DNA of 64,000 bases. Origin: Mobula hypostoma. Its lineage: Eukaryota. The position numbers were made by a program, and so were the translations under genes. The stretch is taken from assembly GCF_963921235.1 (NCBI RefSeq), contig NC_086108.1:16802001-16866000 (forward strand), read 5' to 3'. Below the pieces are notes generated by a model. That model was not told where the DNA came from. It did no database searches and saw only the letters and a program-made list of their open reading frames with translations. Below, one piece after another: positions 1 through 64,000 of the stretch (position 1 is its first letter; each line of letters opens with the position of its first letter).

Positions 1-540
1 GCATAATGCAACTTAACTAGCTTAGTTTGAACCTGTATATGTCCTAGAGCATTTACGTTATTTACCATGTGTTTGATTCCGTTGGTTTGAAGATGTATAT
101 TTTTACGTTTTATTGAATGTTTAATAAAACTGTAATAGTATTTGTAGCCCTTATTTATCCCACTTAACTATACGTTTTGTGTTTAATTTCATTGTGAAAA
201 GGTCAAAAAGAGCGTGGATAGGGAAAACCCGTAAGTTCTCTCTCCAGCACTCGTTGTTTGAGCACACAGACTTTTTTTCTTGTCATTATTCCCCAAACAA
301 CACAGTATAACAACTATTTACATAGCATTTACATTGTATTAGGTATTATAAGTAATCTAGAGATGATTTAAAGTATACGGGAGGATGTGCGTAGGTCCGG
401 AGCTCTCCCGGGTCCTAAAGTCCACCCGCACAGAGGCAGGTTAATTATCAATATAATTATCAATTTTCTAAAATCCGAAAAATTCTGAATTCCAAAATGC
501 AACTGGCCCCAAAGATTTCGGATAAGGGATTGTGGACCTG
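1..540 (+). mobile_element. Right part of a non-autonomous Tigger/pogo DNA transposon (left end outside window)
   Basis: Ends in TIR ...ATTTCGGATAAGGGATTGTGGACCTG followed by TA (541-542). Collinear with the complete copy at 25384-26227. Confidence 0.85.
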
Positions 541-649
541 TATTAATTCTTGATCTGTGCTGCTAAACCTTAACATTGGGATCAATGCTTTGTAAGGGGG
601 AAATAACCTAAGCTTTACTCTTGCCATCACCATTAAGTCCTCTGTTGAC

Positions 650-1437
650 TACTGGCCCTACATTCCTCTTTAGAACACCTGGAGAATAAAGATGCATACG
701 TAAGGTTCCTTTTCATTGACTACAGCTCTGCCTTTAATACCATCGTTCCAAATAAACTGATTCCTAAGCTCCGGAACCTGGACCTTAGCACTCAGATCTG
801 CAGCTGGATCTCAACTTCCTCACAGACAGTTTTTACGCTGTAAAAATAGGGGGCAAGCTCTCCTCTACAATCACTCTGAGCACCGGTGTCCCACAAGGCT
901 GTGTACTCAGCCCCCTGCTGTACTCACTGTACATCCATGATTGTGTAGCCAAGTTTCCATCAAACTCAATATATAAGTTTGCTGATGACACAGCAATTGT
1001 AGGCCGTATCTCGGGTAATGATGAATTTGAGTACAGAGAGGAAATTAAGAACCTGGTGGCATGGTGCGAAGACAATAACCTATCCCTCAACGTCAGCAAA
1101 ACAAAGGAATTGGTTGTTGACTTCAGAAGGAGTAGCGGACCGCACGACCCAACTTACATCAGTGGTGTGCAAGTGGAACAGGTCAAAAGCTTTAAGTTCC
1201 TCGGGGTCAATATCACAAATGACCTGGCTTGGTCCAACCAAGCAGAGTTCACTGCCAAGAAGGCCCACCAGCGCCTTTACTTCCTGAGAAAACTAAAGAA
1301 ATTTGGCCTGTCCCCTAAAACCCTCACTAATTTTTATAGATGCACCGTAGAAAGCATTCTTCCAGGGTGCATCACAACCTGGTATGGAAGTTGTTCTGTC
1401 CAAGACCGAAAGAAGCTGCAGAAGATCATGAACATGG
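650..1437 (+). mobile_element. Rex1/Babar-type LINE RT fragment, disrupted
   Basis: Translates to PQGCVLSPLLYSLY..KFADD and continues in ORF 1056-1559 (WCEDNNLSLNVSKTKELVVDFRR, KFLGVNI, AHQRLYFLRKLK). Boundaries approximate. Confidence 0.8.
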
Positions 1438-1891
1438 TACTGATAATTATCTTGAGATTCAATTTCTTTCAGTCATTTACAGGAAAAAATGCCAGCGATT
1501 ACCTGTCAGGATTTGATTCCCACTGCTGTTTGTTAGGAGTTTACACGTTCAGCCTGTGACCACATGGGTATCCTCTCCAAATATGTATGGTCAGGGCCTG
1601 TGTTAGTGCACTGTGGGCATGCTATATTGGTGCTGGAAACATCACAACATTTGTGAGCTGCTTGCAGCACAATCCTAGGGCTATGTTGGTCGTTGACATA
1701 ATATAAAACACTTCACAGTATGTTTCAATGTACATGTGACAAATAAAGCTCATTTATTCAATCTACGGAAAAAGCAGAACAAATTATCTCCACAAACAAC
1801 AGGAATTCTGCAGATGCTGGAAATTCAAGCAACATACATCAAAGTTGCTGGTGAACGCAGCAGGCCAGGCAGCATCTATAGGAAGAGGCGC

Positions 1892-1927
1892 AGTCGACGT
1901 TTCAGGCCGAGACCCTTCGTCAGGACT
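1892..1927 (-). ncRNA. Minimal type I hammerhead ribozyme motif, mirror copy
   Basis: Exact reverse complement of 1928-1963. Confidence 0.8.
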
Positions 1928-1963
1928 AGTCCTGACGAAGGGTCTCGGCCTGAAACGTCGACT
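1928..1963 (+). ncRNA. Minimal type I hammerhead ribozyme motif (PLE-type)
   Basis: AGUC-CUGACGA-AGG(GUCUCGG)CCU-GAAA-CGUC^GACU: intact core, helix I AGUC/GACU, helix II AGG/CCU, palindromic ACGU helix III. Predicted cleavage after C1959. Confidence 0.8.
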
Positions 1964-2171
1964 GCGCCTCTTCCTACAAATTATCTCCACGATAGTTTTC
2001 TATGATTTTGATAGAATTTTAATAAGGAAATACCAATGAAGGAAAAACTGTACATAAAATCCACTAATATAATTACCACATCATGTTCATTAAAGCTCAG
2101 TTTGGGTCTTGCCAGGTTCTTTCACTGTCAGATCCCCAACATTAGTCCAAACGTAAATTAGAAATCTTAAG

Positions 2172-3018
2172 TCCAGAGAGATTTAGGCCAGTTAGAAGAG
2201 TGGGCTGAAAGATGGCAGATGGAGTTTCATGCTGATAAATGTGAGGTGCTACATTTTGGTAGGACTAATCAAAATAGGACATACATGGTAAATGGTAGGG
2301 CATTGAAGAATGCAGTAAAACAGAGGGATCTAGGAACAATGGTGCATAGTTCCCTGAAGGTGGAATCTCATGTGGATAGGGTAGTGAAGAAAGCTTTTGG
2401 TATGCTGGCCTTTATAAATCAGAGCACTGAGTATAGGAGTTGGGATGTAATGTTAAAATTGTACAAGGCATTGGCAAGGCCAAATTTGGAGTATTGTGTA
2501 CAGTTCTGGTCACTGAATTATAGGAAAGATGTCAACAAAATAGAGAGAGTACAGAGAAGATTTACTAGAATGTTACCTGGGTTTCAGCACCTCAGTTACA
2601 GAGAAAGGTTGAACAAGTTGGGTCTTTATTCTTTGGAGCGTAGAAGGTTGAGGGGGGACTTAATAGAGGTATTTAAAATTATGAGGAGGATAGACAGAGT
2701 TGACGTGGATAGGCTTTTTCCATTGAGAGCAGGGGAGATTCAAACAAGAGGACATGAGTTGAGAGTTAGGGGGCAAAAGTTTAGGGGTAACATGAGGGGG
2801 AACTTCTTTACTCAGAAAACGAGCTTCCAGCAGAAGTGGTAGAGGCAGGTTCGATATCATCATTTAAAGTAAAATTGGATAGATATATGGACAGGAAAGG
2901 AATGGAGGGTTATGGGCTGAGTGCAGGTCAGTGGGACTAGGTGAGATTAAGCGTTCGGCACGGACTAGAAGGGCCGAGATGGCCTGTTTCCATGCTGTAA
3001 TTGGTATATGGTTATATA
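2172..3018 (+). mobile_element. CR1 LINE, 5'-truncated 3' end
   Basis: ORF 2219-2842 with CR1 ORF2 C-terminal motifs (KCEVLHFG, RPNLEYCVQFWS, LERRRLRGDLIEVFK); CR1-type 3' UTR and TATGGT-like tail. Confidence 0.9.
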
Positions 3019-3751
3019 AGTGAGGTAATAGTGACAAACCTTCACAAGAAGGCACAATATGAATCAGCATATCATGAAGGAGCAGTAGCAATACAGTTGT
3101 CAATGTAGTGCAGAAAGAGTTGGGGAGTTAGTCAGATACAGCCTTCCCTAAGCAGATCCATCCTGTCTTTGAAAATTCTATTCCGTATTAAATGGAGTTT
3201 TATACCATCTCTCAGAATTGATTTCAGTAATTTATGCGAACATAAAATTAAAGTAACTGGCTTGTAATTACTTTGTTTATCCTTTCTTTCTTCTTAAGCA
3301 ATGGTACAACATTAACAACCCTCCCGTAGCTAGAGATAATTGCCAAATTATGGCCATGGCTTCTGAAATTGCTTTCCTTTTACATCCTGGGATACATTTC
3401 TTCTGGGAATGGTCACATATTCATTTCCAAAGGTATTTTGCATGCGGAAATTTTACTTTAATGTGTTTTTTCCATCCACTTATACACATCATCCATCAGT
3501 ATATCATTAGTATTATGCCCTTTTTTGCAAACACAGCTACAAGCTACAAAGTATATTAATTATCAAAGTATGCATGCAGCACACAACCCTAAGATTCGTC
3601 TTCTCCACAGAGAGCCACAAAACAAATAAAACCATGGAATTGATTCAAAGAAAAACACCAAACACCACACACACAAAAAAAGAACAACAAATCGCACGAA
3701 TGGCAAAAAAAAAGCGGAAAACGCAGAATATAAACTCAAAAGAGTACAGGC

Positions 3752-4990
3752 CACATTTAGATCCTCTCCAGTTCACCTACCAGCCCCGACTAGGAGTTGC
3801 GGATGCCATCGTCTACCTGCAGAACCGTGTCTACGCCCACCTGGACAAGCCAGCGACCACTGTGAGGGTCATGTTTTTTGACTTCTCCACCATCCGCCCT
3901 GCTCTGCTGGGGGAGAAGCTGACAGCGATGCAGGTGGATGCTTCCCTGGTATCATGGATTCTTGATTACCTGACTGGCAGACGACAGTACGTGTGCTTGC
4001 AACACTGCGTGTCCGACAGAGTGATCAGCAGCACTGGGGATCCACAAGGGACTGTCTTGTCACCCTTTCTCTTCACCATTTACACCTCGGACTTCAACTA
4101 CTGCACAGAGTCTTGTCATCTTCAGAAGTTTTCGGATGACTCTGCCGTAGTTGGATGCATCAGCAAGGAAGATAAGGCTGAGTACAGGGCTAAGGTAGGA
4201 AACTTTGTCACATGGTGTGAGCAGAATTATCTGCAGTTAATGTGAAAAAGACTAAGGAGCTGGTGGTAGACCTGAGGAGAGCTAAGGTACCAGTGACTCC
4301 TGTTTCCATCCAGGAGGTCAGTGTGACATGGTGGAGGATTACAAATACCCGGGGATACGAATTGACAATAAACTGGACTGGTCTAAGAACACTGAGGCTG
4401 TCTACAAGAAGGGTCAGAGCTGTCTCTATTTCCTGTGGAGACTGAGGTCCTTCAACATCTGCCGGACGATGCTGAGGATGTTCTAAGAGTCTGTGGTGGC
4501 CAGTGCTATCATGTTTGCTGTTGCGTGCTGGGGCAGCAGGCTGAGGGTAGCAGACACCAACAGAATCAACAAACTTATTCGTAAGGCCAGTGATGTTGTG
4601 GGGATGGAACTGGACTCTCTCACGGTGGTGTCTGAAAAGAGGATGCTGTCTAAGTTGCATGCCATCTTGGACAATGTCTCCCATCCACTACATAATGTAC
4701 TGGGTGGGCACAAGAGTACATTCAGCCAGAGACTCATTCCACCGAGATGCAGCACAGAGCGTCATAGGAAGTCATTCCTGCCTGTGGACCATCAAACTTT
4801 ACAACTCCTCCCGTGGAGGGTCAGACACCCTGAGCCAATAGGCTGGTCCTGACTTATTTCATAATTTACTGGCATAATTTACATATTACTATTTAACTAT
4901 TTATGTTTCTATTACTATTTATTATTTATGGTGCAACTGTAACAAAAACCAATTTCCCCCGGGATCAATAAAGTATGACTATGACTATGA
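3752..4990 (+). mobile_element. Rex1/Babar LINE, 5'-truncated, frameshifted
   Basis: RT motifs DPLQFTYQP, PQGTVLSPFLFTIY, KFSDD; (ACTATG)n tail after AATAAA. Near-identical 3' part at 21397-22083. Confidence 0.9.
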
Positions 4991-5217
4991 CCATATTCAG
5001 TTCACATCTGCAGGCCTCCCCAATCAAAATTGCCCAAAACAGCAACAAAAAGGAAGAGCTACCAGAAACCAGAAACACACCGCAATGTGAACCACAGAAT
5101 CCAATCCACAAATCGTGTCGATCAAACCCTGGCCAAAACCCAGAAATCCAGCACCATCATCAGAAAGCATCATGGGAGAGAGACCATTCAAACGCAGGGA
5201 CCTTCCTTCGGGAGCTG

Positions 5218-5560
<343 letters not shown>

Positions 5561-5867
5561 GCAAATGAACCTTCACGCACAGACACCCTCCTCCGGCATC
5601 AACAAATGAGAGGATGGTGGACAGGCTGAATACCCGTTGCCCTCTGCACTCGCCTTGATGATTTCAATCTTTCTTGGTGATTTGGTCAGTGAGATCAGGG
5701 AGAAATGGAGGCGATCAAGGGCTCATGCCCCATCTCCAGGTTTCTTGGCCTTGAGACTGCACGTTTTACGTGAAGTCTCATGGAACCCTCTCGGTGACAG
5801 GAAAGTGCCAGATTGCTCAATTGGCCCAACGACACACCACTAAGCTGCAGATCACAGGCTCCAGCAG

Positions 5868-7990
5868 AACCATACCATAGAAACCATAGAACCATAGAAA
5901 CTACAGCACAGAAACAGGCCCTTTGGCCCTTCTTGGCTGTGCCGAACCATTTTCTGCCTAGTCCCACTGACCTGCACACGGACCACATCCCTCCATACAC
6001 CTCCCATCCATGTATCTGCCCAATTTATTCTTAAATGTTAAAAAAGAACCCGCATTTACCACCTCGTCTGGCAGCTCATTCCATACTCCCACCACGCTCT
6101 GTGTGAAGAAGCCCCCCCTAATGTTCCCTTTAAACTTTTCCCCCCTCACCCTTAACCCATGTCCTCTGGTTTTTTTCTCCCCTTGCCTCAGTGGAAAAAG
6201 CCTGCTTGCATTCACTCTATCTGTACCCATCATTATCTTATATACCTCTATCAAATCTCCTCTCATTCTTCTACGCTCCAGGGAATAAAGTCCTAACCTA
6301 TTCAACCTTTCTCTGTAACTGAGTTTCTCAAGTCCCGGCAACATCCTTGTAAACCTTCTCTGCACTCTTTCAACCTTATTTATATCCTTCCTGTAATTTG
6401 GTGACCAAAACTGAACACAATACTCCAGATTCGGCCTCACCAATGCCTTATACAACCTCATCATAACATTCCAGCTCTTATACTCAATACTTTGATTAAT
6501 AAAGGCCAATGTACCAAAAGCTCTCTTTACGACCCTATCTACCTGTGACGACACTTTTAGGGAATTTTGTATCTGTATTCCCAGATCCCTCTGTTCCACT
6601 GCACTCCTCAGTGCCTTACCATTAACCCCGTATGTTCTACGTTGGTTTGTCCTTCCAACGTGCAATACCTCACACTTGTCAGTATTAAACTCCATCTGCC
6701 ATTTTTCAGCCCATTTTTCCAGTTGGTCCAAGTCCCTCTGCAGGCTCTGAAAACCTTCCTCACTGTCTACTACATCTCCAATCTTTGTATCATCAGCAAA
6801 CTTGCTGATCCAATTTACCACATTATCATCCAGATCATTGATATAGATGACAAGTAACAATGGACCCAGCACTGATCCCTGTGGCACACCACTAGTCACA
6901 GGCCTCCACTCGGAGAAGCAATTCTCTACCACCACTCTCTGGCTTCTTCCATCGAGCCAATGTCTAATCCAATTTACCACCTCTCCATGTATACCTAGCG
7001 ACTGAATTTTCCTAACTAACCTCCCATGCAGGACCTTGTCAAAGGCCTTACTGAAGTCCATGTAGACAATATCCACTTTCCTGGTAACCTCCTTGAAAAA
7101 CTCCAACAGATTGGTCAAACATGACCTACCACGCACAAAGCCATGTTGATTCTCCCTAATAAGCCCCTGTCTATCCAAATGCTTGTAGATTCTGTCTCTT
7201 AGTACTCCCTCCAATAACTTACCCACTACCGACGTTAAACTCGCTGGCCTATAATTTCCCGGATTACTTTTCGATCCTTTTTTAAACAACGGAACAACAT
7301 GAGCCACTCTCCAATCCTCCGGCACTTCACTCGTAGACAGCGACATTTTAAATATTTCTGCCAGGGACCCTGCAATTTCAACACTAGTCTCCTTCAAGGT
7401 CCGAGGGAACACTCTGTCAGGTCCCGGGGATTTATCCACTTTAATTTTCCTCAAGACAGCAAGCACCTCCTCCTTTTCAATCTGTACAGTTTCCATGGTC
7501 TCACTACTTGATTCCCTCAATTCCATAGATTTCATGCCAGCTTCCTTGGTAAATACAGACGCAAAAAACCTATTTAAGATCTCCCCCATTTCCTTTGGTT
7601 CCGCACAAAGCCGACCACTCTGATCTTCAAGAGGACCAATTTTATCCCTTACAATCCTTTTGCTCTTAATATACTTGTAAAAGCTGTTTGGATTATCCTT
7701 CACTTTGACTGCCAAGGCAAACTCATGTCTTCTTTTTGCCCTCCTGATTTCTTTCTTAAGTATTTTCATGCACTTCTTATACTCCTCAAGCACCTGATTT
7801 ACCCCCTGTTTCCTATATATTTCATACAACTCCCTCTTGTTCTTTATCAGAGTTGCAATATCCCTTGAGAACCAAGGTTCCTTATTCCTATTCAATTTGC
7901 CTTTAATCCTGACAGGAACATACAAACTCTGCACTCTCAAAATTTCCCCTTTGAAGGCTTTCCACCTACCAATCACATCTTTGCCAGAAA
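5868..7990 (-). mobile_element. CR1 LINE, 5'-truncated (no endonuclease), uninterrupted RT reading frame
   Basis: ORF 5958-8057 with KSPGPD, NYRPASLTS, DFSKAFD, GVPQGSVLGP, KFADD; (TATGGTT)n tail at 5868-5900. Confidence 0.95.
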
Positions 7991-8007
7991 CATAGTTGAA
8001 AGAAAAA

Positions 8008-8178
8008 CAAGCAACACACATAAAAATTGCTGGTGAAGACAGCAGGCCAGGCAGCACCTATAGGAAGAGGTACAGTTGACATCTCCTCCTATAGATGCTG
8101 CCTGGCCTGCTGCGCTCACTAGCAATTTTTATGTGTGTTGCTTGAAATTCCAGCATCTGCAGATTTCCTCGTGTTTGC
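8008..8178. mobile_element. Short PLE pLTR foldback insertion, hammerhead core absent
   Basis: TSD GTTGAAAGAAAAA at 7995-8007 and 8179-8191; inverted arms of about 60 bp. Confidence 0.8.
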
Positions 8179-9082
8179 GTTGAAAGAAAAAGATGATGTA
8201 AAGTAAGTAATTTCATGAACTGTCTACAGTATGTCACCCTCAGTCACGTTATTTGCTGGCTCCATCTTCTTCTGGTACCTTTTATTTTTTTGCCTTACCC
8301 ATTAGGCTTTGTCATCTGGGGTCTATCAATTTGCAGTCCCGCCATTTTTCTTTGAGGCCACATGTTTACCTTTGAATCTCATCTTGAAAGACCCTGAGAT
8401 TGATTTATAATCATTTGGTCACAGTCCATTTTTCTAAATTACTTTTCAACTCAGTGAAATGTTCCTTACTCCAATTTAGAACTTTTATCCTATTTCTTTG
8501 ATTCAATTCTGTCTAAGACTCCTGGACCTGATTATTAAGTGTTTACTCATTACATAGATGCTGGCTGACCTACTTAACGTTTCCAAATTTTCTGTTTTAA
8601 TTTCATTGCTTTGTCGTCAATTGATCTACTGAACGAAACTTCTACTAAGCACAACAATGGGAAAACTTACAACAGTGATTCAAGGCATCACTTTTTCAAG
8701 GGTACTTAGGGATGAATTACAAATGTTGGCTTCGCTAGTAGCACCCATATCACATGAATATTACAACTAAAAACTGAAGAACATGCAGCAGGATTGCCAT
8801 TGGCCATCACAGATTTCTGATCTATGTCATAACTTAGTGCTCAGGTTGCTTCAATAAGATTAGGTCTTTCAATTTGTCTCACACACCATGTCTTTCCACA
8901 ATGTTGCTCTTGTGGTTTGGAGATAAAATTCATTCCATTTGTTGGGAAAAAGGTTTGGGAAAGAAGCTCACGGGACTTCCCCTAATTTCTCTGTCAGAAA
9001 GGATTTGGCATTTACTCTGCATCCTCGATAATCCAAATGGCATCAAGCATTTGCAGTGTTGACAATAAGTGGCTTGCATCAA

Positions 9083-10590
9083 GGCACAGCGGTAGCATAG
9101 TGGTTAGTGAAACACTGTTAAAGTTCAGGCATCTCACAGTTTGGAATTCAATTCCGGCACTGTCCTTAAGGTGTTTGTATGTTCTCCTCGTGAACCCAGG
9201 GGTTTTTGTTCTCCCTGTGAACCCAAGGGTTTCCTTTAGATGCTCTGGTTTCCTGCCACAGTCTAAAGATGTACCAGTTAGTAGGTTAATTGGTCATTGA
9301 AAATTGTCCTGTGATTAGACTAGGGCAGTGGTCCCCAACCACCGGGCCACAGACTGGTACCGGGCTGTGAGAAACGATATGATTTGGCGATATGAGTCAG
9401 CTGCACCTTTCCTCATTCCCTGTCACACTCACTGTTGAACTTGAACGCATGCGAGATCATTACGCACGCGTCATCCATGTCAGTGTGGGAAGGAGATCAA
9501 CTCCTCGAGCTTGCAAATGACGACGGGCTGAAAAGCATGTTTAACATAACATCTCTGCCAGCATTCTGGATCAAAGTCAAGGCTAAATATTCTGAGACAG
9601 CCACGAAAGCACTGAAAACATTGCTTCCATTTCCAACATATCTCTGCAATGAATGCAACGAAAACTAAATTGCGGAATAGACGGGACGTAAGGAACCTCC
9701 TTCGAGTATCGCTGTCTCCCATCACCCCGATAGGACCGTCTTGTTGCAGGGAAACAAGCTCAGGGCTCCCACTGATTCAGCGATATTGGTGTGTTGCAAT
9801 GATTTTATATGTTCATATGGGGAAAATATGTGCTGTATGTTTAATATCCAAACGTTACTTTAAATGGTATGATGCTATTGACTTATATAACTATATAACA
9901 ATTACAGCACGGAAACAGGCCATCTCTCCCCTTCTAGTCTGTGCCGAACGCTACTCTCACCTAGTCCCACCGACCTGCACTCAGCCCATAACCCTCCATT
10001 CCTTTCCTGTCCATATACCTAACCAATTTTTCTTTAAATGATAATATCCAACCTGCCTCTACCACTTCCACTGGAAGTTTGTTCAACACTTACTTCAAGC
10101 TCCCCTGTCCTCCCCTGATAATTGACTTATCACTATATTCATGCAAGGAAAATACGTGCTGTGTGTTTAATATTAAATTCGTTAGATAAACCCTTTTAGA
10201 AACGAAATTGAGTGTATTAGCCACTTATCACCTATATTGCGTTCGGTGATTAACACTCCTCCCCAACGAACAAAATTGCCAAAAACGATTTGTAGAAGGA
10301 AACCGGCACGCACACACGTGCAAATCACACATGCGCACTGGTTCCCGCACAAAGCTTCATGGTCATTGTAGTCTTTCTCCGGGTAAACCCAACATATATG
10401 ACTGCTACTCTTGTTCGTTGGCAACTCTACCACCACCCACCCCCCCCCGCCCCCGATGGGCCCGTTCGCAAGAATATTGTCAATATGAAACTGGTCCGCA
10501 GTGCGACAAAGGTTGGGGACCCCTGGACTAGGGTTAAATAAGTGGGTTGCTGGGTGGTGCAACCTGTTGAACTGGAGCTCTAAATAATAA
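9083..10590 (+). mobile_element. tRNA-derived V-SINE, split by a hAT insertion
   Basis: A-box-like TAGCATAGTGG, B-box-like TTCAATTCC, degenerate V-domain GGTTTCCTGCCACAGTCTAAAGATGT; sequence resumes after 10525. Confidence 0.65.
9326..10525 (+). mobile_element. Non-autonomous hAT-Charlie element with transposase C-terminal remnant
   Basis: TIRs CAGTGGTCCCCAACC / GGTTGGGGACCCCTG; 8-bp TSD GACTAGGG; hAT dimerisation-domain remnant FWIKVKAKYSETATKALKTLLPFPTYLC; nested minus-strand CR1 tail near 9887-10076. Confidence 0.9.
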
Positions 10591-11104
10591 ATAATAAAAT
10601 CCTCACTGTAAAACAAATCCTCCATAAAACAAAGCAGGAGCAATTTCTTCATTAAGGTCAATTGAACTGTAAAGGAATTGCAATGACAATCTGTCATATC
10701 TCAGTTTGTCATATATCACAAATTCCTTTCTTCTACACTTCACAGACTTCAAAGTTTAAAGTAAATTTATTATCAAAGTACATCTATGTTACTGATAATT
10801 ATTTTGAGATTTAATTTCTTTCAGCCATTTACAGGAAAAAATACAATAGAATTTTACAAACACCTATACATAAACAAAGACTGACCTACACCAATGGGCA
10901 AAAACCGTCTGTGCAAATAAAAATAACACAGAGAACGTGGGTTGTAAAGAGTCCTTGAAAGTGTGTCTAGATCATAGAATCAATTCAGAATGAAGTTATC
11001 TACACTGGCTCAGGAACTTGATAGTTGAAGGATAATAACTTTTCCTGAACCTGGTGGTGTGGGATCTAAGGCTTTTGTACCTCCTACCCAATTGTAGCAA
11101 CGAA

Positions 11105-12200
11105 AACATAAAGCATAGAATCTTACAGCACAGTACAAACCCTTCAGACCATGACGTTGTGCTGACCTTTTAACCTGCTTTAAGATCAATCAAACTTTTA
11201 ACTCTTACATAGCCCTCCATTTTTCTATCATCCACTTGCCTAGCTAAGTGTTTCTTAAATGCCTCTACCACCACCCATGTCAGGCGTTCCACACACCCAC
11301 CACTCTCTGTGTAAAAAGCATACCTCTATGACACTCCCGATATACGTTGATCAAATCACCTAAAAATTATGCCCCATTGTATTAGCCAGTTCCATCCTGG
11401 CTTTGACATCTTTGACTATTCACTCTTTCTCATCTGTACACCCCTCAACTCTGTTCCAAAAAGAAAAGTCGTAGCTCACTCAACCTATCCTCACAAGACA
11501 TGCACTCTCATCCAGACAACATCCTGGTAAATCTCCTCTACACCTTCTCTAAAGCTTCCACATCCTTCCAATGAACTGAACACCGTATTCCATGTGCGAT
11601 ATGACTAATGAAGGCCAACATACCACATGCCTTCTTTAACAATCCTATCAACTTGCACGGCAACTTTGAGGGATCTATGGATGTTGACTCAAAGATCCCT
11701 CTGTTCCTCCACACTGCTAAGATCCTTACTACTTTTTCCAAGTTGAACTCCATCTTCCAATTTTCAACCCAGCTCTGCATCCTGTCAATGTCCCATTGTA
11801 ACCTACGACAACCTTCTGCACTATCCACATCTCCACCAACTTTCCACCAGAAGGAGACATGGCCTGGATGGTGGTGGTCTTTGATGATGAATGATGCTTT
11901 CCTGTGGCAGTACTCAGTGGTGGGAAGGGCTTTGCTTGTGATGAACTGGGTTGTATCCAACACTTTAGTTGTAGCAGGCCGTGATGCAACCAGTTAGAAC
12001 ACTCTCCACTGCGCATCCACAGAAATTTATCAGCATTTTGGGGATATACTGAATGTACAAAATGTCTAAAGATACTGTTGTGCCTTCTTTGTAACAACAC
12101 TTACACGCAGATCCCAGGACACAAACTCTGATATGTTGATGCCAAGGAATTTAAAGCTACTGACATTCTCCATCTCCATTCCCCTAATGTGAACTGCTCA
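11105..12200 (-). mobile_element. Degenerate CR1 3' end (about 11105-11845) abutting a Rex1-like fragment (about 11845-12200)
   Basis: Remnants RLQWDIDRMQSWVENWKMEFN (CR1) and KASFIIKDHHHPGH (Rex1-like). Confidence 0.6.
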
Positions 12201-14841
12201 AGGTCCAGTATCTCTTTCCCATAGTTTAAATACCTAATAGTAAAGAGCATGCATTTAAGGTGGGATGGGGAAAGTGTGTGAGGCAAAACTGAGCCATTAT
12301 AACAGACAGATTACCTAGAACTAAAATACAGACTCTCTTCCTCCATCCTTCTCAATATTTTCTCATTCCTTCATATTGTCGTATCACCTCTAATGCATTA
12401 GAAATTTTGTTGTTAAACACAAGCTTACGCTAGACCTCATTGTAATAGTGCAGAAGGCTGCTGAGAGGCAAGTCAAAGTGTGAGTGGAATGGAGAATTAA
12501 AGTGGTAGGCAACAGGCAGTAATGTTTGGGTCTCTGGATGATGGGGAGACAGCCACCCATGCCCACATTCAATGTATTACCATAATTCTGTTCATTAACT
12601 ATCAATATAGCAAAGTCCATCTGTACAAAATTTGTGAATTAATCACCATTTTTCTCTGTTCTTCATAACCATAATCAACAACACTTCCTGAAGTTATTAT
12701 ACCACTTGCCATTTTTCCACTCACTAGTTCCAGAGTCTAAATAGCTTTGCATTGTAGGCAAACTTGTTTATATTACACTCTTTCATTTAAAACAATAAAG
12801 TTGATTGTGAAGAAGGGCTGTAATAGGACGAAAGACAAGAGGAAAAATGGACAGGCAGGTGGCAAAGAAACAATAGTTACGTCCAGAGAAAGTGTAAATA
12901 TGAAAGGCAGCAGTCCAAAAAAATGGTGACAGTGATGATTTTGAAACGATTGAATTTCATATCCATTTTGGAAGGCAGTAAAATATCTAATTGAAAGATG
13001 AGATGCTGTTCCTTGAGCTTAAAATGAATCTCACTGCAACAGGAAGTCAGAGGGTTGGGAAAACAGCAAATCAGTGTAAGCTCATAAATTACATTTGAAA
13101 ATTGACGGTAAAGAAGTGACTCAGTCAAGGTTTGGGTCTCTGCAGTGTACTCAGCAATGAACTTCAAACATCAAATATAGTGCATCAAACGGAAAAAAGT
13201 TTAACCTGGAAAGGAAAGCTTGAGAGCTTGCATATTGGGAAGAGAAAAGCTAAATATACTAATCCCCTGCATTTGTATAGAAAAAGTTGTGAAAGGGCAA
13301 GGAGCCTCAGCAGTCATGATACTTTCAACAAATATGAACTACGTGCATAAATCAATTTGAATAACAAGGAAAATACCTAAATATTCCCACTGCAGCTGAC
13401 CATTTGTCACTATATGCAGACTTATTTCAATGAATCCATTCACTTTTAAATTTAAGTTTTCATACATATAATTTCAAAATGATTTTAAGTACTTAATTTG
13501 CATTCACTGTAAAACTACGTGTAGTGAAGATGTCTCCAAGCTTTTCCCATGTTCCCATAATTTCCATGATGGATCTGCCAACCAGCATAGCTGGTGTGTG
13601 ATGTTAAGCTTTTTCCATTAGTGGTCTCTCTTATTCCCTCTCAAAGCAAAAGCATCTGAATTCTTATGAATTACGCATTACGCTTTTTGGCAGATGCAAT
13701 ATGGTAATAATAGCTGTAGAAACATTTCCTTTCCCCTGAACTCTTTTCCTAGAAGGTTCGATAATACCCTTTGGGAGAATGAAGATGTTAAACTTGAATG
13801 ACAGATGCGCTTTATTCTTTTGTGAATAATCAGGCCATTATTGCAGTGTAGACTAAAACCGCCAGGAAACAGCACTGCTGCAAGTTGCATGCATGGATGT
13901 AAACACACTTATTATTACTGCAAGTCTACAGTTACAGCCAGTATGGAGCTGGGCTTTGTATTTCTATGTTTAAATCTCTTTACATGTGAATTACAAACAA
14001 AAGATGTAAGATATCCATTGGATGCCATATATTATTCATAATCAGTTTGGCAGGAGGATCTGATTTCTTAAAAATGCTTTAACAAACCTCTCAAATGGAA
14101 GGAATCTCAACAGGGGAAAATGCAGCTATTTTATATGAATGGAAAGATCTTCATTACAGAATTATTTATAATGTTTAAAATTCAGATAAAAAAGCAAATA
14201 CTTTCATTTTTTTAATACCTTTTATCAGTAATGATTAACAATGATTTGTTAGGGACCAGTTGCTAAACTTGTTGCTGATTTAGTACTGGCAAAGATGGAT
14301 CCACTCCAACCCATCATATGTCAAGCTCAGCTTCAGCTATACTAACTTCTCTGGTTCTGAGCTTTTCCACACATATTGTTCATATTCTGAAAAATAAAAA
14401 GAAGATGGAAATAAACACTATTTTAAATGTAAACTTGATTCGGCACTAGCAATGAGACTGGGGATTTTGTAGTCAAGTCTCTTTTATTGAATAATGTCAT
14501 TGCTGCCATTTTTTTAGGTAATATCTTAAAATAAATCCTGACTCCATGTCCAGGTGGAAATAAATATCCACAGTATAATCATAACAGCAGGGAATTTTCT
14601 GGGGAAGTCAAAGGCCAAATATCTGTGAGACCGAGTCAGAGTCTACTGGAGGCTGAAGTTGGTCTGTCCGAGGGTTGGAGAATTATGTATGTTTGTGGGA
14701 GGGAGGGAGGAACAGGGCTTGTTATTGTTTTGTTGCATTTTGAATTGTTCTGCCAAGCATGCTGTGCTGCTGCTGGAATGTGTGACAACATTTATGGACT
14801 GCCCCCAGCCTACCTTGGGTGTGTTGATTGCTCATATAAAT

Positions 14842-15631
14842 CAGGGGTCCCCAACCTTTTTTGCACCATGGACCGGTTTAATATTTACAACATTCTTGCG
14901 GACCGGCCGATTTGGGGGGGAGGGTGTTCAAGAAGGGTTAAACTCACCTCAACATGTCTTTTAAAGTTAGGGTTGCCAACTTTCTCACTCCCAAGTAAGG
15001 GACAAAAGTAGCAGTCAAATCCTGGGACACTTGTGTTTACCCCAGAAAGGCTACCATGACCATGAAGCCTTGCGCGGGCACCTGTGTGCGTATGCATGAC
15101 ATGCGCATATGTGATGTGCGCACGCACGTACATGCTGATTTTTTTTCCCACAAATCGGTTTTGGCTTAATCTTCCCGACTATACTGTACATACATTACTT
15201 CTACTTTATATAGGCAGTGTATTTATCATATCATTCCTGCTTTTACTATATGTTAGTGCTATTTTAGGTTCTATGTGTTATTTGGTAGGTTATATTTTGG
15301 GTCTGGGAACGCTCAAAAATTTTTCCCATATAAATTAATGGTAATTGCTGCTTCGCTTTACGCCATTTCCGCACGAAAGGTTTCATAGGAACGCTCTACC
15401 TTAGCGGGGGAAATATGGGACAAGGGCGGTCCCATATGGGACAAACCAATTTAGCCCAATATACGGGATGTCCCGGCAATATGGGACAGTTGGCAACCCT
15501 ATGTTCAAGTTCAACAGTGCGTAACAGGAAATGAGGAAAGGTGCAGCTGACTCATATCGTTTCCTTGCAGCCCGGTAGCATATGCTTTGCGGCCCGGTAC
15601 CAGTCTGCGGCCCGGCGGATGGGGTCCGCTG
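14842..15631 (-). mobile_element. Composite hAT-Charlie MITE containing Blackjack-like ends
   Basis: TIR CAGGGGTCCCCAACC and degenerate right TIR; imperfect 8-bp TSD ATATAAAT/ATGTAAAC; internal TAGGGTTGCCAAC...GTTGGCAACCCTA (about 14968-15501) matching the ends of 46989-49587. Confidence 0.8.
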
Positions 15632-17419
15632 ATGTAAACAACATATTTTACTGTATTTTTCGATATACGTATGAGAAATAAACCTTGAGTCTTGAATCTT
15701 TAAAGATATACTAAGAAATTTCTGAAAGAGATTGATAAAGATGATTGAGTGAGAGAGATGCAGAAAAGATTCACAGGTTGCTTGGATTGGAGGGCTTGAG
15801 TTATAAGGAGAAACTGGATAAGCTGGGACTGCTTTCCCTGGAGTGAAGGAGGCTGGAGGTGAGCTTACAGAGATATATAAAATTCTGAGGGGGATAGGAT
15901 GGACTTTTTCCAGGGTACAGGACTCTAAACTAGAGGGCACAGGTTTAAGTGGAGAGCAAAAAAAAGTTTAAAGGGAATCCAAGGTGCAGTCTTTCCACAC
16001 AGAGTCATAAATATATGGAATGAATTGTCAGACGAAGTGGTAAAGGCAAGTTCCAATATTTAAATGACATTTGAGAAAGATATGGGCCAAAGGCAGGGAA
16101 ATGAGATGAGACTACATTGGCGCCATGGGTAAGCAGGGCTACAGGGACAGTTTCCAAACTGTTTGTTTATGAATGAGAGGGAGATGATAAGACAATGATT
16201 GTCTAATTGGGAACTTTAGAGCTAGGGCTGATAGTTTGGGCACACAAGGTTAGAAACTTAAGGATGAGAAGAAGAATATTTTTGTACATATACAATTTAA
16301 CTTCTTCGCAATTTTTTAATCTCAGATGTGCAATTGGTGAGAGTACTCACGGTTGACATCAACAGCATTTTTTTTACATAAATGTGATTCAGAAGTAATG
16401 AGAATCAAATGACAAATGACAATGCATGCATGATGGATCAGATTTGTTACTCCAACATCCATTTTTTTTTTCTTTTCACATATTCAACATGCACAGGTTT
16501 GACTATCCTGTTATACAAAAGACATTGTCAAACCAGAGAGGGTGCAGAGGAGATTTACAAAGATGCTGCAAAAAGGGCCTGAGTAATAGGGAGAGGTTGT
16601 CCACATGGATCTTTATTCTCTGGAATGCTGGAGAATAAGGGACAACCTCATAGAGGTTTAGAAAATCATGAGGGGTGTAGATAAGATGAATGGTCATCAT
16701 CTTTTCTCCAGGGTTGGAAAGTCCAAAATTAGAGAGCACAGATACAAGAGGGGTGGGATTTAAAAGAGACCTGAGAGATAACTTATTTACTCAGAGGATA
16801 GTGAGCACCTGTAATGTTCAAAGTTCAAATTTATTATCAAAGTATGTATATCATACACAATCTTGAGATTCATCTTCTTGCAGGCACTCACAAATCAAAG
16901 AAACACAATAGAATTCACTGAAAGATACACACAAGACCACCACACATCCAAATTACAAAAGAGGGTAAATCACGCAAATAGTAAAAAAAAATACACATGG
17001 AACACGAACTGAAGAATCTCCAAGGTGAGTCCACAGCTGCTGATCCCGTTCAGTGCGGAGGCATGTAAGCCTGTCTAGGACCCCGATGGCTGCAGAATAA
17101 CAACTACTCCTGAACCTGACAGCGTGGACCTAAGACTCCTGCACCTCCTGCCAGACCCTAGTACTGAGAAGAAAGGGAGATCGGTCAAACTGAGGCAGAT
17201 GGTGTTGAACGCCTGTTCATTTCTCGATCTCATCATTGATGATTTTAATCTTGTTCGACGCTTTGATTGGTGCAGAATAATGTAGCCAACTATGGATTCC
17301 TCTTCCACTAACAGGTCTTGATGCAATGTCCTGTAATGGCTACCCCAGTGTACCTGCACTCTTGAAAGTCTAGTCGCCAAATCCCCCAGGAGATTTCAAA
17401 AGCGCCAGATCATTTACTT

Positions 17420-17630
17420 TAGACACAAGGAAATCTGCAAATGCTGGAAATTAGAGCAACACACACAAAAAATGCTGGTGGAACGCAGCAGGCCAGGCAG
17501 CATCTATAGGAAGGGGTACATTCGACGTTTCGGGCCGGGACCCTTTGTCAGGACTAACTGAAAGAAGAGATAGTAGTCGGTTCAAAAGTATATCCTTAAA
17601 AGGGAGAATACAAGCTGCAGACTGCAGCAA
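17420..17630 (-). mobile_element. PLE pLTR fragment with mutated hammerhead core
   Basis: Same pLTR sequence as the other copies; core reads CUGACAA on the minus strand. Confidence 0.75.
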
Positions 17631-17779
17631 AAGAATCAGAATCAGAATCAAGTTTATTATAAATTAGCAGCAGCAGTTCAATGCAATACATAATCTAGCA
17701 GAGAGAAAAAAATAAATAAGTACATCAATTACAGTATACATATATTGAATAGATTTTTAAAATGTGCAAAAACAGAAAT

Positions 17780-18270
17780 AGAAACATGGAAAACCTACAG
17801 CACAATACAGGCCCTTTGGCCCACAAAGTTGTGCCGAACATGTCCCTACCTTAGAAATTAGTAGGCTTACCTACAAGCCCTCTACTTTTCTATTATCTAT
17901 TATCCTTCCTGTAGTGAGGCGACCAGAACTGAGCACAGTACTTCAAATGGGGTAGCCTCACTACAGGAAGGATGTGGAAGCCACAGAAAGGGTGCAGAGA
18001 AGATTTACAAGGATGTTGCCTGGATTGGGGAGCATGCTTTATGAGAATAGGCTGAGTGAACTCGACCTTTTCTCCTTGGAGTGATGGAGGATGAGAGGTG
18101 ACCTGATAGAGGTGTATAAGATGATGAGAGGCATTGATCATGTGGCTAGTCACAGGCTTTTTCCCAGGGCTGAAATGGTTGCCACAAGAGGGCACAGGTT
18201 TAAGGTGCTGGGGAGTAGGTACAGAGGAGATGTCAGGGGTAAGTTTTTCACTCAGTGAGTGGTGAGTGCA
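17780..18270. mobile_element. Rearranged CR1 3' end with internal inversion
   Basis: Minus-strand tail and ORF2 piece (17780-17950) followed by a plus-strand ORF2 piece (17955-18270). Confidence 0.7.
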
Positions 18271-20359
18271 ACTCCCTAACCAATTTTACCTCTCTATCTT
18301 TCCTAAAACATTAAAACCCTGGAACATTAAGCACCCATTCCTGTCCCTCTTTCAACCAAGTTTCTGTAACGGCCACAATATCATAGTTTCATGTACTGAT
18401 CCATGTTCTAAGTTGATCACCTTTACCCATAACTATTCCTAGCATTAAGATACACAAACTTCAAACTATCCGTCCCATCACATCTATTACTTTGCTCCTG
18501 CCTACCTTTATTGACACGGCTATCGACCTTCTTCTCCATCCCTCCACTCGCTGACCTGGTGCTCTGATTCCCATCTCCCCGCCAAAGTAGTTTAAACCCT
18601 TCCTGGCTTGGAGGTTAGCACCAGCAAACCTCCTGGCTAGTATATTGGTTACCCCTTGTTCATCTGTATGAATATCATTTGCTTTAGCAATCTCAGCATT
18701 AGCTAATCATACAGAGACATTTACTACATTTATTTTGTGTTTACGATTTACTACAATGATCTTTCTCATTATATTATTTAATACAGCAATCCAATGTATT
18801 GTGTAATCTAGCAAAGAAACATCACTCTTTAGTACTGAGAACCAACCTGAGATGTACAAAAAGGCAAATTTATAATAGAATTATTAGATGTGAAGAAGTT
18901 TTCGATTGAAAGTATAATAAGGTTAGACCTTGGACATTCACCAATTTTTATTAATGGACCACAGAAAACATTCTATCTGGATACATCACAGTTTAGTACG
19001 GCAACTACTCTGCCCGTGACCACAAGAAACTGTAGAAAGTTGTGGACACAGATCTGTACATCACGGCAACCAACCTCCCTCTCACTGACACTGTCTACCT
19101 TCCCGCTGAGTTGGTAAAGCAGCCAGCATAATCAGAGACACCACCCACCTTGGACATGTTTCCTTCTACCCTCTCCCATCTGAAAGCATGTACCACCAGG
19201 CTAAATGGACAATTATCCCACTGTTGTGAGTTTCAGTTTTACATGGTTCTCCCAGACAGCCATGATTCCTGAGACAATGGAGATTTCCCTTGAGTTTCCA
19301 GTTGCTGTGCTCACTTCCTAAGGAGGCTGGAAGTTCAGTGGAGCTGGAACAAGTATTTTCAGGAACATATAATGTTATTGCTTTGTTATGGACTAGACTC
19401 TGTTTTGTTTATTCATGTGCTGATGGGATTACCTATTTTTTTAAAGAAAGCAAAAAAAAAATCATTGTGGTAGGATGCCTCAATTAATTTGTTTGTGATC
19501 TGCTTTCAAACTCTGGATCTAAGATAATGTGAATGAAAAGCACTGCTCCCAGTTCAGTGCCCCAGATTCACTGTAACATGAGGGGTAATTGATTATGCTG
19601 CAAGGTTATTTTTAATGTTTTAATCCATGTGTAAACAACTACATGAGCAAAGCTGCTTCAATGGTCCAGTGTAGATTAATTTTAATCAGTTCAGTTGTTC
19701 AGTGCAGCAGAAGTAAACCATCCTGCCTCAGCTGGCACATACTTATTGCTGTTCTTTGTCTGTCACTCTAATACAATCACATCTTGTGCAGAACTGACTG
19801 CTTTGTCAATTTGGTGAAGGCCACATATAGTGACATTGCTATAGCCAGCCAAAGAAAAAATGATTGGGTAATTCGCCTGCTCATCAAGCTTTGTGATAAT
19901 GTTAGAGATGACAGAGGATGCATAAATGGCTCTTAATGCGACAACTTCCAGTTGAAATTTTATTGTCTACTGCCTTTCAGAGGATGATGATGAAGGATAA
20001 ATCAATACTCAACCATAATTACTTTTTAACTGCAAGCCAACACTGATGATCATATGGAGGAGTATGCCTAACCACTGTTACAGCCTAGTCCACCATTCAA
20101 TAAAATTAAGATTGATCATCGTAGCTCTACTTTCCTTGTTATTCCACACACCATATTAATATCCTTCTGTTACATTGAGAATCAGAAACTACTACAAAAA
20201 TTGCTGTAAGACATTTTCTTTATATGTCATCACTATTTACATTACTTACAATCTGAAAATTTAGGTGGGGAAGAAATTCAGGTGTGGGAATTTTATAAGG
20301 TCAAGACGTGCGCGGTTGAAGTATTTGGAAGGGACTAGGACTGTATAAGGAAGTAAAGG

Positions 20360-21123
20360 CTCAAAGGTTCATTTATTATCAAAGTATATAACTCTGAAAT
20401 TCTTCTTCTCCAGATAGCCATGAAATCAAGAAAGAAAAGAATGGTAACATTATCATCAATCCCCAAATCCCTCCTCTCTGCACAAAAACAGAATAGGCAC
20501 ATCGACCCTTAATCACTCTGCCCCCGCACGCAAAAAATGAGAAAGATCAGGCAAAAAACATGGAATTTAAAAAACTATAAGACTGAAAAAAGACAATAGT
20601 CCAAGTCCATGTCCAAAACACAGAAGACCTGGGTAACATTCTCCAGGCACAGCAGCAAGCGTTGCCCTCACCGGCAGCAGAGCAATTTCACCAGAGATCT
20701 AAAGGCAGACTCCAATCTCTGGTATCAGAGTGATCCCACCAGCAGTCAAAAGGCAAGTAGCCGGCACTCACCTTCTGCATTGGCCTCTATATTTCAATCT
20801 CCCTTGTCACTCTAAACAGTGAACAATGAAAATTTTAGTCGGTGAAATGGAGTCAAACATTGGTTTGTACCCCATCCTGCAACCTTCTCACCACAAGTTT
20901 CGTGGACACTCCTTCTGCCTCCCGAAACCTTCTCAGAGACTGCAGAGCCTGAAACACCCAAATGATTGCCAAACTGCAAATAAGGGGCTCCAACAGTTGC
21001 AGAATCACATTCGAGATTAAAAACAAACATAAAAGACATTAAAGAAGTGAAATATATGATTTTGTGATCTATCCAGAAGATATTGACCGAAGAAGAGTTG
21101 TACCTAGACGCCATCTTGACCAG
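20360..21123 (-). mobile_element. Non-coding LINE-derived element with GGTCAAGATGGCG 5' end and Rex1-like 3' tail
   Basis: CGCCATCTTGACC at about 21109-21121; tail ...TACTTTGATAATAAATGAACCTTTG shared with other tails in the window; no RT ORF. Confidence 0.5.
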
Positions 21124-21396
21124 AAAATTGATCAGGGAAAAAATTATGAAGTACTAAAAGTAAAGAGTGCATGAAGGATTTGTAAAAGACACAAAAACTA
21201 AAGCAATAACTGGAGAAAAAGAAGTGTTTGCTCTAATACCTAATAGGCAGATGTGATTACAGTGGCTAAGGCTGAAAACTCCAAGTCATGTTTCAAAATG
21301 GCAAACAAAGTAAGTTTAGATAAAGATTAAAAAATGAAGAACAGAAAACACCAGTGGAAGTTATATGTAGGCATTCCCTCCTCCCCTAGTTACAGA

Positions 21397-22083
21397 CCCC
21401 TCGGGGGTCAGTGTGGACATGGTGAAGAATTACAAATACCTGGGGATACAAATTGACAATAAACTGGACTGGTCAAAGAACACTGAAGCTGTCTGCAAGA
21501 AGGGTCAGAGCCGTCTCTATTTCCTGAGGAGACTGAGGTCCTTTAACATCTGCCGAACGATGCTGAGGATGTTCTACGAGTCTGTGGTGGCCAGTGCTAT
21601 CATGTTTGCTGTTGTGTGCTGGAGCAGCAGGCTGAGGGTAATAGACACCAACAGAATCAACAAACTCATTCGTAAGGCCAGTGATGTTGTGGGGATGGAA
21701 CTGGACTCTCTGACGGTGGTGTCTGAAAAGAGGATGCTGTCCAAGTTGCATGCCATCTTGGACAATGTCTCCCATCCACTACATAATGTACTGGTTGGGC
21801 ACAGGAGTACATTCAGCCAGAGACTCATTCCACCGAGATGCAACACAGAGCGTCATAGGAAGTCATTCCTGCCTGTGGCCATCAAACTTTACAACTCCTC
21901 CCTTGGAGGGTCAGACACCCTGAGCCAATAGGCTGGTCCTGGACTTATTTCACAATTTACTGGCATAATTTACATATTACTATTTAACTACTTATGGTTT
22001 TATTACTATTTATTATTTATGGTGCAACTGTAACGAAAACCAATTTCCCCCGGGATCAATAAAGTATGACTATGACTATGACT
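21397..22083 (+). mobile_element. Rex1/Babar LINE 3' fragment
   Basis: ORF 21413-21931 (YKYLGIQIDNKLDWS, SRLYFLRRLRSF); (ACTATG)n tail. Confidence 0.9.
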
Positions 22084-22089
22084 AGATAG

Positions 22090-22281
22090 GGGGTGTATGG
22101 GGTGTCAGGGAGGGGTAGCACCTCTGATGGGGGAATATGTTGCGTCCTTTTTAAGGCGGTTAGCCCACCTTTGGGCCTCACCTGGCACTCAGCTCTCACC
22201 TGTGGCTCCTCATAGCTGTTTGCATGCGACAGCGGCCACACCCAGGGCAATGGCTTCGACAAGCCGGCTAAACCAGATGAG
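22090..22281 (+). ncRNA. Putative HDV-like self-cleaving ribozyme at the RTE 5' end, slightly decayed
   Basis: P1 GGGGUGU/ACACCCA, P2 CUCACCUG/CAGAUGAG, P3 GGC/GCC, L3 starting UCCUC, P1.1 CC/GG, P4 UGGCUU/AAGCCG, J4/2 GCUAA (C22268). One mismatch each in P1 and P2. Confidence 0.65.
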
Positions 22282-24058
22282 GGTAGCCAACGGGTCTTAA
22301 ACCCTCGGTGAGATAGGGAGATGTCTATCCCAGCATACGAAGACAGACTCCGGCAGATTGAGCGGATGAGACCCATGGAAGGTCCAACGGTCAAGAAGGC
22401 AATCTCTGCAAACATCGTGGAATGTGTAGAGCACGACAAGGCACAGAAAACATCCTATCTCCAGCTGTCTCGACTCTTGTCTTGCCACTGGATCCAGATG
22501 GGAATTGGGAAGAAAGAGTGAGGCTGATGCTGTGCAACTCTCTCTCACTTAAATCCAAATCAAGTGCGAGTCTCAACACCATCATCATCATCACCCTCAA
22601 CCTTTGAAGACCTGTGGCGATGGGCAAGTGATGAAGCAGTAGGTGTGGATACACTGGGAGCTGTAGTCATGGACCTGCACACAGGCGGCTCAGGTCTAAT
22701 GGTCGTTTTTCACTGACCGAAGCAGCAGTGAAACTCGGCGTCTACCTGGGCCACTGAGCAGCCCTCTTTAGGAACGCACTGCTCACCTCCGTAGCATGAG
22801 GGAGGGGCTAGAAAAGGTGCCCTAAACATTGCCTGCTTCATTATACCCTGGCCAATTTACCGTGGCTGGCGGGGATCCTATCTTGGCGGTCGAACTAACA
22901 CAACATGCCAGGTGATACTGCTCACCATTGGCACTTGGAACATGCGCACGCTATTGGACAACCCTACAGCAAACAGATCAGAGAGAACAGCCTTAGTTGC
23001 CAGAGAGCTTGCAAGATACAACATTGACACAGCAGCCCTGAGTGAGACTCGTCTTGCCAACGTAGGTCAGCTGACTAAAACTGGAGGCGGATACACTTTT
23101 TTCTGGAGCGGTCGCGGCAGCGATGAGCGTCGTGATACTGGAATTGGATTCGCCATCAGGAGTCACCTTGTTCGGAAACTTGCCAGTCTCCACAAGGGTG
23201 TGAACGACCGGCTCATGACACTACAGCTTCCGCTACAGAATGGAGGTCAAGCCATCCTGATCAGCGACTATGCCCCCACAACGACCAACCTGGACGAGAC
23301 AAAGGACAGGTTCTATGAAGAACTAGACACCCTGCTATCAGCAGTGAGCAGCACTAACAAGCTGATCTTGCTCGGCGACTTCAATGCAAGAGTAGGGTGC
23401 GACTCTGCAGCCTGGCAGGGAGTTGTTGGGAGTCATGGAGTGGGCAAATGTAACAGTAACGGCCTACTCTTACTGAAGACCGGTGCAGCACACAACCTCC
23501 TCATCACCAACATAACTTTCTGTCTGCCTACCCATAACAAGACCTCCTGGATGCACCCCCACTCTAAGCATTGGCATCTTATCGACTATGTCATTGTTAG
23601 GAGAAAAGACAGACAGGATGTCAGAGTGACCAAGGCCACGTGTGGTGCTGACTGCTGGACAGATCACAGGCTCATTGTCTCCAAAATGAAGCTCCGCATC
23701 AAACCCAAGAGGGAACCACAAGGAAGCAAGGCTATGAAAAGAATCAATGTGGCAAGGCTGAAGAACCCCAGCATTGCTTCAGCACTGGTTGAAGATTTAG
23801 AAGCCAAGCTTGTTGACTTACACCTTGCAGGCAGCGCTGTGGACGACTGGGATCGCTTCAAGGATGCTGTCCATTCATCTGCACTGAAGATGCTAGAGCT
23901 CTCTACTCGCAAGCAGCATGACTGGTTCGATGAGGATGATGAGGAGATACAGGCTCTACTTGGTGAAATGCACCGTCTTCATCATGCCCATCAGAACGAT
24001 CCATCATCAGCTGCCAAGAAAAATGCCTTTACCAGTGCTCGCAGGATAGTTCAGAATA

Positions 24059-24313
24059 GGAAAGGAAAGGTACGTTGCATCCGGAGTTTCTCCGGTTAGC
24101 AGACGATTTCCCTCCACGCCTCTCTGATGTAGTGGGGAACCACATATTAGGGAAGTTACAGCAGTATTTTGCCATTGGCTTCTGCCAGGTGAGTTTCCAA
24201 AGAGATCACACAGCTTGTAACCCAGCACGGATGGAAAGCGTGCAGGGGAGCCGGCTGGATTCGAACTCAGGACCTTTCGTCCCGAAGTCCGGCACTGATG
24301 CCACTAGGGCAGC
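24059..24313 (-). mobile_element. tRNA-derived SINE (255 bp) inserted in the RTE ORF
   Basis: TSD AGTTCAGAATA at 24048-24058 and 24314-24324; B box GTTCGAATCC on the minus strand; 3' hairpin CCGGAG-AAA-CTCCGG and (CCTTT)n tail. Removal restores the frame RRIVQNKLRKMQDAW. Confidence 0.9.
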
Positions 24314-25383
24314 AGTTCAGAATAAACTGCGTAAAATGCAAGATGCCTGGCTGAGCGCCAAGGCAGATGAAATACAGGGATACGCTGACAGAAACGACTT
24401 GAAACGATTCTATGGAGCCCTTAACACTCTCTACAGACCTCAGTCTCTCGGGAGTTCCCCCCTCCTGAGTATAGATGGTATAATTCTCATTACAGAGAAG
24501 GCTCAGATCCTGCAGAGATGGGCTGAACACTTTGAAGCCATCCTCAACTGACCGCCATCTATTAACGATGAGACGATAGACAGGATTCCTCAGGTCGACA
24601 TCAACAGCGCCATGGATGACCCACCGGTAGTAGCCGAAGTCACGAAAGCTGTCAGCCAGCTATACATTGGCAAAGCCCCGGGGCAGACTCCATACCTGCA
24701 AAGATCTACAAAGCCAGTAGTCCCGTACTTATAGAGAAGCTCACTGAGTTGTTTCAGTCTTTTTGGAAGCCAGGATCCATTCCCCAGGAACTTAAAGATG
24801 CACTCGTCGTACACCTCTACAAAAGGAAGGGCAATCAACAAGTATGCAACATCTACGGAGGAATCTCGCTGCTCTCCATCGTAGGGAAAACCCTTGCAAG
24901 AGTCCTGCTAAATTGTCTGGTCACTCTTCTGGAGCTGGGCCTGCTGCCAGAGTCACAGTGTGGCTTTCGCAAAGTTCGTGGGACTATCGACATGATTTTT
25001 GCCGCGCGCCAACTTAAAAGAGAAGTGTCAGGAGCAGAATCGCAAGCTCTACAGAACTTTTGTTGACCTCACGAAAGCCTTCGACACCGTATGCTGACAA
25101 GGCCTGTGGAGGATCATGTCAAAGTTCAGCTGCCCCGCCAAATTCATTCAGATGGTACGCCAGTTCCATGATAGCTGGATGACCAGAGCGCTGGATGGCG
25201 GAGAATCCTCTAAGGCGTTCCCAGTCACCAATAGTGTCAAACAGGGCTGTGTGCTCGCACCAACACTGTTCAGCATGATGTTTTCTGCCATGCTGAATGA
25301 TGTCTTCTAGGACAGTGATGCTGGAATCAGCCTCAAGTACAGAGTGGATGGGAAGCTCTTCAACCTGAGGAGATTTCAAGCTA

Positions 25384-26227
25384 CAGGTGCACATTCCTTT
25401 ATCTGAAATTCTGAAATCCAAAAAGCTCCGAAAACTAAGTTTTTTTCGCCAACAGCTGATGTCACTCAGGTGTGACGTGACAGCACTAGCAGAGGCCGCC
25501 AGACGTCAGTTGTGGCTCAGCGCTCGTACTGGTTACACGTGCATTTACCGTTCACTGATATTTTGTGTTCACTGTTGACTTTGTGTTTAATTTCACTGTG
25601 AAAATACCAAAAAGAGCTGCAGATACCCCTATGGGTAACAATAAGAAAAAGAGAAGGAAGCATCTATCATTATCAATAATGCAGAAAGTGGAGTTATTGC
25701 AGAAGCTTGATCGTGGTGCGTCTGTGTGGCATCTTACTGAAGAAAATAGTGTCGGAACTACCACTGTATACGATTTAAATAAACAGAAAGACAAGTTACT
25801 GAAGTTTTATGGTGACAGTGACATTCTACATTTATTCCAATAAGTCATTTACCATGTGTTTGATTCGGTTCGTTTGAAGCTGTATATTTTTATGTTTTAT
25901 TGAATGCTTTTGATGGAAATAATATTTTCTGTCATTATTCCCTAAACAATACAGTATAACAACTATTTACATTGCATTTACATTGTATTAGGTATTATAA
26001 GTAATCTAGAGATGATTTAAAGTATACAGGAGGATGTGCATAGGTTTGGTGCACTGTCGGCTCCTAAAGTCCACCACACTGAGACAGGTTAAATAAGGGA
26101 CTTGAACCTACGTGTTTTTTGGTATCGGGTGTGGCGGGGGGGGGGGGGGCAAGTCTGAAATCTGAAAAATTCTGAATTCCAAAATGCAACTGGCCCCGAG
26201 GATTTCAGATAAGGGATTGTGGACCTG
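25384..26227 (+). mobile_element. Non-autonomous Tigger/pogo element (844 bp) with transposase N-terminal HTH remnant
   Basis: 26-bp TIRs with 3 mismatches; TA TSD; peptide KRKHLSLSIMQKVELLQKLDRG..VGTTTVYDL (CENP-B-like HTH). Removal restores the RTE frame RRFQAITKVKE. Confidence 0.92.
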
Positions 26228-27323
26228 TATTACCAAAGTGAAAGAGAGCATTCTGAGAGACTTCCTCTTTGCCGATGACTGTGCCCTGTATGCTGGCTCG
26301 GAGCCAGAGATGCAAGTCCATATGGACAAATTCTCCACGGCTTGTGCTAACTGGACTCACCACCAACATCAAAAAGACCGAAGTCATGCACCAGCCTGCC
26401 CCTCATACACCGCACACAGAACCGAAAATCACAATCAAAGGACAGAAACTACAGGCAGTTGACCAGTTTACTTACCTTGGCAGCACCCTCTCCCGAGCAG
26501 TGACTATTGATACAGAAGTTAACTGCAGAATAGCAAAGGCAAAGACTGCGTTCCACTGTATGGGAACGCCAAGGAATTAGTCCAGTAACAAAACTGAAGG
26601 TCTATAGAGGTGTGGTACTCACTACCTTCCTGTATGCCTGTGAAACGTGGACTGTGTATGGAAGGCATGCAAGACAGCTCAACCATTTCCACATGACTTG
26701 TTTTCGCAGAATATCAGGCATCAGATGGCAAGACAAAGTACCAGACATTGAAGTTCTCTCTAGAGCAAGTCTACCATCAGTCTACACACTGCTGATGAGA
26801 GCAGAGACCCGGTGGGCAGGTCATGTCATCCGCATGCCTGATGAGCGCACACCCAAGCAGCTTTTTTTTGGGGAAAACTCTGCTGGAAGACGCTCGCATG
26901 GAGGGCAGAAGAAACGTTACAAAGACACACTAAAAGCCTCCCTGAAGCCACTTGACATAGACACTACCACCTGGGAAACGCTGGCACAAAATTGCCCTAC
27001 CTGGTGCGGTCTTATCCATAAGGGCTGTCAAGCTTACAAAGCAAGGCGCATTGCTGAAACTCAACATAAGCATGAGCTGCGCAAGTCCAGACCCACCAGT
27101 GTAGCAACTGCAGTGCTTACACATGACTGCCCAACATGTGCCAGGACATTTCGTGCACGAATTGACCTGACCAGTCATCTTCAGATACACTGCATCCAGT
27201 CTCAAAAGTGACTAATGATGTCGAGGTCTTCATCGATGACAACGATGGATGAACAACAGTTACAGATAAGTATCATCCAAAGCTTTAATCAAGAATTAAC
27301 AAAATTCTAGCAACAAAACGTAA

Positions 27324-29700
27324 AGCCCGAAACGTTGACGGTACTTTTTTCCATAGATGCTGCCTGGCCTGCTGAGTTCCTTCAGCATTTTCCCTAGATT
27401 GGCATCTCCCTAGAGAAAGGGGTTTAGATGGGGTGGAGTTTGTTAGGTGTGTTCAGAAAGGTTTCTTGACACAATATGTAGATAAGCCTACAAGAGGAGA
27501 GGCTGTACTTGATCTGGTATTGGGAAATGAACCCAGTCAGGTGTCAGATCTCTCAGTGGGAGAGCATTTTGGAAATAGTGATCACAATTCTATCTCCTTT
27601 ACCGGACAGGAACAGGCAAGTTAGGAAAGCATTTAATTGGAGTAAGGGGAAATATGAAGCTATCAGGCAGGAACTTGGAAGTGTAAATTGGGAACAGATG
27701 TTCTCAGAGAAATGCACTGAAGAAATGTGGCAAATGTTCAGGGGTATTTGCGTGGAGTTCTGCACAGGTACGTTCCAATGAGACAGGGAAAGGATGGTAA
27801 GATACAGGAACTGTGGTGTACGTTATAAATCTAGTCAAGAAGAAAAGAAGAGCTTACAAAAGGTTCAAAAAACCAGGTAATGATAGAGATCTAGAACATT
27901 ATAAGGCTAGCAGGAAGGAGCTTAAGAATGAAATTAGGAGAGCCAGAAGGGGCCATGAGAGGGCCTTGGCAGACAGGATTAAGGAAAACCCCACAGCATT
28001 CTAGAAGTATGCGAAAAGCAAGAGGATAGGACCAATCAGGTGAAACAATGGAAAGGTTTGTATGGAACCGGAGGAGATAGCAGAAGTACTTAATGAGTAC
28101 TTTGCTTCAGTACTCATTACAGAAAAGGATCTTGGCAATTGTAGGGATGACTTACAGCGGACTGAAAAGCTTGAGCATGTAAATATTAAGAAAGAGGATG
28201 TGCTGGAGCTTTTGGAAAGCATCGAGTTGGATAAGGCATCGGGACTGGACGAGGTGTACCCAGGCTACTGTGGGAACTGAGGGAGGAGATTGCTTAGTTG
28301 CTGGTGATGATCTTTGCATCATCAATGGGGACAGGAGAGGTTCTAGAGGATTGGAGGGTTGTGGATGTTACTCCATTATTCAAGAAAGGGAGTAGAGATA
28401 GCTCAGGAAATTATAGACCAGTGAGTCTTACTTCAGTGGTTGGTAAGTTGATGGAGAAGATGTTGAGAGGCAGGATTTATGAACATTTGGAGAGGCATAA
28501 TATGATTAGGAATAGTCAGCATGGCTTTGTCAAAGGCAGGTCGTACCATACGAGCCTGCCTGAATTTTTTGTGGATGTGACTAAACATGTTGATGAAGGT
28601 AGAGCAGTAGATGTAATGTATATGGATTTCAGCAAGGCATTTGATAAGGTATCCCATGCAAGACTTATTGAGAAAGTAAGGAGGCATGGGATCCAAGGGG
28701 GCTTTGCTTTGTGGATCCGGAACTGGCTTGCCCACAGACGGCAAAGCGTGTTTATAGACGGGTCATATTCTGCATGGAGGTTGGTCACCAGGGATCTGTT
28801 CTGGGACTCCTACTCTTTGTGATTTTCTGTAAATCACGAAGTTCAACCCAGATAAGTGTGAGGTGGTTCAGTTTGGTAGGTCAAATATGATGGCAAAATA
28901 TGGAATTAATGGTAAGACTCTTGGCAGCATAGAGGATCAGAGGGATGTTGGGGTCCGAGTCCATAGGACACTCAGAGCTGCTGCGCAGGTTAATTCAGTG
29001 GTTAAGAAAGCATACAGTACATTGGCCTTCATCAATTGTAGGATTGGGTTTAGGAGCTGAGAGGTAATGTTGCAGCTACACAGGACCCTGGTCAGATCCC
29101 ACTTGGAGTACTCTGCTCAGTTCTGGTCACCTCACTATGAGAAGGATGTGGAATCCATAGGAAGGGTGCAGAGGAGACTTACAGGGATATTGCCGGGATT
29201 GCGGAGCATGCCTTATGAGAATAGGTTGTGTGAACTTGATCCTTTTTCCTTGGAGCGACGGAGGATTAGAGTTGACCTGATAAGAGGTGTATAAGATGAT
29301 GAGAGGCATTGATCGTATGGATAGTCAGAGGCTTCTTCCCAGGGCTGAAATGGCTAGCATGAGAGGGCACAGTTTTAAGGTGCTTGGAAGTAGGTACAGA
29401 GGAGATGTCAGGGGTAAGTTTTTTTATGCAGAGAGTGATGAGTGTGTAGAATGGGCTGCCAGTGATGGTGGTGGAGGCGGATATGACAGGGTCTTTTAAA
29501 AAACTCCTGGACAGGTACATGGAGCTCAGGAAAATAGAGGGCTATGGGTAGCCCTAGGTAATTCCTAAGGTAAGAAGATGTTTGGCACAGCTTTGTGGGC
29601 CGAAGGGCCTGTATTGTGCTGTATGTTTTCTATGTTCCTATGTTTCTGTGTTTTGTGTGTGTTGCTCGGATTTCCAGCATCTGCAAATTTTCTATTGTAT
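27324..29700 (+). mobile_element. PLE pLTR fragment (27324-27391 and 29651-29700) interrupted by a CR1
   Basis: GCCCGAAACGTTGAC...CAGCATTTT on the left continues as GTGTGTGTTGCT..CCAGCATCTGCA on the right. Confidence 0.7.
27392..29650 (+). mobile_element. CR1 LINE, truncated, internally deleted, disrupted
   Basis: PTRGEAVLDLVL, NYRPVSLTS, DFSKAFDKV, HLEYSAQFWSP; TATGTT-type tail. Confidence 0.9.
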
Positions 29701-32700
29701 GCAATAACAAAGATGATCTGAATCCCTGAAAAATCTCTCCACAAAAATTATACCTGGACAAAGACCCTCTTAAACTACTGCCCTTCTTCCAATCTCTTTC
29801 CTCTCTAGCAGCTTACAATATATTACTGATTCCCACAATCACACCCTCTATTCCCAGAACTTCCACCTAAATTTTACCAATTGGGTGTTCACAGTTTGCA
29901 TGGTACAAAAACACAGCATAACTTCGATACAAGGTACAGAAACAAGCCTTTCAGTTCAACTCGTCCATACCAGTGCTTATGCTCTACTCAAGCTTCCTTC
30001 TGACTTTCTGCACAACAAAAACTTTCCACTCTGGGGATAAATGTCTGACAAAACTTCTAACATTCAATCTGTTTTAGTTACAGTCATTGCTGAAAGTCTA
30101 CTTTTGCAAAGGTGACTAAAATGGAATGGGAGTAGGATTTTGAATGCAAGTTCAGCAAGCTTTGGATATTCTATATTGACCTTTTTCTTGATGAAGAGAG
30201 CAATGTGTTGCTTGAGCATCCAGTGCAACTTGCATCATCCATGATGAATGTCTGCCTGAAATTACGCCTGCTCCATCAGTACATATTTCAATGAAGTGGT
30301 CCCATAGCTCAGAAAATATCAGCACCAGTTATACTTTGTGACAGTAATTTGCATCATAACTATTGCAAATCACTGAGCTGTTTGCAATTTCAATTTTATT
30401 CAAAAACTTAAGTGGTTTATATCCTTTTTCTCTTAAAAATATGCCTTTTAATCTAATCTGATAAAGAAGTTTTCGAACAGCTCTCATCTACGTCACTAAT
30501 TACATCCTTTGACTATGGCAAAGATAATTTCTCTCTCTTTTCATCCCTTCAAATTGACTTTAACACATTGACCAGACTCCCTGCCTCCTATACTTCTCCA
30601 CTGTCAATCAGATGATTGGAACTATGCTGGCCTTGTTTCATTCTTATTCAATCATTCCCAGAGAATCACCCACCGATGCTTCACTTTCTATGTCAGAGGA
30701 CACCTCTGGAGCCCTCAGTAATCTACCTTTAGCTATTGATTGGTCTCCAAACATGTGATGTGCTTCAGTGATATCTTCAGAAAGCACAGTGTCAATTTTC
30801 CCATCCAACTCTTAACTCACCACCATCTCTCTTGATTGTTCCATTGTTCATATCCAACTTCCAGTTGGGAATTGCACAAGTTCACTCCCATTCAATACTG
30901 GGAAGAATTAAACCACTGATTTTAGGCCTCACCATAAACCTCACTTACCTATGACCAAATCACTGCCCCTCCCAGGCAACTGTCTGACATTGAATCAGGT
31001 TATCTGCATCCTTGGGAGTGTACTCTAACTGAACTAGATATAGATAACTCCACAAAATCTAATAGGACAAGTTACTTTTACTGCTGAAACACTGTCAAAC
31101 TTCGTTCCTGCCTTTCAACTCCTCTACGGGTGTCCAATGGAATAATTCTCTAAAGATAACATCATAAGATATAGGACCAGAACTAGGTCATTTGGCCCAT
31201 CAAGTCTGCTCCACTGTTTCATCATGGTTGATCAATTTCCCTCTCAACCTCATTCTCCTGGCTGCTCTCCATAACCTTTGATGCGCTGACTAATCAAGAA
31301 CCTATCAACCTCTGCCTTAAATACACCATAGCCTGTGGCAATGAACTCAGTTGGAACAAAATGAACAGGTACAATTAAAACATAATAAATTGATACAAAT
31401 AAGCTCCCACATCTATGACCAAAAAATGGGTTAAGTATTCACAATAGCCCAACTCTGATCTCTCTGCATCTGGTAAGCTGTATTGCTGCAGTGATGTCCA
31501 GTTTAAGTTTGAGATGCAGCACCTCATTTTCTGACTAGGCACATTACAACTTTCAGAAATTAATACTGACTTTATCAGTTTCAGATAAAACCTCTTTGTC
31601 ACAGAAGTGATTGTACCTTTGCTTCATTTTGTTATGCTCATTTGTCTGTAGATCGTTTTGTTCCGCCTGCTGATTTTGAAAGGAACTGTGACCTGACATC
31701 AATCCTGCTCTCTCTACCCCCTTCTAAGAATAAAAGAACATAAGAAAATAGGAGCAGGAGTTGGGCAGCTCTCCAGGAATGCACTATTGCTCAAAATAAT
31801 TATGCCTGATTTGGCCTCATCTCAATTTATATATGTAACTTTCCAATTCTGATGAAGGACTTTTGACCAAACACATTGATTCTGTTTCTATATTCACTAA
31901 TGTCACCTGACATGCTGAGCATCTGCAGATTTTCTCTTATTTGTAATGCCAAGCACTTTCATTATTCTAAGACCTTTCTTGCAAATACCAGTATTTGCAG
32001 TTTATTTTGATCTAGCTATTACAATTACTATTGTGTCATCATAATCCAAACTTCAATATACAAGACATACATTACAAAGTTAAGACTAGTTTCCAAACCT
32101 TGGAACCTACCACAAAAGTCCTCTATAATACTATAATATCAACCATACTGTCAACGACTGAGATTTCCAACAAGACTTTGTTATCTCTAGACAAATATTC
32201 CAATAGACACCTGGCTAGTTCCTCTTATTTTTGCTTCCTGTGACTTATGGGTTCTCCAAAATCCTGTGGCCAATGTACTAATCCTCCCCAAGGTCTGTTC
32301 ATCAATCACCTCTGATCTTGTCAACTTACAATGGTTACTAATTCAATAACACTTTGCAATTAAAATTCTCATCATTTCAAATTCCTCCAATAACCACAAC
32401 CATTTTCCTTTATATGAGATACGACTCTAGACATAGTAATGATTTTTTCTTCTCTTCTTTGCCAATGATTTCAGTTTTACCAGAGCCCCTCGATGCCGCA
32501 CACAGTCAAATGCTATTTTGATGGCAAAGACCATTAGATCATAAGACATCGGAGCAGAATTAGGTCATATGGTCCATTAAGTCTGCTCTGCCACTCAATC
32601 ATGACTGATTTATTTTCCTTCTCAATCCCTTTCTCCTGTCTTATCGCCATAACATTTGATGCCCTCACTAATCAAGAAGCTATCAATCTCCAATTTAAAT

Positions 32701-32920
32701 GTACCCAATAACTTAAGTCTCCACAGCAATCTATAGCAATGAATTCCACAAATTCAGTACCCTCTAGCTAAAGAAATTCCTCCTCATCTCTGTTCTAAAG
32801 GGACATCCTTGTGTTTTGATGCTGTGCCCTCTGGCCCCCACTACTGGAAACATTCTCTCCGTGCCCACTCTACCTGCGCCATTCATATTCGATTGGTTTC
32901 AGTGAGATCCCCCCTTATTC

Positions 32921-35900
32921 CCCCTTAGAAAGGACCGTCTGCACCTGGGCTGGACTAGAACCAATGTCCGAGGGGGAGCGTTTGCTACTGTTGTTCGGGA
33001 GGATTTAAACTAATGTAGCAGGGGGATGGGAACAAGTGCAGAGAGACAGAGGGGTGCAAAATGAGGGTAGAAGCAAAAAGTAGTAAGGTGAAAAGTAAAA
33101 ACGGCAGGCCGGCAAATCCAGGGCAAAAATCAAAAAGGGTCACTTTTCAACATAATTGTATAAGGGCTAAGAGTGTTGTAAAAGCAAGCCTGAAGGCTTT
33201 GTGTGTCAATGCAAGGAGCATTTGTAACAAGGTGGATGAATTGAATGTACAGATAATTATTAATGAATATGATATAGTTGGGATCACAGAGACATGGCTC
33301 CAGGGTGACCAAGGATGGGAGCTCAACATTCAGGGATATTCAATATTCAGGACGGACAGACATGAAAGAAAAAGAGGTGGGGTGGCATTGCTGGTTAGAG
33401 AGGAGAATAACACAATAGAAAGGAAGGACATTAGCCGGGAGGACGTGGAATCGATATGGGTAGAGCTACATAACACTAAGGGGCAGAAAACGCTGGTGGG
33501 AGTTGTGTACAGGCCACCTAACAGTAGCAGTGAGGTTGGGGATGGCATTAAACGGGAAATTAGAAATGCCGCAATAAAGGAACAGCAATTATAATGGGCG
33601 ACTTCAATCTACATATAGTTTGGGTGAACCAAATTGGTAAGGGTGCTGAGGAAGAGGATTTCTTGGAATGTATGCGGGATAGTTTTCTGAACCAACATGT
33701 CGAGGAACCAACTAGAGAGTCGGCCATTCTGGACTGGGCAGTGATCAATAAGGAAGGGTTAGTTAGCAATCTTGTCGTGAGAGGCCCCTTGGGTAAGAGT
33801 GACCATAATATGGTGGAATTCTTCATTAAGATGGAAGGGTAACTTTGAAGGTAGGAGACATCAATTAGCCAAGATAGACTGGCAAATGATACTTAAAGGG
33901 TTGATGGTGGATATGCAATGGCAAGCATTTAAAGATCGCATGGATGAACTACAACAATTGTTCATCCCAGTATGGCAAAAGAATAAACCAGGGAAGGTAG
34001 TGCACCCATGGCTGACAAGGGAAATTAGGGATAGTATCAATTCCAAAGAAGAAACATACAAATTAGCCAGAAAAAGTGGCAAACCTGAGGACTGGGAGAA
34101 ATTCAGAGTCCAGCAGAGGAGGACAAAGGGCTTAATTAGGAAAGGGAAAAAAGATTGAGAGAAAGCTGACAGGAAGCATAAAAACTGACTGTAAAAGCTT
34201 TTATAGATATGTAAAAAGATTGGTTAAGACAAACGTAGGTCCCTTACAGTCAGAAACAGGTGAATTGATCATGGGGAACAAGGACATGGCAGACCAACAG
34301 AATAACTACTTTGGTTCTGTCTTCACTAAGGAGGACATAAATAATCTTCTGGAAATAGTAGGGGACAGAGGGTTTAATGAGATGGAGGAACTGAGGGAAG
34401 TACATATTATTAGGGAAGTGATGTTAGGTAAATTGAAGGGATTAAAGGCAGATAAATCTCCAGGGCCAGATGGTCTGCATCCCAGAGAAGTAGCCCAAGA
34501 AATAGTGGATACATTAGTGATAATTTTTCAAAACTCTTTAGATTCTGGATTAGTTCCTGAGGATTGGAGGGTGGCTAATGTAACCCCACTTTTTAAAAAA
34601 GGAGGGAGAGAGAAACTGGGGAATTATAGACCGGTAAGCTTGACATCAGTAGTGGGGAAAATGCTAGAGTCAGTTATCAAAGATGTGATAACAGCACATT
34701 TGGAAAACGGTGAAATCATCGGACAAAATCAGTACGGAATTGTGAAAGGAAAATCATGTCTGACGAATCTCAGAGAATTTTTTGAGGATGTAACTAGTAG
34801 AGTGGATAGGGGAGAACCAGTGGATGTGGTATATTTGGATTTTCAAAAGGCTTTTGACAAGGTCCCACACAGGAGATTAGTGTGCAAACTTAAAGCACAT
34901 GGTATTGGGGGTATGGTATTGATGTGGATAGAGAATTGGTTGGCAAACAGGAAGCAAAGAGTGGGAATAAACGGGACCTTTTCAGAATGGCAGGCGGTGA
35001 CTAGTGAGGTAATGCAAGGCTCAGTGCTAGGACCCCAGTTGTTTACAATATATATTAATGACTTAGACGAGGGAATTAAATGCAGCATCTTCAAGTTTGC
35101 GGATGTCACAAAGCTGGGCGGCAGTGTTAGCTGTGAGGAGGATGCTAAGAGGATGCAGGGTGACTTGGATAGGTTAGGTGAGTGGGCAAATTCATGGCAG
35201 ATGCAATTTAATGTGGATAAATGTGAGGTTATCCACTTTGGTGGCAAGAACAGGAAAACAGATCATTATCTGAATGGTGGCCGATTAGGAAAAGGGGAGG
35301 TGCAAAGAGACCTGGGTGTCACTGGGTGGGCATGCAGGTACAGCAGGCAGTGAAAAAGGCAAATGGTATGCTGGCATTCATAGCAAGAGGATTCGAGTAC
35401 AGGAGCAGGGAGGTACTCCTGCAGTTGTACAAGGCCTTGGTGAGACCACACCTGGAGTATTGTGTGCAGTTTTGGTCCCCTAATCTGAGGAAAGACATGC
35501 TTGCCATAGAGGGAGTACAAATAAGGTTCACCAGATTGATTCTTGGGATGGCAGGACTTTCATATGATGAAAGACTGGATCAACTAGGCTTATACTCTCT
35601 GGAATTTAAAAGATTGAGGGGGGATCTGATTGAAACGCATAAAATCCTAAAGGGATTGGACAGGCTAGATGCAGGAAGATTGTTCCCGATGTTGGGGAAG
35701 TCGAGAATGAGGGGTCACATTTTGAGGATAAAGGGGAAGCCTTTTAGGACCGAGATGAGGAAAAACTTCTTCACACGGAGAGTGGTAAATCTGTGGAATT
35801 CTCTGCCACAGGAAACAGATGAGGCCAGTTCATTGGCTATATTTAAGAGGGAGTTAGATATGGCCCTTGTGGTTAAAGGGATCAGCGGGTATGGAGAGAA

Positions 35901-36009
35901 GGCAGGTACAGGGTTGAGTTGGATGATCTGCCATATTCGTACTGAATGGCGGTGCAGGCTCAAAGGGCCAAATGGCCTACTCCTGCACCTATTTTCTACG
36001 TTTCTATGT
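32921..36009 (+). mobile_element. CR1 LINE with near-complete ORF2 (APE and RT), disrupted, nested in an older minus-strand CR1 tail
   Basis: VNARSI, GITETWL, VYRPP, GDFN, SDH (APE); ORFs 34220-35353 and 35326-36069 (RT and C-terminus); TSD TTATTC at 32915-32920 and 36010-36015. Confidence 0.92.
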
Positions 36010-36792
36010 TTATTCTTCCAAACTCCTGTGAGTACAGGTCCAGAGTCATTAATGGTCCTCATACATTAACCCATTCATTGCCAGGAATCATTCTCATAGT
36101 AATATTATTAATGAGACAATAATACCTTGATTAGTCCTAATGAAGGATCTCAGCCTGAAATGTCACATGTTTATTTCCCTCCATAGATGCTGTCTGACCT
36201 GCTGAGTTCCTCCAACATTTTGTAAGCTGCTCAATAGTTATCTTGATATGCTCATTCTTTTGGTGGAGGTCCTGAATATAAACAGTATCCCCTACTTCTA
36301 CTTTTTCACTTCATGAGTGGTTTTGATCAAGTGGCATGGTGACATGCAATCAAGTTTGACATGCATTTTTTGTGTTTGGAATGCTGTTTCTCAATAGAGT
36401 TCTGTTGGGCTCAATACTAGGCCTCTTGCCTTTTGTAACAAACATTATTAACTTAGACTTAAATGACATTTGCATGTTTTTTTTAAAAAAATGGCCATAC
36501 AGTTAACAGTAAAAATGAAACTTTGGACTGCAGTAGGATATTGATGGACTGATAACGTGGGCAGAAAAATGGTGAATGGAATTCTATCCAAGGGATGAGA
36601 GGTAATCCAGAGGATGTGCAATAAGGCAAGGGAATACACTATAAGGAGGAAGATACACTCAATTATGGAAGATCAGTGGCACTTTGGAATTTATGACTAA
36701 AAGGAGAAAGACAGATCAATGGCATGGTTAATATATAAATGATTTTTCCTTTATTAGCTTAAGAAAAAAGGGGGCCACATGGGCAGAGCAAA

Positions 36793-37600
36793 GTGATGAT
36801 GGCGCTATATGGCGACTCCTTTGCTTGCATCTTTGGAAACAACTCTATTTCCATCTTTAATATCTCTATTCATCCCTTTCAGGGTTCTTTTGAAGACCCT
36901 GACCTGGAGTTACACGCAGGCTACGGGTCTTTGTGGGAATGGGACCCGCCCTCAGAGTTTCATAACCGGCCACTGCTTGGCACGCCAAGGGTTCGGCCTA
37001 AGAGTTCAGCTCAGCTTTGGAGGCCTAGGATCTCAGAGCTCTGGAGATGGGTGGATCGAAGGTCGTGTCATGGCTGGAGACCCGTGTGTCATCAGGGAAG
37101 TCGGAATATCTACGGCTGTGTGCCCAGAGACTCAAGATCTCTGGGCACAGAGCTCGAAAAAAGTGACGTAACAGACATCGTAAACCAGCAAGTTGTTTGT
37201 TATGTCTCTCTGCTCGCTGTGAAACAGAGACACCTCTTTCTCCCTTATTAGGGAGAGAGAGAGAGAGAACCTGTGGTATGTCGAATGCCAGGTGAACAAT
37301 GTAATTTTTGGGGTAACTGCAAGTCTGTGTCTTTACTGTTGCTTTGCTCACTCCTGAGTGCTGAGTGCCGGGTGCCGATGCTTTTTTTTGCTGGTGGGGA
37401 GTAGGGAGATTGTTGCTTGCTGCCACCTGTGCACCAGAGGGAGGGGAGCTGGGGGGGGGGTGGTCTTTGGGGTTCTAACATTTAACTGCTGTTCATTCTT
37501 TGGGACACTCCTCTGTTTTCATGGATGGTTGTGAAGAAAAAGCATTTCAGGATGTATACTGTATACATTTCTCTGACATTAAATATATGTTTGAAAACTT
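36793..37600 (+). mobile_element. Non-coding LINE-derived element with GATGATGGCG 5' end and Rex1-like tail
   Basis: Starts GTGATGATGGCG; ends TTCAGGATGTATACTGTATACATTTCTCTGACATTAAA; lies inside an old CR1 relic. Confidence 0.45.
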
Positions 37601-38535
37601 TAAAACACAAAATATAACATTCTGCTAAAAAACTAGCTGGCCACAACTTAAGTTCCACGTGGAAGTTCTGGTTATCACATCACATGAATGATATGATTAC
37701 TATAGAAAGATTTATGATTGGAAATTTTAAACCACTAAAAGATATTACACTACATTTTGTTTTGTCTGGAACAGAAACTAATTGGAGATTTAATAGAGTA
37801 GTATAATATCTAAAAGGGGACCACATAGAGGAAATAGGAAAGACATTTAATGTGTCAAAAAAGGGGCAGAGACACAATTAATGAGATCAGAGATGAGGAA
37901 AAATATTTCTATCCAGAAAGTGGCAGGGGTTTGAAATTCACTGAAAGGTGAAAGAAGCATAAATTTTCTTTATATTTAAAATCTACTTGGTTCTGCAATT
38001 GAAGAACCACAATCTTTGGAGCTACAGAGCTTGTGCTGCAAGGTGTTATTAACCTGGATAGCTATTTTCGGACTGGCTCAGGTAGAACTGATAGAACCTT
38101 CATCTCTGTCAAGAACTTTATATCATTCTATAGTTTATTATTTTCTACAATAAACTGAAAAAAAAATTCTAGATATTGGTGTCAAATCCTGCTAGTAACT
38201 CCAGTTGTCCCAGGTAATTTCAATTTTGAAAGTTGCAAAATAACACTGTGGATCTGGCTGCAAGTTTCAATCACAGTACCAAAGAACACACATAACTAAA
38301 CTATTCATATTGTCTCCAAGAATATCAGCATGATTAACTTTTGTTGTGAAATGAATTTCTTCTTAGATCTAATCCTCGAAGCTGACTGGAGTCAGAGAGT
38401 TTGGAACTGTCAGATGATTAACAATGAAACCACAGGAAATCCAGCTTTGTAAGATCAGATGCAAAGGTATGTATCAACAAATCAGGTGTCCAGATTTAAA
38501 GCCTTATAAAAAATTGAGAAATGAGTAACAAAATA

Positions 38536-39933
38536 CAAACCCCATTTCCAGAAAAGTTGGGATATTTTCCAAAATGCAATAAAAACAAAAATCTCTGATA
38601 TGTTAATTCACGTGAACCTTTATTTAACGGACAAAAGTATAAAGAAAACATTTTCAATAGTTTTACTGACCAACTTAAACATACAGAAATTTAGAATTTG
38701 ATGGCTGCAACACACTCAACAAAAGTTGGGACAGAGGCATGTTTACCCATTGTGTTACATCATCTTTCCTTTTAATAACACTTTTTAATCGGTTTGGAAC
38801 TGAGGATACCAATTGTAGTAGATTTGCAATTGGAAATTTTGTCCATTCTTGCTTGATATTAGACTTCAGCTGCTCAACCGTCCGCGGTCTCCGTTGTCTG
38901 ATTCTCCTCTTCATGATGCGCCATACATTTTCAATAGGAGATAGATCTGGACTGGCAGCAGGCCAGTCAAGCACACACACTCTGTGTCTACAAAGCCACG
39001 TTGTTGTAGCCCATGCAGAATGTGGTCTGGCATTGTTCTGCTGAAATAAGCCTGGACGTCCCAGGAAGAGACATCGCCTTGATGGCAACATATGTCTCTC
39101 TAAAATCCTAATATACACCTCAGAGTCAATGGTACTCTTCACATACATGCAACTCACCCATGCCATGGGCACTGATGCACCACCGTACCATCACGGATGC
39201 TGGCTTTTGCACCTTTCGCTGATAACAATCTGGATGGTCGTTTTCATCTTTGGCACGGAGAACTCAATGCCTGTATTTTCCGAAAACTAGCTGAAATGTG
39301 GACTCATCTGACCACAGCACACGGTTCCACAGTCTTTCAGTCCATCTGAGATGAGCTCAGGCCCAGAGAACTCGCCGGCGTTTCTGCATAGAGTTGATGT
39401 ATGGCTTCTTCCTTGCGTAATACAGTTTCAAGTTGCATTTCTGGATGCAGCGACGGACTGTGTTAAGTGACAACGGTTTTCCGAAATACTCCCGATCTTG
39501 CGTTGAGAAATGTTCCTTTTGAACTGACTAACAATTCTCTCACGAATTTTGGCACAAAGGTGTGAGCCACGACCCATCCTTGCTTGCAAAGACTGAGCCT
39601 TTGATGGATGCTACTTTTATACCCAGTCATGCTACCTGCTACCAATTAGCCTGCTTAATGTGGAGTCTTCCAAACCGGTGTTACTTGAATATTGTGTGCA
39701 CTTTTCAATCTCATTTCAACTCTGTCCCAACTTTTGTTGAGTGTGTTGCAGCCATCAAATTCTAAATTTGTGTATATTTACAAAATACAATTAAGTTGGT
39801 CAGTAAAACTATTGAAAATCTTTTCTTTGCACTTTTGTCAGTTAAATAAAGGTTCACGTGAATTAACATATCACAGATTTTTGTTTTTATTGCATTTTGG
39901 AAAATATCCCAACTTTTCTGGAAATGGGGTTTG
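38536..39933 (-). mobile_element. Tc1 (DD34E) transposon with long TIRs, internally deleted and inactive
   Basis: TA-CAAACCCCATTTCCAGAAAAGTTGGGA...TCCCAACTTTTCTGGAAATGGGGTTTG-TA; about 200-bp TIRs with an internal direct repeat; FQQNNARPH-(34 aa spacing)-SPDLSPIENVW, second catalytic D changed to N. Confidence 0.95.
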
Positions 39934-42900
39934 TATAATTCACAAAAGGACCTACTGGGAACAATCCATTATTCCCTAATTATATTTATCAGATTGTATT
40001 CCAATGCCAGATATACAGAATGGCAAGAACGATAACTATTACACAACTTGGACATTTTTTTTAAATCAGTTAGTTGAAAATTAAGTTATGCAGTAATCAA
40101 TGGATCATCTCCAAAAGCAGTTATTTTATCATAGTAAATAACATGCAGTGAATAAGCTGTGAGATGTACAAATATACTTAAAGAAAATTCAAATGCTTTA
40201 CATTCAATTACATGAATCTAAAGTTCACACTTTTACTTTTTAAATGACTGTAACTGTATTGTTTTAACGATACAGGAATGTTCCAACAAATCAGCAATTT
40301 AAAAATGTCACTACTAACCTTTGGAACTGAGAGCTTAATATTTGATTATTAAATCCATGGTAAAATAAACGCCCTTTGCCATGATAAAGAATGCATTTCA
40401 GCATCTCTGATTGCACCAGTTCCTTTCTCACACTAGGGTGTCATGGGAAGTATGCTTTCATTTCAAGAGCTAAAATTAATACATACCTGGGTACGCATCA
40501 TTGAGGCCAAAAAAACTGATGACATGCTGTGATCACATGACAGCTGACCATGGCTTAATTAGTTATTAATTTTTAACATTTGCAGCAGGTGCACAATTTA
40601 CTAAGAAAAAGTGAAACTAATTCATTACGACAATGCATCTGTGTGTCAGTGTTTCAACAACTACCGTAAATCCTCTTGCATTATACTTTCCTGTAAAATT
40701 CCAAAACATACTAATAATTTTTTAAAATCCTAAGTATTATTTCAAATATGGTTGTTTTCCCTGTGGGGTAAGGCCATTTAAACAAGGCTTAAGGCACTGA
40801 GTTAAGGTATACAATCATGATACGTGTATTCCATCATTTATATTTTCACTGTTTCATCTGCCCTTTCTTATTTTATACATTCATCTGGTTCCCCTATCAT
40901 ATTTTGTGCAGTGATCTCATAATGACTATTTGGCTAAACACAGAACTTTAATGATTTAAAGGAACCCAAGAGTTTTCGGATTTGACCCTTTGTTCTGCTT
41001 AGTTGACGTGAGCTGAAGCAATGATGAGAGTGCTAATTTAGGGTTGGTGCCCCTGGGGAAATCAATTAGCATTCTAGCTTCTGAAGATTATATATTAAGT
41101 CATGACAGGATCAGGTGTGATCTAACCTTCCTCTGCCCACCCTCTGACAGCTCAATATTCTGCTTGGTCCTGCTTTTTAGCTTCATACACAACTGGATCA
41201 CATTAGATGAGACAAAGACAAACCACCTACATTCCTGGATTGATATTTTCACAAGAGTCAATAATTTTTCAAAAGCAAAAAGTTTATACAAAAGCAAAAA
41301 AAAAAAGGGCAATATCACAATTAATTCTACAGGAATAATGGCCAGATTGTAATGTTGAGCTTCTGCAATAATTTTAATCAAGACTGTGCCCACTGGATCT
41401 GCTTAATGCGATTAGTAAAATACTATGGAAATGACACATCAGAATGCCTCAAATCCTGTGAAACCAATCAAATCAATTACTGTGAAATAGCAGCAATCTT
41501 CCAGATAATATGGATCCCACTAACCTAACAGAGGAAAGCATTATCATAAAACTGTCCTTTACGTATGGAGTACAGTGTGCATTATTAGCAATTAATGAGA
41601 CTACCATACAGCTATTCTATGAGTATGAATCCAAATTTAAGACTATTGAAATATGAACCATTAAAGAACCACACCACAGACAACTGATGCACTATTTGTA
41701 ATTTTGAACGAGTGTAAGATAAAAGGGATTCCTCTCCTATTCTACAACTGCATCACAAAATTTTAAAAAAATACCATACATCTTGAGTGAAATATAATTG
41801 GTATTCCCCTTCAAGAAAAAGACAGAATATAAATGTTGATAGACTCTCAACATTAACAATGCAATATACTGTCTATGAAAACAAAAACATTAAAGAAGAA
41901 ATTCTATACTCAAAAGAATATTGAGTTTACAGCCACACAAACTCATTGTAAAATGAGCATTGGTTACATAGCTATAGTTGTTTTGGGTGGGGAAAGAGAA
42001 ACACAATTTAACTTCTGACCAGAGTGATACTGAATAAATGACCCAAATGCATTAATTTCCTAAGCAAGGCAGGGCATTAAAAAGAAACTGTGGAAGGTAT
42101 CAAACATAATTCCTAACTTAGAGCACTTAGGGTTTTGTTTTAAATCAAATACCAAGTTAGCGCAGAAAGAATAAATGAAAAACAAAGAAAAACATGCAGG
42201 TGCTGGAAATCTGGAATGAGAATACATTTTGCTCAGCAATGATGAAGAAATTGAAAATTATCAAAGTTGCAGAGAACACACCACTCTGATCTATCTTTCT
42301 GTGCTGTCATGAGTTCTGATGTAAATTTGAGAAACCGTGTGTCAATTTGCGTTGCAATTTGCAGCCTTCCAGACTCAAAATCAACAATTCCAGGTAATTC
42401 ACTTTGTTTGCATCTGAACCGTATATTCTATTTCTTTTACTATTATCGATTATAATAGTAAGCTCCACTAACATTGCTTGATCTGCTGGGCATTTTAATT
42501 TGCAGTTTACAGCTTTTGTACCTTATTTTTGCTCATGTTCTCCATCTGTAACTGCTCCTTTTAACCTATCAACCAGATGGTTTCATCAACAGTTTATCAC
42601 TATGGCAACCATCACCTTGCATATCAGAAAAATTCCCATTGTCGTATCTATCCTTCGCCCACCCTCAGTGCAATTTAAAAACTAATTTGTTTTTCTTTCC
42701 TGACAAAGGGTGTTCAACCAGAAATATTCAATCTGTTTCTTTTTCCACATGCTGCCTGACTTGCCGAACGTTTTCAGCATTTCATTTTTATTTTCTTATA
42801 TCCTCCTTATGACACACAAAGCTCTGCAGCTCATCAAATCTATGCCAGCTCTCTGATCATACCAAACCTCAATTTAATTTCCTACAACCTATTCGTTTTC

Positions 42901-45070
42901 ACACTATCATTAACAACCTTTATCCATTTTCTTAACAATCATCTAACAGATTTACAGTTAGCCAATAACTTAACAACTGGCAGATTTTGGAAGCTGAGAA
43001 AAAAAATAATAAAAACCCAGGGAACCCCATGTGGTTAGAACAGAAAGTGCTAACTCCACACAACCAACAAGAAATTAGTGATTAAACCAGTCAGTGAAAC
43101 AGTGAAGTAGCTGCTTTCCCTGCCATGTTCAAATAAATGTATTTGCAATACGAGAAATTTTGACTTTTAGCCTAAGTGATTGGAATTGCATTACTAAAAT
43201 GATAGGAAATTTAATTATATGATATAAAATGCACAGGTTGCTAAATCAAATGACAGTTCCTGTTCTTACACAATGACGTTGTTCCTCTGCAATACCTAAT
43301 AAGGGAGGAACTTGTATATTACCTAGTACTATTCACCATTGAGTCACACAGCCCTAATGCTGGAGGAACTTGCATATTACCCAGCTCCATTCACCATTGT
43401 TGTACGGCATAGAAACAAGACCTTCGGCTCAACTTATCTAACTGTCTAGCCCGATAAACTAATCCCTTCTGCTCGTGCTGGACCCATTGCCCTCTAAACC
43501 TCCTCTATCCATGTACTTATCTATATGGCTTTTAAACATTGCCCAAACAATGTTAAACCAATGCCCTCGCTTTTTAACATACTCTTCCTGGGAAAAAGAC
43601 TTTCACCTTGTCTAAGCCTTCTTGATCTTATATACCTCCATCAGGTCAGCCCTCAATCTCCTACACTCCAGGGATAATGTCCTAGTCTACACAATTTTTC
43701 CTTGTAACTCAGGCCCCCAAAGTCCAGGCAACGTCAAAGTAAGTCTTTTCTGTATTCTTTCTAGTTTAATAACATTTTTTCTGTTACAGGGTGACCAAGA
43801 CTGTACACAATACTCAAAGAGCAACATCACCTATATCTTATATAACTACAATATTGTTTGCATGATTTGTTTTGATATTTTTCCTCTTTCTCTGTAGGCA
43901 CTTGGGGTTTAGTCTTTTTTTTTAATTGGGTTATTTTGTGACTGCCTGTTAAGCAAACTAATCTCAAGGTTGTATAATTTATAAAGTTGTTGATAATAAA
44001 TGCACTTTGAATATTTGAATCTTGAACATAAATTCCCAATTCCTATACTTGGTTCTAACTGATGACAGCCAGGATATCAAACACCACCTTCATTTACCAC
44101 TCGATATACCCATAATGCTGCTTTCAGCAAACTGTGCACTTGCACTCTTAAGTGCCTTTGTTCCATAACACTTTTCAAGGCCCAGTTTTGGGCTTGTTTA
44201 TTGTTAATAATGGACTCCAACATCTTCCCAACCACCTAAGTCAAGATAACTGGCTTATAATTTCCTGTCTTTTGCCTTAGCCTCAATATCTTTCGTCAAC
44301 CTTGTCCTTCATTCTAACAGAAACATGCAGGCCCTAAATTTTTGACATCATACTTTAAAAGGCTTGCCACTTGGCACACACTCTTTTCCCTATGAACAAT
44401 TTTGCCCAATTAACTGCTGTAATATCCTGTCTAATGGCTCCAAAATTTGCTCTGCCCAAGTTCAGGTCCTTAACCAACTGTATCCTTCTCCATAAATATT
44501 TTAATACTAATAGAGTTGGTTTCAGATTTATGGAGAAGGATAGATCAGGTCTTTGAGTTGGGATTCTAAATTAAAGAAAGGCCTATTTTAAATGCATCAG
44601 AAAGGATATGTCAAGTCTGGATTGAGATAAGTTGTTTCCTGGCAACGGTGTGCTTAGTAAGTGGGAGGCCTACAAAAGTGAAATTTTGAGATTTCAGAAT
44701 TTGCATGTTCCTGTCAGAATCAAAGGCTAGGCACCAGATTAACCTGAACCATTGGGCTCCTGAACCAAAGTGGATAACTTCACTCACCCCAGCACTGAAC
44801 TGATTCCATAACCTATGGTCTCACTTTCAAGGACTCTACAATTCAAGTCCTCAACATTATTTATTACACATTTTTATTATTATTATTATTTTGTTTTCTT
44901 TTTGTATTTGCACAATTTGGCGTCTTTCGCTCATTGTTGTTTGTCCATCTTTGTGTGCAGATTTTCATTGATTCTATTGTGTTTCTTTGTATCTACTGTG
45001 AATGCCTACAAAAATGAATCTCAGGGTTGAATATAGAAACATATATATATGCAGTAAGTACTTTTAATAA

Positions 45071-45645
45071 TGGGGTGTATGGGGTGTCAAGGAGGGGTAG
45101 CACCTCTGGTGGGGGAACATGCCGCGTCCTTTTCAGGGCGGTTAGTCCACCTTTGGTCCCCACCTGGCACTCAGCTCTCACCTGTGGCTCCCCGTAGCTG
45201 TTTGCATGCGACAGCGGCCACACCCCGGGCAACGGCTTCGACAAGCCGGCTAAACCGGGTGAGGGTAGCCGACGGGTCTCAAACCCTCGGTGTGATAGGG
45301 AGTTGTCTATCCCAGCATGTGAAGACAGACTCCGGCGGATTGAGCGGACGAGACCTATGGAAGGTCCAACGGTCAAGAAGGCGGTCTCTGCAAGCGTCGT
45401 GGAACATGTAGAGCAGTACAAGACACAGAAGACGTCCTGGTCAACCACTGCGCCTAGTCCCATCTCCAGCTGTCTAGACTCTGTCTTGCCACTGGATCCA
45501 GATGGGAATTGGGAAGAGAGAGTGAGGCTGACGCTGCGCAACTCTCCCTCACTTAAATCCAAATCACGCGCTAGTCTCGACACCATCATACTGGTGTCGA
45601 GGTCCTCATCGATGTCAATGATGGACGAACAACACGCACAACAAC
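45071..45645 (+). mobile_element. Bipartite non-autonomous RTE derivative (RTE 5' UTR fused to RTE 3' tip)
   Basis: 45072-45589 aligns with 22090-22585; 45595-45633 aligns with 27219-27257; TSD ACTTTTAATAA at 45060-45070 and 45646-45656. Confidence 0.9.
45072..45263 (+). ncRNA. Putative HDV-like self-cleaving ribozyme, all helices intact
   Basis: P1 45072-78/45220-26, P2 45177-84/45256-63, P3 45186-88/45217-19, P1.1 C45190-91/G45227-28, P4 45233-38/45243-48, J4/2 GCUAA with C45250. Confidence 0.75.
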
Positions 45646-46988
45646 ACTTTTAATAAATAAGTTTGATAATAAATACGTTAAGACTTTATTCCCTGGAGCA
45701 TAGGAGATCTGATAGAGGTATACAAAATTCAGGCAGACCTTTTCCACTGATGTTGAGTGAGATTAGAGGTCATAAGTTAAGTGTAAATAGATAGGAGGGG
45801 TGTAGAGGGCTATGGTCCAAGGCAAAAAAACAATTCCAGTTGCAGTTAGAGGTAGAATCTGCTGCATGTCAACTTTGGCAGGTTTTGTAGGCCATTACTT
45901 CCGACAAAGTAAAACCTAATTATTATGAATGGCTGTAATGCTTCACTTCCAGATGAGCTCAACACCTTTTATGCCATCTATAATTCTGATGACAACACAA
46001 CTATTGTCACAACAGATCGAAGGTTGAGCAGTAACACCTTGTACTTAATGTCAGCAAGACCAAGGAATTATTGTGGACTTCAGGGGAGGGAAATCGAGGG
46101 ACTACACACCAGCCTCATTAATAAATCAGTAAGTGGAAATGGTGAGCAGTTTCAAGTTCCTAGGTGTCAATATTTCTGAGGATCCATCCTGGCCCCAACA
46201 TATTGATGAATTACAAACAAGAGAAAATCTGCAGATGCTGGAAATCCAAGCGACACACACAAAATGCTGGACGACTCAGCAGGCCAGGCAGCAGCTATGG
46301 AAAAAAGTACAGTCATACAGTCAACATTTTGGCCCAAGACCCTTCAGCAGGACTGGAGCAAAAAGCTGAGGAGTAGATTTAAAAGGTGGGAAGAGGGGAG
46401 ACAGAAACACAAGGTGATAGGTAAAACCTGAAGGGGGAGGGATGAAGTAAAGAGCTGGGAAGTTGGTTGATAAAAGAGATACAGGACAGAAATGGGAGTC
46501 TGATAGAAGTGGATAGAAGGCCCTAGAAGAAAGGGGGGTCTACCCAGATGGAATATAACCAGAATCAGGTTTATTATTACCAGCATTGTTAACTTAGTAG
46601 CAGCAGTTCAATGCATAATATAGAATTTTTAAAAAGTAAATCAATTACAGTATATGTATATTGAATAATTAAAAATTGTGCAAAAACATAAATATATTAA
46701 AAAAGTGAGGCAGTGTTCATGGGTTCAATGTCCATTTAGGAATCAGATGGCAGAGGGGAAAAACCTGTTCCTGAATGGCTGAGTGTGTGCCTTCAGGCTT
46801 CTGTACCTCCTACGTGATGGTAACAGTGAGAAAAGGGAATGCCCTGGGTGCCAGGGGTCCTTAATAATGGACGCTGCCTTTCTGAAACACCGTTCCTTGA
46901 AGATGTCCTGGGTACTTTGTAGACTAGTACTCAAGATGGAGCCAACTAAATTTATGACCCTCTGCAGCTTCTTTTGGTCCTGTGCAGT

Positions 46989-47122
46989 TAGGGGTGCCAA
47001 TTTTCTCACTCCCAAATAAGGGACAAAAGGTGGCATGCCGCGACGGTGTGGGTATGGTGCAGGCCAGGGATGAAGTGACTGAGGGGGCTAGCAGCTAGCA
47101 GATGGTAACAGGCACCTTCTTC

Positions 47123-47160
<38 letters not shown>

Positions 47161-49587
47161 ACAACCCTGAGTAGGTAAACAAATCCAATATGTGAACCGT
47201 GTATACATATCTTCAGTGTTATATATGAAATGTAACACCAAATTATATCAGAGCATAATCTGACTACCAGTCAGACATGAAATAACACCAAATAACCCTA
47301 TCTGTATGTGCCTATAGAGCAGACATATAATCACTGCAAAAGTGAAAAGAGAGGGGGACTCACCAAGTCTACCTTTTCCATGGATATTTCTTGCTGCTCT
47401 TGACTGATTCAAGCATTCCTTTGCCTTTTGCACAGCCAGAGAGAAGTCCTTACATGACAAGTGACAGTTCACAAATATTTGAAGTTCATTTTTGATCAGC
47501 TATGTGCTGCATCTGTTTCTTGAGTCTGACCATTTAATGGTCATCAGAGAGAAGATCCTCCCTACAAAGGCATTTGAGCCTGGCACACTGAGGACAAATG
47601 AGACAATCCTGAACATGTTGATCAAGTTGGCTTTCCCTATGTTTTGGAAAACTGCCACCCACTTCTCACTGGTCAATTTTGTGGTATCCTGTCTGGCTTT
47701 CTGTATTTCCTCCCATCTAGCACAAAACTCTTCATAGAGTTGGTCCATATTGACTGTCTCTGTCAGTTTGAGGGCAGCCACCACCTGCTCCAGGTCAGTG
47801 AAGGAGAGCTCCTCAGAGGCCGATCGGTTTCAGTTTCATCACTACATTTTCCGGTGAGAAATCAAGCCACTTGTTAATGTATGTAATGACAGAGTCATAG
47901 AACTTCACAAAGTCCTGTTGCTGCTTGGACCTTTGTGCTTGGACCTTTGTGCTGGCACTTGTTTGTCCATCAGCTGTTTGGTCTGGTATCCAAAAAGCTG
48001 TCCTGTTTCCACCGAAGCATCTTCATTTTGAATTTTCGGACTTCCTCGTAAACATTTGTGATGCAGAGTTTTGTTCCCTCCAGCTTTTTTACGAGTTGGT
48101 CAAAAACACACCACACGTTGTGGGAAAAGCACAGATAAATTTCAGTTGCTCCCGTTTTTTCTTCATCCTCAAAAATCCTCTTCAGTGCCACAGGACAGGT
48201 CTCAAGGGACCTGAAGTATGACGTAGGAGCTGGCTAGCTTTGCAGGAGACATTCGACAGCTGGATGAAGAGAGAGCCATCGTGTGCACCATGACGCAGAA
48301 TTTCATGCCACTCAGTATCAACAAAGGCAAAAAGTGAACGCAGTTCCTCTCTTCAGGAAGCAGATATTGAGAAGTGGCTGTAGACCTTTAGAATAATTGT
48401 CTCACTATCCACTGACAGCTGATCACAGGCGTGCTTGCAAGCGTTATGAGCTATGTGAGCTGGGCAATTAGCTTTCAGAATGCGATTGTTGGCACTGCTC
48501 AATAACTGGTAAACTGAGTGGTGTTTTCCAAAGTTTACATTGGCATTATCTGCTGCATAGGCTGTGACGTGTCTAATATCCAGTTCATACTTTTCCAGAC
48601 AGCTCATCAGAGCTTGATGTATGCCATTTGCAGTTTCATCACTGTCTTCATAAAAGTCAAGTAACTTACACTGCACTCCATCACACACAGAGAAGTATCT
48701 CATGCACACTGGAACCATCTTTCTCTCTCTCTTGTTTGAGGCATCGGTGGCAACTGAGAAATACGTGGGCTCCACGGGTTCATCTTCTTCAGTTGGGGAC
48801 AGATCATCCATAATATCCTGCATAGTCTTTGGTCCTAAAACATTCATTGTATTCATCTCAGCTTTCGTTCTTCCCAAGTGCATCTTCACAACACTTGAGT
48901 CCTTAAACAAAGCACCGTTGAGCTTAGCAAGACAGTCGGTGCTGTTGTAGCTGAGTCCATGTTTAACCATATGGTATATATACGAGGCTTCACTTGCTGC
49001 GATTTTGTCATTTTCCACAGTAGATTTCATGAAGAATGCACCAATATTGTTTGCACCCTTAGCTAGTGTGGCCTTCTTGTGCACTTCTGTGGAAGCATGC
49101 TGAGTTAGGTCATTCTCACCTTCATGGCCAATTGAGAATTCCCGACGGCATAAAGTACAGAAGGCCTTCGTTGACATCGAGTCACCACTGATGGGCTTAC
49201 CCACGTCTTTTTTGCTTCCCATTGCTTGTTATAACCGCACAGACTTTTCTTTTTAGGAGCTTTATCCATATTGGCACATGCCAAACTGACTGAACACCAG
49301 GCGTTACTGAAACATTTTGTTTTGGCAGGAATTGGCAAAATATAGCGCACAACTGATGCGCATAAGGGGGCCTGTGACAGGTGAATCACTTGTGCGTGAC
49401 GTCAACAGCACATGCAACACGCGCACACGCTGTTGTATCAGATCTAAGATCTGTCTGTAAACGTGCCCTCTGGTGATTACAGAGTAGTAACAGTCAAATA
49501 CAGGACAAGGGCGGTCCCATATGGGACAAACCAATTTAGCCCAATATATGGGATATCCCGGCTAATACGGTACAGTTGGCAACCCTA
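46989..49587 (-). mobile_element. Full-length hAT transposon (Blackjack-like)
   Basis: TIRs TAGGGGTGCCAA / TTGGCAACCCTA; 8-bp TSD TGTGCAGT at 46981-46988 and 49588-49595; subterminal GGGACA repeats. Confidence 0.93.
47369..49269 (-). pseudogene. Frameshifted hAT transposase
   Basis: BED-like finger FCTLCRREFS..QHASTEVH, SVATDAS, YAADNANVNFG, CPAHIAHN, C-terminal PGSNAFVGRIFS; split over several frames. Confidence 0.88.
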
Positions 49588-52568
49588 TGTGCAGTAGCCC
49601 TCCCCACCACACCACACAGTGATGCAACTTGTCAGAACGCTCTCCATAGTACATCTATAGAAGTTCTTGAGCGATTTTGTTGACATACCAAATCTCTTCA
49701 AACTCCAAGATGCTGCCTTGCCTTCTCTGTAGCTGCACCGATATGTTGGAACCAGGTTAAGTCCTCAGAGATCTTTGGCACCCAGGAACTTGAAACTGCT
49801 CACTCTCTCCACTTCTGATACATCATAAGATGTTGTTCCTCCAATCTAAGTGTGTCCTCATTACTTCAGTGGGAGAGGCCATGGATAGACATATCGAAAT
49901 GGGAATGGGAAGTGGAATTAAAATGGATGGCCACCAGGAGATCCTGCTTTTTCTGGCGGATGGTGAAGCAATTACAAAGAAGGCATGACAGTGGCTATAT
50001 TTCATTAGGAGTTTGAGCAGAATTGGTATGTCACCAAATATTAGAAAACGTAGAGAACCTACAGCACAATACAGGCCCTTCGGCCCACAAAGCTGTGCGG
50101 AACATATGCTTACCTTAGAAATTACCTTGGATTACCCATAGCCCTCTATTTTTCTAAGCTCCATGTACCTATCCAAGAGTCTCTTAAAAGACCCTATCAT
50201 ATTCGCCTCCACCACTGTCGCCAGCAGCCCATTACACACACTCACCATTCTCTGCATAAAAAACTTACCCCTGTCATCTCCTCTGTACCTAATATAGTAT
50301 AATATTCTTGTAAACTTCCTCAGATGTGTCACGGAGAGTATACTAAACAGTTTGCATCACCCTCTGGTACGGAGGGGTCACTGCACTGGATCAGAAAAAG
50401 CAACAGAAAATTGTAAATTCAGCCAGTTTCATCATGGGCGCTAACTTCCCCAGTATCTAGGACATCTTCAAAAGGCGATGCCTCAAAAGGCAGCATCCAA
50501 CATTAAGGACCCCCATCGCCCAGGACATGTCTTTTTCGCACTACTACCATCAAGGTGGTGGTACAGGAGCCTGAAGACACACACTCAATGTTTCAGAAAC
50601 AGCTTCTTCTCCTCCACCATCAGATTTCTAAATGGGCAATGAACCCATTTTCCTCCTCTGTTTTTGCACTACTTATTTTACTTCATGTTTTCATATATAC
50701 TTATTGTAATTTATAGTTTATTATGTATTGCAATGGACCATTGTCACAGAACAACACACTCCACAACATATGCCAGTGATATTTAATCTGATTCTGATGT
50801 GCTAGTCGATGGGACTAGGCAAAATAAAAGTTCTGTGTGGACTAGATGGGCTAAAGGGCCTGTTTCAGTGCTCTAGGACTCTAATTATAGTCTGTAGGAA
50901 ATATAGGGGGGAAAAGTCACACTGAACAATTGGAATGGACCAAGTTAAACCTCCCACAGATTTTCAGCTAAAAAAATCCTATTTTCTCTACCATCGGTCG
51001 CGAAATGATGGCACACATTGTCATGTAATTCAACAGATATCAAGTATTTTAATTAATGCCAGGATTAATGATTCATTAGGCAATATAACAATAATTATTA
51101 AAGTTCATACCACATCTGACCCAGAACTGATCTGGAGCTGCATTCATACAAATGTAAGAGTACTTAGGAAAAAAAAATAGATCAGGAGCAGGTCACATGG
51201 CTCCTCAAGCCTGCCCCACCATTCACATGATCATGGTTGATCTATGCTGGATTCACCTCATCTTCTGAGCCAATTCCCTATAGTTTTAAACTGCTTGGTC
51301 TTTCAAATATTCACCTGCATCCACCTTAAATACTTGTAATGATTCAGCCCCCAACACCCTCTAGGAAACAGAATTCCCCCACCACAAAAAGATTTTTTTT
51401 ACACAAGGTCAATTGACTGACCAGTAATGAAAACTCCAGACAGTACTTCTGTTTACTGTAACTCAATGGAATAATTGCTGAGTTTCTTTGTTGAATTATG
51501 CTAACCTAGCATAAATAAAGAACTAAATGTTAGACTTTCATTTCCATATGGTTATCTGCTTATGTTCCTACTATATAAAACTCAATGCAACATGTGCAAA
51601 TCTAACTGTACAAATAGTTCCTCTTCCAAAATATAAAAATCTAATTCATCATTTTGGTTTATTTCTTTTCAGAAAGATGTTTGACATTATTTTAGTTTTC
51701 AGTTAATAGAAAATAAAGTCTGGAATAAATATACAATCATTTGTGATTTTAAGTAAGATAAATAGAATTTCACATTTTATCTTTAGGGCATTAAAAGTAA
51801 ATGTTATACACAAATAAAAAATAAAAATAAAAGAGGGCAACAGCAAATCAGTAGAATACATTAAGCAGACAATTAGAATATTGCTTGCAATTCTGAGCCC
51901 TATAAGAAGTGCAGTAAGCTTTCACTGGAAAACTGAGGTGAGAGGTTAAATCTATGGAAAAGTTCATCAGAGATTATATTGATAGTGCATTTTACTTTTG
52001 CTTTAGATTTGAAGATTTAATTAATTACGCTACCTTGCTCTCAACTCACATGGTACGTTCATTCCTTCCCTTCCTTAACTTCTTATATAGTTATACAGTA
52101 TGGAAACAGGCCCTTCAGCCCAAATCATTCATGTTGACCAAGGTGCCTACTTCAACTAGTCTCAATTGCCTGTGTTTGGCAAATATCCTTCTAAATCTTT
52201 ACCAACCATGTTCCTATCTAGAAGTCTTTTATACATTTTAATCGTATCTGCCTCTACCACTGCTCTGGAAGCTCATTCCACACACGCACCACTATTATGT
52301 GAAGAAATTGCTCCTCATCTAACCTTAGATCTCCACCCTCTTCTCCTACACCCTTGGCAAAAAGACTGATCATTCACCACAAAACAGTTTGGAATAAGAG
52401 TGAAATTGAGAATTAATGTTGCACGTAAAGAAAGCTCAGGGTCACCCTGCAGACTAACAGCATGTGCTCCACAAAGTGAAAAACCAAACTGCATTCAGTT
52501 TCTTTAATGTAGAGGAGGCTACACTGTTAACAGTAAGTAGAACAGAATACTGTAGATCATAAATGGAA

Positions 52569-53645
52569 ACACGAGGAAATCTGCAGATGCTGGAAATTCA
52601 AGCAACACACATAAAAAATGCTGGTGAACACAGCAGGCCAGGCAGCATCTATAGGAAGAGGTACAGTCAACGTTTCGGGCTGAGACCCTTCGTCAGGACT
52701 AACTGAAAAAAGAGAGAGTAAGAGATTTGAAAGTGGGAGGGGGAGGGGGAGATCCGAAATGATAGAAGAAGACCGGAGGGGGAGGGATGGAGCTAAGAGC
52801 TGGAAAGTTGATTTGGCGAAAGGGATACAAGGCTGGAGAAGGGAAAGGATCATGGGACGGGAGGCCTAGGGAGAAAGAAAGGGGAGGGGAGCTCGGAGGA
52901 TGGGCAAGGAATTATAGTGAGAGGGACAGAGGGAGAAAAAAAGAGAGAAAAACATAATAATAAATAAATAGATAGATAGATAGATAGATAAATAAATAAA
53001 TAAGGGATGGGGGCGCAGGATGAGACCGTTTCGCTGAACACGTATGCTCTGTCTGCCAGAGAAAGCAGCATCTCCCAGTGGCCACACATTTTAATTCCAT
53101 GTCCCATTCCCATTCTGATATGTCTATCCACGGCCTCCTCTACTGTCAAGATGAAGCCACACTCAGGTTGGAGGAACAACACCTTATATTCCGTCTGAGT
53201 AGCCTCTAACCTGATGGCATGAACACTGGCTTCTCGAACTTCCGTTAATGCCCCACCTCCCCTTCATACCCCATCCCTTATTTATTTATTTATTATTAAT
53301 TTTTTTTTTCTCTCTATTTTCTCCCTCTGTCCCTCTCACTATAACTCCTTGCCCATCCTCTTTGCTCCCCTCCCTTTTCTTTCTCCCTTGGCCTCCCGTC
53401 CCAGGATCCTCTCCCTTATCCAGCCTCGTATCCCTTTTGCCAATCAACTTTCCAGCTCTCAGCTCCATCCCTCCCCCTCCTGTCTTCTCCTATCATTTCA
53501 GGTCTCACCCTCCCCCTCCCACTTTCAAATCTCTTTCTAACTCTTCTTTCAGTTAGTCGTGACGAAGGGTCTCGGCCCTAAACATTGACTGTAACTTTTC
53601 CTATAGCTGCTGCCTGGCCTGCTGCGTTCACCAGCATTTTTAATA
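52569..53645. mobile_element. PLE insertion: inverted pLTR, GIY-YIG C-terminus, pLTR
   Basis: About 380-400 bp inverted arms (about 52614-53011 and 53269-53641); centre encodes RFAEH..PVATHFN..RLEEQHLIFRL..PDGMN; TSD AGATCATAAATGGAA (52554-68) / AGATTGTAAATGGAA (53646-60). Confidence 0.9.
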
Positions 53646-53678
53646 AGATTGTAAATGGAAGTGAATTGCTGCATCAAA

Positions 53679-53821
53679 CTGCATCTGTTAGTCCTGACGA
53701 AGGGTCTCGGCCTGAAACGTCGACTGCGCCTCTTCCTATAGATGCTGCTTGGCCTGCTGCGTTCACCAGCAACTTTGATGTATGTTGCTTGAATTTCCAG
53801 CATCTGCAGAATTCCTGTTGT
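53679..53821 (+). mobile_element. Short PLE pLTR insertion beginning just before an intact hammerhead
   Basis: TSD TTGCTGCATCAAA at 53666-78 and 53822-34; near-identical to 1794-1927. Confidence 0.85.
53690..53725 (+). ncRNA. Minimal type I hammerhead ribozyme motif
   Basis: Identical to 1928-1963. Confidence 0.8.
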
Positions 53822-56284
53822 TTGCTGCATCAAATGTTGGGTTTTCTGGATGGTGGGAAGTGAAGAGATGGATGGAGAGGTGTTGAACCTTGCAGAAAAG
53901 GGAATAAAGAGGAAGATGGATGGACTAGGAAGTCACAGAGGAATAATCCCTTTAGTCTTCTCAAAGAGGTGGAGAAGGTAAAGTACATCTGTGGCAGAAA
54001 GAAATCTATCTTACATGGAGAACAATAGATCAGAAAGGAAGGGTGTTCACGTCATGATTTTTGGAACAAGGAGAAATTTGGACAAATTAGGCCTACGATT
54101 GAAGAAATTTGGACAAATTAGGCCTATGTGGTTTGTTTGCAGGTCGATGGAACTAGGCAGATTAATAGTTTGGCACAGACTAGATGGGCCAAATGGCCTG
54201 TTTCTGTGCTGTGGTGTTCTATGGCTATAACTCTGTGAACAAGGGCCTTCATTTAAAAAATCCACGACAGAAGGAAAGGTAGGAGTTAGGAAAAGTAAGT
54301 TTTATACACAGGATGAATTCAGCAGAATTTATTCAACTCAGCTGCCACAGTCATGTGTCAGTCAATTTTTATTTAATTTTACACATCAGCACACAACCTC
54401 TCATTAATTCTAATTTTCATTAAATGATAGATTAGATTTTTGTCCTTTTAACTAAACAGATTTCAAGCAAAGAAACACAATGTTTTTAGACTGCATGGAT
54501 ATACAACAGGATCTCTAAAAATACTCAACTATTTTCCATTTATTAATAGCAGTTTCGATCACATACATGCAAGATAATCAAACTAACTGCAGAATCAGCA
54601 AAGGCCTCAACTCAGATTGGTAATTCCAAGAAACACAAACAAACAAAGGTCAAGTTTCAAATACATGATCCCATTTAGTATTCATAATCATAAAGTAGCT
54701 GGCAAGCATTCTGAGCAGGTCAACAAATTACTTGAGTAGGATGGCCAGGTGATTAACAATGCTTTCTCCAAAATGGATTATTCTAAAGCTGATGTGCAGT
54801 TACTGGATATGTTTGGTTAAAGTTATTGGTGTACAAGGGGTCACATACTTTTTCTATTAAATACATGTAATATTGGATCATTTTTCTCACTAAATAAATG
54901 AACAAGTATAATATTTTTGTGTTATTTATTTAATTGGGTTCTCTTTAACTAGCTTTAGGACTTACATGAAGATCTGATCATATTTAGGTCATATTTATGT
55001 GGAAATAAAAAAAAATCTACAGGGTTCACAAACTTTCTAGTATCACTGTACACTGATAGCCTGAGGCTGAAATGGTCAGCTTTAAACAATCTTCACCATC
55101 TTTGTGCAAGGTATGATGGCAACTATCAGGAATGTTTTCCCAGTGGTGCCCACTGGCTTCAGTTTTAGCAAGGCTTCTTGGTGCCACACTTGGTCAATTA
55201 CTACCTCATTGTCATTGTTGCTTCATTTCTGGATTCATCTCTATTATTGGGGCTAGAGCTGCAAAGAGGTCTGGAGATGAATGGTCCTGAAGAAACCCAA
55301 ATATTATGTGAGAACAAGTCATTGGTGACTTACTATAGATGAGAGCATCTTCCTTCTCTTCGATGATGATTAATTTTGAGGCAATAATTAGCTCACTGAA
55401 TCATTCTTTCTATTTGCGAACATCAGTGTGATCTTCCATTAATGAACAGAGACCAGTGGTGTGGCTGGACTGGAACAGATTGATAAGAGGCAGGTCTATC
55501 TTTGAGAGGTCCTTGCCAGTTTACATATTGGATTTCATTTATAGGATGCAGTAAGTGATGCGAGCATCAGAATAACTGTACTGCTATTTTAGGGGAAAGA
55601 TTTGTTTTAGGCCAGCAACATCGATATTCAGAGTCTATCATCCAAAATAAGCAGGCAGCCTGGATGACTGTGAAGCCATTTATATCTGTTGTATATGTTA
55701 ATTTGACTAGAAGCATAAAATAAAAATGCCTTATTATTGATGGACTGTGCTTCCTGAGGCACATCTGTTGTCGTTTATATAATAGATTTGGGTCTATGTC
55801 TTACTTTCTCATGCCACCTATAGTGGATTCTTGTTAATTGGAACATACAGGGACCAGTACATTTTGACCCAATTAGCTGAAGTTTTATGTGAATAGTTAA
55901 AAAGACATAAAAAGACAAACTACTATTTCACTGAGTCACAGATTATGTTTTTAAAATAAATACAAAACAAATTAGAACACTACCAATGCTACTGCAGTAC
56001 TACAAAACTCTGCTTTAGTTTCTAGTAATTATCAACAGAGGAATTCATCCAGTGTAAGCTGCCTTGTTCTTTTGATTGGACTGTAAATAAACTATGTCAG
56101 CACAGACACCTAGTACCTCCTTCAGACAATGCCTTTGACAACTTCATCCTCCAAATCATTCAAGATGATTGTTGATACCTTCAAATTCTGCAAAATTCCT
56201 AACTTGTCAAAGTAGTTAATTTGTTTTATTTTCACTTACAGCCATTTTTGGCATCTCCAAACCTAACTACTTGAAACCATAGTA

Positions 56285-56965
56285 AGACCGTAAGACACAG
56301 GAGTAGAAGTACGCCATTCGGCCCATCGAGTCTGCTTTCCCATTCAATCACAGGCTGATCCAATTCTTCCAGTCATCCCCACTCCCCTACCCTCTCCCTA
56401 TAACCCTTTGACATCCTGGCTAATCAAGAACCTATCTATCTTTGCCTTAAATGTATCCAATGACTTGGCCTCCACAGCCACTCGTGACAACAAATTTCAC
56501 AGATTTACCACCCTCTAACTAAAGTAATTTCTCTGCATAAACATGATAATATAAGTACATACTTTAATATCACATTTACTGTATATACCCAACTTGGTTT
56601 ACAGATTAGACAAAATCACTAAACAAAGTATTACATACACCCTTGGAGGTCGACGGGACGGGGGGGGGGAATATGGCGTTGTGGGGGGGGGCGGGGGTGC
56701 TACCTCCCTGAAAATGAGTTTTTGCTGGGTGGGATGTCTGAGATGTGGAGAATTTACTTTAGTCAGAGGATGGTAAATCAGTGGAATTTGTTGCCATGAG
56801 CGGCTGTGGAGGCCAAGACATTGGGTGCATTTAAGGCAGAGATAGATGGGTTCTTGATTAGTCAGGGCATCAAAGGGTATGGGGAAAAGGCAGGGTAATG
56901 GGGATGACTGGAAGAAATGGATCAGCCCATGAATGAATGGCAGAGCAGAATGGTCTTATGGTCTT
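56285..56965. repeat. Inverted pair of CR1 3' tails around a 200-bp spacer
   Basis: 56285-56537 (minus) and 56742-56965 (plus) are diverged reverse complements. Confidence 0.75.
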
Positions 56966-57128
56966 AATAATTCTATCACCAACCTTTTCCTTTAGAATTT
57001 CTTCTTAATGGTCCACTCACAATGAAGAATTATAGATCTGGTGTTACAATTATAGTATTCATTAAGATAAGTCATAAAAATAAATAAATGCTGCAAACCT
57101 GCTATTAACTGACATCTTTAATTATTAC

Positions 57129-57321
57129 ACAAACAACAGGAATTCTGCAGATGCTGGAAATTCGAGCAACACTTTGTACTCAATGCAAGGGTTGTCAACT
57201 CTTTCAAATCTCTTACTAACTCTTCCTTCAGTTAGTCCTGACGAAGGATCTCGGCCTGAAACGTCGACTGTACCTCTTCCTAGAGATGCTGCCTGGCCTG
57301 CTGCATTCACCAACAACTTTG
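57129..57321. mobile_element. Short inverted PLE insertion with intact hammerhead (57234-57269, plus strand)
   Basis: TSD ATCTTTAATTATTAC at 57114-57128 and 57322-57336. Confidence 0.85.
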
Positions 57322-57373
57322 ATCTTTAATTATTACTCCTGTTTTATTTCCAAACCATACATCAAAATAGTCT

Positions 57374-57493
57374 AACAACAGGAATTCTGCAGATGTTGGA
57401 AATTCAACACAAGGATCTCGGACTGAAGCGTCGACTGTACCTCTTCCTAGAGTTGCTGCCTGGCCTGCTGCGTTCACCAGCAACTTTGATGTT
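57374..57493. mobile_element. Short inverted PLE insertion, hammerhead truncated
   Basis: TSD ATCAAAATAGTCT at 57361-57373 and 57494-57506. Confidence 0.85.
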
Positions 57494-59184
57494 ATCAAAA
57501 TAGTCTGATGATTTTAATCACAATTTTTATGGTAAGGTAATGCCAATAAGGAGTTTTGATGAATTCAAAACTATATCTTTGCATTGAGTACAAAGTGACA
57601 CAGTGCAGTGCAAGCTTGGGACCTGTGAATGGGCTTGAACAATAGGAGTTTTCAAAAGGTGGGAGGGGGGAGGGAATGAAAGATGAAAAGAAACAGATTA
57701 TAAAGAGCTGCCAGACTGGAGACCTTGCATACATACTAATCAAAATTCCTGGAACCTCTTGTCACAAACAAATTGGTCCAATGCTTTTGAAACTGGTCCT
57801 GTACCCATTATTGCATGCATGTGGCTTGATTGAAAATACATTGAAAATCTAGGCACCAAATCGCATCCTTCAATCTACTACACACAATTATCTGGGTTTG
57901 CAGAAAAGTGCTCACTGGAGAAAAGGTGAGATCTCATTTCAGTATTCAGGCAGTGGAATATTTTAATTCAGAAATAAAAATAACACCCTCAGGCCAAATT
58001 GCAACACTGAATTATTTATAAATGAAGATGTACACTTGCAAAAAGAAGAGGCATGCTATAAAATGTCTACTTTACAATACTATAAATTGTTCTGTATTAG
58101 CAGTTTGAAGACTCTTTAGTCTTTAAGAAAATCATAGAAACACACACAGTACATTTAGACACAGAAATGGAAAATACAATTTAAGATGCTTTGTTAAACA
58201 AAACCTAAAACAGATGCATGGAATGTACTTCTAACATTTTCAGTTTTAATTTTACATTTTCTCCTTTATTTGATAACAAGAGTCATGAAGTACACAACTT
58301 TTATTTAAGAATGTTGTTGCCTTTGGTATTAAATCAGATTCATTCCATAAATAAAATATTCTTTTGCTTGTGTGTAGCAGAATTTGGCGCATCTTTGTAT
58401 AAATAACAAACCAATTGATTTCCAACCCATGTGGATCTCAAGTGGTCTCCTAGGCAACACTCATCCCCACATAGATTGAGTCTAAATTAGGTTCTAGTCT
58501 TTTTTGCTTATTTGGTCATCTTCACAACTATTCCCTTAATGCTGCCTCTACTGAAATAAAGCTTGTATCAAGCAATTTGACTTTAACCATAGGCTGCTCA
58601 GACAAAAAAGGTGGAATATCAGTGCAATAACTGCTAAATCTCACAACTCAAATAAAATTCAACCATTTGGTTTGGAAAAAGTAACAGAAAACATCGAGAG
58701 TTATTGTTTTATTTTGTGAAGTTTGAAAGATTGTAAGGAATTTGAAGAGCGCACTCTTGTTCTACTTGGCTATATATTTTATTATACATGAAATGTAATG
58801 TTAATTAGTATGTATTTATTTTTATTATACTTTAATGACCGTCTATAGAAAAATATTAGAAGATTTCCCAAATAAAATGTTTATATGTTATTATATATGA
58901 CAGAACCAATTCTTGCAGACCCAAACAGAAGGAATTATCTTTCAGCAGGCATAAAATTTGCTCTTAACATTAAAATCACAACAATAATCAGTGCAATGAA
59001 AGTCACCTTCTTTGAATCACAGAAACCAGCTATACTGCGCTTTCAATTCACAGACAACAACAAACTTAATACCAATGGCATAGACAGCTACAAAATCATT
59101 GCATTACAGAAGGGTTGATCAGCTAAAGCTCCTTCACAAGATGATCATGATGAATCATTCTACACAATGAGAATGTGTTCATTG

Positions 59185-60330
59185 CAAACACGAGAAAATC
59201 TGTCACTGCTGGAAATCCAGAGTAACACACACAAAATACTGGAGGAACTCAGCAGGTCAGGCAGCATCTATGGAAAATAGTGAACAGCCAATGTTTTGAG
59301 CCAACCCTTCTTCAGGACAGAAAGAAGGGGGGAGATGTCTGAATTAAAAGCTGGGAGGTGGGGAAAGAGGCTAGTTGGAAGGTGATAGGAAAGGTCAAGG
59401 GCTGGAGAAGGAATCTGACAGGAGAGAAGAATAGATAAAAGGAGAAAGGGAAGGAGGAGGGGACCTATGGGAAGTAATAGGCAGGTGAGGGAAGTAAAAG
59501 GTCAGAATGGGGAGTGGGGTGGATGGGGTAGTTTTCTTCACCAGAAGGAGAAATTGATATTCATGCTATCAGGTCAGCAAGTACCCAGATGGAATATAAG
59601 GTGTTGCTCCTCCACCCTCAATGTGGCCTCACCTCGGCAAAAGAGGTCATGAATCGACACCACATCGGAACAAATTGGAATCAAAATGTTTGGCCACCAG
59701 GAAGTCCCACGCGGCAGATGGTGCAGAGATGTTCTATGAGGTGGTCCCCCAATTTACGACAGGTCTCACCAATGTACAGGTGGCGGCATTGGGAGCACCG
59801 GACACAATAGATGACCCCAGAAGATTCGCAGGTGAAGTGTTGCCTCACCTGGAAGGACTATTTGGGGCCCTGAATGGATGTGAGGGAAGTGGTATATGAA
59901 CAGGTGTGGCACTTAGGCCGCTTGCATGGATAACTGCCTGGAGGGAGATTAAAGGGGAGGGATAAATGGACAAGCAAATCACGTAGTAGTGATCCCTGCA
60001 GAAAACAGAGGTGGGGGAGTGAGGTAAAGATACGTTTAGTGGTAGTGTCCCTTTGGAGATGGTGGAAGTTACAGAAGATAATGTGCTGGATGCAGAGGTT
60101 GATGGGATAGTGGGCAAGGACAAGAGGGGCTCTATCACTGTTAAGGCGACAGGAAAATAGGGTAAGCATGGATATATGGGAAACAGAGGAGATGTGAGTG
60201 AGGGCAGCATCAATAGTAGAGGGAGTTAAACTCCATTGTTTAAAAATGGAAGACATCTCAGATGTCCTGGAATGGAAAGCTACATCCTGAGAACAGATGT
60301 GGCTGAGGTGAAGAAACTAAGGAAATAGCA
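59185..60330 (-). mobile_element. Penelope-like (Neptune-type) element 3' part: linker, Cys motif, GIY-YIG endonuclease and pLTR, degenerate
   Basis: PGSYPCKRPKCHTC, then in another frame FTCESSGVIYCVRCSQC..LYIGET; followed by the same pLTR as the short copies. Confidence 0.85.
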
Positions 60331-60439
60331 TTTTTACAGGACATATTCAATATGTATTTATTGACTTTAGTTTTCTCTTTAGCAACAGACATAACATCTT
60401 TGCTTATTTTGCCAAATGCTCAATAGAATTTAGTCACCT

Positions 60440-60942
60440 ATAAATAGTATTCATCCCCCTTGGAAGTTTTCGTGTTTTACAACATTGAATCACAGTGGAT
60501 TTAATTTGGCTTTTTTTGACACTGATCAACAGAAAAAGATTCTTTCATGTCAAAGTAAAAACAGTCCTCTACAAAGTGATCTAAATTAACTACAAATATA
60601 ATTGATGCATAAGTATTCACACACCAAGTCATCACTGGTGCAGCCAATTGATTTTAGAAGTCCCATAATTAGTTAAATGGAGATCACCTGTGTTCAGTCA
60701 AGGTGTTTCAATTGATTGTAGTAAAAATATACCTGTATTTGGAAGGTCCAACTGCTGGTGAGTCAATATCCTGGCAAAAAACTACACCACGATGACAAAT
60801 CAACTCCGCAAAAAAGTTATTGAAAAGCACAAGTCAGGAGAGGGATACAAGAAAATTTCCAAGTCACTGAATATCCCTTGGAGTACAGTTAAGTCAATCA
60901 TCAAGAAATGGAAAGAATATGGCACAGCTGTAAATCTGCCTG
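60440..60942 (+). mobile_element. Tc1 transposon 5' fragment
   Basis: Paired-like HTH LRKKVIEKHKSGEGYKKISKSLNIPWSTVKSIIKKWKEYG; AGTATTCA repeats in the TIR region. Confidence 0.85.
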
Positions 60943-61030
60943 AAATCTCACTTAGATCTGGAATTAGAATCACATTTGTGATCACTGACATATGTCATGA
61001 AATTGTTTGTTTTGTGGCAGCAGTACAGTG

Positions 61031-61863
61031 TGTGACAACAGACCAAATTATCAGAAGATTGATGCTGATAAGAGGACAATGGGGGAACATTCAGAAATGT
61101 TAATGGGGGACGAGAGAGATTAAAGAAAAGGAGACACAGTTCCGAGTATTGTCAAGACCGGTTGCTTTGAACCTGAACTGTTTGAAGTTTGATGGACAGG
61201 CGATACCCCAGCAGGGGGATAAAAGGGACAGGTTCGCTAAGGCAACGGACACACCACAACATCACAAGGTAACGAGACCCTGGAAGCGGTGTGCCCCCAC
61301 AAGTTGGTAGGAGTTTTGGAGGTCTGGTCGCGGGACTAGCCATAGACGCACAGGGTGGAAAGGTACGGTCGGCGGGAACGCGGTGTGTGTGTCCGCCCTT
61401 GCCTGGGTACCGGGTTCACCGCAGAAGAGCGATCGTATCTGGAACGGAGGGGTCACAGTCGGTGACCTCAGAAGACATTACAAAGGGCTTGCCCGAAAGC
61501 TAACTGCGAGGAATATCGAAGGTCTGTTTGGAATCTGATTTGCATATTCATTCGCTCTCTCTCTCTCCCTCCCCAACGGCACAACAGCGATTACTGTGAA
61601 CTGAACTAAATTGAACTGAACTCTGTGTCACTTGAGACTGATCATTTTACCCCTAGACTGCGCTAGAACTTGATTGATCCTATTACCCTAGTTCTGTGTA
61701 CATGTGTGTTTTATCATTGCTAACCTGTTGCATTTATATCCTTATGATTAGAGTACTGTGTTGTTTATTTCTTTAATAAAACTTTCTTAGTTCCAGTAAT
61801 CCAGACTCCAACTAAGTGGTCCATTTCTGCTGGTTCGGCAACCCAGTTACGGGGTACGTAACA
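61031..61863 (+). mobile_element. Solo LTR, probably Gypsy-type
   Basis: TGTGAC...GTAACA termini; 4-bp TSD AGTG at 61027-30 and 61864-67; GATAAAAG TATA-like box; AATAAA near 61775; interrupts a Rex1-like tail. Confidence 0.8.
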
Positions 61864-62202
61864 AGTGTAATACATAAAAAAGTTACTATAAAGTAAAGTA
61901 AGAGATAAAAAATAAATAACGTGCAAAAATAGTGAAGTAATGTTCATGGATATTTCAGAAATCTGATGGGAGAGGGGAAGAAGCTGTTCCTAAAACATTG
62001 AGCGTGTGCCTTCAGGCTCCCATACCTCCTCCCTGATGGTGGTATCCATGTGGGAGCTCAGCAATACTGTGCTTGAATGGCACACAGAGCAAATGAGGTG
62101 TTGGAGGAACAATTAGTACATACTCTTTGTCAAAAGACCCACAATACAAACAAGCGAACTAGACTCCACACTGAGCTTCCTTTGCTCACGAGTGTCAAGG
62201 TA

Positions 62203-63450
62203 CAGGGGCATGCAAAAGTTTGGGCACCCCGGTCAAAATTTCTGTTACTGTGAATAGCTAAGTGAGTAAAAGATGACCTGATTTCCAAAAGGCATAAAGT
62301 TAAAGATGTCACAATTCTTTAATATTTCAAGCAAGATTACTTTTTTATTTCCATCTTTTACAGTTTCAAAATAACAAAAAAGGAAAAGGGCCCGAAGCAA
62401 AACTTTGGATGGTCAGTACTTAGTAACACCCCCTTTGGCAATTATCACAGCTTGTAAACATTTTCTGTAGCCAGCTAGGTGTCTTTCAATTCTTGTTTGG
62501 GGGATTTTCACCATTCTTCCTTGCAAAAGGCTTCTAGTTCTGTGAGATCCTTGGGTTGTCTTGCATACATTGCTCTTTTGAGGTCTATCCACAGATTTTC
62601 AGTGGTCAGGGGACTGTGAGGGCCATGGCAAAACCTTCAGTTTGCGTCTCTTCAGGTAGTCCATTGTGGATTTTGAGGTGTGTTTATGATCATTATCCTA
62701 TTGTAGAAGCCATCCTCTTTTCATCTTCAGCTTTTTTTTTACAGATGGTGTGATGTTAGCTTCCAGAATTTGCTGGTATTTAATTGAATTCATTCTTCCC
62801 TCTACCAGTGAAATATTCCCCATGCCACTGCCTGCAACACAAACCCAAAGCATGACCGATCCACCCCCATGCTTAACAGTTGGAGAGCTGTTCTTTTCAT
62901 GAAATTCTGCACCCTTTTTTCTCCAAACATACCTTTGCTCATTGCAGCCAAAAAGTTCTATTTTAACTTCATCAGTCCACAGGACTTGGTTCCAAAATGC
63001 ATCAGGCTTATTTAGCTGATCCTTTGCAAACTTCTGACGCTGAATTTTGTGGTGAGGACGCAGGAAAGATTTTCTTCTGATGACTCTTCCATGAAGTTCA
63101 TATTTGTGCAGGTGTCGCTGCACAGTAGCACAGTGCACCAGCACTCCAGAGTCTGCTAAATCTTCCTAAAGGTCTTTTGCAGTCAAACGAGGGTTTTGAT
63201 TTGCCTTTCTAGCAATCCTAACAGCAGTTCTCTCAGAAAGTTTTCTTGGTCTTCCAGCCTCAACTTGACCTCCACCGTTCCTATAAACTGCTATTTCTTA
63301 ATTACATTACGAACTAAGGAAACAGCTACCTGAAAACGCTTTGCTATTTTCTTAGAGCCTTCTCCTGCTTTGTGAGCATCATTTATTTTAATCTTCAGAG
63401 TGCTAGGCAGCTGCTTAGAGGAGCCCATGGCTGCTGATTATTGGGACAAG
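62203..63450 (-). mobile_element. Tc1 transposon, disrupted, interrupted upstream of its ATG
   Basis: TA-CAGGGGCATGCAAAAGTTTGGGCACCC TIR; VLWTDEVKIELFG, TVKHGGGSVMLW; ATG near 63428. Confidence 0.9.
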
Positions 63451-63453
63451 GTT

Positions 63454-63576
63454 TCTGTCTGTCTGTCTGTCTGTATCTTGTTTTACGGCAGTTGGCATCC
63501 AGCTTAGTGGTGCATTACCGCCACCCTCTGCTCCAGAATGTGCACTATACATACATTCTAAATCCCTTCACCCAAT

Positions 63577-63607
<31 letters not shown>

Positions 63608-64000
63608 CTACACTTCACCCTCCCATCTTTGACCATCCTAGTATCCTATTCCTGTTTATTCGTCATATTCTATAAAAAACCCCTGTACCCCTTAAAAACG
63701 CTAAAAATACCCGGACTTGTGCTCTCTCACCCATGCCCAGCAACCCTTTTAATGTGAATTCCTGCATCCCCAACTCCCTTAATTTATTTCTCATCATCTC
63801 TCTCTGTATCCCATACTTCCTGCAACACAAAACTACATGTTCTACTGACTCCTCTTCCTGACATTCCTCACACAATCCTGTCTGGTATTTCCCTATCATT
63901 TTCAATGTTTTGTTTAATGCACAATGCCCCAGCCTTAACCTAGTCCACACAATTTCCTCTCTTCTGTTTCCATTACCTACCCTAGTAACTGCAACACTCT
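63454..64000 (-). mobile_element. I/Nimb-clade LINE 3' end
   Basis: RLRLGH..CEECQEEESVEH C-terminal zinc-knuckle region; 3' UTR motif GGTGGCGGTAATGCACC; (CAGA)n tail; runs off the window. Confidence 0.75.

Follow-up and report, generated by a model that had tools for sequence, protein, structure and literature searches.

Positions 1794–1975 of the window, by which we mean the whole 64-kb stretch of DNA analyzed here, hold a 182-bp insert in which two copies of the same retroelement end meet head to head in an exact palindrome, and this insert is almost certainly an inverted insertion of a Penelope-like element (PLE). We consider it probable that two cDNAs, one primed from each target strand, built the insert and that they were joined where both had stopped, just 5' of a hammerhead ribozyme motif.

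A young insertion with an exact palindrome

The palindrome spans 98 bp (1879–1976) and consists of 49-nt arms that meet with zero spacer at an axis between 1927 and 1928. The runner-up exact palindrome anywhere in the 64-kb window has arms of merely 7 nt, and about 2e-25 palindromes of the focal kind are expected per window by chance. A direct repeat that matches at 15 of 15 positions (1779–1793 and 1976–1990) encloses the insert as its target-site duplication. The length of this duplication can be read as 13–15 bp, because one inner-edge base on each side (1793 and 1976) also fits the element: the last 1–2 bases of the left copy match the end of the element tail, and the first base of the right copy matches the element as well.

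We numbered the element so that +1 is the first base of hammerhead helix I. On this scale, a long arm on the minus strand (1793–1928, element −1 to +135) represents the 3' end module of a PLE, made up of the hammerhead, a spacer and a tail of about 45 nt (1794–1838, minus strand) that falls, in an alignment of arms, between the family's two common 3' end points, at about +90 and about +134. A short arm on the plus strand (1927–1976, −1 to +49) has an end point outside the common ones. Common to both arms is the self-complementary TA at the axis (1927–1928), a 2-nt microhomology.

The left arm is the reverse complement of a repeat end found many times across the window and is identical to one copy (53689–53824) at 135 of 136 positions. 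Because the two arms are identical, their CpG sites are intact (5/5 in each arm) and the duplication is perfect, the insert appears to be young. The first-pass annotation, which had described a spacer-less perfect palindrome within a young 182-bp insertion flanked by a 15-bp duplication, is borne out in each of these respects. A miniature inverted-repeat or foldback DNA transposon was considered and rejected, as the 85 bp on the left lack a mirror counterpart and the insert ends are those of a retroelement (+135 and +49).

The surroundings of the insert are decayed LINE pieces in a repeat-filled region, and many additional LINE and DNA-transposon fragments fill the window. Among them are an uninterrupted 699-aa LINE reverse-transcriptase frame (5958–8057, minus strand), further inverted junctions that apparently involve LINE fragments (56331–56949 and 17902–17973) and inverted repeats that measure about 210 bp, are 91% alike and flank a fragment labelled from its translation as a Tc1-like transposase (38533–39936).

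Assignment to a Penelope-like family

The insert itself is ORF-less; an ORF with reverse transcriptase (RT), plus a GIY-YIG endonuclease at its C terminus, upstream of the module is seen in sibling copies. In an older inverted pair of the same family (52567–53644), the plus arm leads from the end of a GIY-YIG frame (53039–53248) through a 3' untranslated region (UTR) to the hammerhead, and the same module in this copy (53030–53644) comes after the 3' UTR and the end of the reading frame. The frame end matches five proteins at 77–90% identity, with source names that correspond to two ray species. YxDD stretches resembling RT occur in three of the five, together with a CX4CxxC linker and a match to GIY-YIG at E values of 5e-4 to 2e-3, which fall short of the Pfam cut-off; the remaining two are a chimera with a hint of RNase H and a protein without a Pfam match. 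An older, longer family member with a broken frame (59183–60316, minus strand) encodes a CX4CxxC linker and a VIY-CxxC-YIG endonuclease motif. This 59.2–60.3-kb copy is 61% identical to protein P0001, and inspection by eye shows, in both P0001 and the copy (59.7–60.3 kb), a CX2-5CxxC linker and, between GIY and YIG, a pair of cysteines.

The Pfam GIY-YIG match in an ORF piece from the window has an E value of 0.068 and lies below the curated cut-off, searches of Pfam, NCBIfam and Atlas with ORF pieces from the window returned nothing above cut-off, and a PDB search gave no match; the window contains no complete RT. By the clade definitions in the available text of PMC8557442, the translated motifs would make this a Neptune- or Nematis-type family, sharing with those PLEs the C-terminal GIY-YIG with a CX2-5CxxC linker. 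The insert is best read as a recent insertion, 5'-truncated on both arms, of a Neptune-like PLE. Protein P0003, which carries the source name of a kinase-domain isoform, is almost entirely RT-endonuclease sequence of this PLE, pointing to mis-annotation or an exonised element.

Two hammerhead motifs, one on each strand

Each arm of the palindrome contains a minimal type I hammerhead motif. In the plus copy (1927–1964), helix I pairs 1928–1931 with 1960–1963, extended by U1927.G1964; the core consists of CUGACGA (1932–1938) followed by an additional A (1939), GAAA (1952–1955) and C17 at 1959; helix II pairs 1940–1943 with 1948–1951 and is closed by G.U; and helix III has shrunk to the self-complementary ACGU at 1955–1958. 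The putative cut lies between 1959 and 1960. The minus copy (1891–1928) is the mirror of the plus copy, with a putative cut at 1896/1895. A motif scan recovered the CUGANGA, GAAA and UH core, helices I and II and the palindromic 15.2–16.2 positions. At the G10.1–C11.1 closing pair, the insert's subfamily has G.U; across eight distinct copies, the pair is G–C in five and G.U in three, and the G–C at helix II closure is described as highly conserved in the accessible part of PMC4209133.

The motif resembles the hammerheads of PLE pLTRs, as far as PMC4209133 was available, in its 4–5-bp helix I, the additional base after position 9, the palindromic 15.2–16.2 and the lack of loop 3. It differs from them in that helix II has 4 bp rather than 7–8 and closes with G.U, and in that the two motifs abut. 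Earlier claims of one motif per strand with the axis at the 5' edge of helix I, which starts at 1928, and of a minimal dimer-type hammerhead of PLE origin are upheld by this anatomy and by the family module.

Among eight copies, all closely related, 90% of helix I and II cells are paired and there are no two-sided changes. An Rfam search of positions 1–6000 found no hammerhead family at E ≤ 1; a match to mir-3926 (RF03560) was rejected as a hairpin artefact, scoring 51.2 bits against a gathering threshold of 82 and equally on both strands. Scanning viral and metagenome contigs with a hammerhead-core pattern gave 0 matches, and a second family pattern matched 32 metagenome and 8 genome loci, all of which we set aside as chance matches of at most 33 nt. 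A literature search, with most subscription papers outside its scope, found no paper on a hammerhead from a cartilaginous-fish PLE.

On its own, the motif has a minimum-energy fold that buries the hammerhead core (−11.0 versus −7.0 kcal/mol). In read-through RNA, the palindrome is predicted to form a hairpin of 47 bp with a 4-nt loop (−102.3 kcal/mol, z −19.5); in either direction, the predicted pairing of the palindrome exceeds 0.9999, as against values on the order of 1e-23 or less for the hammerhead helices, with helix II at about 2e-23. The hairpin is thus predicted to abolish the ribozyme fold in read-through RNA. A transcript hairpin had been proposed at 49 bp, and the hairpin stands at the smaller size. 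Minimal motifs need a dimer to act, according to the available portions of PMC4209133 and PMC6765202; each transcript of the focal pair has just one sense motif, and the pair therefore cannot form a dimer. Dual hammerhead motifs on opposite strands, 100–700 bp apart, have already been published in the part of PMC4209133 that we cite, and with a single sense copy per transcript and a suppressed fold we find no support for treating the back-to-back arrangement as special. Judged by the sequence, use of the hairpin by Dicer or ADAR and extrusion of a cruciform would be possible.

Both cores are intact and the hairpin is highly stable, as might be expected of a functional paired-ribozyme or hairpin-RNA device, such as a switch or a source of siRNA. 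We find such a device highly improbable: the insert is young and sits within a repeat-filled region, the hairpin precludes the ribozyme fold whichever way it is transcribed, an inverted pair cannot provide the two sense copies that a dimer needs, and compensatory changes are absent in the eight distinct copies.

Other copies of the family in the window

Aligning 17 arms to one natural copy placed 10 of their 3' ends at +132 to +139 and five at +86 to +92. On this map, the family has two common 3' ends separated by about 45 nt, which is the PLE 'tail'. Four further inverted insertions lie at 8.0–8.2, 52.6–53.6, 57.1–57.3 and 57.4–57.5 kb, with exact duplications of 13, 9, 15 and 13 bp, respectively, and there are four older single copies with duplications of at most 8. 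A young sibling copy that is not inverted (53686–53824, plus strand) has a 13-bp duplication and is 5'-truncated 1–2 nt upstream of the position of the focal axis. An inverted 5'-truncated copy, an optional tail at one end and a target duplication of variable length are all found here; an adjacent inverted 5'-truncated copy is typical of PLE insertions in the available text of PMC8557442, and that of PMC3846280 describes inverted structures with junction palindromes as abundant in PLEs.

In all four of the other inverted insertions, each arm carries sequence absent from its partner. With neither arm contained in its partner, each must have been copied from RNA separately rather than by foldback. 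The 57.1- and 57.4-kb inserts each have two arms without overlap, which abut at the boundary of the tail in the manner of twin priming.

Several further details of these copies deserve record. Junction filler at 57170–57200 appears to be a templated insertion, its first 19 nt being the exact reverse complement of flanking sequence at 57579–57597, about 250 bp beyond the insert. The copies at 17589 and 57201 are 5'-truncated at −34 and −33, possibly a second preferred stop or a transcript start. Nine additional bases (53679–53687) separate the duplication of the sibling copy from the start of its element and resemble part of the duplication. Insertions also cluster locally, with 40 bp between the 52567–53644 pair and the 53686–53824 copy and 50 bp between the two inverted inserts at 57.1–57.5 kb.

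Junctions at other loci in sequencing-run contigs

We compared positions 1500–2160 with contigs from two samples (organisms A and B), sequenced in four runs. Records per run ranged from 34,697 to 53,232, and the family is very abundant, with the proviso that depth is not equal to copy number. Of 528 joints, 15 were listed, and 12 of these are inverted junctions at other loci, in which an antisense arm is linked with a sense one. At these 12, the arms share 1–4 letters in ten cases and at least two in nine; at least two shared letters are expected by chance in 16%, which gives a binomial probability of 8e-6 among the joints listed, a list that was tool-chosen from contigs and in which the flag 'between: not known' marks 10 of the 12. 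The joint from 1861 to 1928 has a sense arm that begins at helix I and is present in X1, X2 and X5; the comparison reference contains no native sequence upstream of 1927, which may inflate starts at 1928–1929. Loose ends at 1793/1794 occur in 4/4 runs, the same outer end as in the arm map.

Organism B carries the left flank with 4 differences in 232, and two of its contigs cross the axis with fewer than 31 letters on one side, below the bridging criterion. The joint of an empty allele is absent among the 15 of 528 listed, and the right flank is poorly covered in all four runs. Other listed joints, 1964 to 1928 (X2 and X5) and 1958 to 1927 (X6, with its mirror in X5), run back over the hammerhead. 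Their layout suggests head-to-tail tandem hammerhead units of about 35–40 nt at other loci, an arrangement that would be able to cleave as a dimer.

These contigs also bear on whether the palindrome could be an assembly or library artefact in the form of a fold-back chimera. None of the listed pieces spans the focal locus, and none of the contigs listed for X1 and X2 spans the axis, a point in favor of such an artefact. An artefact would also mirror flanking sequence, whereas the palindrome ends at the element boundaries between dissimilar flanks, and the insert is framed by its 15-bp duplication much as the neighboring inverted inserts are framed by theirs. We therefore rate an artefact as very unlikely.

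A probable route through two cDNAs, one from each target strand

The route that we favor would begin with cuts made about 15 nt apart in the two target strands by the element endonuclease. Reverse transcription would then be primed at the RNA tail by the top-strand end and at an internal point of the RNA, +49, by the bottom-strand end. Both cDNAs would halt at the same base, −1, immediately 5' of helix I of the hammerhead, and would anneal at their 3' ends via the self-complementary TA, each templating the other. Equal stops and a self-complementary overlap would therefore give a spacer-less palindrome, and unequal stops would give imperfect inverted junctions of the kind seen elsewhere. We infer the order of events, the enzymes and the use of one or two RNA templates; to cover one 49-nt stretch with two cDNAs takes two RNAs or else displacement on a single RNA, which counts against this route.

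Among about 130 positions of the element RNA, +49 is the longest pairing site for the bottom-strand target end, with six pairs (four Watson–Crick and two wobble). Purified PLE protein, in the part of PMC11167929 available, cuts and extends both target strands, starting at two internal sites of the RNA, one at each boundary of the tail. A counterpoint is that the +49 end lies outside the two usual start points, which 15 of the 17 arms use. Hammerhead cleavage was rejected as the source of the axis: the cut would fall at +32/+33 rather than at −1. PMC11167929 describes hammerhead mutants as without effect on insertion in vitro. The hammerheads in the insert are passengers.

A second counterpoint to the two-cDNA route is that the long arm contains the short arm letter for letter, which foldback, or self-priming, also predicts. 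In that case, a single cDNA would halt at the edge of helix I, snap back, copy 49 nt of itself and join the other target end, and the non-standard end point of the short arm would fit. A weak native stem surrounds the axis (cDNA hairpin, −4.4 kcal/mol), and record 32 of X6, from organism B, crosses the axis with one other letter and two gap letters, counts that would fit foldback on this stem. Arkhipova et al. preferred self-priming for PLE junction palindromes in the available text of PMC3846280, and self-annealing of small hairpins with 2-bp microhomology has been proposed, in a source seen in excerpt, for L1-linked inverted duplications. Foldback on the native stem would, however, retain a 6-nt loop that is absent here, and the observed junction would require a non-templated base and a 2-nt loop. 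Loops of 2 nt of this kind are known. With none of the four other inverted insertions in the window a foldback product and the expected 6-nt loop missing, the cDNA foldback put forward in the first-pass annotation is no longer favored, and we give it a distinctly smaller chance than two cDNAs.

Alternatively, template switching or hairpin repair might later have perfected what was at first an inverted junction of the ordinary kind, its arms separated by a short spacer. Quasi-palindromes can be perfected during replication, and junctions near the focal axis occur at other loci (X5 record 24 and X6 record 32). Such a history calls for one more event in an insert that is very young, and the TA overlap already accounts for the junction; we consider it improbable.

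A possible stop at the hammerhead 5' edge

In the window, 3 of 13 short arms start at −3 to −1 (P = 0.002 for this fixed window and 0.17 for any cluster, in a test that excluded four long arms, counted the focal insert once and included two starts placed by eye). Among the direct joints listed from the contigs, 8 of 10 begin the sense arm at +1 to +11 (P of about 0.009 if starts were uniform); each of these counts is small or selected. We tentatively propose, as an idea with a minority of the probability on its side, that in this family the hammerhead's 5' edge, rather than its cut site, is a preferred stop for cDNA because that is where the template RNA starts or undergoes processing, and that the cDNAs of both strands meet at this edge and join by microhomology.

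Untruncated copies have a pyrimidine run and a CAG that ends 2 nt upstream of helix I, and in Drosophila Penelope an intron end maps to helix I, according to the available text of PMC4209133. As a splice acceptor, the site upstream of helix I is a weak candidate: pyrimidines make up 81% of the 3' UTR in any case, the AG lies only 13 nt from the branch-like A, and the 3' UTR contains no good donor.

Discussion

The focal locus is the zero-distance case of published opposite-strand hammerhead pairs and junction palindromes. Like the EN+ PLE insertions described in the available parts of PMC3846280 and PMC8557442, it has head-to-head arms, a junction palindrome, a tail on one arm and a short duplication; it differs from those published in that the insert is just 182 bp long and ORF-less, with a tail of about 45 nt as compared with 30–40. 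Its palindrome is exact over 98 bp, whereas those of the rotifer PLE insertions that we could consult measure 18 bp and, nearly perfect, 38 bp. Comparable palindromes may be present in figure 2 and the supplement of PMC3846280, a paper available to us in part.

L1 twin priming, as cited in the portion of 10.1101/2024.12.14.628481 available, offers a close parallel, in that both target ends are primed on RNA and the inverted pieces are joined with microhomology. The inserts at 57.1 and 57.4 kb fit L1-type twin priming directly, whereas the arms of the focal insert cover the same 49 nt, lack poly(A) and were, on our reading, primed at internal RNA sites. Non-LTR retrozymes (10.64898/2026.07.22.740005, seen in part) are likewise PLE-derived non-coding units with a type I hammerhead, but they form head-to-tail tandem arrays and the focal insert is a single inverted pair. 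We rejected membership in that class, which requires at least two head-to-tail hammerhead units; the focal units are inverted.

As a single locus, the insert carries little weight, being a neutral-looking member of a very abundant family that is known for inverted junctions. The junction anatomy of this family, with two start points, arms that overlap or abut and microhomology, is a feature that can test how Penelope elements build inverted ends. If cDNAs do stop preferentially at the hammerhead edge, the many young junctions of this family would be a natural data set for a choice between dual priming and self-priming, which the literature available to us describes as an unresolved point in PLE transposition. 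For the host genome, inserts of this kind would seed perfect hairpins, a possible source of dsRNA and of local instability.

Follow-up and report, generated by a model that had tools for sequence, protein, structure and literature searches.

What fixes the first base of a LINE whose copies sit in mutually unrelated flanking DNA? The question is raised by a 64,000-nucleotide stretch of Mobula hypostoma contig NC_086108.1 (the window), in which a dead, full-length RTE-type LINE spans 22090–27257 and carries an HDV-like ribozyme sequence at its 5′ end (22090–22281), and in which a second copy of the same head begins at 45072. All features below lie on the forward strand of the window. The LINE is bounded by an 11-bp target-site duplication (TSD). 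Its right copy, AGTTACAGATA (27258–27268), abuts the 3′ end at 27257, and its left copy is split by a nested, 5′-truncated LINE (21397–22083) that belongs to a different family and has a (GACTAT)n tail; this insertion displaced the first nine bases, AGTTACAGA (21388–21396), and left AGATA (22084–22088) as the only left-TSD piece adjoining the element. Since TSD sequence is found on both sides, on the left across the nested LINE, the boundary is firm. The nested LINE itself has a 3-base duplication, AGA, and a near-identical partner at 4325–4996. A first-pass annotation of this DNA had started the element directly after an AGATA remnant of the TSD; the remnant is genuine, but +1 is predicted at 22090 and not at 22089, and G22089 is an extra base at position −1, outside both TSD and P1.

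Behind the ribozyme sequence, the rest of the 5′ UTR (22282–22910) leads into a single endonuclease and reverse-transcriptase (RT) ORF (22911–27211, start approximate), and 27212–27268 hold the 3′ UTR, which ends in GAACAAC with its last base at 27257, followed by the right TSD. One ORF with an AP endonuclease and then RT, a TSD and a short-repeat AAC tail make up the architecture of the RTE clade; on the strength of this architecture we take the element to be an RTE. The AP endonuclease domain PF03372 is detected in the ORF, and an intact endonuclease-RT relative of 1056 aa, with PF03372 and PF00078, is colinear with it. Among named proteins the closest comes from the shark Mustelus asterias (75–82%), which points to a cartilaginous fish as the probable host. 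The frame is disrupted by stops, frameshifts and two nested insertions (24059–24313 and 25384–26227), and this copy is an ordinary dead insertion, a decayed member of a ribozyme-headed RTE family. The shorter insertion has an 11-bp direct repeat on both sides. The longer one, in the RT region, is TA-flanked with inverted ends, has a further piece at 54–545, and is presumably of the Tc1/mariner type.

With the P1 register set from the GG-GCAA and C-U-A-A core, the first 192 bases can be laid out as follows. The P1 5′ strand (22090–22096), with the predicted cut 5′ of G22090, pairs with 22238–22244 over 7 bp. J1/2 measures 98 nt (22097–22194) and is closed by a 10-bp helix (22100–22109 with 22181–22190). 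The P2 5′ strand (22195–22203) and the P3 5′ strand (22204–22206) lead to a 7-nt L3 (22207–22213) that contains the CC of P1.1 and opens with UCCUC at 22207–22211, as had been noted before. L3 is separated from the P3 3′ strand by a 21-nt insertion (22214–22234), which consists of an A, a hairpin with a 6-bp stem and a 7-nt loop (22215–22233), and a G. The P3 3′ strand (22235–22237), the P1 3′ strand (22238–22244) and the GG of P1.1 (22245–22246) follow, then the P4 hairpin (22251–22266), and finally J4/2 with the predicted catalytic C at 22268 and the P2 3′ strand at 22272–22281 (22268–22281 together, with one bulged C). Folding energies are unremarkable against shuffles (z from −0.2 to −1.7, with −0.9 for the inserted hairpin and only −1.5 for the J1/2 closing helix), and nested folding favours an extended P3 of 6–7 bp that uses part of the P1 3′ strand.

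Decay is evident in the copy at 22090. Compared with the 45072 copy it carries 16 differences over 192 positions, six of them in the core, and it matches neither our strict nor our relaxed descriptor. The first-pass annotation had seen two pair-breaking differences and had put the end of the fold at 22281, both correctly: P1 retains 6 of 7 pairs, G1 standing opposite A at 22244, and P2 has a C × A mismatch at 22277. It had also suspected inactivity, and this suspicion gains from a sixth core difference that it overlooked, G25A in L3 (22212), by which the L3 combination of U20 and G25 is lost here; it is kept in the 45072 copy and in two related loci, L003 and L020. In the Nasonia R2 ribozyme G25A is reported to abolish cleavage, and in the HDV ribozyme to do so incompletely (PMC3774820); in genomic HDV, G at −1 is described as the slowest context, more than 25-fold slower than U (PMC1874588). 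Because of the P1 and P2 mismatches, G25A and the G at −1, the 22090 copy is probably inactive, a decayed relic that would no longer cleave.

The copy at 45072 is a different kind of object. It is an internally deleted short derivative (45072–45646), 518 nt of 5′ UTR fused to about 46 nt of 3′ end, with its own 11-bp TSD and a T at −1; its ribozyme (45072–45263) looks intact, with P1 at 7/7 pairs. Parental ends joined, an own TSD and multiple copies are the marks of bipartite non-autonomous LINEs, and all three are found here. In both window copies (2/2) the 11-bp TSD stops one base short of +1. The two had been described as independent insertions with the same, cleavage-defined 5′ end: the boundary is indeed shared, but the 45072 copy is not full length, and that cleavage defined the termini is something we infer. 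Summed contig depth just behind the internal junction, which is not to be equated with copy number, reaches 136,000–498,000 in three of four sequencing runs and 33 in the fourth, hence the derivative is an abundant family limited to some lineages. At 45589–45592 the junction is nearly absent in the fourth run, where contigs run on into the full-length UTR.

Is the shared boundary a property of the family or of two copies? Contigs from 4 of 24 public runs, including X1, X5, X10 and X14, were compared with the 45072 copy. In 4/4 runs, summed depth rises from 1–55 upstream to 1,200–146,000 in the bin holding +1. Loose 5′ ends with mutually unrelated flanks (flank agreement 0.36–0.44) accumulate at 45071 in 84 contigs of X1 and 90 contigs of X10, and at 45075 in 30 contigs of X14; for X5, no such row is found among those listed. 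Unrelated flanks and the depth step together imply that copies reach upstream no further than about a base. The first-pass annotation had named full-length copies extending upstream of the cut as evidence that would count against it, and this contig comparison contains none beyond about one base. What it had called the exact 5′ end was one base off, but an HDV-like fold does lie at the boundary, as the diverse flanks in four runs and the double changes described below indicate. Its remaining two claims concerned differences that keep pairing. In P4, the C-G to U·G change at 22251 is as described, but it is a common CpG-type change (9–28% of depth) and carries no weight as structural evidence. 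In P2, a supposed U-G to U-A change at 22275, with CpG decay as the other explanation, had the direction reversed: A holds 99.6–99.9% of summed contig depth at this position in 4/4 runs, so that U-A is the family majority and the 45072 copy is the changed one. This difference reflects neither CpG decay in the 22090 copy nor compensation, and like the P4 change it says nothing about structure.

A second subfamily appears in the same comparison: its loose-end consensus (agreement 0.64–0.73) has G1·U37, and in P4 a G-C pair is exchanged for C-G. Its different J1/2 and P4 (window 45148–45228) are seen at loose ends in three runs, with 60–247 contigs per row.

The base at −1 deserves separate consideration. 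Among the 24 of 1451 loose-end rows listed, the best supported includes T at −1 and does not start at +1, and T at −1 seems to be common among family copies; the four sequences that share the L3 insertion have G, T, G and C at this position. A T at −1 fits two accounts: a base added without template once the RNA has been cut, or uncleaved transcripts that start one base upstream of +1. For R2, junctions with a 5′-end cut are reported to carry untemplated bases (PMC3774820). The second possibility belongs to a broader alternative, namely that the head is a ribozyme by descent that was silenced by the L3 insertion, that an internal promoter sets the 5′ end, and that a role in translation or protein binding is what maintains the structure. 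Both window copies (2/2) have a single extra base at −1, where T is apparently common, and this speaks for the alternative. A G at −1 could be a copied cap, which would favour it too. The alternative also draws on L1Tc, where promoter and ribozyme share the same 77 nt (PMC3383444), and on the published descriptor, in which L3 is fixed at 7 nt (PMC4870747).

Related elements bear on this alternative and on the fold itself. As relatives we used the best 80 of at least 454 confirmed metagenomic loci, 56 of them with at least 600 nt upstream of the ORF. Ordinary ribozymes with a 7-nt L3 are located upstream of the ORF in related RTE loci: the strict descriptor gave 6/80 matches in sense and 0/80 in antisense orientation, and further cores were recovered by motif and covariance-model searches. 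One strict match, L027, was set aside as spurious. L003 and L020 (2/80 loci) carry the same L3 insertion as the window copies and form with them the insertion-type set (n = 4, two of them closely related). Here L3 plus insert measures 26–28 nt in 4/4, and the three bases after the 7-nt L3 are unpaired with P3, so that in none of the four does an L3 of 7–8 nt run straight into the P3 3′ strand. Because the insertion breaks this hallmark, the family is a variant and not a canonical HDV-like member.

Apart from the insertion, the core of the four is well preserved. No change affects U20, P1.1, P3 or the catalytic C in any of the four, G25 is retained in 3/4, and a C-U-A-A of the CNRA J4/2 type with the predicted catalytic C is present in 4/4. 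Overall, 95% of cells pair. Double changes occur in four pairs, one in P2 and three of the six in P4, a level reached in 1/500 shuffles (slid controls gave 0–1); in addition, P1 has 7/7 pairs in L003 and L020, with a double change at pair 2 in the former and at pair 1 in the latter. The first-pass annotation had made P1, P1.1 and P2 pairing of the family the touchstone of its proposal, and relatives retain P1 and P2 through double changes and P1.1 as complementary in 4/4. P3 (3 bp) and P1.1 (2 bp), complementary throughout, are invariant, so the nested pseudoknot that they form is not proven by covariation. The inserted stem is paired in every cell and has a variable loop, but with 5/6 of its pairs invariant and a double change in 0/6 it falls short of proving the hairpin. 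None of the six covariance-model matches outside the training set has the insert, and L006 (13–87) has a homologous core, bulged P2 included, with a 7-nt L3 from which the insert is cleanly missing. Taken at family level, sequence comparison confirms that the LINE opens with an HDV-like ribozyme sequence (22090–22281).

Two side observations on the relatives may be recorded. In five loci with a canonical L3 (L032, L038, L045, L052 and L066), T precedes the first candidate +1 in 5/5; A or C precedes it in L018 and L061, and five other hand-picked loci had no P1 candidate. The head of a close RTE relative, L004 (~350–450), resembles a twister ribozyme more than an HDV-like one, although no Rfam model matches it.

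The conservation described above weighs against a silenced ribozyme: three lineages with diverged P4 and J1/2 still have the catalytic C, U20, G25 and P1.1, and the pairing of P1 to the first seven bases covaries while the −1 base differs (G, T, G, C). We consider silencing unlikely, yet of the alternatives it is the one to be taken most seriously. A further alternative would keep cleavage and change the fold or the site, with the second GGGGUGU (22099) serving as P1 or the insert forming part of a rearranged P3. Two identical candidate strands do occur in both window copies, and the extended P3 of nested folds does compete. However, the second GGGGUGU is sequestered by the J1/2 closing helix (pair probability 0.98 and 0.73) and is unduplicated in L003 and L020, copies begin at the first strand, and the L006 core shows a clean deletion of the insert, all of which makes such a rearrangement improbable. 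As a cut site, the second GGGGUGU was rejected for the helix that holds it and for the starting point of the copies.

Could a GC-rich 5′ UTR resemble a ribozyme by chance? An initial loose descriptor matched 12 times on each strand, almost always by chance, and a stricter one replaced it. The strict version matches once in the 64-kb window, at the 45072 copy. Its nulls are one match in 40 shuffled 64-kb strands and 0/3000 local shuffles of that copy, and they are lenient because the descriptor was written after inspection of the sequence. In GC-rich DNA false matches do occur: pattern scans of viral and prokaryotic sequences gave 242 loci, of which 11 passed the strict descriptor and none had the family core. 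A search of viral contigs for an RTE relative found none. Rfam searches of the window and of 20 loci out of the 80 gave no match at gathering score, and by E-value there were two matches only, both chance; this is a weak test, as those 20 loci, canonical-L3 examples included, went without a match as well. The failure of the 22090 copy on both descriptors, the weak folding z-scores and the missing Rfam match would suit chance resemblance. The local shuffles, the paired changes in relatives and the ribozymes at the same position in other RTE loci largely refute it, and we give it hardly any credence.

We therefore return to an HDV-like head and ask how it is distributed. The endonuclease tree has 13 hand-picked rows, and the group tested on it was chosen after viewing an 85-row quick tree. 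On it the window element groups with L003 and with the canonical L001 and L004 (99/99), and L020 falls among three canonical elements (98/98). The three lineages with the insertion do not form a clade, and forcing them together is rejected (p-AU 2e-67). The 5′ UTR downstream of the head (about 22455–22900) matches 56/79 related loci at ~66–88% identity, and the head differs among loci. The simplest reading of the patchy spread of the insertion, these data suggest, is exchange of 5′ modules; the insert may instead have been lost repeatedly, or the L020 contig may be chimeric. The 22455–22900 segment is possibly a separate structured element, with a far wider spread than the ribozyme head.

The reading that we prefer, and to which we attach fairly high confidence as a whole, runs as follows. 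Read-through from an upstream host promoter would make the family RNA. Its first 192 bases would adopt the double pseudoknot of HDV-like ribozymes and cleave the RNA 5′ of G+1, and every retrotransposition template would then start at the same base regardless of the sequence upstream. Reverse transcription would yield insertions starting at +1, often plus one untemplated base. The 21-nt L3 insertion, which replaces the last L3 base of the HDV ribozyme, would be tolerated as a peripheral hairpin. A short derivative with the ribozyme and the 3′ end would have spread on the same machinery, and the 22090 copy would be a relic. The layout of the sequence, the TSDs, the common boundary, conservation and covariation are observed; cleavage, read-through transcription, untemplated addition and the inactivity of the 22090 copy we infer. 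That the family head works like an HDV-like 5′ processing ribozyme is, on its own, a prediction that we likewise consider probable. A bolder proposal is more doubtful, though worth stating: the L3-hairpin forms of animal RTE elements may constitute an active HDV-like subclass, invisible to the standard descriptor, exchangeable between RTE lineages as a 5′ module and re-armed with every insertion by an untemplated U at −1, the base that allows the fastest cleavage.

Should the insertion form prove to cleave, an entire hairpin can be accommodated in L3 of the HDV fold, a natural site for the addition of a domain, and genome searches with a fixed 7-nt L3 would have under-counted such ribozymes, a high-copy vertebrate family among them. 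The published descriptor has L3 fixed at 7 nt, J1/2 of about 50 and a CNRA J4/2 (PMC4870747), and with that L3 and J1/2 it cannot find the window family. Patchy ribozyme types over the RTE tree also make the exchange of 5′ processing modules directly testable; such ribozymes have been called modular (PMC7761336).

The mechanism is already known, and the novelty lies in the L3 insertion and in how patchily it is spread. In the literature searched we found no L3-hairpin variant and no shark example, although Ruminski 2011, Webb 2009, and Webb and Luptak 2011 may hold one, and the available text of PMC9901934 and PMC10879173 makes no mention of L3 insertions. The closest known systems, as far as the available text of the cited papers describes them, are the 5′ HDV-like ribozymes of RTE elements (PMC6765202, PMC7936874 and PMC5786205, all citing Ruminski 2011), which the window family resembles in topology, position at the first base, element clade and long J1/2, and from which it differs by the 21-nt hairpin insertion after L3 and by being a high-copy family, probably of a cartilaginous fish. 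The R2 ribozyme (PMC3774820) shares the HDV-like fold and the large J1/2; there too, a cut at the junction accompanies untemplated 5′-junction bases, and dead copies lose the L3 G. In contrast, R2 is site-specific in 28S rDNA, and in many R2s the target supplies the P1 5′ strand, whereas P1 of the window family is element-encoded and its flanks are unrelated. The twister T-variants at the 5′ end of Perere-3, also of the RTE clade, likewise place the cut site beside the TSD, but they are a different ribozyme class, and their own P1 uses target sequence (PMC8501958). Finally, bipartite derivatives of ribozyme-bearing LINEs have been described (PMC3414825, PMC4035085, PMC5786205): like R2 SIDEs, NARTc and bipartite non-autonomous RTEs, the 45072 copy joins a ribozyme 5′ end to a parental 3′ end, and it differs from them not in kind but in retaining 518 nt of 5′ UTR.

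Follow-up and report, generated by a model that had tools for sequence, protein, structure and literature searches.

A probable HDV-like ribozyme with a lineage-specific hairpin in L3 at the 5' end of a LINE and of its internally deleted derivative

HDV-like ribozymes lie at the 5' ends of several kinds of non-LTR retrotransposon, and R2, R1, R4, RTE, LOA/baggins and Ingi/L1Tc are named in passages of earlier reports (PMC6765202, PMC5786205, PMC3774820). These ribozymes are built as a double pseudoknot with a long J1/2, a catalytic cytosine in J4/2 and a U...G pair in L3, they cut 5' of the first base of P1, which is the 5' end of the element, and their release from co-transcripts has been proposed. 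The locus examined here is alike in each of these respects, the cut being a predicted one, but L3, which is 7-8 nt long in the known cases, has 28 nt and an internal 6-bp hairpin, and a G-C pair occupies the cut site. Also unlike the known non-LTR cases, this ribozyme is hosted by an animal genome of 3.48 Gb and carried by a LINE that encodes a C-terminal C2H2 finger. The descriptors used in searches for HDV-like ribozymes limit L3 to about 7-8 nt.

In genomic HDV, L3 starts in the same way with U-CC-NN-G, and U20.G25 stacks on P3 according to part of PMC1874588. HDV differs in its short J1/2, its 8-nt L3 (U20-U27) and its G1.U37 wobble. The run GG-GCAAC after P1 and a J4/2 of the form GCNAA are also common to HDV and the element. 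The large ribozymes of the drz-Agam-2-1 type share a J1/2 of ~100 nt that is predicted to form a stable domain joining P1 and P2, and such structured J1/2 domains activate them; their known extra domain is in J1/2 or P4, outside the core, whereas here a second extra helix is found inside L3 (PMC4908430). The element itself resembles bipartite LINE derivatives such as the R2 SIDEs (passages in PMC3414825) and NARTc, RIME, the Vingi-1_EE derivatives and Bov-A (passages in PMC5786205), in which the two ends of the parent are all that is left, the 5' ribozyme is kept and mobilisation in trans is presumed. Unlike those, it belongs to a new family in this genome, and parent and derivative are 18 kb apart.

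The window (the whole 64,000-nt stretch of Mobula hypostoma contig NC_086108.1 that was analysed) was scanned with a descriptor, and all helices of the nested HDV-type double pseudoknot put forward for 45072-45263 in the original prediction were recovered at the positions given there (Table 1), in the HDV-like order P1, P2, P3, (L3), P3', P1', P1.1', P4, J4/2, P2'. Equivalents of the core letters U20, CC/GG and G25 are present together with GCUAA. On sequence evidence, it is therefore likely that this segment is an HDV-like (delta) self-cleaving ribozyme that forms the 5' end of a LINE and of its deleted derivative. U45189 and G45194 occupy the positions of HDV U20 and G25, and both are retained in two LINEs from other organisms (L051 and L087) with the same ribozyme including the hairpin, and in two families of the same genome (C1 and C2) with no hairpin and an ordinary 7-nt L3. 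In HDV, the change G25A lowers activity ~3000-fold and the U20 and G25 bases extend the P3 stack (in part of PMC1874588); the same change is harmful to the C. briggsae ribozyme (in part of PMC13635239). The C75-equivalent cytosine lies within a G-C-N-A-A motif, here GCUAA, and alignment columns G178, C179, T180, A181, A182 and A183 of J4/2 were invariant in 42 of 42 copies; siblings have GCUAA or GC(G/A)AA, with GCAUAAA in one C1 copy (L165). P2 of the 45072 copy includes one U.G, and in the majority of 42 aligned copies an A at 45257 gives eight perfect pairs.

Table 1. Positions of the predicted ribozyme parts and of the associated elements in the window
Feature	Coordinates	Strand	Evidence or remarks
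P1 5' strand, GGGGUGU	45072-45078	+	Predicted cleavage 5' of G45072; copy 5' ends
P1 3' strand, ACACCCC	45220-45226	+	Descriptor scan; 7 Watson-Crick pairs with 45072-45078
J1/2 peripheral domain, 98 nt	45079-45176	+	Minimum-free-energy fold and alignment fold
P2 5' strand, CUCACCUG	45177-45184	+	Descriptor; 20-sequence alignment
P2 3' strand, CGGGUGAG	45256-45263	+	Descriptor; copy majority is CAGGUGAG
P3 5' strand, GGC	45186-45188	+	Descriptor and anchored table of relatives
P3 3' strand, GCC	45217-45219	+	Descriptor
L3, 28 nt, begins U-CC-CC-G	45189-45216	+	7 nt in siblings
P1.1 5' strand, CC	45190-45191	+	Inside L3
P1.1 3' strand, GG, then GCAA	45227-45228	+	CG at both pairs in 5/5 rows
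Extra L3 hairpin, stem GCUGUU/GACAGC, loop UGCAUGC	45197-45215 (GCUGUU 45197-45202, loop 45203-45209, GACAGC 45210-45215)	+	Direct reading; both copies; L051, L087
P4 hairpin, CGGCUU-CGAC-AAGCCG	45233-45248 (strands 45233-45238, 45243-45248)	+	5/6 pairs changed on both sides
J4/2, GCUAAAC	45249-45255	+	GCUAA at 45249-45253; C45250 is the predicted general-acid cytosine
Bipartite non-autonomous element, 575 nt	45072-45646	+	LINE 5' 518 nt, ~46 nt of 3' end, (ACA/CAA)n tail
Target-site duplication, upstream copy, ACTTTTAATAA	45060-45070	+	Same 11 letters at 45646-45656
Target-site duplication, downstream copy	45646-45656	+	Direct reading
Parent LINE copy, decayed	22090-27258	+	5' 518 nt (87% identity) and 3' 46 nt common to short element
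LINE-copy ribozyme region, decayed	22090-22281	+	G25-equivalent is A; ACACCCA, UGGCUU, CAGAUGAG; hairpin letters intact

The pair at the predicted cut site, G45072-C45226, is G-C in place of the G1.U37 wobble. The same G-C pair occurs in L051, and G.U is found in L087, C1, some C2 copies, L114, L098 and L120. A G.U wobble at the cut site helps to bind the catalytic metal, and cleavage may be slower where it has been replaced by G-C. This pair went unremarked in the original prediction. Further features count against the ribozyme. A second GGGGUGU within J1/2 (45081-45087) could pair with the same P1 3' strand; in the minimum-free-energy fold and in the alignment fold it forms a long stem with 45163-45172. 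An L3 of 28 nt is without a precedent that we could find, yet L3 builds the active site. Only 41 of 58 distinct copies pass the loose descriptor, among them 22 in which P1 sits on the first G.

The 5' ends of copies were expected to cluster on the first G of GGGGTGT, and this was found in 29 other copies chosen by an internal segment, a choice that carries no bias towards full length. Thirteen start at base 1, two at base 2, three at base 3, two at base 5 and one each at bases 8 and 10, and the remaining seven are truncated, with starts scattered over 30-124. In a score-ranked sample the start was at base 1 in 23 of 30 copies, beside unrelated flanks and target-site duplications, and 11 of 20 LINE copies begin at bases 1-7 of the same sequence. 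All eight C2 copies begin at the G or A of P1, also beside unrelated flanks, and with a C1 query, in which P1 starts at position 21, 25 of 39 non-self matches begin at positions 21-24. The predicted cut site and the copy 5' end are thus the same in three families (the 575-nt element, C1 and C2). At the 45072 locus, T45071 alone separates the duplication from G45072, which agrees with the claim that the cut site is one base from the end defined by the target-site duplication. Among contigs from four runs, whose RNA label is a guess and which are thus silent on expression and RNA ends, none spans 45040-45072; contigs break at repeat borders anyway.

The 575-nt element is evidently an internal-deletion derivative of a LINE of ~4.1 kb, as its bases 1-518 correspond to one end of a LINE copy and its bases 518-563 to the other. 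It consists of 5' and 3' parts only and has no conserved frame, as in bipartite non-autonomous LINEs, and the earlier description of a retroposon with no convincing coding frame holds, since in 10 LINE copies no frame is freer of stops than the other two. A coding role of the 5' region was considered and rejected, with 77, 73 and 70 stops in the three frames downstream of the only ATG shared by these 10 copies; a 98-residue ATG frame is present in the 45072 copy itself. That the element is a deletion derivative of a LINE present inside the same window had escaped notice in the original prediction. The endonuclease and reverse-transcriptase frames of the LINE copy at 22090-27258 are broken, and it has additional sequence at about 24059-24312 and again at about 25384-26227.

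In the parent LINE, a single 1109-residue frame encodes an endonuclease, RVT_1 and a C-terminal C2H2 zinc finger, the last scoring 16-19 bits, under the Pfam cut-off, and no match to RNase H was found in this frame. The single compact frame and the 3' UTR of ~47 nt are compatible with the RTE clade, and the missing RNase H match, the C2H2 finger below cut-off and the bipartite derivatives would suit the Vingi clade. Vingi is the sister clade of Ingi, is compact and without RNase H, and gives rise to internally deleted derivatives. Ingi-like elements have a finger of this kind, and we take the combination of a C-terminal C2H2 finger with no RNase H match to fit an Ingi/Vingi-like architecture. 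The best match in a search of solved structures was L1 ORF2p (E 6e-27), and RTE and Vingi were not separated by Pfam, by this search or by the source names.

From the published R2, RTE, baggins and L1Tc cases we infer cleavage, promoter independence and mobilisation in trans for this element. The element RNA would be made within a longer host or read-through transcript. Once the double pseudoknot had folded, C45250 and a bound metal would cut the chain 5' of G45072, leaving an RNA that begins exactly at G1. The LINE protein would recognise the common 3' end (about 46 nt and the (CAA)n tail) and copy the element RNA into a new site, generating target-site duplications. Release from read-through transcripts by elements with no promoter of their own fits reports on RTE, R2, baggins and L1Tc (passages in PMC6765202 and PMC5786205). 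The first 200 nt might instead act both as a ribozyme and as an internal promoter, as in Pr77/L1TcRz, with no dependence on read-through. Precedent for this in the Ingi/L1Tc clade is given in parts of PMC3383444 and PMC4035085, and the C-terminal C2H2 finger and missing RNase H match of the LINE point the same way. A promoter of its own would also more easily explain the very high copy number of the element, for which a search gave 2908 first-look candidates, the 40 that were scored having 96-100% identity. We nevertheless regard this dual function as unlikely.

The hairpin in L3 had been reported as an abnormal 19-nt feature of both copies in the window, and its letters are indeed identical in the copy at 22090. 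L3 has 28 nt in this family, 26 in L051 and 28 in L087, in each case well above a short L3, and 7 nt in C1, C2, L062, L095, L098, L110, L114 and L120. Since siblings and more distant relatives have an ordinary L3, the hairpin, as judged from these comparisons, is part of a lineage-specific insertion of 21 nt after the sixth or seventh base of L3. This insertion of about 21 nt follows the G25-equivalent and precedes the P3 3' strand. As HDV has only C26 and U27 beyond the P3-stacked U20.G25, the hairpin is expected to project from the P3/L3 stack and to leave the active site undisturbed. Literature searches of the main texts available found no precedent for an L3 insertion in HDV-type ribozymes. 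On a reverse-transcriptase tree of 20 rows, which omits L059 and L120 as their contigs have no RT part, the hairpin label requires two changes, though the well-supported branches are compatible also with a single origin.

Comparison with relatives supports the HDV-like identity, as P1, P2 and P4 have been maintained through changes on both sides. P1 is GUGGUGU/ACACCAC in L051, in place of GGGGUGU/ACACCCC in the element, and in L087 P2 is CUUACCAG/CUGGUGAG and P4 is CUACG/CGUAG. Of the short-L3 families, C2 has GGGGUAU/AUACCC(C/U) as P1 and CUCACGUG/CACGUGAG as P2, and C1 has CUCACUUG/CAAGUGAG as P2. P2 and P4 covary in alignments, the sixth P2 pair being represented by five pair types among 20 sequences, and covariation of P1 can be read directly from the L051 and C2 sequences. 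In a five-row alignment (A3), 96.8% of cells are paired and four pairs show two-sided change, a result reached by 1 of 500 shuffles, with 0-1 in slid controls. In a 20-row alignment (A5), which was fitted to the structure of the model and includes every outside relative as a single copy, 94.8% are paired and 11 of 23 core pairs show two-sided change (0 of 500 shuffles; slid controls 0-3). The hairpin stem shows no two-sided change in A5, with five of six pairs constant and one changed on one side, in five rows only. P3 and P1.1 are nearly invariant and so provide no covariation evidence either way; the CC/GG of P1.1, found in 5 of 5 rows of A3 and 13 of 15 copies in the anchored table, is invariant and hence silent on covariation.

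The same identity is favoured by a covariance model built from hairpin forms, which gave the short-L3 siblings scores of 43.9-56.1 bits (E 6e-10 to 2e-13), skipping only the hairpin sub-tree. When a G000 LINE copy is compared with L051 over the first 1.5 kb, no 96-nt stretch is as well conserved as the core (element bases 97-192), which has 88% identity, with 60-81% elsewhere, coding sequence included. HDV-like cores with a short L3 also precede the frame, in coding orientation, in the more distant LINE relatives L062, L095, L059, L098, L110, L114 and L120. The table comparing copies and relatives was built by anchored segmentation, automatic regex segmentation having been dropped for wrong registers, and a MAFFT alignment of hairpin and short-L3 forms (A4) misplaced P2, P3 and L3 and was excluded from pair counts. 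A scan of contigs from genomes yielded eight loci, apparently animal DNA inside bacterial assemblies, and none of the six searched matched the ribozyme.

The location of the insertion in a loop of the catalytic core and the G-C pair at the cut site would both suit a hairpin form that has lost or nearly lost self-cleavage, with the 5' fold kept for another use, such as binding a protein, acting as a stable 5' cap-like structure or signalling where translation starts, and with G1 as the start from an internal promoter. The first 77 nt of L1Tc are an internal promoter as well as a ribozyme (in part of PMC3383444), and passages in PMC6765202 describe the binding of R2 protein to part of its own ribozyme region and propose HDV-like folds as translation aids. 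However, the compensatory changes in P1 of L051 and in P2 and P4 of L087 occur among hairpin-bearing lineages, suggesting that the catalytic fold has been under selection after the insertion. In addition, U20, CC/GG, G25 and the cytosine of J4/2 have been retained, the 5' ends of the short-L3 siblings are at the same place, and first-look candidates number at least 1304 for the hairpin family and at least 258 for the short-L3 forms, though the queries differ (271 and 249 nt, respectively). Loss of cleavage is accordingly rather improbable, and a ribozyme that still cuts is preferred.

With the loose descriptor, 19 dinucleotide shuffles of the window, searched on both strands, yielded 24 hits and a further 19 yielded 15, hence the bare HDV-like topology arises by chance about once per shuffled window, and on both strands of the real window it found the 45072 locus alone. 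None of the 15 chance hits reaches 7 Watson-Crick pairs in P1, at least 8 pairs in P2 and at least 5 in P4, the real values being 7, 10 and 6. The nested fold was no more stable than shuffles (-83.4 and a mean of -82.1 kcal/mol, z = -0.27; 79 of 200 at least as good). At the gathering score, no Rfam model, including the curated HDV-type ones, matched the window. In E-value mode, the sole related match in 44900-45800 was RF02682 at 45214-45262 (14.1 bits with a cut-off of 44; E = 9), and in the loci of 11 relatives no HDV family was matched, with two chance-level int-alpA matches in J1/2. As Rfam also fails on relatives with an ordinary L3, it is a weak test for ribozymes with a J1/2 of 100 nt. 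The locus stands above chance because the fold coincides with copy 5' ends and covaries in relatives. Chance resemblance in a GC-rich 5' region, which the frequency of loose matches, the folding energy and the lack of an Rfam hit would allow, is thus exceedingly improbable in view of the quality of the helices, the covariation of 11 of 23 pairs and the position of the cut site in three families.

Taken on its sequence, the ribozyme is a real, lineage-specific variant of the HDV-like type with a helix inside L3. L3 helps to build the delta-type active site, and published extra domains are found in J1/2 and P4, away from the core. That a lineage in nature keeps a helix in this loop suggests that the fold is more tolerant than descriptors assume and that such variants have been missed; Rfam missed both the hairpin form and its ordinary relatives. 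As forms with and without the hairpin occur in one genome, structure and function could be compared directly. The LINE also adds one more lineage in which a 5' ribozyme and bipartite non-autonomous derivatives are combined, a link raised as an open question in part of PMC5786205, and if it is of the Vingi type it would be the missing fourth clade for this link. Compact single-frame LINEs of the Vingi/RTE kind with their own UTRs now serve as gene-insertion tools (in part of PMC13708176), which makes the function of the 5' UTR of practical interest.

That the hairpin is a functional part of the ribozyme, or of the retrotransposon RNA, and more than a tolerated passenger, is doubtful. Its palindromic loop could pair with its counterpart in another RNA molecule by the kissing-loop dimerisation known from retroviral dimer initiation sites; alternatively, the hairpin loop could bind a host or element protein. 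If so, loop dimerisation or protein binding would link self-cleavage with RNA packaging or with regulation, and a working hairpin could account for the at least about fivefold excess of candidates over the short-L3 siblings. The loop includes a 6-nt palindrome, which this genome and the decayed L056 have as GCAUGC and L051 as ACAUGU; in the loop of L087 the palindromes are just 4 nt long, the overlapping UGCA and CAUG.

The helices of the original prediction, a nested double pseudoknot of the HDV type, were all found to be present when 44700-46200 was read (see table). The cut-site pair is G-C instead of the usual G.U, a point against the ribozyme reading. The J1/2 segment folds as a long stem that takes in the second GGGGUGU, and this stem fits the "pinch" role given to peripheral J1/2 domains in PMC4908430.

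Positions in the window of the short element and of the parts of its 5' fold
Feature	Position	Description
Short element	45072-45646	3' end an ACA/CAA repeat
P1	45072-45078 with 45220-45226	GGGGUGU/ACACCCC, seven Watson-Crick pairs
J1/2		98 nt, between the 5' strands of P1 and P2
P2	45177-45184 with 45256-45263	CUCACCUG/CAGGUGAG
P3		GGC/GCC
L3		28 nt, 5' letters U-CC-CC-G
L3 hairpin	45197-45215	
P1.1		CC/GG
P4	45233-45248	
J4/2		GCUAA, including C45250

Rfam gave zero matches in the whole window at gathering score, and in E-value mode the sole related match was of an HDV-type model to 45214-45262 (14 bits, E = 9). Nested-fold stability was indistinguishable from that of shuffled sequence (z = -0.27). 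A loose custom descriptor matched only the ribozyme locus on both strands of the window, but also gave 24 and then 15 matches in sets of 19 dinucleotide-shuffled windows, about one per shuffled window, so topology alone is weak evidence and the case for a ribozyme rests on other lines. In none of the 15 shuffle matches were seven Watson-Crick pairs in P1 combined with eight or more pairs in P2 and five or more in P4.

The short element is flanked on both sides by ACTTTTAATAA as a target-site duplication, and the single base T45071 separates this from G45072, placing the predicted cut site as near to the duplication-defined end as had been claimed. A first look at the Mobula hypostoma genome (3.48 Gb) gave 2908 candidates for the 575-nt element, with 96-100% identity among the 40 that were scored. 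The 30 best loci, a sample biased to full-length copies, start at base 1 (23 loci), base 2 (4) or bases 3, 6 and 8 (one each), and these starts adjoin unrelated flanks with clear target-site duplications. Because of this bias, a second sample was drawn with an internal query (45290-45560), and its 29 other copies start at base 1 (13), 2 (2), 3 (3), 5 (2), 8 (1) or 10 (1), or are truncated at scattered points between 30 and 124 (7). The start positions in the two samples thus define the 5' end sharply at the first GGGGTGT, as the original prediction required. The loose descriptor was still passed by 41 of 58 distinct copies spanning the ribozyme.

The second P1-like strand seldom serves as a start: just 1 of 29 copies begins near base 10. 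This may be because the J1/2 stem engages the second GGGGUGU. Several unrelated families have two or three copies of the P1 5' strand (window 45072-45087, L120:2658-2673, L114:195-207, L059:268-279, L095:199-220), with an offset of 9 nt in the window family and L120 and 3 nt in L114. This is reminiscent of R2, for which PMC3774820 discusses duplicated cut sites. In the 23 base-1 copies (junctions of L001-L030), the base before G1, the first element base, is T (18), A (2), C (2) or G (1), often as ...AT, extra bases lie between the duplication and G1 in L003, L004 and L017, and a partial third GGGTGTAT repeat is present in L034 and L149. These junctions look like products of template jumping or untemplated addition at a fixed 5' end of the RNA.

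The other copy in the window is not of the short kind. Its ends correspond to bases 1-518 (22090-22585, 87% identity) and 518-563 (27213-27258) of the short element, and the intervening 4.6 kb has broken frames for an endonuclease (Pfam Exo_endo_phos) and for a reverse transcriptase. Two stretches of this LINE copy, 24059-24312 and 25384-26227, are missing from the family's other members (7307 first-look candidates), giving a unit of ~4.1 kb. The second stretch may be a nested transposon fragment; a frame in it (25565-25843) includes a basic, helix-turn-helix-like segment. Twenty LINE copies were fetched, and in 11 of them the start falls within bases 1-7 of the shared 5' sequence. One of the 20 has an uninterrupted frame of 1109 residues, which was translated unchanged (P0001) and contains RVT_1 and Exo_endo_phos domains; relatives have a C-terminal C2H2 finger slightly below the Pfam cut-off. 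The LINE 3' UTR is ~47 nt. As its two parts match the two ends of the LINE, the 575-nt element is, judged by sequence, a bipartite, internally deleted derivative comprising part of the 5' UTR and the 3' UTR, the same type as reported for RTE, Ingi, Vingi and R2 in PMC5786205. RTE and Vingi are the candidate clades for the parent LINE.

In the open frame of the LINE, no ATG precedes the endonuclease domain (L032:160-3486 (-); window 22912-24099), and the first 46 residues of P0001 contain no M. Predicted proteins of relatives begin a few residues ahead of that domain. Either these copies no longer have the start codon or their translation begins in an unconventional way. In the window copy of the short element, an ATG frame of 98 residues (45357-45653 (+)) crosses the deletion junction; no coding signal was seen, as stops downstream of the same ATG in 10 LINE copies are spread evenly among the three frames (77/73/70). 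C-terminal fragments of other LINE reverse transcriptases adjoin both window copies (21413-21931 (+) and ~45700-46200), the surroundings of which are a retroelement mosaic.

Many relatives of P0001 (57-72% identity) were found, mostly on contigs of ~4 kb. Contigs with relatives at 25-71% identity also occur in bacterial assemblies or MAGs (L167-L174), most simply as DNA of a host or other eukaryotic source that was binned with bacterial sequence. A 21-row protein alignment, scanned against metagenome contigs, yielded 71 loci, of which two, L051 (E 5e-45) and L087 (E 2.5e-22), were matched by a profile of the 200-nt ribozyme region. Both, each represented by a single copy, keep the L3 hairpin, and their differences from the window family preserve pairing: P1 is GUGGUGU/ACACCAC in L051, and in L087 P2 is CUUACCAG/CUGGUGAG and P4 is CUACG/CGUAG. 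In L087, U stands opposite the first P1 base. When a Mobula LINE copy is compared with L051, no 96-nt stretch of the first 1.5 kb is better conserved than the ribozyme core (88% identity; 60-81% elsewhere); with L087 the core alone could be aligned.

A covariance model of the core (R1), built from hairpin forms only, also matched L095, L059 and L114, more weakly and ahead of the frame, and direct inspection revealed further cores in L062, L098, L110 and L120. In these seven, each again a single copy, L3 is the ordinary 7 nt (UCCUCGU, UCCACGA, UCCCCGU etc.), and in most of them the first P1 base faces a U. A Y-shaped J1/2 domain (CCACC..CUAG..GAAAAG..GGG...CCC..GGUGG) with apparent covariation is common to L095:301-376, L110:47-133 and L059:~330-400; the Rfam int-alpA model matched it at chance level (24-26 bits, E 0.4-0.9).

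In a 5-row alignment (A3), 96.8% of cells were paired and 4 pairs had changed on both sides, a result reached by 1 of 500 shuffles (slid controls, 0-1). In a 20-row alignment (A5), which leans towards structure because it was fitted to the model, and where cells count sequences and not events, the figures were 94.8%, 11 of 23 pairs and 0 of 500 (slid controls, 0-3). The signal comes from P2 and P4. There is little variation in P3, P1.1 and the hairpin stem, which show conservation only, so that neither alignment gives the L3 hairpin covariation support. P1 is outside the model and its two compensatory changes were therefore read directly from the sequences.

Within the Mobula genome, a short motif of the window family's P3 and P1' with a 7-nt L3 gave 12 matches (reversed control, 1), and the loci fetched define two sibling families. 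In C1, P1 is (A/G)GGGUGU/ACACCCU, P2 is CUCACUUG/CAAGUGAG and L3 is UCCUCGU; in C2 these are GGGGUAU/AUACCC(C/U), CUCACGUG/CACGUGAG and UCCAAG(C/U). At the sixth pair of P2, the hairpin family has C-G, C1 has U-A and C2 has G-C; at the sixth pair of P1, the window family has G-C and C2 has A-U. All eight C2 copies start at the first P1 base with unrelated flanks adjoining, and 25 of 39 non-self matches to the C1 query begin at 21-24, where P1 starts at 21. Three C1 copies (L155, L156, L166) share an upstream repeat (CCCTCCCTATCTCTGT...) and themselves start 2-3 bases inside P1; they have the look of a larger repeat whose units were duplicated, rather than of independent insertions. R1 scores the siblings at 44-56 bits with the hairpin skipped.

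As the element is homologous to ordinary HDV-like ribozymes of sister elements, and the predicted cut site coincides with copy ends in three families, it is most likely that its RNA cuts itself 5' of G45072. By such a cut the element would be released from within a longer transcript, as described for R2, RTE, baggins and L1Tc in PMC6765202, PMC3774820 and PMC5786205. A promoter at G1 would account for the copy 5' ends equally well, and may coexist with the ribozyme, as in L1Tc. Ribozymes of the HDV-like type at LINE 5' ends are known, as are long J1/2 domains and deletion derivatives that carry a ribozyme; added here are the parent LINE, the short-L3 siblings and the relatives in which compensatory changes are seen.

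The window family differs from its ordinary relatives, with their 7-nt L3, in having a helix in this loop, and no helix inside L3 of an HDV-like ribozyme was found in print in a non-exhaustive literature search. Relative to the siblings, 21 extra nt follow UCCNNGU (A, the 19-nt hairpin and G), between the G25-equivalent and P3'. L3 of HDV is U20-U27, with U20 and G25 continuing the P3 stack (PMC1874588), and as HDV has just two bases at the insertion site, the helix could be directed away from the active site. Among the three lineages with the hairpin, P1, P2 and P4 show compensatory changes, which argues that selection continued to act on the catalytic fold once the insertion was in place. 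The reverse-transcriptase tree is compatible with one hairpin origin or more than one. The hairpin form occurs without gaps in L3 on contigs of four organisms, and the short-L3 form is joined to a window-like 3' half on one contig from another organism's run.

The hairpin loop (window 45203-45209; L056:~385-393) holds the 6-nt palindrome GCAUGC in Mobula and L056. UGCAUG is the Rbfox binding motif. The loop palindrome is ACAUGU in L051 (205-213), and in L087 (237-243) only the overlapping 4-nt palindromes UGCA and CAUG are present. One Mobula copy, L002, carries both of the loop changes that convert GCAUGC to ACAUGU.
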